Positions 1 to 64,000 of a stretch of DNA of 64,000 nt are shown piece after piece; the first letter of the stretch is position 1; every line of letters begins with the position of its first letter. The DNA is from an uncultured virus (IMG/VR IMGVR_UViG_3300009151_000055) (Duplodnaviria; Heunggongvirae; Uroviricota; Caudoviricetes): positions 1 to 64,000 of IMG/VR virus record IMGVR_UViG_3300009151_000055. One strand, given 5' to 3'. The translations under genes and the position numbers were made by a program. Below the pieces are notes generated by a model, which did no database searches, had not been told where the DNA came from, and was given only the letters and a program-made list of their open reading frames with translations.

Positions 1-252
1 TTCTTTTTAGGAATATGGAACAAGAGGAAAAAGCATGAATGTGAAAACTGTGGAGAGTGGCTTGGAAAAGAGCCACTCTCTTACATGTTTGATCATCTTC
101 TAGAGAAGAAGTCTCATCCAGAGTTAAGATTGGAAGAAGAAAACATAATGTTAGTGTGTTTGAAATGTCATGATGAAAAAACTAGAGGATTCGCTAGTGA
201 TTATGTTAAAAACAGAATAAATATTGTAAAACAGAAATATGAGGGAACCTAA
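1..252 (+). CDS. HNH/NinG-like zinc-binding endonuclease, 5'-truncated (absent from ORF track)
   Basis: Frame 1 is open from base 1 to TAA at 250-252: ...ECENCGEWLG...FDHLLEK...EENIMLVCLKCHDEKT..., a CxxC...H...N...CxxCH pattern. Confidence 0.7.
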   Translation, partial: FFLGIWNKRKKHECENCGEWLGKEPLSYMFDHLLEKKSHPELRLEEENIMLVCLKCHDEKTRGFASDYVKNRINIVKQKYEGT

Positions 253-889
253 CAGAGAACGAAAGAATGAAATTAAGTACAAAGTTACATTAAACGAAGA
301 ACAGAGAGAAGCTAAAAATTTAATCATTGACAATCAAATTGTTGTTATTACAGGAAGAGCTGGCTGTGGTAAATCATTAGTAGGAATTCAAGCAGCTTTA
401 GATTTTCTTAATAAAAAAATGTGTGATAGAATATTAATTACACGAACTCTTGTTGAGGTGGGAGATAGTATGGGTTTTCTTCCTGGAAACATTGATGATA
501 AAATGAATCCTTATTTAGAAGCTGCTTTGGAAAATTTTGAAAAATGTATGGATAAACAAAAAATCCAAGACTATATAGTAGCAGGAAAAATAAAAGGAGG
601 ACCAATTAATTTTATTAGAGGGAAAACTATTGATGATGTATTAATTTTAGAAGAAGCTCAGAATGTAACCAGACACAGAATGGAAGCACTTTTAACTAGA
701 TTGGGTAAAGTTGGAAAAATCATTATTAATGGAGATCTTTCTCAACGAGACATTAAAGATGGTTATACTGGTTTAGATTTTGTTATAGAATTATCTAAAC
801 ATATTCCTGAAATTAAATGGATTAAATTAAAAGAAAATCATCGTTCTGATCTTGTAGGAAAAATATTAGATCACATTTATGGAAAATAA
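239..889 (+). CDS. phoH: PhoH-like ATPase
   Basis: Walker A GRAGCGKS, MGFLPG, FIRGKT, ILEEAQN, LTRLG, GDLSQRD and NHRS motifs of the PhoH family. Confidence 0.92.
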   Translation: MREPNRERKNEIKYKVTLNEEQREAKNLIIDNQIVVITGRAGCGKSLVGIQAALDFLNKKMCDRILITRTLVEVGDSMGFLPGNIDDKMNPYLEAALENFEKCMDKQKIQDYIVAGKIKGGPINFIRGKTIDDVLILEEAQNVTRHRMEALLTRLGKVGKIIINGDLSQRDIKDGYTGLDFVIELSKHIPEIKWIKLKENHRSDLVGKILDHIYGK

Positions 890-900
890 ATCAAACAAAT

Positions 901-1200
901 ATGAACCAATTTTTTTACACACGACAAGAAGTCGTAGGAGGAACACCAGAAGCTCCTGAATTTAAAACCTTCACAGACAGTTTTAATGTTAACAAAGTGA
1001 TTAGAACTATTTCTCTTGAAGATGATAGAGTGTTAGTGTTATTAGATGATTTGCACGAAAGATCACAAGACGTAGAAGATGTAGATGTTAAAACAGGAAG
1101 AGTGAGAGGATTGAAAAGACAACGTAACATGTTTCAATCAGAAATCTATCTTTCTTCTACAGATGGAGAAAGATTTTTTAAAGCTTTAAATATTGAATAA
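901..1200 (+). CDS. hypothetical phage protein
   Basis: 99-aa ORF tightly packed between phoH and the next gene. Confidence 0.7.
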   Translation: MNQFFYTRQEVVGGTPEAPEFKTFTDSFNVNKVIRTISLEDDRVLVLLDDLHERSQDVEDVDVKTGRVRGLKRQRNMFQSEIYLSSTDGERFFKALNIE

Positions 1201-2069
1201 TGAAAATAATAAAAGCTACGTATGGTGATGTAGACTGTACAGATGTAATGCAAAAAAGAATGAAGAATAATATATTAATCACTCATTCTAATAATAACAT
1301 AATAGGAGATCCTTCTACAGGAACTGTAAAATATCTTAATGTAGAAATAGAACATGATGAAAAAATTCACAACTTGTCTATAAGAGAGGGAGATCTTCTT
1401 GTTTTTCCACTTTCTACAAAAAACAAACTTGGAATATTTTATTCTAACAACAACACTCCTGAAATATATCCTGCAATAAGAGCTTCATTGGCATCAATTA
1501 AAAAAGCAGCAGAAGGAAAAGCTGACATATTAACTTGTATGTGGCAACACGAGCCAGAAAATCCTTTTGTAGAATATATAGCTTGGACAAAAACTTCTTC
1601 TCATTTAAATCAATTGTTGCAAATTATGCAGCTCTTATATGCTGCTAGAGAAATTCATAATTATGAATATGTTTCTTTTTTAGAACATGATGTTCTCTAT
1701 CCAGAAGGATATTTTGACTATCCAGAATTTAATAATGGTGAAGTGATCACTAACATGAACTACATGGGAATTAATAAAATGGGATGGCAAGACAAGACAG
1801 CAGACCATGAGCCATTTCATCAAATGACTATGAAGTTTGCTGATGCAATTACACATTGTGAAGAAATTCTTGCAAATGCTCTTATTACAAACAGTGGAAT
1901 GATTGAGCCTCAGTACATAAAGAGAAGAAAATGGAAATGTATAAATCCAGCCGTGCACATAAATCATGGCAAACATTTCACATCACACTACAGTATATAT
2001 AACACTCATGATTTATATTTAAATCAAGACTATTGGGGAAATCACTCTGATTATCTACACTTATTATAA
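1200..2069 (+). CDS. putative GT-A glycosyltransferase with N-terminal lectin-like (KIIKATYG) module
   Basis: N-terminus resembles galactose-lectin/DUF3395-type modules (A-x-YG...GDP...G..KYL); C-terminal half has YVSFLEHDVLYP (DxD-like) and a late HINHGKH. Confidence 0.55.
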   Translation: MKIIKATYGDVDCTDVMQKRMKNNILITHSNNNIIGDPSTGTVKYLNVEIEHDEKIHNLSIREGDLLVFPLSTKNKLGIFYSNNNTPEIYPAIRASLASIKKAAEGKADILTCMWQHEPENPFVEYIAWTKTSSHLNQLLQIMQLLYAAREIHNYEYVSFLEHDVLYPEGYFDYPEFNNGEVITNMNYMGINKMGWQDKTADHEPFHQMTMKFADAITHCEEILANALITNSGMIEPQYIKRRKWKCINPAVHINHGKHFTSHYSIYNTHDLYLNQDYWGNHSDYLHLL

Positions 2070-2070
2070 C

Positions 2071-2101
2071 AAAAATCCCCTCGTAATTGAGGGGATTCTT
2101 T
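2071..2101. terminator. bidirectional rho-independent terminator between convergent blocks
   Basis: aaaaATCCCCTC-gtaatt-GAGGGGATtcttt hairpin, A-run on the left and T-rich on the right, between convergent stop codons. Confidence 0.85.
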
Positions 2102-2252
2102 ATTTAGAAAGTCTTTTCTTTTTTAACAATTGCATGGGAGAGGTTCGTGATGATTTATCGTCTGTGGTTTTTGTCTCTGAGAATGGTTTATTCTTCTTAG
2201 GAATAGCCACCTTTGGAGCTTTGTTCTTCTTGTTTGTTTTTCCGTATGTCAT
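2100..2252 (-). CDS. small basic protein, 50 aa (not in ORF track)
   Basis: MTYGKTNKKNKAPKVAIPKK...MQLLKKKRLSK*; TAATG coupling to the upstream gene. Confidence 0.65.
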   Translation of the reverse strand: MTYGKTNKKNKAPKVAIPKKNKPFSETKTTDDKSSRTSPMQLLKKKRLSK

Positions 2253-2671
2253 TAGTAACAACCCATTTTACATTTCTTCATTGTGCCACCAGTCTTCATT
2301 GTCTTCTTAGGAGACTTGATAACACCACGTCCAACTAATACATCAGCTTTGGTGATTTTACCATCTTTGTTAAGATCAGGAAATGATCCACCTGCTTTAG
2401 CTTTCTTCATTGTTCCACCCTTCTTCATCATTGAATTAGCAGGAGGTGTAGCAGGTTTGTTATTGTTCTTAATCATGTCAATACCCATTCCTATTGGTCC
2501 TTTTAATAAATTTTGACCAAAATTAGCCTTAGGCATCTTACCACCTATTTTCATCATAGGAGCTTCTTGTTGAGGAGCTTGCATAGGCATTTTAGGGGCA
2601 GGCTTTGCCATCATTTTAGGAGCAGCTTTCTTAACCATTTTCTTAGCTGCTGATTTCTTAACAGTTTTCAT
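2252..2671 (-). CDS. Lys/Met-rich basic protein with MKxGG repeats and an EF-hand-like DLNKDGKIT motif
   Basis: Likely start MKTVKKSAAKK at 2671 (the ORF-track start overlaps the upstream gene); MKIGG, MKKGG, AKAGG, MKTGG. Confidence 0.75.
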   Translation of the reverse strand: MKTVKKSAAKKMVKKAAPKMMAKPAPKMPMQAPQQEAPMMKIGGKMPKANFGQNLLKGPIGMGIDMIKNNNKPATPPANSMMKKGGTMKKAKAGGSFPDLNKDGKITKADVLVGRGVIKSPKKTMKTGGTMKKCKMGCY

Positions 2672-2690
2672 AATTATTATTATTTGTTTT

Positions 2691-2957
2691 TTAGCACTTC
2701 CATTTACGAAGACTTTTGTTAATTCTGCTGTTAGGATCATTAGCAGTTTTAGAACTTGTAAGCTTCTTCTTCATTCCTGACATTCTACTACAAAATGATT
2801 TCTTTCTTGGACCACCCTCTGGTTGTGGGGGTTTTAAATGTCCTCCTGTAGCTTTGTTGTAAGAAGCTCTTCCTTTAGCATTCAATCCTCCTGATTTTGA
2901 TTTACCTTCAGAGCGGGTCCATGCAGGTGTTTTGTGTGTTTTTTTAACAGTTGCCAT
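2691..2957 (-). CDS. small basic phage protein, DUF6321-like
   Basis: GGLNAKGRASY...RKKSFCSRMSGM...SLRKWKC pattern. Confidence 0.7.
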   Translation of the reverse strand: MATVKKTHKTPAWTRSEGKSKSGGLNAKGRASYNKATGGHLKPPQPEGGPRKKSFCSRMSGMKKKLTSSKTANDPNSRINKSLRKWKC

Positions 2958-2958
2958 G

Positions 2959-3270
2959 TTATTTCTTTTTGTAAGGATGTTCTTTGTGCCACTTCTTAAC
3001 AGAAGCCACTCCTTGTTTAATAGTTTTAGCTTTTGATTTTTGTGTGAGGTCTATAGTGTCCCATTTTCCTTTGTCTTTTGTGGGATGGTTCACCATAATA
3101 TCACCTTTCTTACCCTTGCCTATTCCTGTAGCACTTGTTTTTTTATATACAACATGCTTCTCACCACCTGCACTCACTTTTACATTTCCTCCGTTCTTTA
3201 GAACACCTTTACCTACATAGGCTTCAGCTTTCTGTGGATTCCAAGGACCAGACTTCTTAATGTAAGCCAT
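2959..3270 (-). CDS. small basic protein
   Basis: 103 aa, Lys-rich, contains LKNGG. Confidence 0.75.
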   Translation of the reverse strand: MAYIKKSGPWNPQKAEAYVGKGVLKNGGNVKVSAGGEKHVVYKKTSATGIGKGKKGDIMVNHPTKDKGKWDTIDLTQKSKAKTIKQGVASVKKWHKEHPYKKK

Positions 3271-3272
3271 TA

Positions 3273-3422
3273 TTATTTCTTTTTAGCTTTTGCTTTTATT
3301 TTCTTCTCTTGTGTTAACATAGCTTTTGTGGGCTTCTTTCCACTGCCTTTGTTTTCACGAATAGAATCCCAAAGACCATGTTGAGATGTAGAACCATCTG
3401 CCCTCTTAATCATCTTTTTCAT
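3273..3422 (-). CDS. small basic protein, 49 aa (not in ORF track)
   Basis: MKKMIKRADGSTSQHGLWDSIRENKGSGKKPTKAMLTQEKKIKAKAKKK*. Confidence 0.7.
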   Translation of the reverse strand: MKKMIKRADGSTSQHGLWDSIRENKGSGKKPTKAMLTQEKKIKAKAKKK

Positions 3423-3547
3423 TTTTGTTTCTTTATGGGTTTTATTTTGGAGAGTTTTCTCTTTTGTTTTTTCATAAAGTTTTCTTCTTTAGGAGAAACC
3501 ATAGATTTTTTAACATCGCTCCAAACGTCTGTTATTTTCTTTTTCAT
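3419..3547 (-). CDS. small basic protein, 42 aa (not in ORF track)
   Basis: MKKKITDVWSDVKKSMVSPKEENFMKKQKRKLSKIKPIKKQK*; ATGA overlap with the downstream gene. Confidence 0.55.
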   Translation of the reverse strand: MKKKITDVWSDVKKSMVSPKEENFMKKQKRKLSKIKPIKKQK

Positions 3548-3711
3548 TATTTTCCTTTTCTTGCTCTTCCCATGGCTTTGAATGTTTTAGCTAAATTATA
3601 ACGCTTAGATCCTGGAGGACAAGTTTTAGATCCAAACTTAGATCCTGTACAAGGTTTATCTGTACGCATAGTTTTGACTGCCTTCTGTATCCACTTTTTG
3701 TCTGTTGCCAT
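3547..3711 (-). CDS. small basic protein, 54 aa (not in ORF track)
   Basis: MATDKKWIQKAVKTMRTDKPCTGSKFGSKTCPPGSKRYNLAKTFKAM...; TAATG coupling. Confidence 0.7.
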   Translation of the reverse strand: MATDKKWIQKAVKTMRTDKPCTGSKFGSKTCPPGSKRYNLAKTFKAMGRARKGK

Positions 3712-3712
3712 G

Positions 3713-3874
3713 TTATTTCTTTTTAGACATTTTAGACATTTTTGTAGACATTTTCTTATTAGCTAATGTTCTCTTTTGCACTTTTGTGAATGCTCCTTTT
3801 GGATCTACTAATGGAGCTTTAGGAGATTTGCTTGCAACACCACCTGCTTGAAATTGCTTTATTGCTTTTTTCAT
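3713..3874 (-). CDS. small basic protein, 53 aa (not in ORF track)
   Basis: MKKAIKQFQAGGVASKSPKAPLVDPKGAFTKVQKRTL...KKK*. Confidence 0.7.
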   Translation of the reverse strand: MKKAIKQFQAGGVASKSPKAPLVDPKGAFTKVQKRTLANKKMSTKMSKMSKKK

Positions 3875-3915
3875 TATAATTTAATTTAAAATTGTTTTCA
3901 TAGGATATGGACTTT

Positions 3916-4170
3916 CTATAGAGATTCCTCTATAATGCCATTTTCTACGTTCTTCTGTAGAATGGCATCGATTTGTTTGTTGGCTTCGAGGATGGCTAAT
4001 ACATTCTTTGCTTCTGGAGTGTTTAGGAACGCTCTGGTGGCATTTAGTATTGAACCAAACTGATTGCCTGTGATTTCAAATACATCCTCTGGTTTCCACT
4101 TGTAATTCTTGTTAGCATCATAAACTTGCTTAACACTACTTGTTGTGTTGTCGTCTTTCACTAGTTTCAT
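3916..4170 (-). CDS. hypothetical protein
   Basis: 84-aa ORF with ATGA overlap to the upstream gene. Confidence 0.7.
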   Translation of the reverse strand: MKLVKDDNTTSSVKQVYDANKNYKWKPEDVFEITGNQFGSILNATRAFLNTPEAKNVLAILEANKQIDAILQKNVENGIIEESL

Positions 4171-4454
4171 AATTGTTGGTTGATTTTGAAAAAAATTGTA
4201 CTTGATGTTTTTATACTCTTAGAGAATATCAGCTCTATTCCTAATAGATTGTGGAATTTTAATAATTCCTCTATTAGCATGTTATTGTATTTTGGAAGAG
4301 AAGGAGCTAGTCTAAAGTTGTAAGAATCTGTGTTCTTAATAATTTCTAATGTAGACAATTCGTCTACAGAATCTATCACTGCCTCAAGATAGGCAAAATA
4401 AATCATTTCATTATCTTGTAATATCTTTGGGAAGTATTTAGTGCTTATTTGCAT
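4167..4454 (-). CDS. hypothetical protein
   Basis: 95-aa ORF translationally coupled on both sides. Confidence 0.7.
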   Translation of the reverse strand: MQISTKYFPKILQDNEMIYFAYLEAVIDSVDELSTLEIIKNTDSYNFRLAPSLPKYNNMLIEELLKFHNLLGIELIFSKSIKTSSTIFFKINQQL

Positions 4455-4873
4455 TAAGATAGAGTTAATCTGTATTTGGTTTGAGCAGCAAGTCCAGAAA
4501 GAGATTGTGCTACATTTTCTATGTCAGGCATGTTATTTGCAGAGCCAAAGAGTTCTAGTTGTTTTGCAAATGATATTAAATCATTTACCACTTGTTCAGA
4601 TATTCCTATAGAATAGTCTTTGATGGGTTCTACAGGCATAGCTTTTGTTCTTATTCCTGAATAGCCCATTATCTTTTCTACAATTTCATCTTTGAAATCA
4701 AAAACACCATCATAGAGTTTTCCTAATGCGTCGTGTTCTGCAAATCCTTTTGTCTGCCAATGCAATTCATGCACTTGAAGCTCAAAGTAATTAAGCTTTG
4801 CTTTTATCTTATCTAGAGAAAGGGAATTGTTCATTCCCTCTCCTAGCATTTCTTTTGGAAATATTGATTTCAT
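4454..4873 (-). CDS. ferritin/Dps-like protein (DUF5856-type)
   Basis: HELHWQTKGFAEHDALGKLYD...DEIVEKIMG ferroxidase-like pattern. Confidence 0.75.
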   Translation of the reverse strand: MKSIFPKEMLGEGMNNSLSLDKIKAKLNYFELQVHELHWQTKGFAEHDALGKLYDGVFDFKDEIVEKIMGYSGIRTKAMPVEPIKDYSIGISEQVVNDLISFAKQLELFGSANNMPDIENVAQSLSGLAAQTKYRLTLS

Positions 4874-4883
4874 TTTTTATTTT

Positions 4884-5285
4884 TTACGCTATAGAGAACG
4901 ATAAAGTGGCTCCATAACACAATGTACTTGCTACAGATGTGTTCACTACAAAATTTACAGTTGCTCCATCAGGAGATGTAAATACACCTAAATATCCTGC
5001 AGAAGTGTTTAATGCTGCTAACAATGTCACCATGTTAGTGGATGCTGTATTTGTATTTACAACAATAGATTTTCCACTAGAGCACGTTAATGTCAAATCA
5101 ACATTTGCAATAGTTAAGCTACCAGGAGTGTAATTAATACCTATGCCATCACAACAATAGTTTGAAGACACTTGCTTCCAATTGCCCACTTTAGGCTTGT
5201 TTTTTCTAAGAATGAGAGAACCAGGAACGATTCTTTCTGATCCATCATATCTAACGAACGCTTTTAATTTGTTGTCTAATTGCAT
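4884..5285 (-). CDS. putative virion decoration/fibre-associated protein
   Basis: Likely start MQLDNKLKAFVRYDGSERIVPGSLILRKNKPKVGNW...YCC, followed by a Thr/Ser/Val beta-rich domain. Confidence 0.6.
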   Translation of the reverse strand: MQLDNKLKAFVRYDGSERIVPGSLILRKNKPKVGNWKQVSSNYCCDGIGINYTPGSLTIANVDLTLTCSSGKSIVVNTNTASTNMVTLLAALNTSAGYLGVFTSPDGATVNFVVNTSVASTLCYGATLSFSIA

Positions 5286-5290
5286 TTTAT

Positions 5291-6301
5291 TTATTTTAAA
5301 TTGTATTTGTTTTTCAATTCTACCAACTGACTGACATAATAATGTGTACAATACTTCTTACTCTCTTCGTTGTTATACACCTCATCTAAATCACTGAATG
5401 GAGAGACACCATGTATATATTTTCCTTTATAGAATGCTTTGTAATGTCCCATATCTGTATTGGATATTCCTGCATTATGAAACAGTCCTATAGAATCCAT
5501 TCTTGATATATGGTCAGTTGCCCATGCAAAGTCCATTTCTTTCACCACTTGTGTTGTGTATCCTTTATACCAAAGGTTCCACAAGACAGCCCACATGTCA
5601 GCACACCAACTTTGAAATCCTTTGTTCTCACTCTCAAAGAATTGTCCGTTAATGTTTAACAAAAATCTTCTAATAAGAATACAATCACTAAACACTTTCT
5701 GCCAAAACTTATAATCTATGTTCTTCAGAAGATATTGTGCTCCTCCTGAATGTAAATTATTTGCTTCAGCTATTTGTCTATTTATTCCTATAAGAGATGT
5801 GAGTTCGTTTAATACGTCTCTTGTGTTGTATAGTTCTTGTTTGTCCTGTAGAACATCATTTTTCTTGCTATCAAAATATGAAGCGTTTATGTAAGAGTTT
5901 GTGTCAGACAGATAACACACATCATCATTTATGTAAGCATCGATGTTGAAATTCTCTGTAAACACAATGTCACAATCACAATAGAAAATGGCTTTGTCTT
6001 TCATCTCTGGATGATCTTTGAACCATCTCATTAATGTGTAAGGACGCAACACTGGAATATAAATTGGAATAAAGTCTGATACACCATCTTCATCTCTATA
6101 GAAACCAAATGTTGCTTCTGGATAGAGTTCTTTTAATTCGTCCCATTCTGTATTGTATTGCCTTTCTGCGGGAGTGTAAACTAATACAATAGCTTGTTCA
6201 CTCTTTCCTATTTTCTTAAGACTCTCTAGCCATAGATGTGTTTGCCATTTATAATACGAATCATCTGGCTGCGAGCACAAAAACTTTAATTCTTTAATCA
6301 T
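5291..6301 (-). CDS. putative peptidyl Ser/Thr/Hyp O-glycosyltransferase (GT95/GT96-like, GT-A fold)
   Basis: Ordered motifs YYKWQ, Y-x-P-x-LRPY...W...HP, FYCDCDIVF (DxD), GGAQY and WCADMW parallel the WQ / N[KR]P / DxD / WxxEMY motifs of plant HPAT and SERGT1 enzymes. Confidence 0.6.
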   Translation of the reverse strand: MIKELKFLCSQPDDSYYKWQTHLWLESLKKIGKSEQAIVLVYTPAERQYNTEWDELKELYPEATFGFYRDEDGVSDFIPIYIPVLRPYTLMRWFKDHPEMKDKAIFYCDCDIVFTENFNIDAYINDDVCYLSDTNSYINASYFDSKKNDVLQDKQELYNTRDVLNELTSLIGINRQIAEANNLHSGGAQYLLKNIDYKFWQKVFSDCILIRRFLLNINGQFFESENKGFQSWCADMWAVLWNLWYKGYTTQVVKEMDFAWATDHISRMDSIGLFHNAGISNTDMGHYKAFYKGKYIHGVSPFSDLDEVYNNEESKKYCTHYYVSQLVELKNKYNLK

Positions 6302-6888
6302 ACTGTTGTTGGTTTAAATCTATCATCTCTTTTTATAATTGCTGTTGTATTAGATTTCCAAGTATTTCCATAAATAATTGCTCTAATTGAACTTACACTT
6401 ATTTTTGTTATATTAGAAACTTCAGCAATAGTTTTACCAGAGTTATATAACTCTTTTAATAAAGTTACATCTTTATCTTTAATTTTTGCTTTAACATTGT
6501 TCTCACCAGCTCTACTAGGTTGTAATCCTAATTTATAAGCATGTAGTTGATTTTCTGAATTATCAACCCATTGAAGATTGTCTACTCTATTGTTTAACTT
6601 ATTACCATCTATATGATTGACTTGTGGTTTGTTTTCATTTGGTAAAAAAGCTTTAGCAATCAATCTATGTATTATTTTAAAAATGTGCTTAGAATTTTTA
6701 TACAATCTTACTTCTAAATATCCTTTTTTATTAATATAAGATTTTAGTAATTTACTCTTAATCACTCCACGTCTATTTCCAGATATTCTGTCAATACTTC
6801 TAACATTCCCAAGTGTACTAACTTCATAAGAAGATTCATACCCTGGACAACGCTTCCATGTTTCGCAAATAAATACTAACTCTTTCAT
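6298..6888 (-). CDS. NUMOD4-HNH homing endonuclease
   Basis: ETWKRCPGYESSYEVSTLGNVRS (NUMOD4); IHRLIAKAF...VNHIDGNKLNNRVDNLQW (HNH); C-terminal HTH. Confidence 0.9.
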   Translation of the reverse strand: MKELVFICETWKRCPGYESSYEVSTLGNVRSIDRISGNRRGVIKSKLLKSYINKKGYLEVRLYKNSKHIFKIIHRLIAKAFLPNENKPQVNHIDGNKLNNRVDNLQWVDNSENQLHAYKLGLQPSRAGENNVKAKIKDKDVTLLKELYNSGKTIAEVSNITKISVSSIRAIIYGNTWKSNTTAIIKRDDRFKPTTV

Positions 6889-6911
6889 ATGTAGTTGTTG
6901 GTTTATGTTTG

Positions 6912-7046
6912 TTAAGGTGCTGTCGTAGTGGTGGTGGATGTAGTTGTTGAAGGACTTCCACTCACTTGTATTAATCTTTCCAGCTTGTTGCTAATTTCGT
7001 AGAGAAGATTTGCTTCTTGACTCCAGCCTATTTGTTTACTGATCAT
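6912..7046 (-). CDS. 44-aa Thr-tailed mini-protein sharing its N-terminus with tail fibre 9483..10877 (not in ORF track)
   Basis: MISKQIGWSQEANLLYEISNKLERLIQVSGSPSTTTSTTTTTAP*. Confidence 0.75.
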   Translation of the reverse strand: MISKQIGWSQEANLLYEISNKLERLIQVSGSPSTTTSTTTTTAP

Positions 7047-7070
7047 TTTTATATTTTGTAAAGTGAGAAG

Positions 7071-7613
7071 TTATAATTTTGTAAAATCAGAAATTACCTT
7101 TGCCACTTCTTTAGCAATCTTAACCTTGTTTAATTGGTAGGTGAGCATGTCTGATTTGTTATCAATAAAACACATTTCTATTAATATGTTTTCAGAATTA
7201 GGTCTCATCCATCCTAGAGTTTTTCGTGCTGTAGAAGATTCAGGAATCACACCTCCTTGTCTCTTTTTAAACCCTGTCAATTTACTTATTGTATCAACAA
7301 TTGATTGAGCAAGTCTTTGTTCAAATGCAGAAGATACGTTAGGAATTACCACTTCTACACCTTCTCCACCACCTGCATTAAAATGAATGTCTAATAGAAT
7401 GTCAGAAGGAAGAAACTTCCCCTTTATGAAATCTAATGTTTCTTTTAGAGCATTTGTGTCTGCATCTGTAGACCATTTCACTCCTAGTTTTTGAAGCTCT
7501 AATGTTAATAGATTTCTAAATTCTATTGTAAGATCTCTTTCAATAAATTGTCCTGAAGAAGCACCTTTATCAATTCCGCCATGTCCTGAAGATACAAATA
7601 TTTTTCTTGCCAT
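7071..7613 (-). CDS. endolysin, N-acetylmuramoyl-L-alanine amidase (Amidase_3)
   Basis: SSGHGGIDKGA, E-R-D-L, DIHFNA and ILIEMCFIDN zinc-amidase motifs. Confidence 0.9.
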   Translation of the reverse strand: MARKIFVSSGHGGIDKGASSGQFIERDLTIEFRNLLTLELQKLGVKWSTDADTNALKETLDFIKGKFLPSDILLDIHFNAGGGEGVEVVIPNVSSAFEQRLAQSIVDTISKLTGFKKRQGGVIPESSTARKTLGWMRPNSENILIEMCFIDNKSDMLTYQLNKVKIAKEVAKVISDFTKL

Positions 7614-7617
7614 TATA

Positions 7618-8193
7618 TTATAATTTTATTTTCCACATTGTGTTTATTCCATAGAACGTATGTCCTTTGAAGTCAGTTCCTATTTTTAGTCCATACATGT
7701 TGTCTTTCTTATTCTTCATCATTAGTCCTATAGAAGCAGAAGGAAATGTCTCAACGCTAGAAGTGATGAAATATTCATTCTTCTTCTCAGGAAAAATGGT
7801 TTTTGTAATAGTTGTTTCAGGAATATTTAAATCATAAGAAACACTTGTATGTAATATTTTGTTAGCATAAACAGTGTCTGTCACTGTTACACTTCCATAT
7901 TTTATAGGAAATGGTGTTACATAAATGTTTGTATCATAGTGCTCGTTTCCTAAAGCAATGTATTGTTCTAATAGCTTGGTACAATTTGTATCAGCAGGAT
8001 GTTCTTTCTGCCAGAATGTATCTATTCTGGAATGTTGAAGAATAGGTGTAACTACAATTGTGTCTTTAATTGTATTGTATACAATAATTGTATCTACAGA
8101 AGGTGGGGTGATAGTCTTTCTATCACTTGCACATTTTTGCAAGAAAACAATCATCAATAAGAACGCAATTATTAGATATAATATCTTATTCAT
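7618..8193 (-). CDS. membrane-anchored/lipoprotein lysis accessory (spanin-like)
   Basis: Likely start MNKILYLIIAFLLMIVFLQKC (hydrophobic segment then Cys), DTI repeats, aromatic beta-strand C-terminus; sits between holin and endolysin. Confidence 0.55.
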   Translation of the reverse strand: MNKILYLIIAFLLMIVFLQKCASDRKTITPPSVDTIIVYNTIKDTIVVTPILQHSRIDTFWQKEHPADTNCTKLLEQYIALGNEHYDTNIYVTPFPIKYGSVTVTDTVYANKILHTSVSYDLNIPETTITKTIFPEKKNEYFITSSVETFPSASIGLMMKNKKDNMYGLKIGTDFKGHTFYGINTMWKIKL

Positions 8194-8389
8194 TTGTAGG
8201 AGTTTCTGAAAAGAAGTTAGAGATAATTTTGAAAACAAATCCTAATATAAATATTGTTGTACTTAATATAGGATTGTTATTCATACTAGCATATCCTCCA
8301 GAGAAGACACAAGCTACAATTACAGAATCTGCAAATTTTCTTATGTTCTTAGGAGTGGGTTTCCAATATTCTTCCCAACCAAATTTCAT
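8186..8389 (-). CDS. putative holin
   Basis: Likely start MKFGWEEYWKPTPKNIRKFAD; two hydrophobic segments; lysis cluster. Confidence 0.6.
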   Translation of the reverse strand: MKFGWEEYWKPTPKNIRKFADSVIVACVFSGGYASMNNNPILSTTIFILGFVFKIISNFFSETPTNE

Positions 8390-8694
8390 TTTTTTAAATT
8401 TAAATAGAGTGTTATTAAATATTGAGCCACTAAACTTAACGCAACAAGGATGCCTATTGTCCAATTCACTTGTTTCTTAAATTCAGCATGGTTCAATTCT
8501 TTCTTCTCTAGAATTTCTATTTTCTGTTTTAACAATTCAATATCATTAATGAATCCACCTGTTTTGGTGAGAGAATTGCCTAATATAGCATCTACCACTT
8601 GCGTAAGTTTCTTAGTTATATTATCAATCTTTTCTTCCATCTCTTTTAGACGTAGATCCATTTTTGATAGTTCTGTGTTAAAATTGTTTTCCAT
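8386..8694 (-). CDS. coiled-coil protein with C-terminal TM helix (lysis cluster)
   Basis: Heptad pattern followed by WTIGILVALSLVAQYLITLYL. Confidence 0.6.
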   Translation of the reverse strand: MENNFNTELSKMDLRLKEMEEKIDNITKKLTQVVDAILGNSLTKTGGFINDIELLKQKIEILEKKELNHAEFKKQVNWTIGILVALSLVAQYLITLYLNLKK

Positions 8695-9107
8695 TATGCT
8701 TCTATAGATAATAGTTTATAAAATACTGGGTAGAATCCTTCTGAAGAAACATCTTTGAATTCTTCAATCTTAAATTCTTTGTGTTCTAGTTCTTTTTCAA
8801 TATTTAGAACAGGAAGAAACTCTTCTTGAAACTTTAACATGTTTGGATTGAGAATTTCTTCCCCTTGTTCATTCTTGATTTTAACATTAATGCTAAAGTT
8901 TCCATCTTTTTCTTCTCCGTATTTCTTTACCAACTCATTTTTAATATCGTTACAAGGAGTGGTTTCTGTTTTTACATTATTTAACAGAGAATTTAAATAA
9001 TACTTAGTGGTCATTGCTAATTTTTGAGCAAGGAGACAATGCTCTCCATTTGTTAATTCTTCTTCAAGAGCTAAGAAATCTGAAATAGTTAATGTACTTT
9101 TTTTCAT
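8694..9107 (-). CDS. hypothetical protein (DUF1617-like)
   Basis: LVKKYGEEKDG...F..EF..L motif seen in tail-adjacent phage genes. Confidence 0.55.
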   Translation of the reverse strand: MKKSTLTISDFLALEEELTNGEHCLLAQKLAMTTKYYLNSLLNNVKTETTPCNDIKNELVKKYGEEKDGNFSINVKIKNEQGEEILNPNMLKFQEEFLPVLNIEKELEHKEFKIEEFKDVSSEGFYPVFYKLLSIEA

Positions 9108-9122
9108 TGGTTTTATTTTTTA

Positions 9123-9130
9123 CAAATATA
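9123..9130 (-). promoter_or_regulatory. Bacteroidota -7 promoter element
   Basis: TATATTTG on the minus strand (TAnnTTTG) in the gap upstream of 8694..9107 and the lysis cluster; no clear -33. Confidence 0.5.
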
Positions 9131-9136
9131 AAGAAT

Positions 9137-9463
9137 TTAATTTAAGTTTGGAGCACCTAATGTAGCAGATTGAACACCGCCTCCACCATTATCCACTACG
9201 TCATCATCCATAGATTCTGGAACAATCACCACATTTAAATGTGATGCTACAATGTCATCGATATATGAATTATCTACTCCCCACGCTGTAAATTCTGCCT
9301 CAGTGAGATAATAATTGCCTTCAATTACTTTTACATTATCGTCTGTCAATAAAGCATAATAAGTGCCACATGTTTTTGCATTAGTTGCAAATCCTAAAAC
9401 TGTCACTGAAAGTTTTGTTGCCGTGCCAACAATTGGAAAAACTACGGGTTGAATGTTTACCAT
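9137..9463 (-). CDS. tail-fibre-associated protein/chaperone
   Basis: Directly downstream of the tail fibre; GNYYLT...F.AWG.DNSYI. Confidence 0.5.
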   Translation of the reverse strand: MVNIQPVVFPIVGTATKLSVTVLGFATNAKTCGTYYALLTDDNVKVIEGNYYLTEAEFTAWGVDNSYIDDIVASHLNVVIVPESMDDDVVDNGGGGVQSATLGAPNLN

Positions 9464-9482
9464 TTTATTTTAATATTTAAAT

Positions 9483-10877
9483 TTATACTACAGGATTTAA
9501 TAATGCTAACCAATATTGAACACCATTTACCCAAATAGGAAGGTGATTTCCGCTTGTTGTATGTACACCAGTACCAACTGTCGTTATCCATTCTTGTTGT
9601 CCAGCTACTACTAATTTTCGACCGTTATTTGCTGTTGTACCTATTAATACATTTTTATTACTTGTAATTGTTAATACTGGTGAAACAAAATCAACATTAA
9701 ATTTATGTCCTTCAGATGCAAAATAATTCGAATTCGTAGAACCATAATTAACATAATTTGATGTATTTATTGCTAACCACAAATTATTAGTTTTACCTAA
9801 TTCATACGTATTGTTTGCACTAGGGTATATATCGCCTGCAACAGTCATTAATCCAGCACTTGGAGTAGTTGTACCTATCAACACTTTTGATGCAAAATAA
9901 TTATAATTATTTGCTCCAGCTTGAGAAATTCCACCATTCACTTGTAATGTTGAACCTGTTCCATCATCTGTTGTTCTGTTGATTAAAAAAGTACCACTAT
10001 CTAACAATTTCATAGCAGTTCCAGTTGAAGTGTTGAATAGCATAAATCCATTAGTAGAAGGTATTTTATGAACTACATTTAAACCGTCTGCTCTTACAAA
10101 ATAATTATCAGTATTTGTTATAAAATCACCATAACCACCATATAAAGTTGCTGAACCAATATAATTTAAAACGGCAAAGCTTGGTCCTCCTAATCTACTT
10201 ATAAAACCACCATCAACTTGTAACTTATATCCTGTGTTTATTTCTGATGTTCCACTTCCAATTAAAACATTGCCTGTTGAATCAAAAATGGTCATCGTTC
10301 TTGTTCCATAATCGCTTTTGGCAAATTGTATATTACCACCAGCATATCCCATGTAAGTATTACTTAATGTAAAAGTTGTTGCATTTAAAAATGAAGAAAT
10401 ATTATTAGGCGTACTTATATTACCATTCACTTGCAACTTAGCTCCAGATCCATCATCTGTTGTCCTGTTAATCCATAATGAACCATTATTATTTACCCTC
10501 ATTATTTCTCCATAAGGAGATATGTTTGAGTAAAATGGCATATAAGCTATTGTGTTTGCATAAAACCCATTCACTCTAATACTGCTGCCATAAAATTCAT
10601 TAACTGCAATAACATATGTAGCTGTAACATTACCATTAACATCTAATTTTTGAGAAGGTGTTGTAGTGCCTATTCCTATATTACCTGTAGAGGATTGATA
10701 AATAACACTATTGTTCAATGATGAAGAAGATGTCCACTTAGGAATGTAATTTGTTGTACCAGATCCTGTAATAGACCCTCCACCATTTGTACCTGTTACA
10801 TTTATTAGCCTTGTTATTTGTTGAGAGATTTGATAGAGGAGATTACTCTCATTGCTCCATCCTATTTGTTTTGGCAT
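9483..10877 (-). CDS. tail fibre / receptor-binding protein
   Basis: GSGTTNYIPKW, GNIGIGTTTP..KLDVNG and repeated INRTTDDG.G..LQVNG beta repeats. Confidence 0.8.
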   Translation of the reverse strand: MPKQIGWSNESNLLYQISQQITRLINVTGTNGGGSITGSGTTNYIPKWTSSSSLNNSVIYQSSTGNIGIGTTTPSQKLDVNGNVTATYVIAVNEFYGSSIRVNGFYANTIAYMPFYSNISPYGEIMRVNNNGSLWINRTTDDGSGAKLQVNGNISTPNNISSFLNATTFTLSNTYMGYAGGNIQFAKSDYGTRTMTIFDSTGNVLIGSGTSEINTGYKLQVDGGFISRLGGPSFAVLNYIGSATLYGGYGDFITNTDNYFVRADGLNVVHKIPSTNGFMLFNTSTGTAMKLLDSGTFLINRTTDDGTGSTLQVNGGISQAGANNYNYFASKVLIGTTTPSAGLMTVAGDIYPSANNTYELGKTNNLWLAINTSNYVNYGSTNSNYFASEGHKFNVDFVSPVLTITSNKNVLIGTTANNGRKLVVAGQQEWITTVGTGVHTTSGNHLPIWVNGVQYWLALLNPVV

Positions 10878-10889
10878 TTTGTTTTGTTT

Positions 10890-11651
10890 TTAATAAACCA
10901 CTTTTAAAAATTCTCCTGTTCTATAGAAAGCTCCAGCTAATAGTCCTGCTGATAAAGCTGCTGCGTTTGATGCATATTCTACAATTCCACTCACCCGTAT
11001 GTTTCCGTTCAAATCAAATTTATAATTTCCATTTGTTGTTTTACCAATCAGAAAATTTCCTGCATTGAAATATGTAAATCCACCAAGTGTATTAGAATTA
11101 ATCCAAGTATTTAATGTAGGAGCTGAAGAACCAATTTTCTCATAGAATTTTATAGTGGGAGCAGTGTTATTTGATCCTCCATCTATTTCTATTCTATTAC
11201 CAGCATTGCCAAAATATCCTATTTTTAATAATCCTGCATCTAGAAAGTTTTGAAATTCAAATTGACTTCCTAAAAAAGAAGCTCCACTATTTATTTTAAA
11301 TATTGTAGAACCACTAGGGAGCACTTTATTAATAGTGAGAATGTTATTTAAAATAGAAACTCCACTAATTGTAGCTGCACTAGTGATTGTTACAGTGGTG
11401 CCATCATCTGTTATGTTAGAATTTGTCAGGTTGGTGGAAGCTGCCCATTTAGCTATTCTATTCGCTGTTCCTGAACCTTGTAATGTGCTGTTTGCTAATA
11501 CAGATTGTATTTTTGCATCTATCTTCTGGAGAGAAGTTTGTATTGTATCATTAGTGTTAACACCTATGTATAATAAATTCTGTCCTGTATAAAATACACA
11601 AGAAGAATCTATTATATCTGGACAACCAATATTACCACAATTAATGTTCAT
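10890..11651 (-). CDS. tail fibre-like protein with Cys-rich N-terminal adaptor
   Basis: CPDIIDSSCVFYTG...LQKID; GSGTANRIAKW; YASNAAALSAGL..G.FYRTG C-terminus. Confidence 0.7.
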   Translation of the reverse strand: MNINCGNIGCPDIIDSSCVFYTGQNLLYIGVNTNDTIQTSLQKIDAKIQSVLANSTLQGSGTANRIAKWAASTNLTNSNITDDGTTVTITSAATISGVSILNNILTINKVLPSGSTIFKINSGASFLGSQFEFQNFLDAGLLKIGYFGNAGNRIEIDGGSNNTAPTIKFYEKIGSSAPTLNTWINSNTLGGFTYFNAGNFLIGKTTNGNYKFDLNGNIRVSGIVEYASNAAALSAGLLAGAFYRTGEFLKVVY

Positions 11652-11658
11652 AAGAATA

Positions 11659-11687
11659 CAAAAATAGTTATTTATAGAGAATTACAA
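11659..11687 (-). promoter_or_regulatory. Bacteroidota-type promoter
   Basis: TTG-N18-TATTTTTG on the minus strand, 7 nt before the ATG at 11651. Confidence 0.5.
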
Positions 11688-11719
11688 TGTCTGTCTAAAA
11701 TCTATACAAGATAATATGG

Positions 11720-14700
11720 CTATCTAATTGTGTTTTCTTTCTGTATTGTAACATCAAACTCTTCAGCAAAATCAGAATTTAATACAGAAAGCCATGTAAA
11801 TGCAGCTTTTGATACAGGAAACATTTTCATAAGATATTTGATTGGTTGTGCTTTCTTTCTCACCTTCTCTGAAGAACTGTCTAGATGAGATACATCAATT
11901 CCTGTAATTTCCATTATGAAGTTTGTTATAAATCTTTCAAAGTCTGAAATCAACCCTAATGCAGGAAACATTGACCCGCTGAATAATTTTTCATAATTCA
12001 TTGGGTTATAGAAGAAACTCAACTCATCTGTAAATTTATTAATAACTTTTTGTGCAAGTCTGAATGCATTTTTAGAAGCTTTATCATCATCATCGTCTGG
12101 AGCAATAAATCCAAAAGAGAACATAATTCCTAATAGAATAGCTAGTGTTAATAATTCTTTTAACTGATTTCTTAGATTTTTTCTCACTAAATCTACAAAA
12201 TCATCTTTTGTCATATTCAACACTTGTCCTGTTCTATCCTCATATTCTTTTCTATATTTTTCAAATAGTTCATTTATTGTTTCTACTCCTTTGTCATTCA
12301 TTGCAATAATGTTACTTACATTTGCAGACCTATCTCTAATAGAAGTTCCTAATACAGTGAGAAGAAGTCTAATTCTTCCTACATCATATCTATCTCCTTC
12401 AGAAACACCATCGTCATTTATTCTTACATTAAAATCATCACTCACTCTTTTAAATTCAGAAAACCGTGTATCTGTTAATTTAGGAATCCAATTATGAAAT
12501 AACATCATGCTACTTGTCCACAAATTCATTCCTGCCAAATTAACATTTTCTCCAGAAACTCCTCCTAAAGCATTTGATACAGTGCGTTTAGTTAATGTTG
12601 TAAGTCTTTGTATTTCTAATAGATTGGTTAAATCAAGTCCTGGTATTTCTAATTTACCATTTACAAGTTTTTTTGTTGCTGTTATAGACCTTGTTTCTTT
12701 TAATAGTTCCACTTCTTTCTTAATAGCTTCATTTGCAGCTTTCCATTCTGTAGAAGAATTTGATCTATTTGGATATTTAGCTTTTACATAATCTTGTATG
12801 TTTACAATTTCTCCATTCTCTACCATTGCATTGTCTAATAAAGATAGAAATACACTTTCTTCTAACACTTGCTCAGGAAATCTCATAGTGATCATTAACT
12901 TGTCTCCAAGATTGTCTCTTGTAAGACTACTCATTCCTGCTTTTTTATACATCTCATAAATAGGACTATCTTTCAAAGGCATGAACGTGTTGATTAATTG
13001 AACAAACATTTCTTTATCTGCTTCGCTTTCAAACTTCTGTTTTAATGATTTTCCTAAATTCTTTCTAAGTTCATTTTTATTAAAATAGGCTCCTGATTGT
13101 GTGAGAATTTGTACAACACCTCCAAAAAAGTTACTTGCCCCAGGAACAATTTCTAAAGCTAAAGTTTTTACTTGAAATCCTCTATTTGCAGCTTCCATCA
13201 CTTTCATCAATGATGTAGCTTTTGGGTTTTCATCTTTCTTAAACACTTCTTTTCCTACAAGAGAATTTATTGCATCTTTAACACCATTCAACACTTTACC
13301 AACGTTTAATGGAATATCTGAATCAGATAGTGGATATTTTTGTTCATACAATAAAACTTTAAGAAAGTTTTCATAAAGTTTTGTATTTTCTGAATTCTCA
13401 ACATCTATCACTTTAGGCTTACCGTTTTCTATCACTACGTTCCCAAACCTATCAGTTTGAATGTGTCCTTTAAATTCTTCTATTTCTCGTACAAGTCGTA
13501 ACTGTTCTTCTACTTCTGATAGATGTTTATACTTATTCACTTGCTGAAGATACACTATCATATTTTTAAAAATATCTTCACTCACTTCAGAAAAGTTATT
13601 CACGCCTTCGTCATTTCTTGTAAAATCATATGTGTAATATTTAGGAATTGAATTCTCTAACTTTCCTGAAAACTCATCGTATTCTCCATACCCTACGTCT
13701 CCTGGTCTTAACGTAAGAGAATCGTTCCATTTTTGTATAGCTGATAAAGGACTATCCCAAGCAAGAGCTTCAGCCATTCCCTTTCTTATAAATGGTAGAA
13801 ATGAAGTGGCTGCTGTATTTATGTATCCAGCATCTTTTGCTTTATTGTTTATTTTTATAATAAATTCATACAACGCTTTTAAATCTTCATCAGCTTGTAT
13901 TTCTAAATATTCTTTTGTTATCCATTTATTTGCTGGAGAACCTTTAACTATCCAATTGTTCCATCCATAGAAATTTGGATTGTCTATATCATAAAGTTTT
14001 TCTACAGCCTCCACTCTTTTTTGTTTTTCTTTACTGTCTTTAGCATCGTCATAGCTCCAACGCTCTTCCATTATTTTTTTCACCTGTTTGTCAATAATCT
14101 CTTTAGCTTTCTTTCTATATACATCTATGTCTATGTTATTTAATAGTTTTTCTCTATCTCCTCCTTTTGCAGCCAATTCATCTATAACACTATAGAACTC
14201 AGGAGAATGTTTAGAAATTAACTTATTAACCACTTCGTTCTTTTCATTCTTTCTATAGATTTTCTTTACAAAAGATCTAACATCTCCACCTCTATCAACA
14301 ATCTTCTTTCTTATTTTCATCAACTCTTCCACTTCATCGAAAGACTCTTTTGCTGCAATTTCTTTGGCAGAAGAAGTTAATTTTACTAAAACTCTAATTG
14401 CTGCATTAGGAAGGTCTGAAGCTCCTCTGAAGAAAGCTCCTAGTCCTTTTAATACAGCTTCTGCACTAGGAAGTCCTGTTATAAGATTTCGTATTCCTAT
14501 TTGTTTATCTGCAAACACAATACTCTCATCTCTAATATCATCTCTCATGTTTGCAATGTCCTGAGATTGTTTCTTTAGTGTATCTGCTAATTGTTTTCTT
14601 TCTGTTGCATTTTTTTTCTCTTCTGGAGAAACAGCTTTTTCCAACATCCCTTCTTCATAAATCAGTTGTGACAATTGTCTTCCTGTTTCTGTAAAAATAT

Positions 14701-17140
14701 TAGAAGCATTGTAAAATAACCTCATCCTTTCTGAAAAATCATTTATTTCACTTCTTGAGACAGAAGTGTCTGTAGGAGATAGATTTTTATATTTACTGTT
14801 GTAATCATTTAACAACTTTTCTCCTTCTATTCTAATCTTTTCAATTACATCAATTATTGGAACTAAGTTATTGGTTGCTTGTGCCACCTTTATAGCCTTT
14901 CTTAATATCTCTAACGTTTCAATTTTAAACTGTTTATCATCTTCAGAAGTCACTTCTTTTTTTGAATAGCTAGACATCAAAGCATTCATATTGCTTATGA
15001 GCTTGTCTAATTTAGAATATCCTGTAGATTCTGTTTTTTCAGAAATAGGCATTAATTTAATGTCTTCTATTTTTCTAGAATCAGCACTACCAATACCAAT
15101 TCCTTTTAGTTTCAAATCTGATTTAACATCTCTTGGGTTGGAGAGAGTGAATTCCATAGAGATAGGAATTGCTCTAATCATTCCAAATTCTTTTATTCCA
15201 TAAACATCACGAAGCATTTGTTTATATCTTCCTAATTGTATATCGAATGCACCATTTTTATACCAAGCAACATCATCTCCTTTAATATTCATAAACTTCC
15301 AATCAAGGATGTGTCCTTTTCCATTAGAGTCTATTGCTAGAAAATCTATTGTTCCTGCTTCTTTTTCTTTAGGGTCATAAACCTTCACCTCAGAGAAGAC
15401 AAGAGGAACAACACCATTGTTTTGTTTTTTTAAAAGCTTTATTAAATCTATGTAATATTCTTCAAGCTTTAAATAAATATCTTCGCTTTCTACATTGAAT
15501 TTAGAAGGTCTTGGAGAAGCTGTTGTTTTTTGTGTACCATCTTTATGAAAAAATCTAGAATGAATTTCTTCTAAATCATTGTGTCCTTTGACACCATAGT
15601 CTCTTAACATATTGTTATACTTCTTCTCTGCTTCACTAAACACCTTTGTTCCAAACTTCTTCTTATACCAAGCCTTCACTCTGTCTGTCACTCTCTTCAC
15701 CACTCTCTCATCTACACCGCTTGTATTTTTCATATTGTAGAAATTACTAGCGTCTTCAGAGTCTAAAAACATTGGATCTACAGAAGCAGTTTCTACAACT
15801 TTTGTTATTCTGTCTTGGTCTATTAATAGTCTTTCTTGTACAGCTTTTTGTTTATCTGACACTGTTTGCAAATATATGCCTGTCAAACCTTTATCTTTTG
15901 CAAGTCCTTCAATGTTTCCTTCTAACACTGTTTCTCCTATTTGTTCAAATATGTTTATGTTTGAACCCTTCACTTTAGAGAATATTTTATCTATAATTCT
16001 ATTCCATAGTTTTCTTACAAATGAAACATTTTCTTCTTGCATTAATTCTGGAAATTCTGTAGAGCCTTCTGATTTGTTTATTATCACTTCCACAATTAGT
16101 TTGTCTACAGCTTCTTTCTTTATTTTGCGTATGTCAGGTTTTCCGTTAGGAAGTTGATAGTGCTTGTTATCTTTATATGCGTCTAATGTTTTTTTGTATA
16201 TTTTGAATCTATCAATCTTAGAAATAGCTTCTGTAATTAATGTTGGATTGGTTTGCTCTATCATTGCTGTAGCAATGTGCACCATTTCTTCTGTAAGAGC
16301 AACGTCTTCTTTTCCATCAGCAATTGCTACAATTGATTTCACTAAGTCTGCCAATCCATTTATAGAAGATGTTTTAACATCAGGATTGTTTTTTGCATAT
16401 TCAGAAAGACTCTGAATGCTCACTCCTATTTTCTTAGCAAGCTCTTTTATTTTGTTTAATGTTTGAGTGGAAGCTTTTGAGCTTTTAGGTCCTTCCTCTA
16501 ATTGAAGAAGAGGAGCTGTTTCTTTTTTATTAACAAACTCTTTAAATCCTTCTATGTCTTGTTTATTTCCTAATATGTGTATTTGTTCTGGTTCAAGAAC
16601 GCCAATTTCTTTTGATTCATTTGTACCTACAAAACCATCATTATCTTTTAATTCTGTTTTAGATATATCACCAAAACTTTTAGTTAAATCAATGAGTGGG
16701 TTTTTAATATTTAGAATAGCTGATACATAAGCTGAACCATATGCACCAGTAACAGGAGAACCATACATTTCTGTATCTTCATCATAACTATTATTATCTG
16801 TAAAATAAATACCTCCTGTAGTTGCATAATCTCTTTTCTGATAACCTTTTTCTCCAGGTTTTAAAAATCTTCCTTTTTGTTCTATTCCTTTTTTTCCATC
16901 ATAAGAAGTCATATGATATAAAACTTCTTTTACTTTACTATCAGGAAATATACTATCTAAGTATTGAGAATATTGTTCTTGTGTTCCTATATTAGCCAAC
17001 TCAGGAGAGGAATTGAATAATTCTTCCACTCCTGGTTTAATTTCTTTCTCACTTAATTCCATCTCAGCTAATAATGGATTGCCACCATTTCTTTCTAACG
17101 CTGCTTTAAATTCTGGGGTGTTGGGATTTATACATGCCAT
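11720..17140 (-). CDS. large virion polyvalent protein: ART-like module, degenerate zincin, PD-(D/E)xK nuclease, C-terminal TM
   Basis: VLYH...GIYFTD...AYG...LNIKNP...EPEQIHILG; EEMVH; AGTIDFLAID...ILDWKF...QL..Y; hydrophobic LAILLGIMFSFGF; follows the RNAP gene as in crAss-like phages. Confidence 0.75.
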   Translation of the reverse strand: MACINPNTPEFKAALERNGGNPLLAEMELSEKEIKPGVEELFNSSPELANIGTQEQYSQYLDSIFPDSKVKEVLYHMTSYDGKKGIEQKGRFLKPGEKGYQKRDYATTGGIYFTDNNSYDEDTEMYGSPVTGAYGSAYVSAILNIKNPLIDLTKSFGDISKTELKDNDGFVGTNESKEIGVLEPEQIHILGNKQDIEGFKEFVNKKETAPLLQLEEGPKSSKASTQTLNKIKELAKKIGVSIQSLSEYAKNNPDVKTSSINGLADLVKSIVAIADGKEDVALTEEMVHIATAMIEQTNPTLITEAISKIDRFKIYKKTLDAYKDNKHYQLPNGKPDIRKIKKEAVDKLIVEVIINKSEGSTEFPELMQEENVSFVRKLWNRIIDKIFSKVKGSNINIFEQIGETVLEGNIEGLAKDKGLTGIYLQTVSDKQKAVQERLLIDQDRITKVVETASVDPMFLDSEDASNFYNMKNTSGVDERVVKRVTDRVKAWYKKKFGTKVFSEAEKKYNNMLRDYGVKGHNDLEEIHSRFFHKDGTQKTTASPRPSKFNVESEDIYLKLEEYYIDLIKLLKKQNNGVVPLVFSEVKVYDPKEKEAGTIDFLAIDSNGKGHILDWKFMNIKGDDVAWYKNGAFDIQLGRYKQMLRDVYGIKEFGMIRAIPISMEFTLSNPRDVKSDLKLKGIGIGSADSRKIEDIKLMPISEKTESTGYSKLDKLISNMNALMSSYSKKEVTSEDDKQFKIETLEILRKAIKVAQATNNLVPIIDVIEKIRIEGEKLLNDYNSKYKNLSPTDTSVSRSEINDFSERMRLFYNASNIFTETGRQLSQLIYEEGMLEKAVSPEEKKNATERKQLADTLKKQSQDIANMRDDIRDESIVFADKQIGIRNLITGLPSAEAVLKGLGAFFRGASDLPNAAIRVLVKLTSSAKEIAAKESFDEVEELMKIRKKIVDRGGDVRSFVKKIYRKNEKNEVVNKLISKHSPEFYSVIDELAAKGGDREKLLNNIDIDVYRKKAKEIIDKQVKKIMEERWSYDDAKDSKEKQKRVEAVEKLYDIDNPNFYGWNNWIVKGSPANKWITKEYLEIQADEDLKALYEFIIKINNKAKDAGYINTAATSFLPFIRKGMAEALAWDSPLSAIQKWNDSLTLRPGDVGYGEYDEFSGKLENSIPKYYTYDFTRNDEGVNNFSEVSEDIFKNMIVYLQQVNKYKHLSEVEEQLRLVREIEEFKGHIQTDRFGNVVIENGKPKVIDVENSENTKLYENFLKVLLYEQKYPLSDSDIPLNVGKVLNGVKDAINSLVGKEVFKKDENPKATSLMKVMEAANRGFQVKTLALEIVPGASNFFGGVVQILTQSGAYFNKNELRKNLGKSLKQKFESEADKEMFVQLINTFMPLKDSPIYEMYKKAGMSSLTRDNLGDKLMITMRFPEQVLEESVFLSLLDNAMVENGEIVNIQDYVKAKYPNRSNSSTEWKAANEAIKKEVELLKETRSITATKKLVNGKLEIPGLDLTNLLEIQRLTTLTKRTVSNALGGVSGENVNLAGMNLWTSSMMLFHNWIPKLTDTRFSEFKRVSDDFNVRINDDGVSEGDRYDVGRIRLLLTVLGTSIRDRSANVSNIIAMNDKGVETINELFEKYRKEYEDRTGQVLNMTKDDFVDLVRKNLRNQLKELLTLAILLGIMFSFGFIAPDDDDDKASKNAFRLAQKVINKFTDELSFFYNPMNYEKLFSGSMFPALGLISDFERFITNFIMEITGIDVSHLDSSSEKVRKKAQPIKYLMKMFPVSKAAFTWLSVLNSDFAEEFDVTIQKENTIR

Positions 17141-17141
17141 A

Positions 17142-20100
17142 TTAGTAACATTCTTTTAATTTGTTGATTTTCTTTTGTGTGTCTATCTGAAGAGCATAAT
17201 TAATATAATACTTAGATTGCTCTTTTGTCATGTTGTGCTTCTTGCCAAAGTTAGTTAATATTTCTTGTTTTCTTTCATCAGAGAAGTCTGTTAATCCATC
17301 AAACATTGTATCTTCTGTAGAAACGTTGCCTGTGAAATAACTAATAATATCAGCATCACTCACTTCTCTTGTTTTTTCAAAACCGTTATCAATAATAGAC
17401 ATCCTTGGAACATCATAGAATTCATTTGCTCTGAAAGAATCTCCCCAAGCATTTATCATCTTGTAAACAAACTTGTTACCCTTGTCTCCCTTTTTTTCAT
17501 CCAATAGCATGTAAGGTTCGTTGGGAGCAAGATAAACCTTTTTGAACAGTCCTTTAGATAGGTATGAAAAATCTGCTTTTCTCTTCATTTCTTTTTGTTT
17601 CTTTCTTCCTAATGCTATTCTTTGAAATTCATCAGGATTGGCTTTTAACTCTTCTTCAGTGAGTAGGTCTACTAATGGTTTTTCCCAAGAATATGAAACT
17701 ATGTCTAAATGAGCATCTTGTGTTAATGTTGAAAGAGCTATAACATCAGGAATAATATTGTTTTTAATTGCGTTTGCTACGTCCTTGTAATAATCGTTAT
17801 ATCTCAAATTATCATTTATGTAATTAAAACTTTGAAAAGACTCGTTAAATACCCATTTTGCTTTCTTTTTAGGAACAATTTCTGAATTATTCCAATTGTT
17901 TCTTTGGAAAACATCAAGATTTTTAAACATATTTACATCGCTGCTGAATGGTAATTTAGAAATTGTTGTTGCATATAATTTCTTGAAATCATCATAAGGA
18001 ATTAGTGATGTAAATGATATTGGAGAATTCAATGTCCCTGATTGTAACACTGATAGTTTTACAAAATCATCATAAGAAGGAAGTCCTTTTCTTCCTGCAT
18101 TACTGTTTAGGTATTCTTTAATTTCTGCAAAAGAATAAATCATCTGGTTTTGGTTATACACTTTATTATCCTTCACCTTAATTTTAAGATTGTTAGGCTT
18201 ATTGTCTTTATCTGCAACATTTGATAATAATAATTCTATCACTTGATTATTGTGCAAAGGGTGTAAAGGGTTAGCTTTTACACTATTTGCAAATTCTTGC
18301 ATTTGGTAAGCTGTTCCTTTTTTAGAAAGAAGAATTCTATTTATTTCTGAATTTAGTTTCTCATCTCCCACTTGCACTGCCCAATCAAATAAATTACTTA
18401 CAAGTTTTTGAGCAAGTTGTGTAAAGTCTCTATCATCCATTTTAATGTATGGAAGAAGAATGTTTTCTGTTACATTCCTCATCAATCCTTGTTTATCAGA
18501 AATTAATATCTCACCAAAAGCATCTCTCAATTTCTTCATTGTATCTAATAAGTTTCCTAAGAATGAACTTTCTAAAACATCATCTACAGAACTTATTATA
18601 GAATTTTGAGCTTTCTTCACTTGTTCTATTTTCTTGAATACAAGAATAGGATCGTTAATTGTTGCTGTATCAAAGTTTGTTGCTTGTGTAACATTAAACA
18701 ATTGATCTGCCATCTTTGCATATTTTAAAAACTCATCAAGTATATATTTCTGTTCTGTTTTTTCTTGAGCAGATAATGTTTTCTTACCTATTGTTTCAAG
18801 TAACGTTGTGTCGCTAGGTATTTGAGAAATAGGAGTGACGTTTGCATCTTTAGAAACTATATATTTTTCTGAAGATTTTATTTCTTCAATTAGTTTATCA
18901 ACAAACAACCAAGAAAATCCTTCAGTTTCCATCAATTTCAAATAGTCACGAATGATGGGTTGGTTTATAAAATATGCAATGGTCTTGATAGGCACCCCTG
19001 CTCTCACAAGAAACAAGAATGTGGGAGCAACATTTGGTGTGGCACCAAGTTCCATAATCCATGGACCATTAGCAATATCCACATATCCATCAATAAACAT
19101 TCCTATAGTATCTGTAATGAATTTTCCAGCTTGGTCTTTTATCATAGACAAAGTGGTTAGTATTTGTCCATCTTTTTTCACTGTATTAAAGTTGGGATCA
19201 CCATTCTCTTTAAAGAAATTAAGTTTACCATCACCAACAAACGCTTGATCTTCTTTGTCTAAGTTCTTTATATTAAGTTCATTTAAATATATAAATGCTT
19301 TTTGAAATAATGAGTGACCTGTTTGTGTTGTTGCTGCAACACCTATTGCTTTTTTTCCTGTTACAAAGGCATGTCTGATTCTTGACATAAATCTTCTATC
19401 TAACAAGTTTGATGTTTTTGTATAATCAAATGCACCAAGTCCAAGTTTGTTAACAATTTCTATTGACAAATCTTGTAGTTCTTTTGCTGAGTTGGGAGAT
19501 GTTAATTTTTCATAGTTTAAAGGATGAGAAGTTAGTACTTCTAGAGAAGATATGTATGCGTTTTCTAAAGCTTCTATATTGTTTTGTTCATATTTAGATA
19601 GTTTTTTAAAATCTTCAAATGTATACAAACCATCAATGTTCGCAATTTCTTCAGCAGCTTCAAGACTTATTTGAGACTTAATGTTTTTATAAATATCAAA
19701 AGATTCTTCAAATTCAGCTGATCTATCTACTCTAAGAGCTTCACTTAATACTTTTTTATTCTTTCTAAAATTATCAAGAGCTTCTTTTTTTATTCTATTA
19801 ATAATTTCATTTGTTTCTCCTATCACTCTGAGTTCTTCAGAATAAATTTTTTCTAATCCTTCAAGTTTTATAATATCATCTTCTATTGTAGTTTCATCTT
19901 CTAATAAAGCAATTGTGAGAGAAAGATATCTTTTAATCTCATCAGGACCTTTAATGTTTCTACTTCTAATAAAATCTCTTACTTCCCAAAAAGGTCCTCT
20001 AGTTTCATCTGACATTCTCCAGAAAACCTTTTTCCCCATATCAAATAATTCTTGAAGATATGCTTCTTGGTCAAATATTTCATATTCTATATTAGATTTT

Positions 20101-23100
20101 GAAGTTTCTAATGATGTTTGAAAAAGATCTTCTTTTTCTTCTTTTCCAATAAATTTATAATCAGCTTTAATCTTAGAAAGAACTAATTCAAAATTAGATT
20201 TAAGATTTTGTACAGATTTTTTAGTTAAAAATTTTATGTAATTTCTAGTATCAAGATTTGCATTACTTCTTATCCAATTAAGATATCTTTCTTCTATTGT
20301 AGAATTATTATCATCTAAAAATTCTATAAGCTTAGGTTTACCATCTCTTCCTGTAACAATGTTTTTTAAATAAATAAACAACTTATCAATGTCAAAGTCA
20401 GATCCCACTTTGTGAACTAATTCAGATGGAACAATTACAACATCACGAAACTCTTGTGGAAGAAACTTAGCAACTCTGAAGACATCAATAGAGTTTTTGT
20501 TTTGTGTTGGAATACGATAGGCAATTCCTGCAAGAGCAGCAATTTGTTTTTGTCCTTCTGGATTATTATTAAAATAATCCATCAACTCTTTGTCTGACAT
20601 ATCACTGTCAAACCATCTTCTCACCATTATTTCACAAACTCTTTGACCATCTTTGTCTTCATAAAACTTTAATACATCTGATGTATATCCTGTTTTTCCA
20701 TTGATTGTTGTTTTTTCAGCTCTCACTGATTCTAACATATCTGAAGACATCTGTACTAATTGTGCTCCTGTTATTTTAGGACTAATCACTTGTTTATCAG
20801 CAATTGCAAAGAGAACATTTCTTAATTGTTGATAGGAGTTTGTAGCTTCTAGTATTGTTGTACCATTTTCAAAATCTTCTAATGCGTCAATCATGTTGTT
20901 GTTAATAGAAGAAAGATTTTTTCTTAACAACTTAACAGTTTTTTTAACATCATCAATTGTGTATATTTTCTCCTCACCCTTCTTTCCAAATTCTTTTATA
21001 CCAAACTTCTTCAACAAAGACTTGTAATTGTTATTTCTCATTTCATCAATGAGTTTTTTGTTGTTTTGAAGTTCTTTGTGTATAGGAGATCTTGTTTCTT
21101 TTTCTTCAGGAGTGAGATTCATCCATTCTAAAAAACGTTCTGGAGAAAACTTAGTGGATTTATTAAAGTCTGCAAAATCAATTGGTACGCCAGCTTCTGT
21201 AAAGTTTGTAGTGCCAATCTTAGTGATTTGACTACCCATTTTTGTTTTTGAACTTTCTTTTGAAGGAGTTTCTGATTGTCTACTTATTATACTAAATGGA
21301 ACATTTACCACTCCCTTAAATGGAGTTTCATCAAAATCTCCCTTATCAGTGTATACAGGATTTGTTTCTTCAGCTCCCACTTTTCTACCACTCTTATATA
21401 TTACATAGTCTATCTTTTCTCTTTGCATTTTGTTGTAAAGCTTCAATGCATTTGCTGTTGGATTTATTTCCATCATCACTCTAAATGATATAGGGAACAA
21501 CGCACATTTGTCTAATAACACATCATTGTAAGATTTACCATTTGCTTTGTTGCCTGCCATTTTAGGCTTTGTAGCTGTATATGTATCTGCAACTCCTGGA
21601 TTACCATTCTTTAAAAGTTCTTGTTCTTTTTCAGAAAGAGGTTTTTGTTCTTCTTTAGGAAGTTGTTCGTTCTTATATCTCTTTTCCCAAGCTACGTCAT
21701 ATCTGTATTGCAACTCGTTATCATCACTCCAATTACTTTCTCTAATTCTAAATTGTCTATATGCTTTGAAAATAATTTTTCCTCCTCCATCACCTTCGTC
21801 CCAAACACCTTTATCACTCACTCCTCGTATATCATCATAAGTGATTGATCTAAGTATGTCTGATTCAAACTCTGTCCAGTGAACATCACCTTTCTCATAT
21901 CCTTCATTATAAAACTTAGAGAAGGCTTTATTCATTCCATCAGAGTTTCCAATAAGTGGTTGGTGAGGAGAGTTGAAAAGTTTTGTACGTTTTAATTCAT
22001 CCTTGTATTGATAGGGATCAGAATAAATTAGTTTATGAAGATCAATGTTTGCAACAGTGTAATTAATAACATTTGATAAAATAAGACTATCAATACTTTC
22101 TATTGGAACATTTTGATCATCTTCAAAATTTAATCCATTGGCATAATAGGTTCCAGCCTTACCGTCCTTTTCTTTTCTTTGTCCTATTATACCATAGTCA
22201 GTTAGTGTTGCTTTTTCATTTGCCGCTTTGTCATAAATGTATTTTTTTACTTCTTCGTCTATTTTGTCTTTGTATGCAAAATGGATCTCAGCAATACTTT
22301 TAGTGGAATTTACAAGTTCGTTATGAAGACTTTCTGAAAGAATTCCTTTGAAAAATCTTAAATCTTTTGAGTCTCTTTGTGTAGCACCTTTTTCAACTTG
22401 TTCTTTGCTAAGTTTTACAATACTTCTGTCTTCTCTAGAAGTCTCTATTTCAGAATATAGAAATGATCTAAATCTACTATACACAGATGTCCAATCTCCT
22501 TTACTAATAGATTCAGGAGATGTGAAATTTCCCATAAACACCATCCATTCCAAACTAGCATCTCCAGGAACAAGATTAAGAAACCATCCTTTTAAATTAA
22601 GGTTTAGTTCTTGTATAAGTCTTTCTTTATAATTTAGTTGTGAAGATTGTTTATTCTTTCCTGTTTGTTCATTAATCATTCCATCTTGCCAACCAATTGT
22701 AAACAATAAGTCATCATAGTTTTCCACTTTCTTTTTTCCTGAATTTGGATCTTCATTATTAATTGGATGAAACATTTCATTTAATAGACGAGAGTTTTGT
22801 GAAAATGCATCTGTAAGAAGATATTCAAAGTTTGTTCCTTGTAGTTCACTAAGGTTTTCAATTTGTGAAAGTGTATTGAATAAAGAACTCATTGCATTTT
22901 CTCCAATAAAAGTTTGAACACGTTCTCCTTTTACATTAAAGAATGTACTAGAATATTCAGGGTTGTCTAAAGAAACTCTCACTGCTGCAATTTGTGTAAG
23001 TCTTTTGTTAATATCTAAATATTTTGAACTAATTGCTTTAAGTTCAGGAGCTAGGCTTATAGAAGTTTTAAGACCTTCTACAGCGTCTTTTAAAATATTA

Positions 23101-26100
23101 TACTTCCTACTGTCGTTTTCTTTTATCTTTAAAATTTCTTCTTTTGTGAAAGAAATTCCAAAAGAATTTAATTCATTTGAAAGAGTTTCTTCATTAGTTC
23201 TTCCTAAATTACGTGAATCATAATTTGCTTTACGTACGTAATATTCAGACTTTTCATTATAATAATAATATTGATTTTCAGAATTTCTTAATTTTTCTTG
23301 AAGAACTGCTTCTATTTCATTTCTCTGTTCTCTGATTTGAGAAGAGAAGTTGGAATCACCCACTTCAATTTCACCATTTTCAAATATGTATAGGTTTTTA
23401 ACAGAAGGTTTTTGTTGCTTCATCACTTTCCACAATGCTTGTATGAGCTGCAACTGATGTCCTTTCTCTAAATCTTGTGGATTAAAAGTGTTGGTGATAA
23501 ATTCTGTCTTAGTAAGACGTTTGTATAGAGTGCGATAGTTAGAGTCTTTCAAAGCCATTTTACGAATCCTCTCAATCATTTCTTCAGGAGTTCTTGATGT
23601 GTATACATTTTCTTTCACCTTTATGAAAACTTCAGTGAGAGGAAGTAGTGTAACTCCTCCTATAGAAGATTCTCCAGTTTCTCTTTTTCCATCTTTGAGG
23701 GTTCCCCTCACTAACGTAGACAAAAGAAGTTTTATAGCACCATCAGCTTTCTTGAAAGCATCCATTGTACTTGCATCTTGATAATCTCCTCTTCCTTCTT
23801 TATCTTCATTCTTGTCCTCGTCTTCAAACTCAATGTTGTATGGCTTTAAATACTCTATGTGCTCTTCCACCATACCGTCCCATTGCTCTTTAGTTTTTAA
23901 ATACATAGAGCCTAATTCATTAAATTGATTGTTTAAAACATCAATTTTCACCTTGTTTTTTTCTTTGTCTTTTTCTTGTTCTTTTAGTTCTTCTCTTATG
24001 GTTTTTAATTTTACAAGAAATGTGTTGTATACATCTTTTTGTATTTTTTCATAAACTGTTTTGTCTAGTTTTGAAATATTGAAGAAGCTTTTGTTCCCTT
24101 GAACAAAATCATAGAGAATGGAATAAGTCATTTGTTGAAGAGTGTCACCAACAACATTTGGTCTAATTCCTTTCAATCTAAACTCACTAAAGTTTGAAGC
24201 AAACACGCTGTCTATATCAATCACTCCTTTGTTTGCTAATGCAAGAGCTGATGTATACAAAGATGGTTTATTGTAATGTCCTGTGCTTATTTTTTCAAAT
24301 AGATTGGCTGTATTAATTTGTGCTTTATTTCCTGTAAAAAACTCTTTTATAAAATTCACTAAATCTGAAAATAGTTTCAGAATGAATGGTTTTCCGTATG
24401 TGGGCTTTGCTGGGATTTTCTTATACAGAATATAATCTCTGAATTCTTCAGCAAGTTGTTCTTTTATTTGTTGTGGAGTTGCTTCAGAGTATTTAATTGT
24501 TTCTCCTGTAGGTCTGTCTATGAATGTTCCTTTTCTCTGTCTGAATTCATCTATTATTGCTTTTTGTTCTTCTGGAGAAGAGAACATTTTCCACACTGCT
24601 TCGAACACCTCGTGATAGACAGTTCCTATTTCTGCATTTTCATAAACATATATTGCTCCGTCTTTAAACATTCCCCAAACTTCTTCTTTTCCATCTATAG
24701 ACGTGATTATATTTTTCACTCTATATACAGGAACATTTGGAAAGAATTTCTTAAGCCATTTAGTTAATTGTTCCCAATTCTCTGGTTCAAATCTTTTTAG
24801 TTCTTCTTTTAGTTTTTTTCTTGCTTCTTCTCTTTTGTCTGTTGAAACATCAAGATTGTCTAACTCATTAGATATATCCTGTTGTTCATTTTCTGTTAAT
24901 TGTTGAGAAGGACTAATTGGTGTAACTTCTGTTTCTTCAGCAGGAGATGTTTCTTTTAGATCAGCTAATAATTTATCATATTTATCATATATTACTTTTA
25001 CAGCATCTTTAAATTCTTGAGTATTTTCAATACCACTAGGAGTATCTATACCTTGAAATAATAAATCACCTTCTTCACCAAAGGTGTCATAATAGTTTGA
25101 TAATTCTTCTAATCTTCTTGCTGCTAAAGTTTCTGCGGTTTCTTTAACAATAGGAGATGTTTCTAAAGCAGCTAGTTCTGCATCAACAAAATTATAAAGA
25201 TCTTGTGGTTGTGTTTTTATAAGATGATTAATCCATTTACCTTTAGTTAACATAGGTTTAACTAATGCATCTCCAGTTTTAATCAACCTTAATATTTCAT
25301 GTTGTTGACTATCTTTTGTAATTACAAAATATGTAGACCCTTTATCATTAGCAACAACATCAGTATATGGTAACCCAATCTTATCTAATTCTGATTTTAT
25401 TTGAGAAATAACTTCTTCAGAAGTTTGTTCCATTTTACCTGAAGCATCTTGTGTTATATTAATAGATACAGGTTGTTTTTCTATTTCCTGCATCCTGTTT
25501 TTAACTGTTTGTGCATCAGCTTTCTTAGCTTCTATATCAGCTTTAGCATCTGTAGAACCAGCAGGAGCTTCTGGAGCTTGTTCTGCTTTTTCAGCTTCTT
25601 GTTTCTTTTTTTCTTCTTGTGCTAATGCTTCTTTTTCTTGTTGTTGTAAAAGTGCTTCTTTTTCTATTAAGGGTAATACTTTATTAAAAATATAAATATT
25701 AAATTTTGCAAAGTACTCTTCATCACCTAATTCATCTAATTCTTTAACAGTTGTTCCCATAGCTGCATAAAGTTTTTTCATTCCTTCAATGCCTATTTTA
25801 TCTTCTGTTTTATCAATATTAAATTTAAATCCTCCAGTAGCACCGTTATAAGTAAAAATATATCCTTCAGGACTTGTATTTTCTGTCACACCATCCACTA
25901 TTAATCTATTTTCTTTAGAAACAATTGGTTGTGTAGCAACCACCACCACTGGTGTAGGAGTGACAATAGGAGCTGAAGGAGCTGTAGGAGCTGGTTGTGC
26001 AGCTTGTGGTGTTACAGGAGCAATGGGTGTAATGACAGCTTTCTTTTCAGGAATTGTGTAATCTTTTTGTAAATCTGTAACAGTGAAATACACTGCTTGT

Positions 26101-29100
26101 TTATTTACATCCCCTTCAACATCTGTCTTTATTGGACGCATGTTTGTTGTTAAAGGAATATCATTTCTATCTGTTGTAAATACCCATCTTTCTTCTTTTG
26201 TCACTTCATTAAACTTGAGCTCTTGGTATCTTTTAGAAATCAAATATGTTTTATAGTTTTCCCATTCTCTAAATACAAGATTACCATCTTCATCAATGTC
26301 TATTATCTCTTTGTATATTTTAGTTTTTGCAACGCTATTAGCTAGCATTGTAGAATTAGTGTTAGTGTACATTTCCTCTAACAATCCTATTATTTCTAAT
26401 TTGTTGTCTTCTATGCTAGAAGATTTAAATTCAAACTGCTTACCGCTTTTTCCAAAGAATAAATAAAGACCATCTTCTGTTCTATTAAACCACAATTGAC
26501 TCACTGAAGCACTTTCTGACATACCTTTAGAGCCCCAATAGATTGTTGATTTCAACCAATTGAGCATGCTTTGAGATTTCTCATCTTTTAGGTTTTTGTT
26601 CTTTTGAACATTTTCTGACAAAGCTTTTAACACTTTGTATATAGTGAGAGCTTGATTTTTATTTAGTCTTCTGTTATTAAGTTTAACAATACTGTTAGAC
26701 AAAACTAATATCACTCTTCCTAAAGACTTACTTATAGAAAAGTTTCCTTTAGCAAATAAATCATTTTTTGTAACCACTTGCACATCAGCAGATGGTATTT
26801 CTGACTCACTAACAAGCTGTGCATCCTCTAAAGAAGTTTTTGCTCTGTAGTCTCTTTGTTCTACTTCTTTTCCTTCTTTGTTTATTTCTTTATAGGTTAC
26901 ATACACAGGATTGCCCCAAGATGCTTGTATTTCGTGAAGTGTGTCAGAGGGTGACAGTAATGTTTTTGTTCTCCATGCTTCAAATTGAGTAGAAAGAGCA
27001 GTTTTTACATTATCATCAATACCTTTTCTAAACATGCTCTGTCCTTTGTATTGTTCACTCCAATCTAGAGTGGCAGGAAACACTTGATAGATTGTGTTTT
27101 CTGGAGAAGGATTTTCAATTTTTTCACCATTCTCATCTATGAAATGGAAGGTGCCATCCTCATTTTGTTCTACCATAACAAGAGCTATAGTTTGTGTAGG
27201 ATCTACAGAGGATGTACCTTTTAGATGAACCATTAAACCTTTATTTGCATCGTATTCACCTTTTTCATTTTTAGGAACAAGTCCTAAAGAAGCTTCATTC
27301 TTTGAAGTGACAATGATTCCACGAATGTTTGCTTTGTTTTTTAGCTTTGGAAATCTCACTCCAAATAGGTTTGCACGTTTGTGGTGAGGAAGATCCGTTA
27401 GCGTGGGTGTTGTACTACTTACCACTTGTAAATCTTCTTTGCGATTACCTGGTTCGAATGTGTCTTGTTCTCCATTCTCTACGTCTACAGTTTTATTCAA
27501 TATAGACACATCAGCCGTATCTGTAATACCCTTTATTACATTTTCATCTTTAAAAACTTCTTCCTCTTGTTTTCTTTTTTCTGCTTCTTTTATTACATTC
27601 TTGAAAGCCATCAAGAATGATTCTTTCACTCGTTGTTCTGAAGAAAGCTTCTTATATGATTCTTCTAGCTCTTTTAGATTTTTCTGTATATTTTCACTAC
27701 GAGATTTTGAAGAAGGTATTTTTAATTCATCTTCTAATAAAGTGATTTGATTTTGTAATGCTAATACAGCTTCTGTATATCCAAGTTTTTCTGCTATGAA
27801 TTGTTTAGCTCCCTCTTCTCCATAGAATTTTTCTAAGTTTTCGAGGTATTCATCTATTACAACAGGTATTTTATTTTCACTCTTTAGCTTACTTACAAAA
27901 TCACTTAACTTTTTTAATGATGTAGTTAATAAATCTTTTAGAGAAGAAAGTATATCGTTTCCTGTTTTAATGCTTTGCTGAATTGTTTCTCTTGTCTCGT
28001 TTAAATCTTTTATATTATCTTCAAATTCTTGGATTACATCTTTAACATCTGTAGGCATTTCTTTTACATTCTCTAACATAGAAGTTAGATATTCTATTTG
28101 CCTATCAAATTCTTCTTCTTCTTCTGTTAAATTTGCTATCATTTTTTCTACAAAAGGAATTTGTTCAGAAGCTAATTTAATAGCATCTAAAGTTCTTTGT
28201 AGTTCTAATCTAGCTTCTTTTGTAGGCTTTTTAGCATTAGAAAGTTCTTCAAATCTTTGTTCATCTTTTTCTAATTGCTCTCTTAATTTCTCAAGTTTCT
28301 TTTTGTTAGCTTCTATTTTATTATTAGCTTCTTTAAGAGCAGATTTAGCATCAGTTATTAATTTCTCAATTATAGTAATTCTGTTGTTAACTTTTTTCTC
28401 TAACAATGATTCTCTTGATTCTTCTGCTATAACTTCAGCTAATTGTTTTTTCTCTTCTTCAGTTTGTGTAGGAGTGATTTGTTTTTCTTCTGGAGTGTTG
28501 AATTTATATTCTTCGCCAGGTTTCACCTCACCTATTTCCACCATCTTTGCTTGTGCAAACCCTTCAGATGCTACAAAATCTTTACCATCCACTTCTATGG
28601 TTTTTATCTTACCCGCACCATCCATGTATGTAAATAATAGAGTGCGAGTTTTATCACTCCATCCTAACATTCCTTCTACAGGAACTTGTAACTTGTTACC
28701 ATTGTTGTCAGTTATAGTTTTTTTCTTTCCGTAATATTTATATATTTTATTAATTCTATCTTTATAAAACTTTGCTTTTATATTACTTTCCACTGTAGAA
28801 ACCTTGGCTAAATTGTAATTTAACAATACATCTTTATCTACATCTCTCTCTTGACCATTAGCATCTTTTATTTTAATTGTCCCATCTGCATTTTCTTTTA
28901 TAACAGTGAGTGTAGGGTAGGTGGTGTATTTAAAAACTTCAGATTCTCCAAAACTGCTTTTAAAAATTCTTTTTCCTAACATGTACTCTGTTCCTATTTC
29001 AATATCTCTTTCACCTTTCTTGGTTTTTACTTTTATTGTAGGAATAGGCTTTGGAACAGTGTTCCCTGCATCATCAACAATTGTTTCTTCTTTTTTCTTT

Positions 29101-31376
29101 TTCTCCACTTCGTACTTCTTAGGAGCCTCCACTATATCTTTGTACTCATTTAAGAATTGTTTTCTTCTTAATGATAGTTCTTGTAGGTCTTGAAAATCTC
29201 GTCTTAAATCTTTCTTGTCATCTTCTGTTAGATTTTTTTCATTCTTTGCATCCTCTATTTCAGCTAATGTTTTTTCAACTGCTTCTGTAGAAGGATTGTC
29301 TTTTACATATTCATCCAAAGAGGCTTGTGCAGTGGTTATGCCTTTGCTTAATAGCTTTCCTGCTAATTGAGGAACTCGTCTATTATAATCAAATATTTTA
29401 GATCCTGCGTACACAAGTTTTTCAAGCACCTCATCACTATACACTCGTTTGCCATCTTTGTCTACAAGTCCTTTGTATTTCAGATTCACTGAATCATAAA
29501 CTTTTATAGCATGTTCAGCATGAGCTTTCAAATTGTCAAGACGAGCAATAAATGATTCTTGTGTATCTGTTTCTGCTGCTGTTCCTTTTTCTTTTAATGC
29601 TGCAAAGTCTTCTTGTGCTTGTTGTTTTAATTCTTTTATTTCAGAAAAAATGGTTCCACTTGCACCATATTTTAAACGAGGTTCAATGAATGTATGAGCA
29701 TAATCAAACTCAAGATCTTTACTCTCAAGAATGTCTCCTCGTCTAATAGCTTCTTCTCTTTGTTTTTGAATAATTTCAGCAGCTTTTACACTACTATATG
29801 CTTTAGTTAAATTATCTTTTAGTAAAGATTTATTTAATGCTGCTATTTTTTCTTCTCTGAGTTTTCCCTCTTCTCCACCATATCCTGTAAATCCTCTTTC
29901 TCCTATTTTACCAGTGCCAAACAAAGAAGGTTTTAGTCTACCTTGTTCATCTTTTTTTAATCCTATTGCTCCTGAAGAAGAAAGAGCTCCTGAGAATCCT
30001 CCTGTAAAAATGTTTAGCAACCCCTCGTCTGTTGTAAGGGCTTCTTTAGCACCTGCTAACAATCCATCATCTAAGAAAGAAGCTTCGTGATCTCTGTATT
30101 TTTTATCAAAATAGTTTTGTGTACCTGTTTGAATAGCAAACTGAGCACCTTCTTCAAATGCTTCTGCTCTATTGAAAAATAAAGAGCCTATCTTTCCTGT
30201 TTTATATAGAAGTTTTCCAAATCCTTTTTCAGGAAGATTTGATACATATTTTCCTAAAGTTTTATCAAACCTCATGTCAGCAAAAAGCTTATTTCCTAAT
30301 TCATTAATAATGCCCTTTTCAGCCTTATAGGAAGACCCTAACATCTTAGGAAACTGAATATAGTTAGTTGCTGTAAGAAGGGCTACGTTAAGTCCTAATG
30401 ACCAATTACCTACACTCTCAGCACTCTTATTTATCTCTTTTAAATCATTTTCTGTGGGAGAATATCCGTGAGTTTTGACAAACTCATCTATCATATTTTT
30501 TCTAAACTCTTGAGAGTTACCAAGAGCTTCCATTCCAGCTTCTCCTGTTGTACCAAGAAATGCTACAATTCCTTGATCAGCTTTCATTAATCCTTTTCCC
30601 ACTTGTTGTTTAGCACCATTCCATAAATTTTCTAATTTAGATGTAACACTAGACAATTTTGCTATGTTAGGAGATGCAACTTCTGCTGCAATTGTAGCAT
30701 CTGCTGCAGCAGCCATTTTAGTACCTGCTGACATTAGTTTTGCTGTAAGACCCATTGCTTTAAATGCAGCTCCAAACGTAAAGCCTGATGCAGCTGCACC
30801 AGCCATAAAGCCCATGTTCTTTACAATATTGTCAAATAGGAAATTTGCTGTAAATAAGTTTTCTGGTTCCCACCAAGAACCACTTCTTTCTCTTTCAGTT
30901 TTATATAATGCATACTTGTCATTCCATGAATTGTTAAATTCATCAAATGATCTTGTCATGTCATTATCGTAAAATGCAGAAAGCTTTCCTTTTTGTTTAA
31001 ATATTTCAGTAACTCCATTAACAAGTCCCACTGTACCATTAATGAATGTTGTACCTGCAATACCTGCCATTTGTATTACACCATTACGAGCTTTCTCAGC
31101 AACTGATTGTCCCTGAGCATACATTTCTTCATTGTCCCTTCCAGGAAAATATAAAGGAAATCTTCCAGATGTTGGAATGTCTTTTGTAGACACAACAGGA
31201 AAGTCACTTTTTTGAATAGGTCCTTGTTTGAGAATGTTTTTCAACAACATCTCATTCAACTTTTCTATCTCAACATCATTACTTGTTTTTTTAGGAACAG
31301 GTTCTTTTGGAAAATTCTGATTTATTATTTCTTGATTAGAACCTTGTTGGTTTTCAACATTGATTTGTTCTGGCAT
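17142..31376 (-). CDS. giant virion-packaged DNA-dependent RNA polymerase polyprotein (crAss-like)
   Basis: Catalytic GSDFDIDK (~20382-20408) preceded by YRIPTQ; DGYVDIA; zincin-like YHEVFEAVW...EQLAEEF; N-terminal hydrophobic Gly/Ala segments. Confidence 0.88.
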   Translation of the reverse strand: MPEQINVENQQGSNQEIINQNFPKEPVPKKTSNDVEIEKLNEMLLKNILKQGPIQKSDFPVVSTKDIPTSGRFPLYFPGRDNEEMYAQGQSVAEKARNGVIQMAGIAGTTFINGTVGLVNGVTEIFKQKGKLSAFYDNDMTRSFDEFNNSWNDKYALYKTERERSGSWWEPENLFTANFLFDNIVKNMGFMAGAAASGFTFGAAFKAMGLTAKLMSAGTKMAAAADATIAAEVASPNIAKLSSVTSKLENLWNGAKQQVGKGLMKADQGIVAFLGTTGEAGMEALGNSQEFRKNMIDEFVKTHGYSPTENDLKEINKSAESVGNWSLGLNVALLTATNYIQFPKMLGSSYKAEKGIINELGNKLFADMRFDKTLGKYVSNLPEKGFGKLLYKTGKIGSLFFNRAEAFEEGAQFAIQTGTQNYFDKKYRDHEASFLDDGLLAGAKEALTTDEGLLNIFTGGFSGALSSSGAIGLKKDEQGRLKPSLFGTGKIGERGFTGYGGEEGKLREEKIAALNKSLLKDNLTKAYSSVKAAEIIQKQREEAIRRGDILESKDLEFDYAHTFIEPRLKYGASGTIFSEIKELKQQAQEDFAALKEKGTAAETDTQESFIARLDNLKAHAEHAIKVYDSVNLKYKGLVDKDGKRVYSDEVLEKLVYAGSKIFDYNRRVPQLAGKLLSKGITTAQASLDEYVKDNPSTEAVEKTLAEIEDAKNEKNLTEDDKKDLRRDFQDLQELSLRRKQFLNEYKDIVEAPKKYEVEKKKKEETIVDDAGNTVPKPIPTIKVKTKKGERDIEIGTEYMLGKRIFKSSFGESEVFKYTTYPTLTVIKENADGTIKIKDANGQERDVDKDVLLNYNLAKVSTVESNIKAKFYKDRINKIYKYYGKKKTITDNNGNKLQVPVEGMLGWSDKTRTLLFTYMDGAGKIKTIEVDGKDFVASEGFAQAKMVEIGEVKPGEEYKFNTPEEKQITPTQTEEEKKQLAEVIAEESRESLLEKKVNNRITIIEKLITDAKSALKEANNKIEANKKKLEKLREQLEKDEQRFEELSNAKKPTKEARLELQRTLDAIKLASEQIPFVEKMIANLTEEEEEFDRQIEYLTSMLENVKEMPTDVKDVIQEFEDNIKDLNETRETIQQSIKTGNDILSSLKDLLTTSLKKLSDFVSKLKSENKIPVVIDEYLENLEKFYGEEGAKQFIAEKLGYTEAVLALQNQITLLEDELKIPSSKSRSENIQKNLKELEESYKKLSSEQRVKESFLMAFKNVIKEAEKRKQEEEVFKDENVIKGITDTADVSILNKTVDVENGEQDTFEPGNRKEDLQVVSSTTPTLTDLPHHKRANLFGVRFPKLKNKANIRGIIVTSKNEASLGLVPKNEKGEYDANKGLMVHLKGTSSVDPTQTIALVMVEQNEDGTFHFIDENGEKIENPSPENTIYQVFPATLDWSEQYKGQSMFRKGIDDNVKTALSTQFEAWRTKTLLSPSDTLHEIQASWGNPVYVTYKEINKEGKEVEQRDYRAKTSLEDAQLVSESEIPSADVQVVTKNDLFAKGNFSISKSLGRVILVLSNSIVKLNNRRLNKNQALTIYKVLKALSENVQKNKNLKDEKSQSMLNWLKSTIYWGSKGMSESASVSQLWFNRTEDGLYLFFGKSGKQFEFKSSSIEDNKLEIIGLLEEMYTNTNSTMLANSVAKTKIYKEIIDIDEDGNLVFREWENYKTYLISKRYQELKFNEVTKEERWVFTTDRNDIPLTTNMRPIKTDVEGDVNKQAVYFTVTDLQKDYTIPEKKAVITPIAPVTPQAAQPAPTAPSAPIVTPTPVVVVATQPIVSKENRLIVDGVTENTSPEGYIFTYNGATGGFKFNIDKTEDKIGIEGMKKLYAAMGTTVKELDELGDEEYFAKFNIYIFNKVLPLIEKEALLQQQEKEALAQEEKKKQEAEKAEQAPEAPAGSTDAKADIEAKKADAQTVKNRMQEIEKQPVSINITQDASGKMEQTSEEVISQIKSELDKIGLPYTDVVANDKGSTYFVITKDSQQHEILRLIKTGDALVKPMLTKGKWINHLIKTQPQDLYNFVDAELAALETSPIVKETAETLAARRLEELSNYYDTFGEEGDLLFQGIDTPSGIENTQEFKDAVKVIYDKYDKLLADLKETSPAEETEVTPISPSQQLTENEQQDISNELDNLDVSTDKREEARKKLKEELKRFEPENWEQLTKWLKKFFPNVPVYRVKNIITSIDGKEEVWGMFKDGAIYVYENAEIGTVYHEVFEAVWKMFSSPEEQKAIIDEFRQRKGTFIDRPTGETIKYSEATPQQIKEQLAEEFRDYILYKKIPAKPTYGKPFILKLFSDLVNFIKEFFTGNKAQINTANLFEKISTGHYNKPSLYTSALALANKGVIDIDSVFASNFSEFRLKGIRPNVVGDTLQQMTYSILYDFVQGNKSFFNISKLDKTVYEKIQKDVYNTFLVKLKTIREELKEQEKDKEKNKVKIDVLNNQFNELGSMYLKTKEQWDGMVEEHIEYLKPYNIEFEDEDKNEDKEGRGDYQDASTMDAFKKADGAIKLLLSTLVRGTLKDGKRETGESSIGGVTLLPLTEVFIKVKENVYTSRTPEEMIERIRKMALKDSNYRTLYKRLTKTEFITNTFNPQDLEKGHQLQLIQALWKVMKQQKPSVKNLYIFENGEIEVGDSNFSSQIREQRNEIEAVLQEKLRNSENQYYYYNEKSEYYVRKANYDSRNLGRTNEETLSNELNSFGISFTKEEILKIKENDSRKYNILKDAVEGLKTSISLAPELKAISSKYLDINKRLTQIAAVRVSLDNPEYSSTFFNVKGERVQTFIGENAMSSLFNTLSQIENLSELQGTNFEYLLTDAFSQNSRLLNEMFHPINNEDPNSGKKKVENYDDLLFTIGWQDGMINEQTGKNKQSSQLNYKERLIQELNLNLKGWFLNLVPGDASLEWMVFMGNFTSPESISKGDWTSVYSRFRSFLYSEIETSREDRSIVKLSKEQVEKGATQRDSKDLRFFKGILSESLHNELVNSTKSIAEIHFAYKDKIDEEVKKYIYDKAANEKATLTDYGIIGQRKEKDGKAGTYYANGLNFEDDQNVPIESIDSLILSNVINYTVANIDLHKLIYSDPYQYKDELKRTKLFNSPHQPLIGNSDGMNKAFSKFYNEGYEKGDVHWTEFESDILRSITYDDIRGVSDKGVWDEGDGGGKIIFKAYRQFRIRESNWSDDNELQYRYDVAWEKRYKNEQLPKEEQKPLSEKEQELLKNGNPGVADTYTATKPKMAGNKANGKSYNDVLLDKCALFPISFRVMMEINPTANALKLYNKMQREKIDYVIYKSGRKVGAEETNPVYTDKGDFDETPFKGVVNVPFSIISRQSETPSKESSKTKMGSQITKIGTTNFTEAGVPIDFADFNKSTKFSPERFLEWMNLTPEEKETRSPIHKELQNNKKLIDEMRNNNYKSLLKKFGIKEFGKKGEEKIYTIDDVKKTVKLLRKNLSSINNNMIDALEDFENGTTILEATNSYQQLRNVLFAIADKQVISPKITGAQLVQMSSDMLESVRAEKTTINGKTGYTSDVLKFYEDKDGQRVCEIMVRRWFDSDMSDKELMDYFNNNPEGQKQIAALAGIAYRIPTQNKNSIDVFRVAKFLPQEFRDVVIVPSELVHKVGSDFDIDKLFIYLKNIVTGRDGKPKLIEFLDDNNSTIEERYLNWIRSNANLDTRNYIKFLTKKSVQNLKSNFELVLSKIKADYKFIGKEEKEDLFQTSLETSKSNIEYEIFDQEAYLQELFDMGKKVFWRMSDETRGPFWEVRDFIRSRNIKGPDEIKRYLSLTIALLEDETTIEDDIIKLEGLEKIYSEELRVIGETNEIINRIKKEALDNFRKNKKVLSEALRVDRSAEFEESFDIYKNIKSQISLEAAEEIANIDGLYTFEDFKKLSKYEQNNIEALENAYISSLEVLTSHPLNYEKLTSPNSAKELQDLSIEIVNKLGLGAFDYTKTSNLLDRRFMSRIRHAFVTGKKAIGVAATTQTGHSLFQKAFIYLNELNIKNLDKEDQAFVGDGKLNFFKENGDPNFNTVKKDGQILTTLSMIKDQAGKFITDTIGMFIDGYVDIANGPWIMELGATPNVAPTFLFLVRAGVPIKTIAYFINQPIIRDYLKLMETEGFSWLFVDKLIEEIKSSEKYIVSKDANVTPISQIPSDTTLLETIGKKTLSAQEKTEQKYILDEFLKYAKMADQLFNVTQATNFDTATINDPILVFKKIEQVKKAQNSIISSVDDVLESSFLGNLLDTMKKLRDAFGEILISDKQGLMRNVTENILLPYIKMDDRDFTQLAQKLVSNLFDWAVQVGDEKLNSEINRILLSKKGTAYQMQEFANSVKANPLHPLHNNQVIELLLSNVADKDNKPNNLKIKVKDNKVYNQNQMIYSFAEIKEYLNSNAGRKGLPSYDDFVKLSVLQSGTLNSPISFTSLIPYDDFKKLYATTISKLPFSSDVNMFKNLDVFQRNNWNNSEIVPKKKAKWVFNESFQSFNYINDNLRYNDYYKDVANAIKNNIIPDVIALSTLTQDAHLDIVSYSWEKPLVDLLTEEELKANPDEFQRIALGRKKQKEMKRKADFSYLSKGLFKKVYLAPNEPYMLLDEKKGDKGNKFVYKMINAWGDSFRANEFYDVPRMSIIDNGFEKTREVSDADIISYFTGNVSTEDTMFDGLTDFSDERKQEILTNFGKKHNMTKEQSKYYINYALQIDTQKKINKLKECY

Positions 31377-34087
31377 TATTTAATATTTTTAAGAGATTGT
31401 ATAGCTGCGTCCGTTATTGACTGATTAAGTCTATCTAACATCATGTTTGGTGTTCCGTCTTGATTATATTTGTTATATGGGGTGGGAAGAGTGTATGTAG
31501 CAGAAAGTTTTCCTTTATCTTTCTTAAAAAATTTATAAACCTTCATCCAAGCTAAGTTAGGGTCACCAGCATCGTCAATCAAATCAGCAGTTATTGTATA
31601 ATCAAGATTTTTATCTAAGTTTGGCATTTCATCTGCTCCCCAAAATGCTGATGCTGGATCATCGTGCGTCATGCTCATATTTGTTGTTTTGTTAAAATTG
31701 AGCTGCTGCAAAGTTTTAGGAAGTTGTAATCCTGTAGGAGCTCTTGTTCCAGTGATGTATGCATATTGATCATCATCAATTGTTACAGATGCATGCCCTC
31801 CAGTTTTAGAATCTGTAATAGTTAATATATGTTTAGATGGGGATGTTCCCACTCCAGGAATTGTTGTAACTTTTATAGCACCTTTATCATCTGATAATAG
31901 CACTGTTTGAAGATTTTTCTCAACAAATCCTGGAGTTTCATTTATATCATTTTTATATTGTTCAAGTATACTTGATATTTTACTATTTATGAGTTGTTTA
32001 TTGTCGCTAGTTCTAGTGATAACTTGTGACACAGGCTGTTGCACTGTTCCTGATTTTATATACATTTCACCTTCTATTTTAGAAAGTTCTTTATACTTTG
32101 AGTTTTTTAATAAATCTTTTGCTTTTGAGTATTCTTTATCTGTAACAACTGCTCCACTGTCTCCTAAACTTTCTACCAGTGTTGTTTTAAATTTGTCAAA
32201 GTTTTTTCCATACTTAAGAGATAGACGATTATAAATCTGATCACGTTCTAAACCTTTAGCTTCTTCCATTATTACATAATCAAGAATATCGTGTTTAGGA
32301 ATTGTCATTGGGGCACCATTGGCATCTGTGGTTTGTATATTGGAAATACTTTTTAATATATCATCTGTAGAAGAAACAGAGAGTCCTTTTCTCTTTGCTT
32401 CAACTAATGCTTGAGCTTTGTGGTCTTGTATGTTTTTTGCATCGTAGTTTACTTCTTTCATTAAATTTTTTTGTTGTGCAATTAACCCTTTAAATTCTTT
32501 TGGAATAATTGAAGGATTAACATTCCAATCAGCAAGCTGTTTTGCAGCAAACCTTGCTGTAAATGTATTTACATCTCCAGACTCATTGTCTACAGATTCT
32601 TTATTATTTTTTGCAGCATCAGAAATGTGTTTATTGATTTCTTCTTCTGAAGCACCTCTATAAATTTTTTTAAAATACTCAATTGTTAATTTTTTATTTG
32701 TTTCATTAAGTGCGGTCACTTTGTTGTTAAACTCATCAATCACTTGAGTTTTTGCATACGTTGGATCATCTTTTGTAGGAATAGGTTCTTTTAAAAGATT
32801 TTTATTGTCTGTTTCAGGAATTACAAGTCCTGGAACTTTTACACCATATTTATAGAAAAGTTCTAATTTGTATTTTTCTTCACTGCTTAATTGATCCCTC
32901 ACTTTTAAATTATAATCCTTCTGCCATTTTTGATCTTCTATAGCATCTCTTTGTAATTGTCTGTTAAACTTGTTTTGTTCCATTGTCACTGTAAATAATG
33001 GGTTTACAGAATACTTTTCAGAAATACTTCTTCCTGAAAGTTCTTTAGACATAGAAGTTAAATAGGAGTTTGTCCAGAGGGATGCTCGCACAGCATCTGG
33101 GTTTCTATCTACAGCAGCTAAACTATTGCTTACAGAAGTTTCAAGGTTTGATTTTAAACTTTCGTAATATTCTTTTTGTTTTGTCAAAGAAGCTATTGTA
33201 GCTTCATCTTTTGTGTTTTTTGAATTCTCATTTATTAATTCTGTTTCTAGCATTAATAAATTGTTGTCCACTTGTTTGAGCTGTCCACTAGTGTTTTCGA
33301 TTATTTCATCTTTTAACATTTGTGGAGTGTAGTGAGCCTTGTTCATTTCTCCATCAATGGCAAGTTGTTTGTAGTCTGAAGAAGTGAGGGCATTCTTAAA
33401 TGCATCTAATATTTTTGCAGGATCTTTACCTTTTGTTATTTTTTCCACCATGATGGGATTCCACTTATATCCCACTAATTCTTTTTTAGAATTGTATTCT
33501 GGAATACGATTACCATTAGCATCAGTTTGATATATTTGTTGTATATCACTTTCATCCACTCCCACTTCTTTTGCAATGTCTTTTATTTTTCCCCATACAT
33601 CTATAGGTTTGAAATAACTTGCAGACAGTGCTTCTCCTGGAGCTTTACCATTAAGCCAAGGTGAAGCATCTTTATGAAACTTGTTTGTATTATTTACATT
33701 TTCTTTTCCTGCTTTCCTATCTTCTTCTATATCTTTAAGATTCTTTCTATAGAGAGCTGTAGAGTTAACGGCTGTTTGAACACCTTCATCCCTGATGATT
33801 TGTTTAGCCATACCACCAACAGAATTAACTAATTGATGATTGGAGAAGTCTCCTCCTGCCACCTTCTTCAGGTTGCTTCCTAATTCATTAAGTTTGGATT
33901 GGAGGTATTGTTTATCAACATCTCTTACAACATCCATTCCTGCAATGCTGTCTACGTATGATTGTATTTTCTCAACCCCTTTGTCGTATTGTTCTTGCTT
34001 ATACATTCCCACCTTCACCATTTCGTCTACAGGAAGTTGTTGTATATAAGGGTTGAATTTGTGTATTGCGTCAGTAAAAGAAGCCAT
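31376..34087 (-). CDS. large cargo/ejection protein
   Basis: Likely start MASFTD..KFNPYIQQLPVD.MVKVGMYKQ..YD; helical; lies between the cargo genes and the RNAP. Confidence 0.7.
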   Translation of the reverse strand: MASFTDAIHKFNPYIQQLPVDEMVKVGMYKQEQYDKGVEKIQSYVDSIAGMDVVRDVDKQYLQSKLNELGSNLKKVAGGDFSNHQLVNSVGGMAKQIIRDEGVQTAVNSTALYRKNLKDIEEDRKAGKENVNNTNKFHKDASPWLNGKAPGEALSASYFKPIDVWGKIKDIAKEVGVDESDIQQIYQTDANGNRIPEYNSKKELVGYKWNPIMVEKITKGKDPAKILDAFKNALTSSDYKQLAIDGEMNKAHYTPQMLKDEIIENTSGQLKQVDNNLLMLETELINENSKNTKDEATIASLTKQKEYYESLKSNLETSVSNSLAAVDRNPDAVRASLWTNSYLTSMSKELSGRSISEKYSVNPLFTVTMEQNKFNRQLQRDAIEDQKWQKDYNLKVRDQLSSEEKYKLELFYKYGVKVPGLVIPETDNKNLLKEPIPTKDDPTYAKTQVIDEFNNKVTALNETNKKLTIEYFKKIYRGASEEEINKHISDAAKNNKESVDNESGDVNTFTARFAAKQLADWNVNPSIIPKEFKGLIAQQKNLMKEVNYDAKNIQDHKAQALVEAKRKGLSVSSTDDILKSISNIQTTDANGAPMTIPKHDILDYVIMEEAKGLERDQIYNRLSLKYGKNFDKFKTTLVESLGDSGAVVTDKEYSKAKDLLKNSKYKELSKIEGEMYIKSGTVQQPVSQVITRTSDNKQLINSKISSILEQYKNDINETPGFVEKNLQTVLLSDDKGAIKVTTIPGVGTSPSKHILTITDSKTGGHASVTIDDDQYAYITGTRAPTGLQLPKTLQQLNFNKTTNMSMTHDDPASAFWGADEMPNLDKNLDYTITADLIDDAGDPNLAWMKVYKFFKKDKGKLSATYTLPTPYNKYNQDGTPNMMLDRLNQSITDAAIQSLKNIK

Positions 34088-34090
34088 TAG

Positions 34091-34121
34091 CAAATGTAAT
34101 TTAAAATGTTATGTCCACCAA
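34091..34121 (-). promoter_or_regulatory. Bacteroidota-type promoter
   Basis: TTG-N20-TACATTTG on the minus strand, 3 nt before the ATG at 34087. Confidence 0.5.
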
Positions 34122-34162
34122 TAGGTGTAATAGTTTTTATTAATTTCGTATAATTAGAATGA

Positions 34163-37100
34163 TTAGAAGTGTTTGAATGCTTTTACAATAGATCCGTTTC
34201 TTGCTGTTTTACCTTTTGTGGTTTTCTTTGCAGCAGGGGTTTCTTCTCCCATTCTATATTCAACAATTTTTCCGTCATTGTCTAATACAGGAATATAAGA
34301 CTTACCAGAACTTGCTACAAGGTTTTCTGTTTGGAAGTTTTCAGGAGCATTGTAATTTATTGCTCTACCATTCTTGTCATATCTATAATTATACATATTC
34401 TCAAGAACACCAAGCTTTCTGTTCTCTAGTTTGTTTTGAGCTATTTTGCTAGCTATGCTGTCTAGTGCTGTAAGAGCTTGTTCTTTTGTATTGCTCTTAG
34501 CTTGTGCTTGTCTTTGATATTGTGTATCAAGGATTCCAAGATTTTTTATTTGAGCATCGTTGAGTGTTGCTCTGTTTCTATTATAAGCTTCCATTTTGGC
34601 AGCTGTGTTCAATCGTTCTTGTTGTCCTAACACTTGTGAATTAGCTGCGTATTTTTGAGCTGCTAATGATGCTGCTGCTGCAGGATTATATCCAGCTTGT
34701 CTTTGCATAGAATTGAAGTCAGCTTGGTTAGCGTTTAGTTGATCTTGGAGAGACACACTATATGGGGTTTCTAGTTGGGGATAGTAGAGTTGTGCTTGTA
34801 CTGGTTCTAGAGTGTTCATAGCCATTGATGCCATTTCTGGATAGAGCTGTGTTGGATCTAGACGTTCTTGGTTTGTAGGTCTTATGTAAGGAATTAATGA
34901 TTCCCACCATTCTGGACCTTTTGGAGGTGTAGTTCCTGGAGGCGGTAATGGTGTTGTTAATGTTGGAGGGGGTGGAATTTTAATAGGAGGCATTTCACGA
35001 ATAGGTTTATCAGGAGGACTATCGTTTATAGGAACTATTGGACGCTTTGGTTTTGATATGTCAAACTCATAAGGACTATCAGGATAGAGAGGTGTTGCTT
35101 TAGTGTAGTCTATAGGAGTGGCTTTTAGTTTTGACACATCCTTTCCTGTCAATTGTCCATAGACAGTCCTTTCTTTTGGAGAAAGTGTATCACTCTTAGC
35201 TTTGCTTTCTAAATATGCAAGAGACCTTTTTCCTTCAGCCGTTTGTAATAAATCTGGATATTGTTTTAAGAGAGTGGCAAAAGTGTTTTTTCCTCCTTCT
35301 TTTACAACTGATATGTGATAGGGATCTTTTTTCCAATCTAGTCCATGGAGACCTTCTTCTTTTGCAGCAGCATGTGTTGTTTTTTTGTAAATGTTTGGAT
35401 CTTTAATTAGTTCACCATCTACAAATATTGCAAAATCTTTTGCTCCACCAAAATTGTGAACAGACACATCACTTGTTGATGCTCCTGTTTTTACAAATCC
35501 TGCTTGTGTATTAATATCTCTGTCTCCAGAAGTTTCTCTCACTTCCACTTTCTTTCCTGGATAGAGAGCTTGTGCTTTCTTTAATGCTTTCTCTTTTACA
35601 TTATCAAACTTCTTAGAGAGGGAGATTCCGTCTTCTGCAATTGACACACCGTTTCTTGCATATTCTGATTCTCTGTCTTGTTTGATTATTCCTCTGGAGA
35701 GAGCATCGCTTTCTAAACCATGCTCTTTAGCTGTATCAAGAATTGCATTTTGAATACCTGCTGCTAGTTGTTTCTTTTGAGCAATATCTTTTAACACCAT
35801 GTTGCTTCCATTGATGTTAGCTTGTGCAGAAGCAAGTTTTAATTGATCAAATGGATTGTTCTCATCTAGATTATCAAGCATCTTCAAAGACTTCTCTATA
35901 GTTTTATTTTGTTTGTTTTCTATTTTACTTAAGTGATTTGCGTAGTGTTTGAATTTCTTTCCTTCAGCATTTCTATCTTGCAACTCTTGTACACCATATT
36001 TAGGAATTTTCATGTTTCCAAATACAACAAGATTTTCTTCATCACCGCCATCTCTAAGTTTGACAGCAGGTTCACCTCTTTCCACTTCTACAGGATTGTC
36101 ACCATATGTAACACCAATTCCACTTTTTCCTTCAGAGTTTGTTTCATCATGAGATTGTCCTCTGAACATAACTGTTTCTCCACCATCTGGTAGATAAGGA
36201 TTGTAAGAAATAGGTTCAGCATGTCCTCCCCAATGTGTTTGAAGTTCTCCTCCCATAGCATAAGTTTGCATAGCTCTTTCACTTGGTTGTATGTATGGAG
36301 AAGAGGATATGTTACCACCTGCTCTTAATGTGTCCATCATTGGATCTGGAGAAAGCAAATCATTTACATCGTAGTCGCCAAACTTTGTTATCACTTGAGG
36401 GTTGTATTCAGGATTCATCCATCCACCTTCTTCATACATAGGAAGAGACATTCCATCTTCTGCAAATGCTGAATATTGATTACGCATTTGGTTTCCTATG
36501 TTTTGAGCCATTGCTCCTTTGAACATGTTGTTTTGCATTCCTGTAATATTACCTGCTGTGCGTTTAGCTTGTGCACCCCCAATCACTCCTCCAATAGCTC
36601 CACCAATAGCAGAACCTGCAATTTTACCAAGAGGTCCAAATGCAGAACCTATAACACCTCCTGCAGTGCTTCCTAATTGACCTGCTCCAGAGGTTTGTCC
36701 TTTTCCTCCTCCTAACCAACTTCCTGCAAATTGTCCAACATTGCCTGCTTTATCAGCACCCATTTCTTTAAGTCCTCCCACGATGCTTGATCCAGCCTTT
36801 TTTCCAAACTTTTGAATAGCTGACATAAATCCTCCAAGCTGAAACTGTTTCATATTTTCACTATCAGCCAATGGTTCATATCCACCATCAGTGTAAATAT
36901 CATTGGGATCGTATGTGTTTTGTATTTCTGCACCATCTCTTGCAAGAGTGTTATATCCTGTACCATAAGGATTGCCCATTTGATTGGGAGCAAATGACAT
37001 ATCTTCTGGACGTACATATTTTCTTTTCACTTTTTCTACAGGAGATTCTGCTGCTTTTAATGCAACATCACTCACTTTGAGCCCTTGTTTAGAAGCTAAT

Positions 37101-37708
37101 TCGTTTTGTCTATCTTGTCTGATTTGTTGCACCTCATCAATTAGCTTACCAGGAAGTGTGTCTTTTTGATCTTCCACTTCTTTCTTAACATTCTGCCATC
37201 CTTGTTGAAACTTAGAAAGAGGTTTTGGACCAGGTTGCATTGCTTTGTCTTGTTGATATGCACTTCTCTGTGCAGGAGCCATAGACATTCCTTGCATAGG
37301 ATCTCTGTTACTTCTCTGAAACTGTTGATTAATATCATAATCTCCTTGAGTGAAGTCAGGAATTTCTATTCCCTTTTGAGCACTTTGCATCTTACCAACA
37401 AATGCCCCTAATGAATTTAATGCATCAGGTTGTTGATAGTTCACCATTGTTGGCTCGAAAGAAGGCATGTTGGGATTTTGTTTTTGTTCTATAGAAGAAT
37501 AGCTTCCTATTTTTTGTCCTTCTTGTGCTTGTGGAGGATTGGAGAAATCTGTCAATTGTGTTAATTGCTTTTTCACCATGGCTGCTCCCATTTTAGCTTT
37601 CTTGAATTCTTTACCATGCACCTTCATGAATGCTTCTTCAGATGGAAATTTCTTGTAGAAAGATTTCTCATCTTTAACACCAGCAATTTTTAAAATATCT
37701 TGTTTCAT
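34163..37708 (-). CDS. cargo/ejection protein with Gly-zipper TM segment and M15-type peptidoglycan peptidase
   Basis: GSAFGPLGKIAGSAIGGAIGGVIGG; PVEVERGE; SGDR...SVHNFGGAKD...DPYH (M15 zinc ligands); Gln/Ala helical C-terminus. Confidence 0.75.
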   Translation of the reverse strand: MKQDILKIAGVKDEKSFYKKFPSEEAFMKVHGKEFKKAKMGAAMVKKQLTQLTDFSNPPQAQEGQKIGSYSSIEQKQNPNMPSFEPTMVNYQQPDALNSLGAFVGKMQSAQKGIEIPDFTQGDYDINQQFQRSNRDPMQGMSMAPAQRSAYQQDKAMQPGPKPLSKFQQGWQNVKKEVEDQKDTLPGKLIDEVQQIRQDRQNELASKQGLKVSDVALKAAESPVEKVKRKYVRPEDMSFAPNQMGNPYGTGYNTLARDGAEIQNTYDPNDIYTDGGYEPLADSENMKQFQLGGFMSAIQKFGKKAGSSIVGGLKEMGADKAGNVGQFAGSWLGGGKGQTSGAGQLGSTAGGVIGSAFGPLGKIAGSAIGGAIGGVIGGAQAKRTAGNITGMQNNMFKGAMAQNIGNQMRNQYSAFAEDGMSLPMYEEGGWMNPEYNPQVITKFGDYDVNDLLSPDPMMDTLRAGGNISSSPYIQPSERAMQTYAMGGELQTHWGGHAEPISYNPYLPDGGETVMFRGQSHDETNSEGKSGIGVTYGDNPVEVERGEPAVKLRDGGDEENLVVFGNMKIPKYGVQELQDRNAEGKKFKHYANHLSKIENKQNKTIEKSLKMLDNLDENNPFDQLKLASAQANINGSNMVLKDIAQKKQLAAGIQNAILDTAKEHGLESDALSRGIIKQDRESEYARNGVSIAEDGISLSKKFDNVKEKALKKAQALYPGKKVEVRETSGDRDINTQAGFVKTGASTSDVSVHNFGGAKDFAIFVDGELIKDPNIYKKTTHAAAKEEGLHGLDWKKDPYHISVVKEGGKNTFATLLKQYPDLLQTAEGKRSLAYLESKAKSDTLSPKERTVYGQLTGKDVSKLKATPIDYTKATPLYPDSPYEFDISKPKRPIVPINDSPPDKPIREMPPIKIPPPPTLTTPLPPPGTTPPKGPEWWESLIPYIRPTNQERLDPTQLYPEMASMAMNTLEPVQAQLYYPQLETPYSVSLQDQLNANQADFNSMQRQAGYNPAAAASLAAQKYAANSQVLGQQERLNTAAKMEAYNRNRATLNDAQIKNLGILDTQYQRQAQAKSNTKEQALTALDSIASKIAQNKLENRKLGVLENMYNYRYDKNGRAINYNAPENFQTENLVASSGKSYIPVLDNDGKIVEYRMGEETPAAKKTTKGKTARNGSIVKAFKHF

Positions 37709-37729
37709 ATTAATTTTATTCTATAATTA

Positions 37730-40700
37730 TTAATTGTATTTTTCTAACCAACCACCGTTCTTTTTAACAGGGTATTCTACCACTTTCTTTCCTTTGAATT
37801 TGTAGTGTTCTCCTGGATGCATATATTGTACATCACCCTCATCAGAGATTCCTATTAATGGTTGATGAACACCTTGCATTGTTATATTGTTGCTTCCTAT
37901 TTCTACAGGCTTTCCCCAATTCTTAGGATTCCAATATCCGTTGTCATCTTTGGTTATTTTTCCACCTTGTTTTTTTTGTTGCAATGCTGCTGCTCCTCCT
38001 ATTGCTCCTGTAATAGTATATGGATTTAATATAGATGTTCTAAATCTATAAGGTTTATAAACTTCATCTATAGGATAAGTTTCTTCAACTTTTCTTATCA
38101 ATCCTTTAGGAAGAATAATTTCTTTTTCTCCACTATATTGAGGATACGAACTTGCTTCTGGAATAGCTATAGATTGTATATTACCTCCTGGAACATCAAT
38201 TAATTCAGATGAAATATTTTCTCCAAAACTACTATAGTCTTTTGGTATAGAGGTTGATAAAAAAGAATCGTCTTTAAAAATATCTCCTGTTGATAAATTT
38301 GATCTTGATTTTTTTATTCCTAAAGGTAAATGTGTTTCTGGGTGTAATAACTCTACATCATAATTGCGTACACCTCTCATAACTTGAAACGGTTTATCAG
38401 CTTTATTTTTTAAAATTGATTCCAATAACTTATTGCCTTGATCTTTATAAAAATTTCCTGTAGTTCCTAAAGAAGTTCTATTTTCTCTAAGTGCTCCATT
38501 TATTGAATTATCATAACCATGTGTATAAGCATCAATGATATTCCAATCTTCACTTGATAATTTTGATACATCATATCCTGAATTGTTTATAAGATTTAAA
38601 ATGTCTTCACCTTTTGTGGATGGGAATTCATTTAATTTATCATAGGGTTGAAATTCTATTTGTTGTCCTTTAGCATTTCTTATAATAGGATTATTAAATT
38701 GAGGAATTTTATCATGTATTAAATTTCTAATAAATAATCCATGCTCTTTTCCTCCACTGCCTGTAACTGTTGAATTTTTAAAATGATTTATGGATTGTTT
38801 GTGTAACTCTTTAAGTTCTTCTGGAGATATATAATTTGATAGTCCTTTATAAATTTCTTCTCTCCATTTACCATATTGATCATCCGTTAATGGTTCACTG
38901 TAATTAATGGGTTTTTTATTTGGAGTAACAATTTGGCTTTTATTTTTTATTATATCTTGAACTTCATCAAAATTTATTGAATTATACGTTTCTTCAGGTA
39001 GATTTAAATCAAATATTAATTTTTCTTCTTCATCTAAGTGATGAGTATAATCTTTTATAAGTTTGTCTGTTATATCAGACTGTTGTAAACCTCCAGAAGG
39101 TGAATTAACATCATAATAAAATTCTTTAGGTAATGAAGGTAATTCATTTGATAAATTTTTTGCTGCTTTGTTTTCTAAATATTCTTTACCTGCGTTCTTT
39201 AAACCTTTTGCTAATGCTTTTACACCCTTACCAACTAATGGAGCAGCAGCACTTGCTATCATTTCTGCATCTATCATTGGTTCAACAATGTTTTCGTATG
39301 CTCTGTTGAGCATTCTGTCTTGTTGAGGATTGAATCTATCTTCTATAGAGCCAGTTGTTGGGTTATATCTTTTGCCACTTTGTTGGGCGTATTGTTCATT
39401 TAGCTGCCTTCTTCTTTCATCATTAATTGGAGATGAAGCTTTTTGTAATGATGGTTGTTGAGCTCTTAGTTTTGCATCTAATGCTTTTGCCTCATCAGCT
39501 TTTCTTTCAGCAAGAGTTCTCATGTCTCTTGGTTGTTTTTTCACTGCTGTACCATCTTGACTAATAGTTTTAGCATCCCAATCAAGTCCATTCTGATAGA
39601 AGGACATTTCTTTTCCATTCTGTGCAGAAGCTTTTGTCTTCTTAGCGTAAGGACCATTTGAGGGAATGTTTTTTGTACGTGCGTATGTGAATCCTACAGA
39701 ACCAGGGAGAGAGCCTCCTAATTGAAACTGTCCTCCCCATGCAGGGCTGTAGTTTCTACCTGTTATGTCATATCCTGTTCCTACGTAATCTGGACCTGTA
39801 GTTGTAGAAGCATCATTATAATTAGGTTGTATAGGACCACCATCATTAAACTTAGTTAAAGCATCATAATAGTTTTTAATCTTATTTACATATTGACTTT
39901 TTCCTTCAGCATCACCTGTCTTTAGTGAGTTTGGAGATTGCCACATGTAAGCAATTTTCTCAACATCTGTTAATTCAGGATTGTTACCTTTAGTTTTTAA
40001 TTTTAATGATAATTCACCATCTTTATTAACAAATGAATATCTATCTGACTTAGTTAATTGTTTAAGATAGTTATTAACTTTTGTTGTATCTCCATCTTCA
40101 TATCCTGGAATTTGAGAATAAGGAATACGTTTATTTAACTCATCAATAAATAAACCATCTTTATTTAGTTTACTATTGGTAGATCTAAAGTTTTCAATAA
40201 ATCCTGGTTGATTGATTGTTTTAACTCCTGGTTTTAATCCTTTATCATATAAACGTTTTGCATCTTTATCTGCTACACTAAGATACATCATTGTAGCAAT
40301 TGCTGAATTATATGGATCTTGTATATTACGTAAATTTCCATTGCCCTTATATTTTTTACTAAGTGCAGTTTTTAATCTTTTATCTTTTGTAACATTGTTA
40401 AAATTTAATTGAGTCATGCCTTGAGTGCTACCAAAATTATCAGCAAAACCCAATGCTCCTCCACCTTCAGATTCAGCCATTGCTATAGCTAGTGCTGAAT
40501 TTGCAAGTCTATTATAATCAGAATCACTTAAACCTAAATTACTAACAAGTTCACCTTTATTATCACTTAATGCTTGTGCAAACTTTGATAATTTTTCTTT
40601 ATCAGCCTTTGGGGAACGGGATTTACCATCTTCATTTATTTGTGCCCAAGATTGTTTAGTTGCAGCTAATAGTTTATCTATGTTAGCTGAAAAAGGAGTT

Positions 40701-41533
40701 AATTCAGTTTTTAATATTCCTTTTTTATTAAGATTTTCTTTTGTATTAGTAGCTACACTTTTAGGAACACTTATGTTTTCTAACTCATACCCTAGTTTAT
40801 CTTTTAACTCTTTGCTTATTTCATCAAGAGTTCCGTATTTACGTGTATAAGAATCATAAAATATAGGTTTGCCACTATCATCATATCCAACTGCTTCTGT
40901 ACTATGATGAGAAGGTTGAAGACCGTACTGGGTATTCATACCTTGACTACGTTGTTTGTTACTGGTTTCTCTTGTACCAGCAGGTCCCCATCCAGCAATT
41001 GCTCCTGTTGGAATATCTGTTGGTATTGCCTGTTTTGCTGCACCACTATATATATTCTTACCTCCTGATTTTACAATTGCACCATGTATATCCCAACTAT
41101 CTGCAGATCCAGATCTTACATCTCCTTTCAAATAAGGATTATCTTTTACTAGTTTTTCACTAGGAGTACCTGGTGTACTTATTAAATTTAAATCTTTTGT
41201 CCAAATATCATTACTACCAGGAATACCTTTTATTCTTCCAGCAGTCATGTCGTATGCCTTGCGTGAACTTTCTAAACAGTTACCTGTGGGACAATATCCA
41301 TTATTAACATCATTTAAAAACTGTAACTCCGCAGGAGTGTAGGTTAAATCTGTAAGATTAATTAATGGTTTTGGTTTCTTTTCAATTTCATCGCCTTCTG
41401 CAGCATACCTATCAAGCCACCCACCATTCTTCATAATGTTCTTTCCACATATATGACATATTGTTGCATCCTTTTTACTGGAACTTGATTTGTCCCATGA
41501 ATGTCCACATGTGCATGTAATTTTATTAGCCAT
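37730..41533 (-). CDS. multidomain cargo protein: CHAP/NlpC-like, lysozyme-like and VIP2-type ADP-ribosyltransferase
   Basis: C...H pair (GNCLES...SHHSTEAVG); AIAMAES...GMTQ...DPYNSAIATMMYL; YT...INGALR...VMRG...FLSTS...EKEIILPKG (R-STS-ExE). Confidence 0.75.
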   Translation of the reverse strand: MANKITCTCGHSWDKSSSSKKDATICHICGKNIMKNGGWLDRYAAEGDEIEKKPKPLINLTDLTYTPAELQFLNDVNNGYCPTGNCLESSRKAYDMTAGRIKGIPGSNDIWTKDLNLISTPGTPSEKLVKDNPYLKGDVRSGSADSWDIHGAIVKSGGKNIYSGAAKQAIPTDIPTGAIAGWGPAGTRETSNKQRSQGMNTQYGLQPSHHSTEAVGYDDSGKPIFYDSYTRKYGTLDEISKELKDKLGYELENISVPKSVATNTKENLNKKGILKTELTPFSANIDKLLAATKQSWAQINEDGKSRSPKADKEKLSKFAQALSDNKGELVSNLGLSDSDYNRLANSALAIAMAESEGGGALGFADNFGSTQGMTQLNFNNVTKDKRLKTALSKKYKGNGNLRNIQDPYNSAIATMMYLSVADKDAKRLYDKGLKPGVKTINQPGFIENFRSTNSKLNKDGLFIDELNKRIPYSQIPGYEDGDTTKVNNYLKQLTKSDRYSFVNKDGELSLKLKTKGNNPELTDVEKIAYMWQSPNSLKTGDAEGKSQYVNKIKNYYDALTKFNDGGPIQPNYNDASTTTGPDYVGTGYDITGRNYSPAWGGQFQLGGSLPGSVGFTYARTKNIPSNGPYAKKTKASAQNGKEMSFYQNGLDWDAKTISQDGTAVKKQPRDMRTLAERKADEAKALDAKLRAQQPSLQKASSPINDERRRQLNEQYAQQSGKRYNPTTGSIEDRFNPQQDRMLNRAYENIVEPMIDAEMIASAAAPLVGKGVKALAKGLKNAGKEYLENKAAKNLSNELPSLPKEFYYDVNSPSGGLQQSDITDKLIKDYTHHLDEEEKLIFDLNLPEETYNSINFDEVQDIIKNKSQIVTPNKKPINYSEPLTDDQYGKWREEIYKGLSNYISPEELKELHKQSINHFKNSTVTGSGGKEHGLFIRNLIHDKIPQFNNPIIRNAKGQQIEFQPYDKLNEFPSTKGEDILNLINNSGYDVSKLSSEDWNIIDAYTHGYDNSINGALRENRTSLGTTGNFYKDQGNKLLESILKNKADKPFQVMRGVRNYDVELLHPETHLPLGIKKSRSNLSTGDIFKDDSFLSTSIPKDYSSFGENISSELIDVPGGNIQSIAIPEASSYPQYSGEKEIILPKGLIRKVEETYPIDEVYKPYRFRTSILNPYTITGAIGGAAALQQKKQGGKITKDDNGYWNPKNWGKPVEIGSNNITMQGVHQPLIGISDEGDVQYMHPGEHYKFKGKKVVEYPVKKNGGWLEKYN

Positions 41534-42399
41534 TATTTGTAAGAGATTTGTGATGGAGAAATGAGGAATTGGGAGACTAATTTCAAATCAGATTTGTCGT
41601 CAAGGACATGACGTACTTTCAAATCCTTGGCTCTTAGAGGAGACTTCTTAAAGCTTCTCTTAGAATAGTCCATGTTTGGTTGATTAACTATCTTATCTAT
41701 AGAAACACTCTCGCAAGTTTTTATGAATGCAGGTTTTGTTATGTCTTTTAGAAGACTCCAGAATGTATTGTATTGATAGAAGTTATCACTCTTAGTGTAT
41801 GTGATGGTTTTACTGTCTGTGAAATACACTGGGTATTTTAAATAATCACTAAGATTATTTTTTGGTTTTGCTACAAGATTTAGAATCCCTGAGCTCTGTT
41901 GACCATTATAAAGAATTGCTTTATTGAAATATTCATTTATTTCCACCTTTCCGTCATCAAAGAATACACCATCATCATTAGGAAAATACCTGTATGACTT
42001 TGTGTAGTCTTTTATGTTTTGTAAAATCTCATCTTGAAACTTATATGAGAAAGGATATTCTATTATGTATGGATTGATACATCCGTAATATGTATTGTAT
42101 ATTACAGGGTTTTGTAAATGTATCCAGAGAGAAGCTGTATTGAGAGGAGTGAATTTAATGGCAGCCAATTGTTGTATAGTTGCAGTTCCAATGGGAATCT
42201 CTATGTGTTTGTTACAACATGCTCCTACAGTCTGTAGAAGAATGGTGGTGATATTGTCTTCTACAGAATATGAGATTCCATCAATGAGGGATTGTTTGGG
42301 AACATTTGTCCCAAGAACATTTCCTCTATCATCAGAAATATTAAACAGAGAAACTTTATTTCCTGCTCTCTTCAACTTTACAACAATTGTCTTTGCCAT
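41533..42399 (-). CDS. separate C-terminal part of the tail stabilisation (muzzle) protein with an added N-terminal module
   Basis: LWIH...YNTYYG...PYIIEYP...FNKAILYN.QQSSG.L.L...LRAK resembles the crAss-like muzzle C-terminus, which is missing from 44040..49214. Confidence 0.6.
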   Translation of the reverse strand: MAKTIVVKLKRAGNKVSLFNISDDRGNVLGTNVPKQSLIDGISYSVEDNITTILLQTVGACCNKHIEIPIGTATIQQLAAIKFTPLNTASLWIHLQNPVIYNTYYGCINPYIIEYPFSYKFQDEILQNIKDYTKSYRYFPNDDGVFFDDGKVEINEYFNKAILYNGQQSSGILNLVAKPKNNLSDYLKYPVYFTDSKTITYTKSDNFYQYNTFWSLLKDITKPAFIKTCESVSIDKIVNQPNMDYSKRSFKKSPLRAKDLKVRHVLDDKSDLKLVSQFLISPSQISYK

Positions 42400-42412
42400 T
42401 AATAATTATTTA

Positions 42413-42676
42413 TTATCGTTCAGAAAGACCGCCAAAAGTGGCTAACACTAGTATAACTAGCATAAAAATAAAAACCTGAGACAAAAGCGTGTAGTCTGCG
42501 TCATCACTTTTCTTAAAGAGATGAACAAGCTTTAATTCACTCATTGCAAATGCTACAATAAATGCTTCAGGAATAGCTAACAAATAACACAATCCATAAC
42601 TTAAATTGGTAAATTCACAAATGTAAATTTGTCCAATGATTGCTCCTAAAAATAAAAGTCCTTTGATAAAATTCAT
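42413..42676 (-). CDS. small membrane protein (about 3 TM)
   Basis: Three hydrophobic segments in 87 aa. Confidence 0.6.
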   Translation of the reverse strand: MNFIKGLLFLGAIIGQIYICEFTNLSYGLCYLLAIPEAFIVAFAMSELKLVHLFKKSDDADYTLLSQVFIFMLVILVLATFGGLSER

Positions 42677-42710
42677 ATTGTTTGTTTTTTAATTGTAAAT
42701 AAAAGTGAAA

Positions 42711-42983
42711 TCATAAGTTTGTTTCTAATGTTTTTAACCAGTTTATTTTGTCCATTTCAACTAAAATTTCCTCCCAAGTGTAAACTTTATTATCAATTAA
42801 ATAAGGTGCGATTGAATTTGGAATGGTGTTATTTTCATTTTTAAACCAATTCACAACAAAATAATTTCCATCATTTGATATTCTTAAATTTTCACTATCA
42901 TTTTGAATCAATTCATTATAATCAATTGAATTTTTATAATCAATTGATAAAATTCCATAATTTACAATGTTATTAATATCCAT
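42711..42983 (-). CDS. hypothetical protein, LamG-fibre associated
   Basis: IDY..L.Q.....LR.S.DG.YFVV.W...YTWEEIL motif; overlaps the LamG gene end. Confidence 0.6.
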   Translation of the reverse strand: MDINNIVNYGILSIDYKNSIDYNELIQNDSENLRISNDGNYFVVNWFKNENNTIPNSIAPYLIDNKVYTWEEILVEMDKINWLKTLETNL

Positions 42984-44025
42984 ACTTTGCTTTATTAAAG
43001 TTAAAATTTTGTGTAATTTCAGAAGATGTAAGTAATCTGTTATACATAATTATTTGTCCAAATTTACAGCCTGCTGTTCCATCTTGATTAATTCTTAGGA
43101 AATTAGGTTGAGTGTTATTAAATGCTCCTTGAGTTGCTGTAACTGGTGTTCCTTCATTAATTTGTACTTGCAAAGGATTTGATGTTCCATTATCTCTAAT
43201 CAAAGTTATAAAATACCAATTATTTAAGGATAAAGAACGTGTAATTCTTGTTTTGCTGTTATCTGAAGAGCCTAAAAATTCATATTGATATGGAGTTTGA
43301 TAATACGAAAAAAATGCCCAATCATAAGCAGAATATGAATATGCCGTTCCACCTGATGATATCCAAATTCCATAAAGTGAGGGCACTTTTGTAGGGTTAA
43401 ACCAAAATTGAACCGTGTTAACTGTTCCGTAAGTGTAATTAGATACAAGTCCCTTACTGCTAACTCCGTCAAAATTAACATACTTACCGCCTGTGCTTTC
43501 TGTTCCTCCAGTTGTAGATGATAGAGACATTGTAGAACTTCCTGGGGATACTAAATTTGTCCAAGTTGAACCGTTTAGTGTATAGCTTGAGGCATTATTT
43601 GCATCGAGATGATAAATTAAACCGCTTGTTACAATTTGTGCGGGAGCAACTGTAGTGGTTGTGGAAGTAGTTGATGTAGATGTACTCGTTGTTGTACTAG
43701 TGGTAGATGTTGTACTTGTAGTAGAAGTACTAGTTGTAGATGTGGTTGTTGATGTTGTGCTAGTTGTAGTGGTAGGTCTACTAGTAGTAGTAGATGTTGT
43801 TGTAGATGTAGTGGTGGTTACAATAATTGGATTAGGATCAGGAATATTAGAACAAGTAAATCCTGCATTAAGTATTGTGTATATTTGACCAGATTCTCTC
43901 ACTGCATTATATGCAACTACGCCATCAGAATAATATCCTAAAGCAGCTGGAGTGAGCAGAGCAGGATCGTCAAAGATTCTGCAACCTATTGCTAATGTCG
44001 AACAATTTGAATAAACATTTGCCAT
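42973..44025 (-). CDS. LamG/concanavalin A-like lectin protein with a Thr/Ser-rich stalk
   Basis: ~57-residue T/S tract, then IVTSGLIYHLDA...SY...W..L...FDG...YNRLLTSSEITQNFN. Confidence 0.8.
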   Translation of the reverse strand: MANVYSNCSTLAIGCRIFDDPALLTPAALGYYSDGVVAYNAVRESGQIYTILNAGFTCSNIPDPNPIIVTTTTSTTTSTTTSRPTTTTSTTSTTTSTTSTSTTSTTSTTSTTTSTSTSTTSTTTTVAPAQIVTSGLIYHLDANNASSYTLNGSTWTNLVSPGSSTMSLSSTTGGTESTGGKYVNFDGVSSKGLVSNYTYGTVNTVQFWFNPTKVPSLYGIWISSGGTAYSYSAYDWAFFSYYQTPYQYEFLGSSDNSKTRITRSLSLNNWYFITLIRDNGTSNPLQVQINEGTPVTATQGAFNNTQPNFLRINQDGTAGCKFGQIIMYNRLLTSSEITQNFNFNKAKYGY

Positions 44026-44039
44026 TTATATCTTTAGTT

Positions 44040-47000
44040 TTATAAACATGATGAACTGTAATTATTACAAGCAGCAAAATCGCTAGTTAATGAATAGCCT
44101 AAACAAAACGCATAAGATGGAGGAATTGTTGTAGTGGTGGTAGTGGTGGTTGGAGGTCGAGTTGTGGTGGTTGATGTTGTTGTGCTTGTTGTGCTTGTGG
44201 TAGATGTAGTAGTGCTAGTTGTACTTGTTGTAGATGTTGTTGTTGATGTAGTAGTGGTAGGTGCTTGAGTGGTTGTAGTGCTGGTAGTAGATGTTGTTGT
44301 GGTTGTTGTAGGTGGCTGCGTAGTAGTGGTAGTGGTTGTAGAACTTGTTGTACTAGTGGTGGTTGTAGGAGCTGCTGTGGTAGTAGTTGACGTTGTAGAT
44401 GTAGTGGTTGTAATAGGTTTAGTAGTTGTTGTTGATGTGGTGGTAGATGTAGTGGTGGTGGTAGGAATTGTTGTTGTTGATGTAGATGATGTAGATGTTG
44501 TTGTGGTGGTGCCATTTGAATACACAGCTTGTCCTGCTAGTCTACAATCAGGGAATGCTGAATAAACTGCTGTTCCTGCAAGTGTACAATTTGGATAGGT
44601 GCTGTAGACAGCTGTTCCTATTAATTGACAATTGTAAGGAGCTTGGTACACAGATGTTCCTATTAATGTACAATTTATTGGAATTTGTGTTGTTGTTGTA
44701 GAAGATGTGGTAGACGTTCTTGTTGTTGTTGTGGATGTTGTTGACGTAGTTGTTATTTGTTGTACAGCAATAACATCTAAATCACAACTTCCATTTATTC
44801 CTGAATAGTAAAAGTTATTTTCTGCTACATACCAATTTGGAATATAGGAATGAAAAGAAATCCAACTTTTGTTATTTACACTGTAAGAAACTGTCCATGA
44901 CTTATTGCAAAAATAAGTGTTATCTGATAGATAGACAATTATTTTTATTGTTGTATTGTTTACTATCTTATTGATGTAAAACTCATCTGTAGAAGCATCG
45001 TATTTTATGTTTGGGTTGAGGGGGAGGTAGTCCAGCTTTGTTAGAATCACTCTGTCAAACTTAGAATCGTACACACCGTGTAGTCCTATTGATTTAAAGT
45101 GATTGTCTACATCTACATCAGGAAAATATCTCAATATTTCAAACGCAAGATGGTCTGTAAAAAATCTATTCATTCCAGAACCTGGAGCAGAAATATCTGT
45201 TGCTTGATTACCTTGAATCAAAAACACTTGCCCTCTTTTAGCATCTACAGTGAGTTGCCCTTGAGGAATCTTTAATAACATCTTGTGCTGACTTCCTACA
45301 TATCCAAGATCTGTTTCTGCAAAATCAACAGGAGGTGATGATTGGAATAATGTATCATTACCCATGTACGCAGCTTGAGGATTTGATGTATTGATTGTTA
45401 GAAGTGTACCATAAAGTAAAGACTTATTTTCAAATCTTGCAAGAATGGCTCTATTTTGTATACCATCTAAAGATGTAAGCTTACCATAGTTTTGAGGGAA
45501 ATCAAACTTAGAAATTGGTCTATAGATGAGCCAGCTGTTTATTCTATTGTCAGAAAAGCTTTGTTGTCTATCAGAATAAATTGTTCTAAATGGAAAATGT
45601 GTGTAACACAATTGCTCTGTCCAATTTATTGGAAGATGAGAGAAATAGTTTTCTTTATTCTGTTTAGAGAATGTTGTATTATAGAAATATGTATTGTCTT
45701 GTTGGATGGATACAAAGGATTCTTGTAACCAGTTATCAGGAATTCCTGTAGAAACGTGAGGATAGAAGTCTCCTTCTCTGTCATTGAACGCTTGTCTAAG
45801 GTCAACATTAATAGAAGATTCGCAATAGAATGACGGAATACCATAAGCAAACAAATACATCTTTCCATCATAGAAAGTTCTGTCAATGTTTACTATTGGT
45901 GGATTGGCAGTGCTATCAGGAGCAGGAAGTTGATTGTTAGGACAATCAAAATAATGTGCTTTTGTAGAAATAATATTCTTCATGTTGGTGGCAAAATCGT
46001 CACCAAGTCCTTGATAGTCATTTAATATACTTCTTGAAGAATACCAATATTGAGGATAGGCAACGTTTCCTATTTCATCATAGAATATGTCACTGTCATC
46101 TGGAGCATTCACTCTATTGTCAATAAAGAATGGAAGCTTTGTTTTAAATGCAAATCTGTTAATGAATGTATCTCCTCCAAATATTGTTGCTGTAGAAGAT
46201 TGTCCATTTATAATGTTATCAATTTCAATATTTCTTTGAAATCCTGTATCAATTGTATCGTATGAATAAATCTGTCCCCATTGATTAATAAATTGATTTT
46301 TCAATGAGGCATAATAACACACTGTGTCTATTGAGAATTGTTCATTAGGTTTTGAGCAATTTCCTTGTTGAGAAATTGTACTTCTTGAATTATCTGTTAC
46401 AGCACTTATATTACCTGGAAGAAGAAGAGAGGGAGTTTTGTTTGGGAAAGGGAGAGGAACTTTTGTAGCTGCTGTTTTTAAATAAACAGAAGTTTCTCTT
46501 TGATAGTTGTTAATATTGTATGTGTCATTAACTGACTGTACACCTGGAAATATGTATTGAGCAATATCTAATTCTCTCTGTTTAACACCTACATTATTCT
46601 CTATAGAAGAAGCATAGTCATAACTTGCTATTGAGTTATACGAATAAGCAAAGTTTCTTCTCGTTATACCATTAATGTAAATAGTTAAATACGATTGATA
46701 AGCAGCAAACATTGCTGCAGGATTAAACGGAGAAGTGATGTTACCAAGATCTCTACTACTGTTAAGAGCATCTATTTGTGCTTCTCTAGAAAGGAGTTTG
46801 TAAAGAGCATGCTTCTTCACTTCTACAAAATGAGCAGAACCTTTTCCAAATATGACACTTTCAAGTTTTAATACATCTCCTAAGAAAGGTTGACCAAAAG
46901 ATGTGTCTGGAGAATTAAATACATGTCTGTATTTACTATCATCACTATCAAATGCTTTAAGAGCAGTGGGATAGCAATACATGTTTATGTTTATACTCAA

Positions 47001-49214
47001 TAGAGAAATTGTAAATCCTCCTTCTCCATAAAGAAATGTAGGCACTGTATCTAGCTTAACATTCACCACCTTTGGTGTAGCTGATGTTACATTTATAGAA
47101 GTTGCTGCTTCTGTAATAGCATCAATATAACTAAATGTTGCAGAAATAACACTTGTGAGTCTATAAGAAGAAAACTTAATTAAATCCACTGTAGCTATTC
47201 CTTCAGAAGGTCTTCTAACAGGGACAGTTAATGAACATATGTATTCTGTAGTACGTGCTGGAATTTCTTTTGTCTTCACAGTGTTTGTGAAACAATCAGT
47301 GTATTCAGCAATAATCTTTGTTGTTGTTACAATTTTGTATGTTCTACACTCAGAATTAAAAGCATTAGGATTTTTTAATATAAAAGGATCTTCTCTTAAA
47401 TCGTTGTACGGATAGTTGGGAAACAAATATGTGGTGCCTTCTCTTTCGTATTTACCAACGTTTCTTAAAATACCTTTAGCAACAATTGACTTGTTTGTAC
47501 CTCTATCACCTCTTACAATTTTAAATCCTGCAATATTGTCTATTTGCTCTTTTGTAAGAGAGGATGTATAAATTAATTGAGAAACTCTTTGTATATCAAT
47601 CTTTACACCTATTGGAAATATAGCATCTTTTGCTGTAGCAAGTTTGTATGTACCATTTCCATTTAATTCAATAAATGGTGTCTCAAATATTGGACTAATA
47701 TTTACGTCTGGAAACTTGTGGTGTCTTATGGGAGTGTTAGCAAGATCTCCCCACACTAACGTGTTGCAAGGATATAGTTCTGTAGATTCCCAATATGCAA
47801 ACTTACCATACTGATAAGGACCCTTGTAGTTCGAATCTGTTGTATATTCAGGAGAATTTGCTGTTACGCTTGCTGTATTGTATATTTTCCAATAAGGGCT
47901 ATATCCCACGTTTCCTTGCGTGTACGAGGGTTCTCCAATAAAATCTGCATTTGTATTAGGAACATCTGGTTGAGAAAACTCGTTGAAGTCTTGTATTCTT
48001 CCAGGGATGTGAAATCCATCTGTTTGTTTTCCGTTCTTCAAGAGAAACACTATTTCAAATGCGTACACTTCATCCCTTAGATAGCCTCTTAGGTTTGTTG
48101 CGTTTAGTTCATCAGCATAGTTTTCTGTAGAAGGAATTCTATATGTTTGCCATCCAAGTTCAATTTGATTAGCTATCTGTTGATAATTTATCCTGTCTAT
48201 AGAAGTGAGTTGGTCCCATACAAGTACATCTTGTACAGCTGTTAAATCTTGAGCAATATCGTAATAAGGAAACTTTTCGAATATTTCGTTTATTGTGAGA
48301 CGTATTTGTGTTACGTTCTGTCCTGTGTAAGTGATTTGATTAAAATTATCATCTATAAAATATGTACCCACTAGTTCTACAGAAGATATAGAGTTCACTG
48401 TCTTAATTACAGCAATATTATAATATTCAAAATATCCTGTAACATCAAGATTGGAAACATTTAATACAATAGACTTTCCTACATTGTAATTAAAATCAGC
48501 AGATATTAGTTGAGTTTTTGCAATAGGAGTGGGGTTGGTGACAGAATAATAAGACGTGTAAGCATCTCCTGAAGCATTACAATATTGTACAGCAAATTGA
48601 TATGTGCCTGATGTTAGGCTTCCTCCACTAATTATGTCCACCACATCTAAATAGGGAATCTCAAAATTAGGCTGCACTTTTAATTTATTACAATCAATTT
48701 CTGTTGTTGTAACATTATCACACACATTTGTGCCTGGTTGTATTTTGTAGGGAAGATTGGTTAAATCTAAATATCTTCTTGGGTTTATGCCATCCGTCCA
48801 ATAAATTTCTGTTGTACAATTAGTTATTTTATGTACAGCTTTATGGATGGGATCATCTACATTAAAGTTTAAACAGAATGCGTTTATATAGGTTCTATAG
48901 ACACAATCGTTATTGTCCATATATCCAATTTCACTTTCTCCTGTGTTTGGATTGGTTAAAAAGAATATGTGTTTATTTTGTTCATTGATGAAATGTTCAC
49001 CAATTAGTTGAAAATCTTCAGGAAACTTTAAACATAAATCATTACCTGATTCATTCTGATAATTAATAGAATTTGAATCAAAGTTCTCAAGAGCAGCATT
49101 TAGGGCATACGAGAGTTTACCTTCTACTATTTGATTAACAGAAGAGTCCATGTCCAAGCCTATTCTTGCAACGCTATATTCTGTACGTATATTGCCTTGT
49201 TCGTTGTCTGCCAT
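44040..49214 (-). CDS. tail stabilisation/muzzle protein (P22 gp10-like), N-terminal part, with Thr-rich C-terminal extension
   Basis: IYWTDG.NPRRY, YLRDEVYAFEIV, IRHHKFPD, FGGDTFI, WTVSYS...WISFHSY.P.WY; downstream of the tail tubular gene. Confidence 0.82.
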   Translation of the reverse strand: MADNEQGNIRTEYSVARIGLDMDSSVNQIVEGKLSYALNAALENFDSNSINYQNESGNDLCLKFPEDFQLIGEHFINEQNKHIFFLTNPNTGESEIGYMDNNDCVYRTYINAFCLNFNVDDPIHKAVHKITNCTTEIYWTDGINPRRYLDLTNLPYKIQPGTNVCDNVTTTEIDCNKLKVQPNFEIPYLDVVDIISGGSLTSGTYQFAVQYCNASGDAYTSYYSVTNPTPIAKTQLISADFNYNVGKSIVLNVSNLDVTGYFEYYNIAVIKTVNSISSVELVGTYFIDDNFNQITYTGQNVTQIRLTINEIFEKFPYYDIAQDLTAVQDVLVWDQLTSIDRINYQQIANQIELGWQTYRIPSTENYADELNATNLRGYLRDEVYAFEIVFLLKNGKQTDGFHIPGRIQDFNEFSQPDVPNTNADFIGEPSYTQGNVGYSPYWKIYNTASVTANSPEYTTDSNYKGPYQYGKFAYWESTELYPCNTLVWGDLANTPIRHHKFPDVNISPIFETPFIELNGNGTYKLATAKDAIFPIGVKIDIQRVSQLIYTSSLTKEQIDNIAGFKIVRGDRGTNKSIVAKGILRNVGKYEREGTTYLFPNYPYNDLREDPFILKNPNAFNSECRTYKIVTTTKIIAEYTDCFTNTVKTKEIPARTTEYICSLTVPVRRPSEGIATVDLIKFSSYRLTSVISATFSYIDAITEAATSINVTSATPKVVNVKLDTVPTFLYGEGGFTISLLSININMYCYPTALKAFDSDDSKYRHVFNSPDTSFGQPFLGDVLKLESVIFGKGSAHFVEVKKHALYKLLSREAQIDALNSSRDLGNITSPFNPAAMFAAYQSYLTIYINGITRRNFAYSYNSIASYDYASSIENNVGVKQRELDIAQYIFPGVQSVNDTYNINNYQRETSVYLKTAATKVPLPFPNKTPSLLLPGNISAVTDNSRSTISQQGNCSKPNEQFSIDTVCYYASLKNQFINQWGQIYSYDTIDTGFQRNIEIDNIINGQSSTATIFGGDTFINRFAFKTKLPFFIDNRVNAPDDSDIFYDEIGNVAYPQYWYSSRSILNDYQGLGDDFATNMKNIISTKAHYFDCPNNQLPAPDSTANPPIVNIDRTFYDGKMYLFAYGIPSFYCESSINVDLRQAFNDREGDFYPHVSTGIPDNWLQESFVSIQQDNTYFYNTTFSKQNKENYFSHLPINWTEQLCYTHFPFRTIYSDRQQSFSDNRINSWLIYRPISKFDFPQNYGKLTSLDGIQNRAILARFENKSLLYGTLLTINTSNPQAAYMGNDTLFQSSPPVDFAETDLGYVGSQHKMLLKIPQGQLTVDAKRGQVFLIQGNQATDISAPGSGMNRFFTDHLAFEILRYFPDVDVDNHFKSIGLHGVYDSKFDRVILTKLDYLPLNPNIKYDASTDEFYINKIVNNTTIKIIVYLSDNTYFCNKSWTVSYSVNNKSWISFHSYIPNWYVAENNFYYSGINGSCDLDVIAVQQITTTSTTSTTTTRTSTTSSTTTTQIPINCTLIGTSVYQAPYNCQLIGTAVYSTYPNCTLAGTAVYSAFPDCRLAGQAVYSNGTTTTTSTSSTSTTTIPTTTTTSTTTSTTTTKPITTTTSTTSTTTTAAPTTTTSTTSSTTTTTTTQPPTTTTTTSTTSTTTTQAPTTTTSTTTSTTSTTSTTTSTTSTTSTTTSTTTTRPPTTTTTTTTIPPSYAFCLGYSLTSDFAACNNYSSSCL
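44120..44755 (-). repeat. Thr/Ser low-complexity tracts flanking four 14-aa C-x-L-x-G-x-[AS]-V-Y repeats
   Basis: CTLIGTSVYQAPYN CQLIGTAVYSTYPN CTLAGTAVYSAFPD CRLAGQAVYSNG between poly-T/S runs. Confidence 0.85.
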
Positions 49215-49229
49215 AATGTATATTATAAA

Positions 49230-50153
49230 TTATCCATTGCGTCTCCAACCATATCTACTATCAATACGATTTGGAAGTTCGTACATGTTAAATCTATTAA
49301 GCTCTTCTCTTATCTTTCTTTGCTTTTTATAAACGTCTTGTTTCTTCACCTCTATATCCGCCATGATGAATGCTTCTTCAGAGAGTTGTTTATAATACAT
49401 CAACTTCTTTTCTATCTGATTGAATGTTTCGTCATTCACTTGATTAGAAAGAGTTTCAAACACTTTATATTTAATGAATGCTTCTACGTATTCTCTTATA
49501 CGATAGTTGTCAGGAATCATTTGATTACCAGATGTATCGTAGTCGTATGAATAAAATATCAAATGCACTACACCATTTCTAAAATTAGTGACAAACTTAT
49601 TGTCTCTAATATCAAATGAGTCAGCAGCTGAAGAGCCAAAGTTTGCACAATCCAATGCACAATCAGCTCTTACAGAAATGTTTCCTGGTTTTAACAAGAA
49701 AGCTCTTTGGTAATTCTGATTTATTGAATTGTTAGTTTTGTAAACAGCCTGTATAAGTTGGGGAAGACATGCTCCATCACAAGAAGGGGATGAGCAGTTT
49801 GTGCAAGGAACACCATTTATTGTAACTGGTGACACTTGTATTGTTGTTTGTTCTGATTGAGAATAGAACGAGTTTGCTGATTGATAGGGATATCCTTGCA
49901 CGTATGTACACAACCAAGCTTCTCTTACAGCAAAGAAGTTGTCTGGAAGTCTTGCTTGAAAATCTTCAATGTGTAATTGAGTTTCTGTTATGACATATGA
50001 ACTCCTGCCTAATTTTCTTAAGCATTTGTCTAAATATGTAGGGAACATTAAGTCATCTACAGCACCAGTGTCAAAATAGCTCTTAAGCTCTTCTTTCACT
50101 GTAGAATAGACAGGTTCAGGAGTTACGAAATTATATTTGTAATAGTAGCTCAT
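49230..50153 (-). CDS. tail tubular/ring protein
   Basis: TNFRNG.V.L.FY...D..G..MIPD...Y...F..YK motif; immediately upstream of the muzzle. Confidence 0.7.
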   Translation of the reverse strand: MSYYYKYNFVTPEPVYSTVKEELKSYFDTGAVDDLMFPTYLDKCLRKLGRSSYVITETQLHIEDFQARLPDNFFAVREAWLCTYVQGYPYQSANSFYSQSEQTTIQVSPVTINGVPCTNCSSPSCDGACLPQLIQAVYKTNNSINQNYQRAFLLKPGNISVRADCALDCANFGSSAADSFDIRDNKFVTNFRNGVVHLIFYSYDYDTSGNQMIPDNYRIREYVEAFIKYKVFETLSNQVNDETFNQIEKKLMYYKQLSEEAFIMADIEVKKQDVYKKQRKIREELNRFNMYELPNRIDSRYGWRRNG

Positions 50154-50584
50154 AGTCTAACATATTTTAAATCTTTTCTGACTGCAATATTTATATCTAC
50201 ACCTTTATCTAATCTTCTTTTTATAACTTGATAATCTAATCCCACTTCTTTTGCAAGATCCTTTAAAATCATATTGCGACCATTGTAAAAAATATAAACG
50301 TTAGTGCTTCTATTTCTGGTTTGTTCTTTACGAGTTGTCCATCTACAATTATCTTTACAATAATTTCCATCATTGTTTATTCTATCTAAAGAATGATTTC
50401 TAGAGGGTCTTTTTCCCATATCTTCTAAAAATCCTTCAAACGTTAACCATTTGTCACAAACAGTTATTCCTCTACCACCATATCTATTATAATTTAAAGT
50501 GTTTGAATTATAACATCTAGTTTTAAAATTGTTCCAGACTTTATATTCTGGAGAACTTCTTCGTTCTGTTACTTTTTTAGACAT
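50150..50584 (-). CDS. HNH homing endonuclease
   Basis: YGGRGITVCDKW..FEGFLEDMG.RP...SLDRINNDGNY...NCRW. Confidence 0.9.
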   Translation of the reverse strand: MSKKVTERRSSPEYKVWNNFKTRCYNSNTLNYNRYGGRGITVCDKWLTFEGFLEDMGKRPSRNHSLDRINNDGNYCKDNCRWTTRKEQTRNRSTNVYIFYNGRNMILKDLAKEVGLDYQVIKRRLDKGVDINIAVRKDLKYVRL

Positions 50585-50594
50585 ATCGATTTTT

Positions 50595-51074
50595 TTACAC
50601 TATCCATGATTGATATAGATGCTGATATTTGTCGTTGGTTTTTAAATAGTGAGCTAACATTCTTGATGTCACTCTTGTAGGCTTGAAGAACCAAAACTCA
50701 GGACCTTTGATTCTTGATGTGCGTTTGAACCATATCCATCCAAAGAAATATCCTTCTGTATGGTGGTTGAAATTATATATTATCTTTCCTTTTTCTCTAG
50801 TTTTTATCCAATCTATAGGAAGATTGATGTAATCTTTGCCTTCGTATGTTACAATCTTCTTTCTCTTCTTTTTGTTTATTGCAAAATCACCAAATCCATG
50901 AGGAAGCTTTTCTTTCTTTCCTGTCTCTAGAAGATAGTTTCTAAAATCTTCATTAAATTTATATATGATGCTTTTCCATTCTTCAAACGTTAATTTTGTA
51001 TTAGAATGTTTTGCACAATAATCTTTGTAATTCTCTTTACTACAACTCCTCCATTCAATCTTCACTCTACTCAT
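50595..51074 (-). CDS. IHF/HU-like DNA-binding protein (crAss gene 53-like)
   Basis: KLPHGFGDFAINKKK HU-like motif; ID W..T; conserved position before the tail tubular gene. Confidence 0.65.
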   Translation of the reverse strand: MSRVKIEWRSCSKENYKDYCAKHSNTKLTFEEWKSIIYKFNEDFRNYLLETGKKEKLPHGFGDFAINKKKRKKIVTYEGKDYINLPIDWIKTREKGKIIYNFNHHTEGYFFGWIWFKRTSRIKGPEFWFFKPTRVTSRMLAHYLKTNDKYQHLYQSWIV

Positions 51075-51085
51075 CTATGTTAATG

Positions 51086-51811
51086 TTATTTTGTATTGGG
51101 TGTGTTTGGTGCTTGACCATCTATTGCATCCTGTGTCATGTCTGTTTTAAGTCTAAAATAAGTGGACAGTAATTTATCAGAAGTCATTTTTAATATCTGT
51201 GTTTCTAAATATCCTGGAGCATGAAACTCTTTATCTAGAGGATTTTTACAATAGTCATCTATGCTAAAATCATTTCCACAACAACATTCAGAGAACATTA
51301 TTTCATTTGGAACATCTTCCTCAAAGAAAGCAGAGAGTCTTATTGCTTTTAGAAGAGGGTTTGTAACGTATAAATATCCATTCATTATCCAATAATACTC
51401 TTCGTTCTTTATTATTGGAAGCTTTAGTAAGTTGAGATATCTATTGACAGTGATTTCTTTTAGCTTTTTACCATTTCCACCCATTGCGTTTATTGAATAA
51501 ACACCCTGTATTGTATATTGATAATTGCCCTCAGAGATGCGAGGAAGTTTGTTTACAGATCTTGCAATTGTACAATCATCAACATATCCGCAGCATTCAG
51601 AAATGCTCACTTCTGTCATCTCTAGACATGGGATTGTTGTAAACAATGTATCTGTTGCCCATAGCTTACGAAGATTTGTTTCTCGTTTTACGAGCATAAT
51701 GGTATTGTTCTTAATCTCAGATGCTATCACTCTATCTGTTATTAGAGCATCTGTAGAAAGAAGTTTATGTGAACCTCGTACGTCTGAGACTAGTTTTCGT
51801 AATGTTGACAT
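51086..51811 (-). CDS. tail ring protein
   Basis: TIPCLEM..V...CC; YYWIMNGYLY; size and synteny match crAss-like ring proteins. Confidence 0.55.
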   Translation of the reverse strand: MSTLRKLVSDVRGSHKLLSTDALITDRVIASEIKNNTIMLVKRETNLRKLWATDTLFTTIPCLEMTEVSISECCGYVDDCTIARSVNKLPRISEGNYQYTIQGVYSINAMGGNGKKLKEITVNRYLNLLKLPIIKNEEYYWIMNGYLYVTNPLLKAIRLSAFFEEDVPNEIMFSECCCGNDFSIDDYCKNPLDKEFHAPGYLETQILKMTSDKLLSTYFRLKTDMTQDAIDGQAPNTPNTK

Positions 51812-51816
51812 ATTGT

Positions 51817-53055
51817 TTATATTCGACTTTCGTATTCTCCAATCTTTCCATAGATTGGATGATAAATAAGTACAATCCCTGCACGAATTTGATTTACAAA
51901 GTTGTTATCAGAATGCCATCTATCTGTTCCTGATAATGAAGGCATCTGTTGTATTCTCACTCCCTTTATTTCTTTTGCCATGTAATGATGCTTATCAGCA
52001 GTATGGAGCTCCCTGTAAACAGCATTTCCAAAATCTGTACAAGAATCATTGTTTGTGGCAAATAAAAGAGGAAGGTCATCTATCTTACAATTACCATGAT
52101 GATATCCTATGAATGTGTTTCCTAATACAACATGTTTAGTTGTAGAATGCCATCTTTGAAAATCAACCTTATCGTTGTTCTTAAAGAACACATCTAATGC
52201 GTGTGCTAAATAGAATGATTTGGTTCTGTCGTGATTACCTTGTACAAGAATCACTTCTACACTATTAGAAATAGCTTGTAGGTAATTGATTGTTGTAACT
52301 AATAAATCGAACCCTTGTTCGTATTCATTATCATATTCTACTAGAACATCTTGAGGAGTTCCATTAGTTGTTTGATTTTGATAGTTGTCTGTATGAAAGA
52401 AATCATTTGATATTGGAAAAACAATCTTGTTTATTGCAAAAGAGTTTCTTGTTTTTTCCACCAAGTCTCTAACCACTCCTAAGTATTGTGCTTTCTTTTG
52501 TTCTATTGTGTCACCTTCTAATGTTCTTTTAGCTAAGTGAAAATCACATATTGAAACTTCTACATCCACTGTTTCTTTCTCTAGAGGATCATTTTCAACA
52601 CTTCTTACAATGATGTCAGCAGGTTTGTATGTTTCTAAAAACTTAGAAAAATCTTCTGGAGAATAATCCTTTGGTTTCTTCAGAGTGGCAAATACAGAAG
52701 ATGTAAACTTACCATTTGATTTCTGTTTAGTCCAATAGTTAGAAATCTTGTATTTGTCTAAGTTTATTTTATGTAGTTTAGCAAGCTCTAAATCACTCTT
52801 TGGCTCAAAGTCTATTTGTAATGTACTCTCTATTGTACCTTTATCATTGTTCACCTTTGTATAATGCTCTTCAAGAGCTTCTACAAATTCTTCATAAGTG
52901 TCTGGTGCAGAAGAGATTTCTTTTCCTCTTATTTCTTTCAATAAGTCTGACACTTCTTGTTCTGTAATTCCTAGCTTTTCAGCATAAAACTTCTTACTCT
53001 TTTTCCAGCTTAATAGTTGTTCTAACTGTGACAGAACGTTTTGGTTTTCAGCCAT
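51817..53055 (-). CDS. calcineurin-like metallophosphoesterase with N-terminal HTH
   Basis: CDFH, NDFFH, GNHD, HHG and HTADKHH metal-binding motifs. Confidence 0.8.
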   Translation of the reverse strand: MAENQNVLSQLEQLLSWKKSKKFYAEKLGITEQEVSDLLKEIRGKEISSAPDTYEEFVEALEEHYTKVNNDKGTIESTLQIDFEPKSDLELAKLHKINLDKYKISNYWTKQKSNGKFTSSVFATLKKPKDYSPEDFSKFLETYKPADIIVRSVENDPLEKETVDVEVSICDFHLAKRTLEGDTIEQKKAQYLGVVRDLVEKTRNSFAINKIVFPISNDFFHTDNYQNQTTNGTPQDVLVEYDNEYEQGFDLLVTTINYLQAISNSVEVILVQGNHDRTKSFYLAHALDVFFKNNDKVDFQRWHSTTKHVVLGNTFIGYHHGNCKIDDLPLLFATNNDSCTDFGNAVYRELHTADKHHYMAKEIKGVRIQQMPSLSGTDRWHSDNNFVNQIRAGIVLIYHPIYGKIGEYESRI

Positions 53056-53079
53056 ACAAAAAATTTATCAAATTTACAA

Positions 53080-53110
53080 CAAAGATAGACGGTATTTTTA
53101 AAAAAACAAA
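53080..53110 (-). promoter_or_regulatory. consensus Bacteroidota sigma-A promoter
   Basis: TTTG (53107-53110), N19, TATCTTTG (53080-53087); a second TAAATTTG at 53069-53076. Confidence 0.7.
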
Positions 53111-53153
53111 ATTAATTTAACCAATTAGATTATATAGGTTAACTCTATTAATT

Positions 53154-53181
53154 AAAAACCCCGCCTTAGAAAAGGCAGGGT
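53154..53181 (-). terminator. rho-independent terminator
   Basis: Minus strand ACCCTGCCTT-ttct-AAGGCGGGGT followed by a T-run. Confidence 0.75.
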
Positions 53182-53216
53182 ACACAGGTCTGTAAACCAA
53201 CAAACAAACCGTGTTT

Positions 53217-53705
53217 TTAACAAGGTGATATATTAGTAAGAGGAGATGTTCCATTTATTTGTGCAGAATAGAATGAAGAAGAGCTCTGAAGACGATATTT
53301 GTAATAATTTCCATCTCCTGAGAAAAGAATTGTACAAAGACTGTTTGTGTAAAAATTTATTACAATATCTGAATTGGCTTCTTTTGAATACACTGTATTA
53401 GGAGTGGTTAAGTTTGTACATGCATCAGAATTGTTCATTTGAGTGGTGCCGCTTATTAAATATGTGTAATATGTAGGAAGTCCACTAATATTCATATCTA
53501 CATATGAACCATTACAATCTGTTCCTGTAGAAAGAGCTCTTACAACTGTTGCTCCGTTAGGAACCGCTGTTGATGTATATCCAGCAAGGAGAGCTGATTT
53601 TGATATTCCTGTTGCAAATGCTGATGTGAATCCATCAACATTAGAATATAGATTAAAAGGTCCTGTATTTGTTCCTGCTGTAGTTAATGTTATTACTACT
53701 GTCAT
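53217..53705 (-). CDS. virion decoration/fibre protein
   Basis: MTVVITLTTAG..TGPFNLYS...SALLAGY module plus a small beta domain. Confidence 0.6.
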   Translation of the reverse strand: MTVVITLTTAGTNTGPFNLYSNVDGFTSAFATGISKSALLAGYTSTAVPNGATVVRALSTGTDCNGSYVDMNISGLPTYYTYLISGTTQMNNSDACTNLTTPNTVYSKEANSDIVINFYTNSLCTILFSGDGNYYKYRLQSSSSFYSAQINGTSPLTNISPC

Positions 53706-53716
53706 AGTTTAATGTT

Positions 53717-54034
53717 TTATAAATGTGTGGTGGTTGTAGATGTAGTGGTGGAGAAAGTGGCACAACTTGTTACAAGGTTACAGAACAATGCTTTTGTTTG
53801 ATAGTTTGTAGCAATTGTTGCAAGTATTGTTGAGGCTAATGTAATTGGATCAAATTCTGCATCTATCTTCTGTAGAGCCAATGTTAGAGAGTCTTTGAAG
53901 TTTATTCCTGTGTTAGGAAGATTCGATGCTGAGTAATACACATCGTCAGATGTTGTAAGAGGTTTACAAGCATCACATTCATTAGAATAAACTACAGTTT
54001 GAGTGTAGCAAGGCATTCCTGGAACACATGACAT
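53717..54034 (-). CDS. Cys-rich structural protein with Thr tail
   Basis: V.Y...NLP.TGI...D.L..ALQKID; ends TFSTTTSTTTTHL. Confidence 0.65.
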   Translation of the reverse strand: MSCVPGMPCYTQTVVYSNECDACKPLTTSDDVYYSASNLPNTGINFKDSLTLALQKIDAEFDPITLASTILATIATNYQTKALFCNLVTSCATFSTTTSTTTTHL

Positions 54035-54059
54035 GGTGGTAAATTTTATTTATTTAAAA

Positions 54060-55196
54060 TCAAGGTATGTACATTATGTAATATGCTGATATTACAGGTT
54101 GAATATTTGCGTGAGGTAGACCGCCACCCTTTGGAGGATTTGTTACAACTATATTTGCACTGTTAGTGCTTGTTATTCCATATATTGCAGGCACATTGCC
54201 AATCACCAAATCATAATTTCTTGTTTGATTGCCGTCATTCTTAGTTATACCTATTGGATGCGTTGAATTTACACTAACTGCTCCTGCTCCTGAATTTACA
54301 GATTCTGAAGAAGTGTAATGGAAATGTCCACTATCTGTAGCAGTTGTCGCATGATTGTGAGAAGGCATTGTGCTTTCAGAAAGCGTAACGCTGTTTGTTC
54401 CTGCTTTTGTATTCAATGCATAATTGGGATTGAAAGCTGAAGAAGCAGGATTAACTTCTGAATCAAGAGCTCCTCCACCTACACTTATAATAGCACCAAC
54501 AGTGGCTCTTCCTCTTTTATCAGGAGTGCCATTTAAACCATTACACAAATACACTTTGTCCCATCCTGTAGCTGCAATTCCTTTTCCTGTTACATCAAAG
54601 TTTCCTGCAAGAGAACCATAATACTCAACAACAGTGTAAGGCACCATCTTAGTGTAGTATTGTGCTGATGGAGCAATGCTCTGTAGATAGGCTGCTATTA
54701 GAGAGTTTAAATCTGCTAGTTTTACGTAGTTTGTGTTTACGTTTGTTGTGAGAGCTGTTAGATCTGTAGAAACAGAGCAAAGTTTCACTATTATTGCCTG
54801 CACCACCTGTTTAATAGTGGATGATGAGCTTACGCCAGACAAACAAGTTGTTGTATATCCAGTATTAAGACCTATCACCGTGTTTGTTACAGCTGTTGTT
54901 TGTGTTTGTAAATCACAAAGAGCTCGCTCAAATGCCACCAACACTTCTGGAAGTGTAGGATCTTGTGTATTGTCTAAATAAGGTGTTATTAATGCACAAA
55001 GATAATCTTGAAGAGTAGTGATTCTAATCCCTGATCCGTCAAGAAATGATACCACTCTGTTGATTAATACATTCTCTACACTTAATAATGTATCTCCTGT
55101 AGAAATACCTAACACTTCACTTCCTATTCCTGTATACTGAATACATTTATCTGAACCTGTTTCTGGACATCCGTTGAAACAATTTGTACAAGACAT
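54060..55196 (-). CDS. fibre protein with tail-collar domain
   Basis: GW...LCNG.NGTPDKRGR...VTL....MPSHNH...HANIQP collar pattern; Cys-rich N-terminus. Confidence 0.75.
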   Translation of the reverse strand: MSCTNCFNGCPETGSDKCIQYTGIGSEVLGISTGDTLLSVENVLINRVVSFLDGSGIRITTLQDYLCALITPYLDNTQDPTLPEVLVAFERALCDLQTQTTAVTNTVIGLNTGYTTTCLSGVSSSSTIKQVVQAIIVKLCSVSTDLTALTTNVNTNYVKLADLNSLIAAYLQSIAPSAQYYTKMVPYTVVEYYGSLAGNFDVTGKGIAATGWDKVYLCNGLNGTPDKRGRATVGAIISVGGGALDSEVNPASSAFNPNYALNTKAGTNSVTLSESTMPSHNHATTATDSGHFHYTSSESVNSGAGAVSVNSTHPIGITKNDGNQTRNYDLVIGNVPAIYGITSTNSANIVVTNPPKGGGLPHANIQPVISAYYIMYIP

Positions 55197-55206
55197 ATTG
55201 TAAATT

Positions 55207-55473
55207 TTATTTATGAATTAATAATTTGACTCTACTTGCTATTTGTTCTGTAGAATAAGTGCAAGCATAATCAGGATTGCACAACCTGTTTGTCAATATT
55301 CTTTTATAGTTTAACAAATCTCCCAACACTGTGTCTGGGAAAGGTTTGTTTAATATAAATACAATATTGTTATATTGATTGTTAGCTAATGTTGTGAGTT
55401 TGCAATCAATATCTGCAAGTAATGCTGACACTGTTGTACAATCTACACAATTAGTAAGTCTTGGAGAAAGCAT
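55207..55473 (-). CDS. hypothetical structural protein
   Basis: 88-aa Cys-containing ORF in the structural block. Confidence 0.6.
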   Translation of the reverse strand: MLSPRLTNCVDCTTVSALLADIDCKLTTLANNQYNNIVFILNKPFPDTVLGDLLNYKRILTNRLCNPDYACTYSTEQIASRVKLLIHK

Positions 55474-55477
55474 AGTT

Positions 55478-55573
55478 TTATTTTTTTAGAGTTCCTGCAC
55501 AATATGCACATAAACCATTTGTTAGATTACATCCACATCCTACATTTGCTCCGCATTGATTACAGTTTGCCAT
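55478..55573 (-). CDS. 31-aa Cys-rich mini-protein (not in ORF track)
   Basis: MANCNQCGANVGCGCNLTNGLCAYCAGTLKK* fills the intergenic gap exactly. Confidence 0.65.
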   Translation of the reverse strand: MANCNQCGANVGCGCNLTNGLCAYCAGTLKK

Positions 55574-55574
55574 T

Positions 55575-56126
55575 CTAGTAATTATTAAAATAGTTGTTTC
55601 CTGAACAGTTGCAACCATTGGTTATAAAATGATCAAGCATTTTACTTGCTTGATTGTAAAGTTTATTTGATGTTTCTACAGCACAATTATTTGCTGCAGC
55701 AATTGATCCTTGTATGAAATAGTAAATACTATTCAATTCCACCTTCTGTTGTTTCTTAATTGCATAATCACACTCCATCATATCCAATTTCATAAAAGCT
55801 TCATCAAACTTCTGTTGAAGATTTTCCACTCTCATGAATGTTTTATCTACAAAATTTACATTTGCAGGAGCAATTGAATATTTTAAATAATAAATGCCAT
55901 CAGGAATAGGATTGTATACCCCTGCAGAAGAAAGTCCTAACGTTGCAGAATTGAATACATTAAAACTATTTGGTACAAAAGGAATTGGTAAAGGGTTAAA
56001 TCCTGGTACAGTGATAGTTATTGTAGGAGCAGAAGGTGTTGTAGCATAAGTTGATATGTCTGCTATCCCTAATGTTCTACTATCGTGAGTGTCAATAACT
56101 AATATATCTAAATGCAATGTTGGCAT
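55575..56126 (-). CDS. structural protein (tail hub/adaptor-like)
   Basis: IPDGIYYLKYS beta domain plus helical C-terminus with CNC; synteny. Confidence 0.55.
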   Translation of the reverse strand: MPTLHLDILVIDTHDSRTLGIADISTYATTPSAPTITITVPGFNPLPIPFVPNSFNVFNSATLGLSSAGVYNPIPDGIYYLKYSIAPANVNFVDKTFMRVENLQQKFDEAFMKLDMMECDYAIKKQQKVELNSIYYFIQGSIAAANNCAVETSNKLYNQASKMLDHFITNGCNCSGNNYFNNY

Positions 56127-56142
56127 AATCTCTATAAATAAT

Positions 56143-56183
56143 TATGCCAGAGGATTGAGAAATCCTCTCTCACCTCTGGCATA
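56143..56183 (-). terminator. long stem-loop after the auxiliary capsid gene (terminator or processing site)
   Basis: TATGCCAGAGG...CCTCTGGCATA outer stem with inner TGAGA/TCTCA pairing. Confidence 0.6.
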
Positions 56184-56207
56184 GGGTTATGATTTGTTAT
56201 TTATTGA

Positions 56208-57407
56208 TTAAGGAATCAAAGTGGTTGTGGTAGTGGTGGTGGTAGAAGTACCAGTGGTAGTGGTAGAAGTAGTAGTTGATGGAGCAGGAGCACTGTTGTC
56301 AGTGTACAATCCTAAAGGACCAGCCCATGTACTAGTTACACCAGCCAAAGCAGCTTCAATTGCTGTAGCAAGAGAACCTCCAGCCAATACAGCTATAATC
56401 ACCATGCTTTCTTGAGGAATATAATCACCCCACTGATAAGCACTCTTATCGTATTCTGTAAATCTGATGTAATAAGTGTCATAAGTGGTGTTAGCAGATA
56501 CATAACTTTCAAAGTTTTGATTGTATCCAGCCATTCTGTAGAGATGCTTTAAATAACCAGCTTGGTAAGAATAATAATTCTTCTCAAGTTGAGTGATTTC
56601 GTCAGAACCTCCAGCAGGGTAAGAAGCACGTTGTAACACTGTAGCAGTGGCAACGATATTACAGTTGTCAGCTACGATGAAGTCAGCAGTGGTTGCAGGA
56701 CCTGAATATACAAATGTTCTGAAGTACATTCTGTCATACTCATAAGGGAATGCAGCAACGTCACAAGGAACACCATATTTAGTAAGAGCTTTACCAGTGA
56801 TTTGCAAATATGCTGTAGAACCAGTTCCCACTCTTGCAAATGTGAAGAATGTGCTAAAGCTAATGTTATCAGGGTTGATACCAGGAGCTTTTTGTGTAAG
56901 TTTTGCAATGAATTGATCAATTAATGCAGGAACATCAACATTGTCACAACCGCTTGCACCACAATCGCAACAAGGAGCTTGTACAGTTACAGAACGAGTG
57001 AAACCGTTGAAATACAAGGTGTCAATGTAAGAAGAGTGTGCACGTAATGTTAAAGTGACAACATCTCCACATTTTACATTAAATCCACTCACTTTAGTGA
57101 TTTGAGTTGTAGCATAAGCAATACCACTCACTTTATACCATTCAGTGACGTTTCTTCCAGTGCCTGCGTTGTTCTTACCAGAAATCTTGTCTGATCTTTT
57201 AGAACCTTGCAAGTAGGTGTTACCTCTACCTTGAGCAATATAAATGTAAGGAGCAGCAGCAAGTGTTGCAGCTGTTGCACTTGGAACATAAGCATCAGTG
57301 AAAATACCAAGTTGACCAGCAGTCAAATCTTGAGTGCTTCCTGTGGTAGGTAATGAAGTTTGGGCTGTAGGAACTACGAAGAGCGTAGTTAGAGAAAAAT
57401 CTGCCAT
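56208..57407 (-). CDS. auxiliary capsid / abundant structural protein with C-terminal Thr tail
   Basis: Third gene after the MCP, followed by a hairpin; beta-rich; ends STTTSTTTTGTSTTTTTTTTLIP. Confidence 0.65.
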   Translation of the reverse strand: MADFSLTTLFVVPTAQTSLPTTGSTQDLTAGQLGIFTDAYVPSATAATLAAAPYIYIAQGRGNTYLQGSKRSDKISGKNNAGTGRNVTEWYKVSGIAYATTQITKVSGFNVKCGDVVTLTLRAHSSYIDTLYFNGFTRSVTVQAPCCDCGASGCDNVDVPALIDQFIAKLTQKAPGINPDNISFSTFFTFARVGTGSTAYLQITGKALTKYGVPCDVAAFPYEYDRMYFRTFVYSGPATTADFIVADNCNIVATATVLQRASYPAGGSDEITQLEKNYYSYQAGYLKHLYRMAGYNQNFESYVSANTTYDTYYIRFTEYDKSAYQWGDYIPQESMVIIAVLAGGSLATAIEAALAGVTSTWAGPLGLYTDNSAPAPSTTTSTTTTGTSTTTTTTTTLIP

Positions 57408-57434
57408 TTTATTTTAATTTATTGTTTTAAATAA

Positions 57435-58166
57435 TTATTCGTTTGTTTTTATTCTAAATGCTGAATTTTGAACAGCACTTTGATTTTCTGTGTACATTGC
57501 TAAATTTTGAACTGTCAAATCAACAAGTTCATCTTCTAAATAGTTTTTCAATTCACAATCCTGATTTGTAGAATCTGTCCCATTCAATTTCACATAGCCT
57601 TCTTTGTCTATGTATTGAGGATAACGCATGTATGAGAGATGAAGTTTTTTTGGAATGAATGTTCCGTCTGTAAATATTCCTATACTATCTGAAGAAATGA
57701 TATTGAATGTTTCTTGATATTCGAAAGATGGTTTGTAATGAGTGTTTGTTAGAAACATAGAAAGATCACCATGTTTGGTTAAATCTTTGTTTATGTATAT
57801 TATTCTATCTTTACATCTTCCTTTGTCTGCTGTTAAATAACAATCTATATAAAACATGTATGCAGGCGTAAGATTTAAAAGAGAAGTTGTCCACTTATTC
57901 ATGTTTTCATCAGCTAAAACTAAGTCTAACGCATGTTTCTCATAAGGCTCAACAAGCTTCTGTAAATCTTCGTATCTCTTTTTAAAAGCATCAAGTCCTA
58001 ACCCACTTACAGTGCTATCACCATCAACTTTTTGTTTTATCAACTTAATCTGAGCTTCATTAAGAGCTAAGATTTTGTCTTCTAATGGAATTTGTTGATG
58101 GTCATTTGTTGATAGTTTATTTAGTTTCTGATCAATCTTGTATAATAAACTATCTACTGGTATCAT
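57435..58166 (-). CDS. tail ring/neck protein
   Basis: LNEAQ..L; LSYMRYP...CEL...L..E.VD.TV motif typical of crAss-like ring proteins. Confidence 0.65.
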   Translation of the reverse strand: MIPVDSLLYKIDQKLNKLSTNDHQQIPLEDKILALNEAQIKLIKQKVDGDSTVSGLGLDAFKKRYEDLQKLVEPYEKHALDLVLADENMNKWTTSLLNLTPAYMFYIDCYLTADKGRCKDRIIYINKDLTKHGDLSMFLTNTHYKPSFEYQETFNIISSDSIGIFTDGTFIPKKLHLSYMRYPQYIDKEGYVKLNGTDSTNQDCELKNYLEDELVDLTVQNLAMYTENQSAVQNSAFRIKTNE

Positions 58167-59131
58167 GTTGATGCTAGTTTTTTCATTTTTAATTTCTGTT
58201 CAAGCGTAAGAAGCTCATCTTGATTATTATCATCTACAAGAAACTTAATCAAATCATCTTCGTCTTTTGCTATCTCAAATTCACCTTCATAAACTTTACC
58301 ATTTGGTTTCAATCTATAGATGGAATGTTGAACTGCTTGTTTTACTAAGTCTCTAACGTGTAAAAGATTTTCTTTCATGTCAGCAAATCTTGTAAAAACT
58401 TCTATTGTTGAAAGTCCTTGATATTTTCCTGTTTTAAATTCTACATCTTTAAGAAGATTATCTACTAAATTGTAAACCACTTCTTCTTTTGTGTCAGATG
58501 TTACGGGAAGTCCTAAAAGTCTTGCAACTTTTTGTTTCTTATCTGGACCCATCGCATCAAACTTACTAATTGCTTTGTTTACAATTTGTTTCTTCTTAAA
58601 CAATATTGTACTTTCTAATTCATCATCAACAACATAAAATTGTGTATCAGCAGGAAATTCACCTCTTTCCCAAGCTTGATAGGAGCTGGCAATTGTAGGA
58701 TGTACTCTCAGCCAAGAAAAAGCGAGTTCTAACATAGGGTTTGAAAAATCAAAATAGTTGTCACCATCTAGAAGTTTTACAGGTTGAACATGTGTAGTGT
58801 CATATTCTGATGCACTAAGACCGCTGTTCCAGAATGTAGAACGAGGACCTAAGTCCACTCCTCCTAATGCATCTTCTAGTTTTGTTTTTAGGTTGGTAAC
58901 TCTTTCAATTTCTAATTCTCTCTCAAGAGGATCGCTGATGCGTTTAATATATGAAGCATTTGGATTCAATCCTGTTCTATATTGACCATCGATTTCTCTA
59001 TATGGATACTTGAACACTCCTGTTCCAGGAACTCTTGTCATACCTTTTTGAGAAAGTCCTCCTTGCATTGTTTGCAATTGACTATTGTTATACTCTTTCT
59101 TTAACGTAGAGATTTTTCCTATCTTTGCCAT
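58163..59131 (-). CDS. conserved crAss-like protein downstream of the MCP (gene 75-like)
   Basis: Synteny; FW...L.DG...D.SNP...L...W...HP.IA.S. Confidence 0.6.
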   Translation of the reverse strand: MAKIGKISTLKKEYNNSQLQTMQGGLSQKGMTRVPGTGVFKYPYREIDGQYRTGLNPNASYIKRISDPLERELEIERVTNLKTKLEDALGGVDLGPRSTFWNSGLSASEYDTTHVQPVKLLDGDNYFDFSNPMLELAFSWLRVHPTIASSYQAWERGEFPADTQFYVVDDELESTILFKKKQIVNKAISKFDAMGPDKKQKVARLLGLPVTSDTKEEVVYNLVDNLLKDVEFKTGKYQGLSTIEVFTRFADMKENLLHVRDLVKQAVQHSIYRLKPNGKVYEGEFEIAKDEDDLIKFLVDDNNQDELLTLEQKLKMKKLAST

Positions 59132-59230
59132 TATTTAGTTGTTTTGGTTTTTTTTATTTTGTTTTTGCAGAATGATCCTCATCGAAGAGATAGCAATTAA
59201 GTTATCACCTTAATTCTTCATTCTGTATGT

Positions 59231-59271
59231 AAGAAGACTCCCCCACTTGGAGGTGGGGGGAGATTCTTCTT
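59231..59271 (-). terminator. GC-rich hairpin downstream of the MCP
   Basis: AAGAAGA-CTCCCCCAC-ttggag-GTGGGGGGAG-A-TTCTTCTT inverted repeat. Confidence 0.65.
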
Positions 59272-59336
59272 GGTAGGATGTATAAACACTATTGCTAGTG
59301 TGTGTAGGTCTAGAAATACTATTCCTAGGGGGATTA

Positions 59337-60890
59337 TTAGAACTGTGGTATTTCTTCGATCAAAACTGTGCGAGATAAATCTTCGATGAATACATCGCAT
59401 CTATCTTTCATCCAAATTTCATAACCAGGGAACTTGTTAGCAGAACTCATACCTTGAGATTTTGCAAAACCTAAGTGGTGACGAGTACCATCAATATATC
59501 CCCAAGTCATAGAAGGAGCACCTTTCATTCTCACTTCTCTGATGTTGTTCACCATTGAACCATCGCTCATTGGAGACACATCAAATACCATGAATACAGG
59601 AGTGGATTTTTTGTTTTGACCAAATTCTAAATTTGATTGTGGAAGATCAAGTTCTTTCAAGTGAATCAACTCTACACGACCAGTTTCACGAGTGACCATT
59701 GAGTCAAACGCAAAGTTGTAAGTGATGTGCTGACCTTCACCTTGCATGTAACGATTACCGCTATCTGCCATGAAAGTAAGTCCTGAATTTAAAGCATCTG
59801 TTTTCAAAGCTTGTTGGAAAACGTCAAATCCTGCTTCATTGGTGTACATTTTCACCTTACGGTCTTTAACGTCCACCCTTCTGTAGAAAAGATCACCAAA
59901 TACACTTCTGATTAAGTTTGCAGTGAATTCACCACGATTGTATTGTACTAAGTTACCGTTGTTTCTCATTCTGTGGTAAACACCAGCAGATGTACGCTTT
60001 AATTCTGGCTTAGAACCATTAGTTTTCACTGTACCTGGTTTAGCCCAAATCATACGCTTCACTTTCAATTCTAACATAGACTTACGCATCCAGAACTCAA
60101 TGAATGGTTCCCATTTAACATCGTTACGAGTTAAAGGAAGTTGGTTTCTGCGTTGAGGAGCATACACCAAAATATCCAAAGCTTTACCAGAAGCATCTTT
60201 CATCATCTTGTCATCAGCCCACTCAGTGATTTTGTGCTCATAACCATATGCTGATCCTAAAGATTCAAACATAGTGATTTTCTCACCCAAACGAGGAAGT
60301 CCTAACAAGTCTTGATCAAATTCGCCAATTGCAGCGTCAATCAATTCAAGTTCAATACCTGTCTGAAGGAATGTAGAACTAACAAAATCCACTGTAGGGT
60401 TATCAGACACAAGAGTGAATGAATACAAATATCCAGCATTCCAAGGAAGAGGATCTTTAACTACGTAGAAACGAGGACCATACTGACGAGTGCCTACAGA
60501 TACAATTGCATTCTTAGAGAACTCATTAGTATCAAGAACAAGAGAAAATTCTTGACCATCGATACCAGGTTTTGTAAGATTGGAAGTTGCTGTAGGAATA
60601 TCGATAATTTTAGGAAACTTGTAAGGAACTTGAATGTCCCATTTCCAAGCATCACTGTTATTATCAATATAAAAAGGAGTGGACTTGTTAATCATGTCCA
60701 AGAAATCGTTAGAATACAAAGAACTCTGTGTGTAAAGACTGATGATTTTCTTATCATAGTCTGCAGGTTCTGTAGAGTGAAAACTTTCTAAGTGGTTAGC
60801 ATCAGTAAGCTTGCCCACCGCTCTTTTGTCCATTGAAGCCACTCTGGCATATGTAAAGCCAGTAACTCCAGGAATTGTTGAAATTGCCAT
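59337..60890 (-). CDS. major capsid protein (crAss-like)
   Basis: LTDANHL N-terminal motif; WKWDI; 517 aa; portal-scaffold-MCP synteny; followed by a strong hairpin. Confidence 0.85.
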   Translation of the reverse strand: MAISTIPGVTGFTYARVASMDKRAVGKLTDANHLESFHSTEPADYDKKIISLYTQSSLYSNDFLDMINKSTPFYIDNNSDAWKWDIQVPYKFPKIIDIPTATSNLTKPGIDGQEFSLVLDTNEFSKNAIVSVGTRQYGPRFYVVKDPLPWNAGYLYSFTLVSDNPTVDFVSSTFLQTGIELELIDAAIGEFDQDLLGLPRLGEKITMFESLGSAYGYEHKITEWADDKMMKDASGKALDILVYAPQRRNQLPLTRNDVKWEPFIEFWMRKSMLELKVKRMIWAKPGTVKTNGSKPELKRTSAGVYHRMRNNGNLVQYNRGEFTANLIRSVFGDLFYRRVDVKDRKVKMYTNEAGFDVFQQALKTDALNSGLTFMADSGNRYMQGEGQHITYNFAFDSMVTRETGRVELIHLKELDLPQSNLEFGQNKKSTPVFMVFDVSPMSDGSMVNNIREVRMKGAPSMTWGYIDGTRHHLGFAKSQGMSSANKFPGYEIWMKDRCDVFIEDLSRTVLIEEIPQF

Positions 60891-60915
60891 TTTTATTATC
60901 TTTTATTATTATTTG

Positions 60916-62163
60916 TTACAGAAACCAAGATGATGGTTTTGATGAGCTTAGTGATTTGCCACTTTTTGAAGTTTGTCTTGCCACTTCACTAAACAACTCA
61001 TCTGATTTTTTACTCACTGCCCTTTTTTGTATTGTTGAAAGTGTAGGGTCAGTTTCTAGAATTTTTAAAAGCAGTCCCACTTTCACTTTCATCTCATGAT
61101 TCTCTGGTCTTTTTAATTCAAGAATTTGTCTATCAAACTCTGTAAGTTTTTCTCCTGATGGAGTTTGATATTTTTCTGTCACTAAGAAGTCCTGTAGATC
61201 ACCAGCAAGTTTGGGATTGATGGGAATACCATCAAATTCTTTTGTTTTTAGTTTTGACTGTAGAACATTTTGTACGTTGTTTACGTATTGTTGTCTAAAG
61301 GCATATTGCTTTTGTAATCTTTCTTCGTTTTGTCTTTCTAACTGTTGGAGTTTTGCTGCTTCTTTTTTCACTAACACCTTGTGGTGTTTTTGTGCTACAG
61401 TTTCTAAATCTCCATAATTTTTTAGTCTTTCAATTTCTGAATCAACATCTTCTGGATCAAATCCTTGATCAGCAAGAGCTTGTTTCAAAACTGCTTCCTG
61501 ATTTCTTTCTTCAGAAAGATCAAGGTTTGCAAAACTTTCTATGTTATTATATACACCAAAGTATTCTTTAGGATCTACACCTTTTACAAAGATTGCATCG
61601 AATGCTTGTTGATAATCTTCACCAAACTGTCCTATGAAGTTTTGCACTATTTCTATAGATCCTTTCTTCTTTTCTAGATTGAATCTTTCAAGGAAGTCTT
61701 CTGCTGATTCAATGTTAACATCCTCTTCATCTTCGTCTTTATTAAAAACTCCAAGTTTGAATAAATCATTAGAAAGGGCTGTAAATCTATTTGATACATC
61801 ATCATTGTCATCATCATCAGATTCTTCATTTGAAGGAGCTGTTTTAGATTTTGCAGATGGTTTTGCAGGAATATCGTCATCATCATCTTCTTCTTCTGTT
61901 TCTCCAAGAAGAAAATCTTGAATCGATTTGCTTGCGTCAGATTCTTCCTTTTTAGGAGCATCGCTTTCTGTAGTTTTTGGGGATGATGATTTTGTGGAGG
62001 GTTTTGGAGCTTCTTCTTTTATTTCAGTCACTTCTTCTGGAGAAGCAGTGGATGTTTCTGCGGACATTAGGTCTTTAAGCAATTCTTGATTGCCCATTCC
62101 CATTTCCATTGTATTTTGTATACTGAAATCTCCAAATGATGGGGTTTCTAAATTATCAGACAT
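60916..62163 (-). CDS. acidic scaffold-like protein (crAss gene 77-like)
   Basis: D/E-rich disordered N-terminus and coiled coil; between portal and MCP. Confidence 0.7.
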   Translation of the reverse strand: MSDNLETPSFGDFSIQNTMEMGMGNQELLKDLMSAETSTASPEEVTEIKEEAPKPSTKSSSPKTTESDAPKKEESDASKSIQDFLLGETEEEDDDDDIPAKPSAKSKTAPSNEESDDDDNDDVSNRFTALSNDLFKLGVFNKDEDEEDVNIESAEDFLERFNLEKKKGSIEIVQNFIGQFGEDYQQAFDAIFVKGVDPKEYFGVYNNIESFANLDLSEERNQEAVLKQALADQGFDPEDVDSEIERLKNYGDLETVAQKHHKVLVKKEAAKLQQLERQNEERLQKQYAFRQQYVNNVQNVLQSKLKTKEFDGIPINPKLAGDLQDFLVTEKYQTPSGEKLTEFDRQILELKRPENHEMKVKVGLLLKILETDPTLSTIQKRAVSKKSDELFSEVARQTSKSGKSLSSSKPSSWFL

Positions 62164-62184
62164 ATGTAGTTTTGGTTTATAGTG

Positions 62185-62215
62185 TAAAAATATGTATTAA
62201 ATGTATTCTAACAAA
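62185..62215 (-). promoter_or_regulatory. near-consensus Bacteroidota promoter for the scaffold/MCP genes
   Basis: TTTG-N19-TATTTTTA (one mismatch to TAnnTTTG). Confidence 0.4.
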
Positions 62216-62261
62216 CACATTAGGTTTGAAAACAGTGAATTTTGAATTTAATATGGCATTA

Positions 62262-64000
62262 CTATTTCTTACTCTTTGATGCTCTGTTCTTTGCATTTGT
62301 TCTAGCAATCTCTAAATCATTCTTTTGATTTTCTCTTGCCACTTGAAGCTTCTCTCTTTCTAAAGCCATCTTATCGTTTGATTGTTTATTCTTTAATTGA
62401 ATGTCTTGCATTTTCAACTGATAATCTTTTGCAGCCTTTTCCTGCTCGTGAGAAAGCTTACTCATTTCTAATACGTCTGGAACAGCGTTCTGGTCAACAT
62501 CTTCTGCTGCAACATTACCATATCCTGTTGCTGAAATAATTGCAATCTTCTCTTTAGAAAGTCTATCAAGTTGTTTTTGATAGTCATCATGAGCTATTTG
62601 CTCTTCATGTTGTTGTTGTTGTTGTGCCAATTGAGCTTGAGCTTGTTCTTGTTGAGCTTGTTGCTGCTGTTGTTGCATTTGTTGTTGTTGGTCTTGCATT
62701 TGCTCTTGTCTATCTTTCAATGTCTTAAACACCTTCTTCATTTGACGTACAGAATCTGTAGAATACAATTCTATAATGTCGTACAATGATCCACCATTCT
62801 GTATAACAGCTTGAGACAATTGTCTAATCTCTTCAAACATCTTCTTATCTTCAGGTCTATTTGTAGCAAACACTTTCAAATCTCTAAATCTCAAATCTGT
62901 ACCATTCACTTCTACAAATGCTGATTCTCCTTTAGATGTAATGTATGAAATTGTTGATTGAGGCTTTTTGCTTTCTACATAGAGAGAAGCATCAATAACA
63001 GCTTGATAGAGTTGTCCTAATACATATTCATGAGCTACAAAAAGAGGTTCTGTTTGAGAATAACTTTGTGTAAGAGCAGCATTTGTTCCTGTAGCAGATT
63101 CTGATGCAGAAATACTTCCCATTCTCTGTTTAGACATACCTATCAATTCCCAACACTCATTCTTCATTTGTTGTGCAAGAGTGTAACGAGATTGTATTTC
63201 TTGTGTTCTTGTTAAATCAATGTCTCTGAACTGGTTGAAAGAAGATGGTGCTTTTAGATTTTCTGGAGAGTCATCAATAAATACCACTCCTCGATTTCTT
63301 GCTTCCAACTCCCACATATCAAGAGCATCTTGTGCATCTCCGTCTTTTGGAACAGGAATGTGTCTAATTGATGTTAAATAAACCTTTCCTATTTCTTTCT
63401 CAAGAAGTTTGAACAGTTGATTCATACAAACATTGTATATCACCTGAAAAGGTTTCATTAAGTCTACTAAAGACTTCGCTTCTGTGTTCTTCACTTCATG
63501 TGTAAGTCCTATAATAGGACAGTATGGAAGAAGCTTGTAAGGTTTGATGTGATAGATGTCTGGTCCTATCTTCACTCCTTCATACCATTGATTCACCCAT
63601 CCCCATTCTAAAGACTGTTGTGTAGGAATGGTGTTACTTTTGTAACTCTCATCAACTAATATTGATTGTTCATTTCCCATTTCATCTAAGAATATAAGCT
63701 TCCCTATTTTCTTTTTTGAAATCCAATAAGCTCTTACAACAACATATTTGTATCCAAATGAGGAAACATTTGATGTGAGTCCTAAAAAGTCTTTTAGTCC
63801 ATCATTGTTCTCTTTCATTTCTGATTCAATAATCATTCTTGTACGAAGCACAAGAGGATCATAGGTGTCGTATTGTACAGAGTCTGTTCCAGGAGTGGCA
63901 TTAGGGTTTCCCAAATTAGACTCTCTCACATTTATAAGTCCGTAGTCTTGTAAAGAACTTCTTAAATGATCTATCTCTTCTTTAGTGATGAATGGGAATG
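62262..64000 (-). CDS. portal protein, 5' end beyond the window
   Basis: Frame stays open upstream of 63929 (..FPFITKEEIDHLRSS..); YWIS.KKIG, W.N.WYEG.KIG, SLVDLMKPFQ..YN, G.S.QR.G motifs; Gln-rich C-terminus. Confidence 0.88.
   Translation of the reverse strand, partial: FPFITKEEIDHLRSSLQDYGLINVRESNLGNPNATPGTDSVQYDTYDPLVLRTRMIIESEMKENNDGLKDFLGLTSNVSSFGYKYVVVRAYWISKKKIGKLIFLDEMGNEQSILVDESYKSNTIPTQQSLEWGWVNQWYEGVKIGPDIYHIKPYKLLPYCPIIGLTHEVKNTEAKSLVDLMKPFQVIYNVCMNQLFKLLEKEIGKVYLTSIRHIPVPKDGDAQDALDMWELEARNRGVVFIDDSPENLKAPSSFNQFRDIDLTRTQEIQSRYTLAQQMKNECWELIGMSKQRMGSISASESATGTNAALTQSYSQTEPLFVAHEYVLGQLYQAVIDASLYVESKKPQSTISYITSKGESAFVEVNGTDLRFRDLKVFATNRPEDKKMFEEIRQLSQAVIQNGGSLYDIIELYSTDSVRQMKKVFKTLKDRQEQMQDQQQQMQQQQQQAQQEQAQAQLAQQQQQHEEQIAHDDYQKQLDRLSKEKIAIISATGYGNVAAEDVDQNAVPDVLEMSKLSHEQEKAAKDYQLKMQDIQLKNKQSNDKMALEREKLQVARENQKNDLEIARTNAKNRASKSKK

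Follow-up and report, generated by a model that had tools for sequence, protein, structure and literature searches.

Plant and algal HPAT (hydroxyproline O-arabinosyltransferases, family GT95, Pfam PF23452, with UDP-L-arabinofuranose as donor) and SERGT1 (peptidyl-serine galactosyltransferase, family GT96) add the first sugar to hydroxyl amino acids of repetitive, disordered peptides, the Streptococcus enzyme GlyE is cytoplasmic and acts on a Ser-rich repeat adhesin, and A64R of the chlorovirus PBCV-1 makes N-linked atypical glycans. Among phages, according to two articles that cite the work (Freeman et al. 2023, via PMC12619734 and PMC12363180), experiments have demonstrated virion glycosylation in no more than a few phages of mycobacteria, including Che8, Corndog and Myrna; phage-encoded glycosyltransferases are involved, the glycans are found at the C-termini of capsid and tail-tube subunits, antibody recognition is blunted, and the glycans have been proposed to act as a shield of the particle. 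Here we describe a locus of an uncultured crAss-like phage whose poly-Thr-tagged virion proteins are, judging from sequence comparison and structure prediction, probably O-glycosylated by an enzyme that the phage itself encodes. The window (the whole stretch analysed, 64,000 nucleotides of IMG/VR record IMGVR_UViG_3300009151_000055) carries the following relevant features:

4884..5351, minus strand: downstream ORF, 155 aa, directly downstream of the transferase gene, with no poly-Thr tract in the window copy
5291..6301, minus strand: phrog_4417 glycosyltransferase, 336 aa, predicted to be a soluble GT-A enzyme, with a DxD motif (D109-C-D111) and invariant Q230, H275 and K292
6298..6888, minus strand: HNH homing endonuclease (Pfam NUMOD4 and HNH_3), between the mini-protein and transferase genes and not part of the system
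6912..7046, minus strand: mini-protein and candidate acceptor, 44 aa, a conserved 30-residue N-terminal part followed by the poly-Thr tail STTTSTTTTTAP
42973..44025, minus strand: linker protein, 350 aa, with a 56-residue Thr/Ser linker (residues 70-125), phrog_24074 (function unannotated)
44040..49214, minus strand: muzzle protein and candidate tail acceptor, 1724 aa, with seven Thr/Ser tracts in residues 1488-1696
53717..54034, minus strand: small tailed protein and candidate acceptor, 105 aa, C-terminus STTTSTTTTHL
56208..57407, minus strand: auxiliary capsid protein homologue and candidate main acceptor on the capsid surface, 399 aa, with a disordered C-terminal tail (residues 377-396), STTTSTTTTGTSTTTTTTTT

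The transferase and its predicted fold

The 5291..6301 reading frame is open, starts with ATG and encodes 336 aa. The four motifs that the original prediction listed for it (YYKWQ, LRPY..W, DCD and WCADMW) are all present and in the order given, at residues 16-20, 85-93 (as LRPYTLMRW), 109-111 and 232-237, respectively, and they lie within conserved blocks of an alignment of 73 family sequences that are 30-48% identical to the window protein. In that alignment five residues never vary (D109, D111, Q230, H275 and K292), conservation of R86 and D235 is 90% or more, and the DxD motif of a metal/nucleotide-sugar site is present with the family consensus FYxDSDIxF. The protein matches phrog_4417 (PHROGs, function unannotated) with E 3.4e-52, over practically the whole profile (residues 5-319 against profile positions 1-286 of 293). 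Pfam and NCBIfam searches assigned it to no family (Pfam returned nothing at E ≤ 1), PDB sequence searches gave nothing useful, and the Pfam Glyco_transf_8 profile (CAZy GT8) matched 0 of the 73 family members at E ≤ 0.01; its kinship to GT8 is one of predicted fold alone, with no sequence match. The original prediction also placed the gene in the transcription direction of the structural genes, and this holds: the ORFs of at least 100 aa between 2252 and 63929 are all on the minus strand, short ORFs nested in larger ones excepted.

The enzyme has 2170 homologues in a set of 5.8 billion proteins and tblastn matches in 77 phage records that include phages of dairy, gut and clinical Firmicutes. 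Cultured phages that carry it include Lactococcus lactis IL1403 prophage bIL285, Lacticaseibacillus iLp84 and PLE3, Clostridium tyrobutyricum phiCTP1 and Chryseobacterium MA9V-3. Some homologues are fused to further glycosyltransferase domains (GT2, GT6, GT7C, GT29 and GT1) and others to methyltransferases or radical-SAM/SPASM domains, and a PqqD-fused cluster is also among the neighbours of the enzyme in the ESM Atlas; as domain combinations, these partners are consistent with the building of a glycan on a peptide.

An AlphaFold2 model of the protein (pLDDT 97.7, pTM 0.94) makes the whole chain one globular domain, whose first strand begins at residue 5 and in which no membrane segment was found. 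This domain is the single Rossmann-like alpha/beta/alpha unit of GT-A enzymes, and by its predicted fold the protein is a GT-A glycosyltransferase. A Foldseek search with the model gave 188 matches at E ≤ 0.001; those listed were GT-A enzymes, led by WbbM (the best, E 4.7e-6), CmsA, XXYLT1, glycogenin and alpha3GalT. VIA-align gave Z values of 12.7-14.3 against ten GT-A chains (glycogenin 14.3, Skp1 AgtA 14.0, LgtC 13.8, UGGT 13.3, GlyE 13.1 and WbbM 12.9, for example), and Z 10.9 against the capsid-glycosylating A64R of PBCV-1. The nearest solved folds are those of retaining GT-A enzymes, and proteins are the substrates of several (glycogenin, Skp1 AgtA, UGGT and GlyE). The window enzyme would be catalytically active and, as deduced from these folds, would use a retaining mechanism (alpha linkage).

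The structural comparison proposed as a check of the original prediction came out in its favour, with protein- and glycoprotein-acting transferases among the nearest folds and no DNA glycosyltransferase listed, but are the substrates of these neighbours informative about the acceptor? LgtC and WbbM, which act on LPS or other glycans, are also among them, so the fold alone leaves the acceptor unfixed. These two enzymes fit an alternative in which the phage alters glycans of the host envelope, be it LPS, capsule or teichoic acid, and so might keep out superinfecting phages or ease its own release; serotype-converting phage glycosyltransferases, which are well known (PMC12619734), fit it too; the poly-Thr tracts would then be plain flexible linkers, associated with the enzyme gene through shared cassette ancestry. 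We regard this as quite unlikely. The one-domain chain with no membrane segment argues against it, as does retention of the enzyme in an apparently non-temperate crAss-like lineage, and so do the gene neighbourhoods of other phages (below).

A second alternative, that the enzyme glycosylates phage DNA (hypermodified bases) as protection against restriction, draws on what is, according to PMC12619734, the most familiar job of phage glycosyltransferases. The thymidylate-synthase/hydroxymethylase family PF00303 was found in 0 of 4 records of the lineage, three of them 100% complete, whereas the control search was positive in 10 of 14 genomes; moreover, the list of fold matches includes no DNA glucosyltransferase, and DNA modification would leave both the position in a structural operon and the coupling with poly-Thr tails unexplained. 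On the PF00303 result and the gene position we rejected this role, which we hold to be very improbable.

A third possibility is that the enzyme acts on the tails in some other way, by transferring a sugar-phosphate or other group or by binding them as a non-catalytic chaperone of assembly, or that a host enzyme modifies the tails and the phage protein does no more than prime or regulate. Sugar-phosphate transferases of the same fold do occur further down the list (CpsY, Z 9.4; GlcNAc-1-phosphotransferase, Z 9.3), and streptococcal host enzymes glycosylate Ser/Thr-rich disordered regions (PMC12041528). However, the invariant DxD and His suggest a catalyst whose nucleotide donor is held by a metal, nucleotide-sugar transferases stand nearest in fold (Z 13-14, as against about 9 for the phosphotransferases), and those host systems operate outside the cytoplasm (PMC12041528), whereas virions assemble inside. 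We think such an action unlikely, and transfer of a sugar to the tails remains our preferred explanation.

For the label "GT95/GT96-like" that the enzyme had been given, the backing consists of leads from the ESM Atlas, structural neighbours that carry the HPAT family PF23452 and are reported without alignment or E-value: an algal cluster with PF23452 in 100% of its members (TM 0.73), a bacterial PqqD + HPAT cluster (TM 0.70) and a nearby viral cluster with PF23452 in 10% of its members. According to the original prediction, plant HPAT and SERGT1 have the four motifs in the same order. The sequence profile of HPAT does not bear the label out: the PF23452 HMM (cut-off 23.9 bits) matched 0 of the 73 family members at E ≤ 0.01, and it matched nothing in the phage record at E ≤ 10 in a search that also matched 0 of 14 control genomes.

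Thr/Ser tracts in the genes of the window

Five genes of the window had been named as carriers of Thr/Ser tracts. When every ORF of the window was scanned blind for stretches of 8 residues with 6 or more Thr, those five and no others came up (6912..7046, 42973..44025, 44040..49214, 53717..54034 and 56208..57407). The 78-kb record has 10 matches to an (ACN)6 codon pattern on its coding strand and 0 on the other, compared with 0 and 2 for a reversed control pattern; one of the 10 is an out-of-frame poly-Gln stretch in the portal gene. The Thr runs exceed chance expectation, and since they are written in mixed ACT, ACC and ACA codons they are not simple DNA repeats.

The setting of these genes is a crAss virion module, in which Pfam recognizes Crass_capsid (E 1.3e-28), CrAss_Ring_1 (1.8e-11) and CrAss_Ring_2 (1.6e-17) as well as crAss_MUZ (E 3.7e-30), the last in 44040..49214 in agreement with the name "muzzle" given to that gene; the portal of the window is linked to 146 phage records, mostly Crassvirales. 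No tRNA genes were found in the window. The predicted fold of the 399-aa protein supports its designation as auxiliary capsid protein: although its model is moderate (pLDDT 66) and PDB sequence searches with it gave nothing useful, its best PDB fold match is chain a (333 residues) of the crAss001 capsid entry 7qof (E 9.9e-9). In crAss001 the outer layer of the capsid is built of this protein (gp36, 333 residues), of which each asymmetric unit has nine copies. The poly-Thr tail of the auxiliary capsid protein is kept in 76 of 77 complete homologues, and ORFs of 104-136 aa with poly-Thr ends occupy the place equivalent to 53717..54034 in many relatives. The "LamG" label of 42973..44025 found no backing, as this protein has no Pfam family at E ≤ 1.

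The 44-aa mini-protein had been called the upstream neighbour of the transferase once the intervening HNH gene is discounted. The HNH assignment is confirmed by its two Pfam domains, and the gene is missing from the equivalent site in all five complete or near-complete relatives; in four of these five HNH-less genomes a homologue of the mini-protein (46-57 aa, poly-Thr-tailed) adjoins the transferase gene. A complex prediction for the enzyme and the 44-aa protein scored 0.02 against a mark of 0.32, was run without controls and has no bearing either way on binding. On the other side of the transferase gene, relatives' homologues of the 155-aa ORF carry poly-Thr tracts; the listed TTG start of the window copy overlaps the transferase gene, so its true start may be an internal ATG.

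Association of the enzyme with poly-Thr tails among phages

Does the enzyme accompany poly-Thr tails outside this genome? For locus comparisons a protein was scored as tailed when 6 or more of 8 residues were Thr, no more than 12 residues away from its C-terminus. A homologue of the enzyme gene directly follows the major head gene in Lactococcus phage bIL285 and Enterococcus phage 9183 and the tail-tube gene in Enterococcus phiFL1A, Clostridium phiCTP1 and Staphylococcus PT1-1, and in Lacticaseibacillus iLp84 the head gene is separated from the enzyme homologue by a 125-aa poly-Thr ORF; the head, tail-tube or small proteins that adjoin the enzyme in these Firmicutes phages have C-terminal poly-Thr. 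Placement in the head-tail operon directly behind a tailed virion protein, in six siphophage lineages, is evidence against an enzyme of host glycans.

Three sets of loci were compared. Of the 23 loci in the bIL285 portal set, 14 encode the enzyme and all 14 have a tail, and the 9 loci without it have 0 tails (the flank being long enough to judge in 5 of the 9). The phiFL1A major capsid protein (MCP) set, 65 loci kept of 76, has 12 with both, 53 with neither and 0 discordant, and in the iLp84 MCP set, 62 loci kept of 74, a tail is found in 32 of 32 loci with the enzyme as against 2 of 30 without (28 have neither). The phiFL1A set includes MCPs 88% identical to one another, and the iLp84 set MCPs 98-99% identical, that come with and without the enzyme-tail pair; such joint gain or loss on closely similar backgrounds also speaks against the host-glycan alternative. 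Genomes of crAss-like and related phages give the same picture: all 4 enzyme-bearing records have (Thr)6 codon runs (10, 5, 30 and 15 matches), as against 0 of 11 enzyme-less ones. In the lineage of the window, each of the 5 records with a completeness of 90% or more encodes the enzyme, as do 12 of the 19 records in total, and poly-Thr mini-proteins flank its gene in relatives.

There are exceptions. Two complete proviruses (L233 and L236; 100% and 96% complete) have a poly-Thr tail on the tail-tube protein and the enzyme nowhere in the record, which the host-glycan alternative would accommodate; two Enterococcus loci (L109 and L110) have the enzyme and a Thr-rich end below the tail threshold, and Lactobacillus phage SAC12B has TTVKP/TTVAP repeats instead of pure Thr runs. 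Because many of the loci hardly differ from one another, few events are independent: on the two MCP trees the enzyme state changes only 3 and 4 times. Supported branches give 1 and 2 independent contrasts and the full set of branches 3 and 4, too few for a sign test within one set, but all have the same direction. The predicted co-occurrence of the enzyme with poly-Thr virion proteins is near-perfect in several unrelated phage lineages. Since the enzyme, among many unrelated phages, is almost confined to those with Thr-ended capsid or tail proteins, the phage probably sugar-coats its own particle.

Fold and co-occurrence both support the claim that the phage glycosylates its own Thr/Ser tails, and glycosylation could proceed as follows. 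The enzyme would be a soluble, metal-dependent (DxD) GT-A glycosyltransferase of the cytoplasm, most likely produced late in infection because its gene lies on the strand of the structural genes. It would move a sugar from a host nucleotide-sugar to hydroxyls in the poly-Thr/Ser tails and linkers, which are disordered parts of virion proteins made by the phage itself. Candidate acceptors are the auxiliary capsid protein (at its C-terminal tail), the muzzle (at its C-terminal tracts), the 350-aa linker protein and the 105-aa and 44-aa tailed mini-proteins. The outcome would be a mucin-like glycan brush covering head and tail, and such a coat could serve for shielding, hydration or adhesion.

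A wider interpretation can be offered tentatively, and taken as a whole we place it a little below an even chance. The phrog_4417 enzyme and a poly-Thr run may form a portable two-part module: any virion protein that gains a short Thr tail would become a substrate, so a mucin-like brush on heads, tails and fibres could be within reach of phages as far apart as Bacteroidota crAss-like podophages and Firmicutes sipho- and myophages. The 44-aa protein and other small proteins made up of an anchor and a tail would attach to the capsid and have the carrying of glycans as their sole task. The plant GT95 enzymes that glycosylate extensin may also have their prokaryotic and viral relatives in this family, its bacterial cousins with PqqD and radical-SAM fusions included.

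If poly-Thr glycosylation is true, a sugar coat would be a common property of particles both in a crAss-like lineage that is abundant in the environment (more than 601 MCP relatives in IMG/VR) and in dairy, gut and clinical Firmicutes phages (the 77 phage records above). There would be consequences for how stable phages are, how they adhere to mucus or polysaccharide, how bacterial defences of the lectin type recognize them and how the immune system clears them during phage therapy, as well as for how "fuzzy" cryo-EM densities and aberrant gel mobilities are interpreted, and glyco-engineering would gain a short genetically encoded tag and a single soluble enzyme. The module is directly testable in harmless cultured systems, for example prophage bIL285 of Lactococcus lactis IL1403.

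Comparison with known systems

The literature searched, which left most subscription journals outside its coverage, yielded no description of the phrog_4417 enzyme family or of poly-Thr-tail glycosylation in phages, and nothing on HPAT in connection with bacteriophage. Glycogenin (GT8), AgtA, the UGGT catalytic domain and GlyE have in common with the window enzyme its predicted fold, over 211-246 aligned residues, and the DxD metal site; they differ in that identity is 6-10% and no Pfam GT8 match exists, and the window enzyme belongs to a separate, phage-borne family. PBCV-1 A64R is, like the enzyme proposed here, a virus-encoded GT-A enzyme that glycosylates its own virus's capsid protein in the cytoplasm (according to its PDB title), but the fold similarity is lower, the virus is eukaryotic and there is no poly-Thr tag.

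HPAT and SERGT1 resemble the window enzyme in the kind of reaction: in their repetitive, disordered peptides they start a glycan on a hydroxyl amino acid, as is proposed here for Thr/Ser tails. HPAT differs in its acceptor (hydroxyproline, as against putative Thr/Ser), in being anchored in the Golgi membrane where the window enzyme is soluble and viral, and in its PF23452 profile, with which neither the window enzyme nor its 73 relatives match.

The mycobacteriophages are alike in having acceptor sites at C-termini; here the putatively glycosylated C-termini are those of the auxiliary capsid and small virion proteins, and in Firmicutes phages head and tail-tube proteins have such C-terminal tails as well. 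The enzymes differ: a search of the Che8 genome with the family profile gave no match at E ≤ 1, and the 77 records matched by tblastn include no phage of Mycobacterium. The acceptors differ as well, the Che8 capsid protein ending in ...NKTGS and the tail-tube protein in ...YSDGS, with no poly-Thr run. The hosts also differ, the present enzyme being found in Bacteroidota-type crAss-like and Firmicutes phages. Compared at this level, the proposed poly-Thr system would be new, relative to virion glycosylation in mycobacteriophages, in its enzyme and in its acceptors.

Gene layout and poly-Thr tracts of the window phage

The window, a fragment of a crAss-like phage, comes from a virus record of 78,122 bases with an estimated completeness of 67%, and its portal protein connects it to 146 phage records, the majority of them Crassvirales. 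In addition to ring proteins 1 and 2 among its virion genes and a 4744-aa ORF, it carries the following features:

239-886, plus strand (opposite to the genes below): PhoH-like ATPase, at the window start
4454-4873, minus strand: DUF5856 protein, annotated by phrog as "starvation-inducible regulator", next to the transferase block on its downstream side
4884-5351, minus strand: ORF directly downstream of the transferase gene
5291-6301, minus strand: transferase, 336 aa
6298-6888, minus strand: HNH/NUMOD4 homing endonuclease, sharing 4 bases with the start of the transferase gene
6912-7046, minus strand: 44-aa mini-protein
37730-41533, minus strand: very large ORF (1267 aa), in the block after the virion genes
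44043-49214: crAss_MUZ (Pfam), muzzle protein
56208-57407: 399-aa protein
59340-60890: Crass_capsid (Pfam)
62262-63929, minus strand: P22-type portal

All ORFs of at least 100 aa from 2252 to 63929 lie on the minus strand, short nested ORFs excepted, and the transferase gene does run in the late structural direction as had been proposed; its product contains the motifs YYKWQ, LRPY..W, DCD and WCADMW in the order first reported. The gene between the mini-protein and transferase genes was correctly labelled HNH, and it is absent from the transferase site in all five complete or near-complete relatives. With this gene discounted, the mini-protein had been taken as the upstream neighbor of the transferase, and its homologue indeed adjoins the transferase gene in four of these five relatives. 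In the 1267-aa ORF, residues 990–1152 match the PF03496 ADP-ribosyltransferase exoenzyme domain (E 3e-13), and this protein may be an ejected cargo protein bearing an enzymatic domain.

A blind scan of all window ORFs for at least six Thr per eight residues returned precisely the five ORFs that the original prediction named for their Thr/Ser tracts. On the coding strand of the 78,122-base record the codon pattern (ACN)6 is found 10 times, on the opposite strand not at all, and the reversed control pattern gives 0 and 2 matches on the two strands; in-frame status was checked for the matches in the window, and one of the 10 is an out-of-frame poly-Gln match in the portal gene, caused by a Gln/Glu-rich low-complexity stretch (QQQQMQQQQQQAQQEQAQAQLAQQQQQ) near the C-terminus, within the last 150 residues of the portal protein.

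No family could be assigned to the 399-aa protein. Its model is of moderate quality (pLDDT 66) with a disordered tail at residues 374–399, and it matches chain a of 7qof, a 333-residue chain of the crAss001 capsid entry, at E 9.9e-9, with FliD matches ranking lower. The auxiliary capsid protein gp36 of crAss001 is described as a 333-residue protein that combines a PH with a FliD-like domain; each asymmetric unit has nine copies of it, and it makes up the capsid wall's outer layer (Bayfield et al. 2023, PMC10172136). Given this match of the model to an outer-layer protein, the tags of the 399-aa protein would extend outward from the head surface. Its Thr/Ser tail is kept in 76 of 77 complete copies among relatives; the crAss001 genome contains no (Thr)6 codon run. 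The muzzle protein has other tags in its C-terminal part, and a 350-aa linker protein and small proteins bear tags as well. The mini-protein gene is conserved (18 invariant positions among five sequences), and in its homologues the 30 residues at the N-terminus are conserved, with a Thr run after them. The head fibres of crAss001 are reported to dock in hexon pockets by short N-terminal segments (PMC10172136), and one might speculate, by analogy, that the mini-proteins do the same. Homologues of the ORF at 4884-5351 bear poly-Thr tracts in all five relatives and the window copy has none, which looks like loss of the tag in this phage.

Family and predicted fold of the transferase

The transferase matched no Pfam or NCBIfam family and has no sequence relative in the PDB, but is a full-length member of phrog_4417 (E 3.4e-52), whose function is unknown in PHROGs. 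A set of 5.8 billion proteins contains 2170 homologues at E ≤ 0.001, some on contigs of about 100–117 kb; the best are mostly 61–66% identical, with one metagenomic protein cluster at 94%, and the family comprises 774 representative clusters at 50% identity. In an alignment of 73 diverse members, 30–48% identical to the window protein, Y81, D109, D111, Y137, Q230, F258, H275 and K292 are invariant. An invariant DxD and His speak against a non-glycosyl or non-catalytic role, which we consider unlikely.

The AlphaFold2 model built from this alignment (pLDDT 97.7, pTM 0.94) is a single globular domain from residue 5 with no membrane segment, and exhaustive structural comparison and Foldseek agree on a predicted GT-A fold. 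As to whether the best match would be a glycosyltransferase with a non-protein acceptor, glycogenin ranks first (Z 14.3), followed by the Skp1 alpha-galactosyltransferase AgtA (14.0), LgtC (13.8), the UGGT catalytic domain (13.3), Streptococcus GlyE (13.1), WbbM (12.9) and LARGE1 (12.8), and several of these near neighbors act on proteins or glycoproteins. The top neighbors are all retaining enzymes in the CAZy classification. The capsid-glycosylating A64R of PBCV-1 scores Z 10.9. That the enzyme glycosylates DNA is unlikely, since the fold neighbors listed include no DNA transferase, the position of the gene does not fit such a role, and the hydroxymethylase family PF00303 was found in none of four records (the control matched in 10 of 14 genomes).

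The proposed likeness to GT95/GT96 enzymes was followed up on the GT95 side. Structure neighbors in the ESM Atlas include an algal cluster with PF23452 (HPAT) in all members (TM 0.73) and a bacterial "PqqD family" cluster with PF05402 and PF23452 (TM 0.70), and a half-viral cluster among the feature neighbors has PF23452 in 10%; membership in PF23452 itself did not stand, as not one of the 73 aligned proteins matched this model at E ≤ 0.01 and nothing in the phage record did so at E ≤ 10, where the control genomes gave no match either. Distant kinship to the plant GT95 enzymes is no more than plausible.

Longer homologues are fused to GT2, GT6, GT7C, GT29, GT1 and GT32-type domains, to methyltransferases and, in several cases (proteins P0229, P0396 and P0398), to radical-SAM/SPASM domains. 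Such partners would be expected if a glycan were built stepwise on a peptide. The annotation of Enterococcus phage 9183 mentions homology to a PqqD-family protein, and this, the PqqD cluster and the radical-SAM/SPASM fusions point tentatively to a connection with peptide-modifying (RiPP-like) pathways.

Co-occurrence of the enzyme and poly-Thr tails

A tblastn search of 50,697 phage records found a homologue in 77, nearly all from Firmicutes phages, plus Chryseobacterium phage MA9V-3. In the phages examined a nearby virion protein has a Thr-run end, less marked in 9183 and replaced by repeats in SAC12B.

Transferase homologues and Thr-rich proteins in cultured phages
Phage; position of homologue; Thr-rich protein
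Lactococcus bIL285; immediately 3' of major head gene; tail tube, ...TTTTTTTTTRHD
Enterococcus 9183; immediately 3' of major head gene; tail tube, weaker Thr-rich end
Lacticaseibacillus iLp84; 3' of head gene and a 125-aa poly-Thr ORF; Thr runs end head, tail-tube and 125-aa proteins
Enterococcus phiFL1A; immediately 3' of tail-tube gene; Thr runs end head and tail-tube proteins
Clostridium phiCTP1; immediately 3' of tail-tube gene; tail tube, ...TTTTTNAPITTTTTTV
Staphylococcus PT1-1; immediately 3' of tail-tube gene; tail tube, 16-Thr run
Lactobacillus SAC12B; 3' of Ig-domain protein gene; Ig protein, TTVKP/TTVAP repeats

MA9V-3 has poly-Thr/Ser linkers in the two nearest upstream tract-bearing ORFs, one adjacent and one two genes further. 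In phiCTP1 (locus L279) the portal (437-2026; ...TTEPITTTTTTMNNNEED) and the small head protein gp11 (5215-5613; ...TTTTTVAPTTTTSTSQG) also end in tags, so the tag is not limited to surface shell proteins.

IMG/VR relatives of head or portal proteins were then scored with 10-kb flanks, calling the enzyme by the family HMM (E ≤ 1e-5) and a tail, by our own threshold, as at least six Thr in eight residues no more than 12 residues from the C-terminus; in the two MCP sets, loci were retained if their MCP was complete and they reached 5 kb or more downstream.

Enzyme and tail in Firmicutes loci (absence of the enzyme scored within 10 kb, and on whole records for four enzyme-negative proviruses)
Set; loci; enzyme and tail; neither; tail without enzyme
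bIL285 portal; 23; 14; 9 (5 with flank sufficient to judge); 0
phiFL1A MCP; 65 retained of 76; 12; 53; 0
iLp84 MCP; 62 retained of 74; 32; 28; 2

The predicted co-occurrence was thus found at every scored enzyme-bearing locus of these three sets (14/14, 12/12 and 32/32), with two tailed loci lacking the enzyme, although many loci in each set are near-identical and these counts exceed the number of independent events. In the phiFL1A set, L121–L124 and L125–L126 have MCPs that are all 88–89% identical to the query, and enzyme and tails occur in L121–L124 only; in the iLp84 set, L194–L205 and L215 lack both, with MCPs 98–99% identical to enzyme-positive ones. On MCP-core trees the enzyme state changes three (phiFL1A) and four (iLp84) times and the MCP tail equally often, and all independent contrasts are concordant, whether counted on supported branches (1 and 2) or on every branch (3 and 4), numbers too small for significance within one set. 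The two exceptions, the iLp84-type proviruses L233 and L236 (100% and 96% complete), keep the tail-tube poly-Thr tail, and a search of their whole records, in which the positive control matched, found no family member; this tail may be a relic, may have been brought in when a tail module recombined, or may depend on an enzyme supplied in trans.

Co-occurrence extends to the crAss-like phages. Among the 146 portal-linked records the enzyme is present in none except possibly MA9V-3, according to the organism tally of the 77 tblastn records. Whole-record searches found (Thr)6 codon runs, all on the coding strand, in 4/4 enzyme-positive records (the window record, 10; two complete relatives, 5 and 30; MA9V-3, 15) versus 0/11 enzyme-negative genomes, namely Leptolyngbya phage Lbo-JY46 (the sole MCP relative of the window phage in the phage collection), crAss001, DAC15, CrAssphage ZA, cr7_1, cr272_1, cr131_1, cr50_1, Cellulophaga phi14:2 and phi17:2_18, and Flavobacterium Fpv1. 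Within the lineage of the window phage, defined by an MCP identity of 94% or higher (more than 601 matches), 5/5 records at least 90% complete carry the enzyme, as do 12/19 overall, the records missing it being fragments of at most 75% completeness. Transferases of the MCP relatives (G001–G019) are 60–64% identical to that of the window while their MCPs are 94–95% identical. The Dps-like protein beside the transferase is 46–50% identical among relatives with MCPs 94–95% identical; judging by such identities, sequence change or exchange is much quicker in the accessory region than in the head genes.

The enzyme-tail module is computationally well supported, and from it and the predicted fold we infer glycosylation: the enzyme probably O-glycosylates the phage's own virion proteins at their poly-Thr tags, a reaction that would take place in the cytoplasm before or during assembly. 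Modification of the host surface would agree with the nearness of LgtC and WbbM in fold; however, it leaves unexplained both the adjacency to tailed proteins and the coupled gain and loss of enzyme and tail, and we give it very little weight.

Comparison with known virion glycosylation

Our literature search, which left most subscription journals outside its reach, found no description of this transferase family or of poly-Thr-tail glycosylation in phages. The closest known system is that of mycobacteriophages, in whose virions the capsid and tail-tube subunits are described as bearing C-terminal glycans that shield the particle (PMC12619734, PMC12363180). The present module differs from it in both enzyme and acceptor: the transferase family profile matched nothing in the Che8 genome at E ≤ 1, and, unlike the acceptors proposed here, the head protein of Che8 (ending ...NKTGS) and its tail-tube protein (ending ...YSDGS) have no Thr run at the C-terminus.
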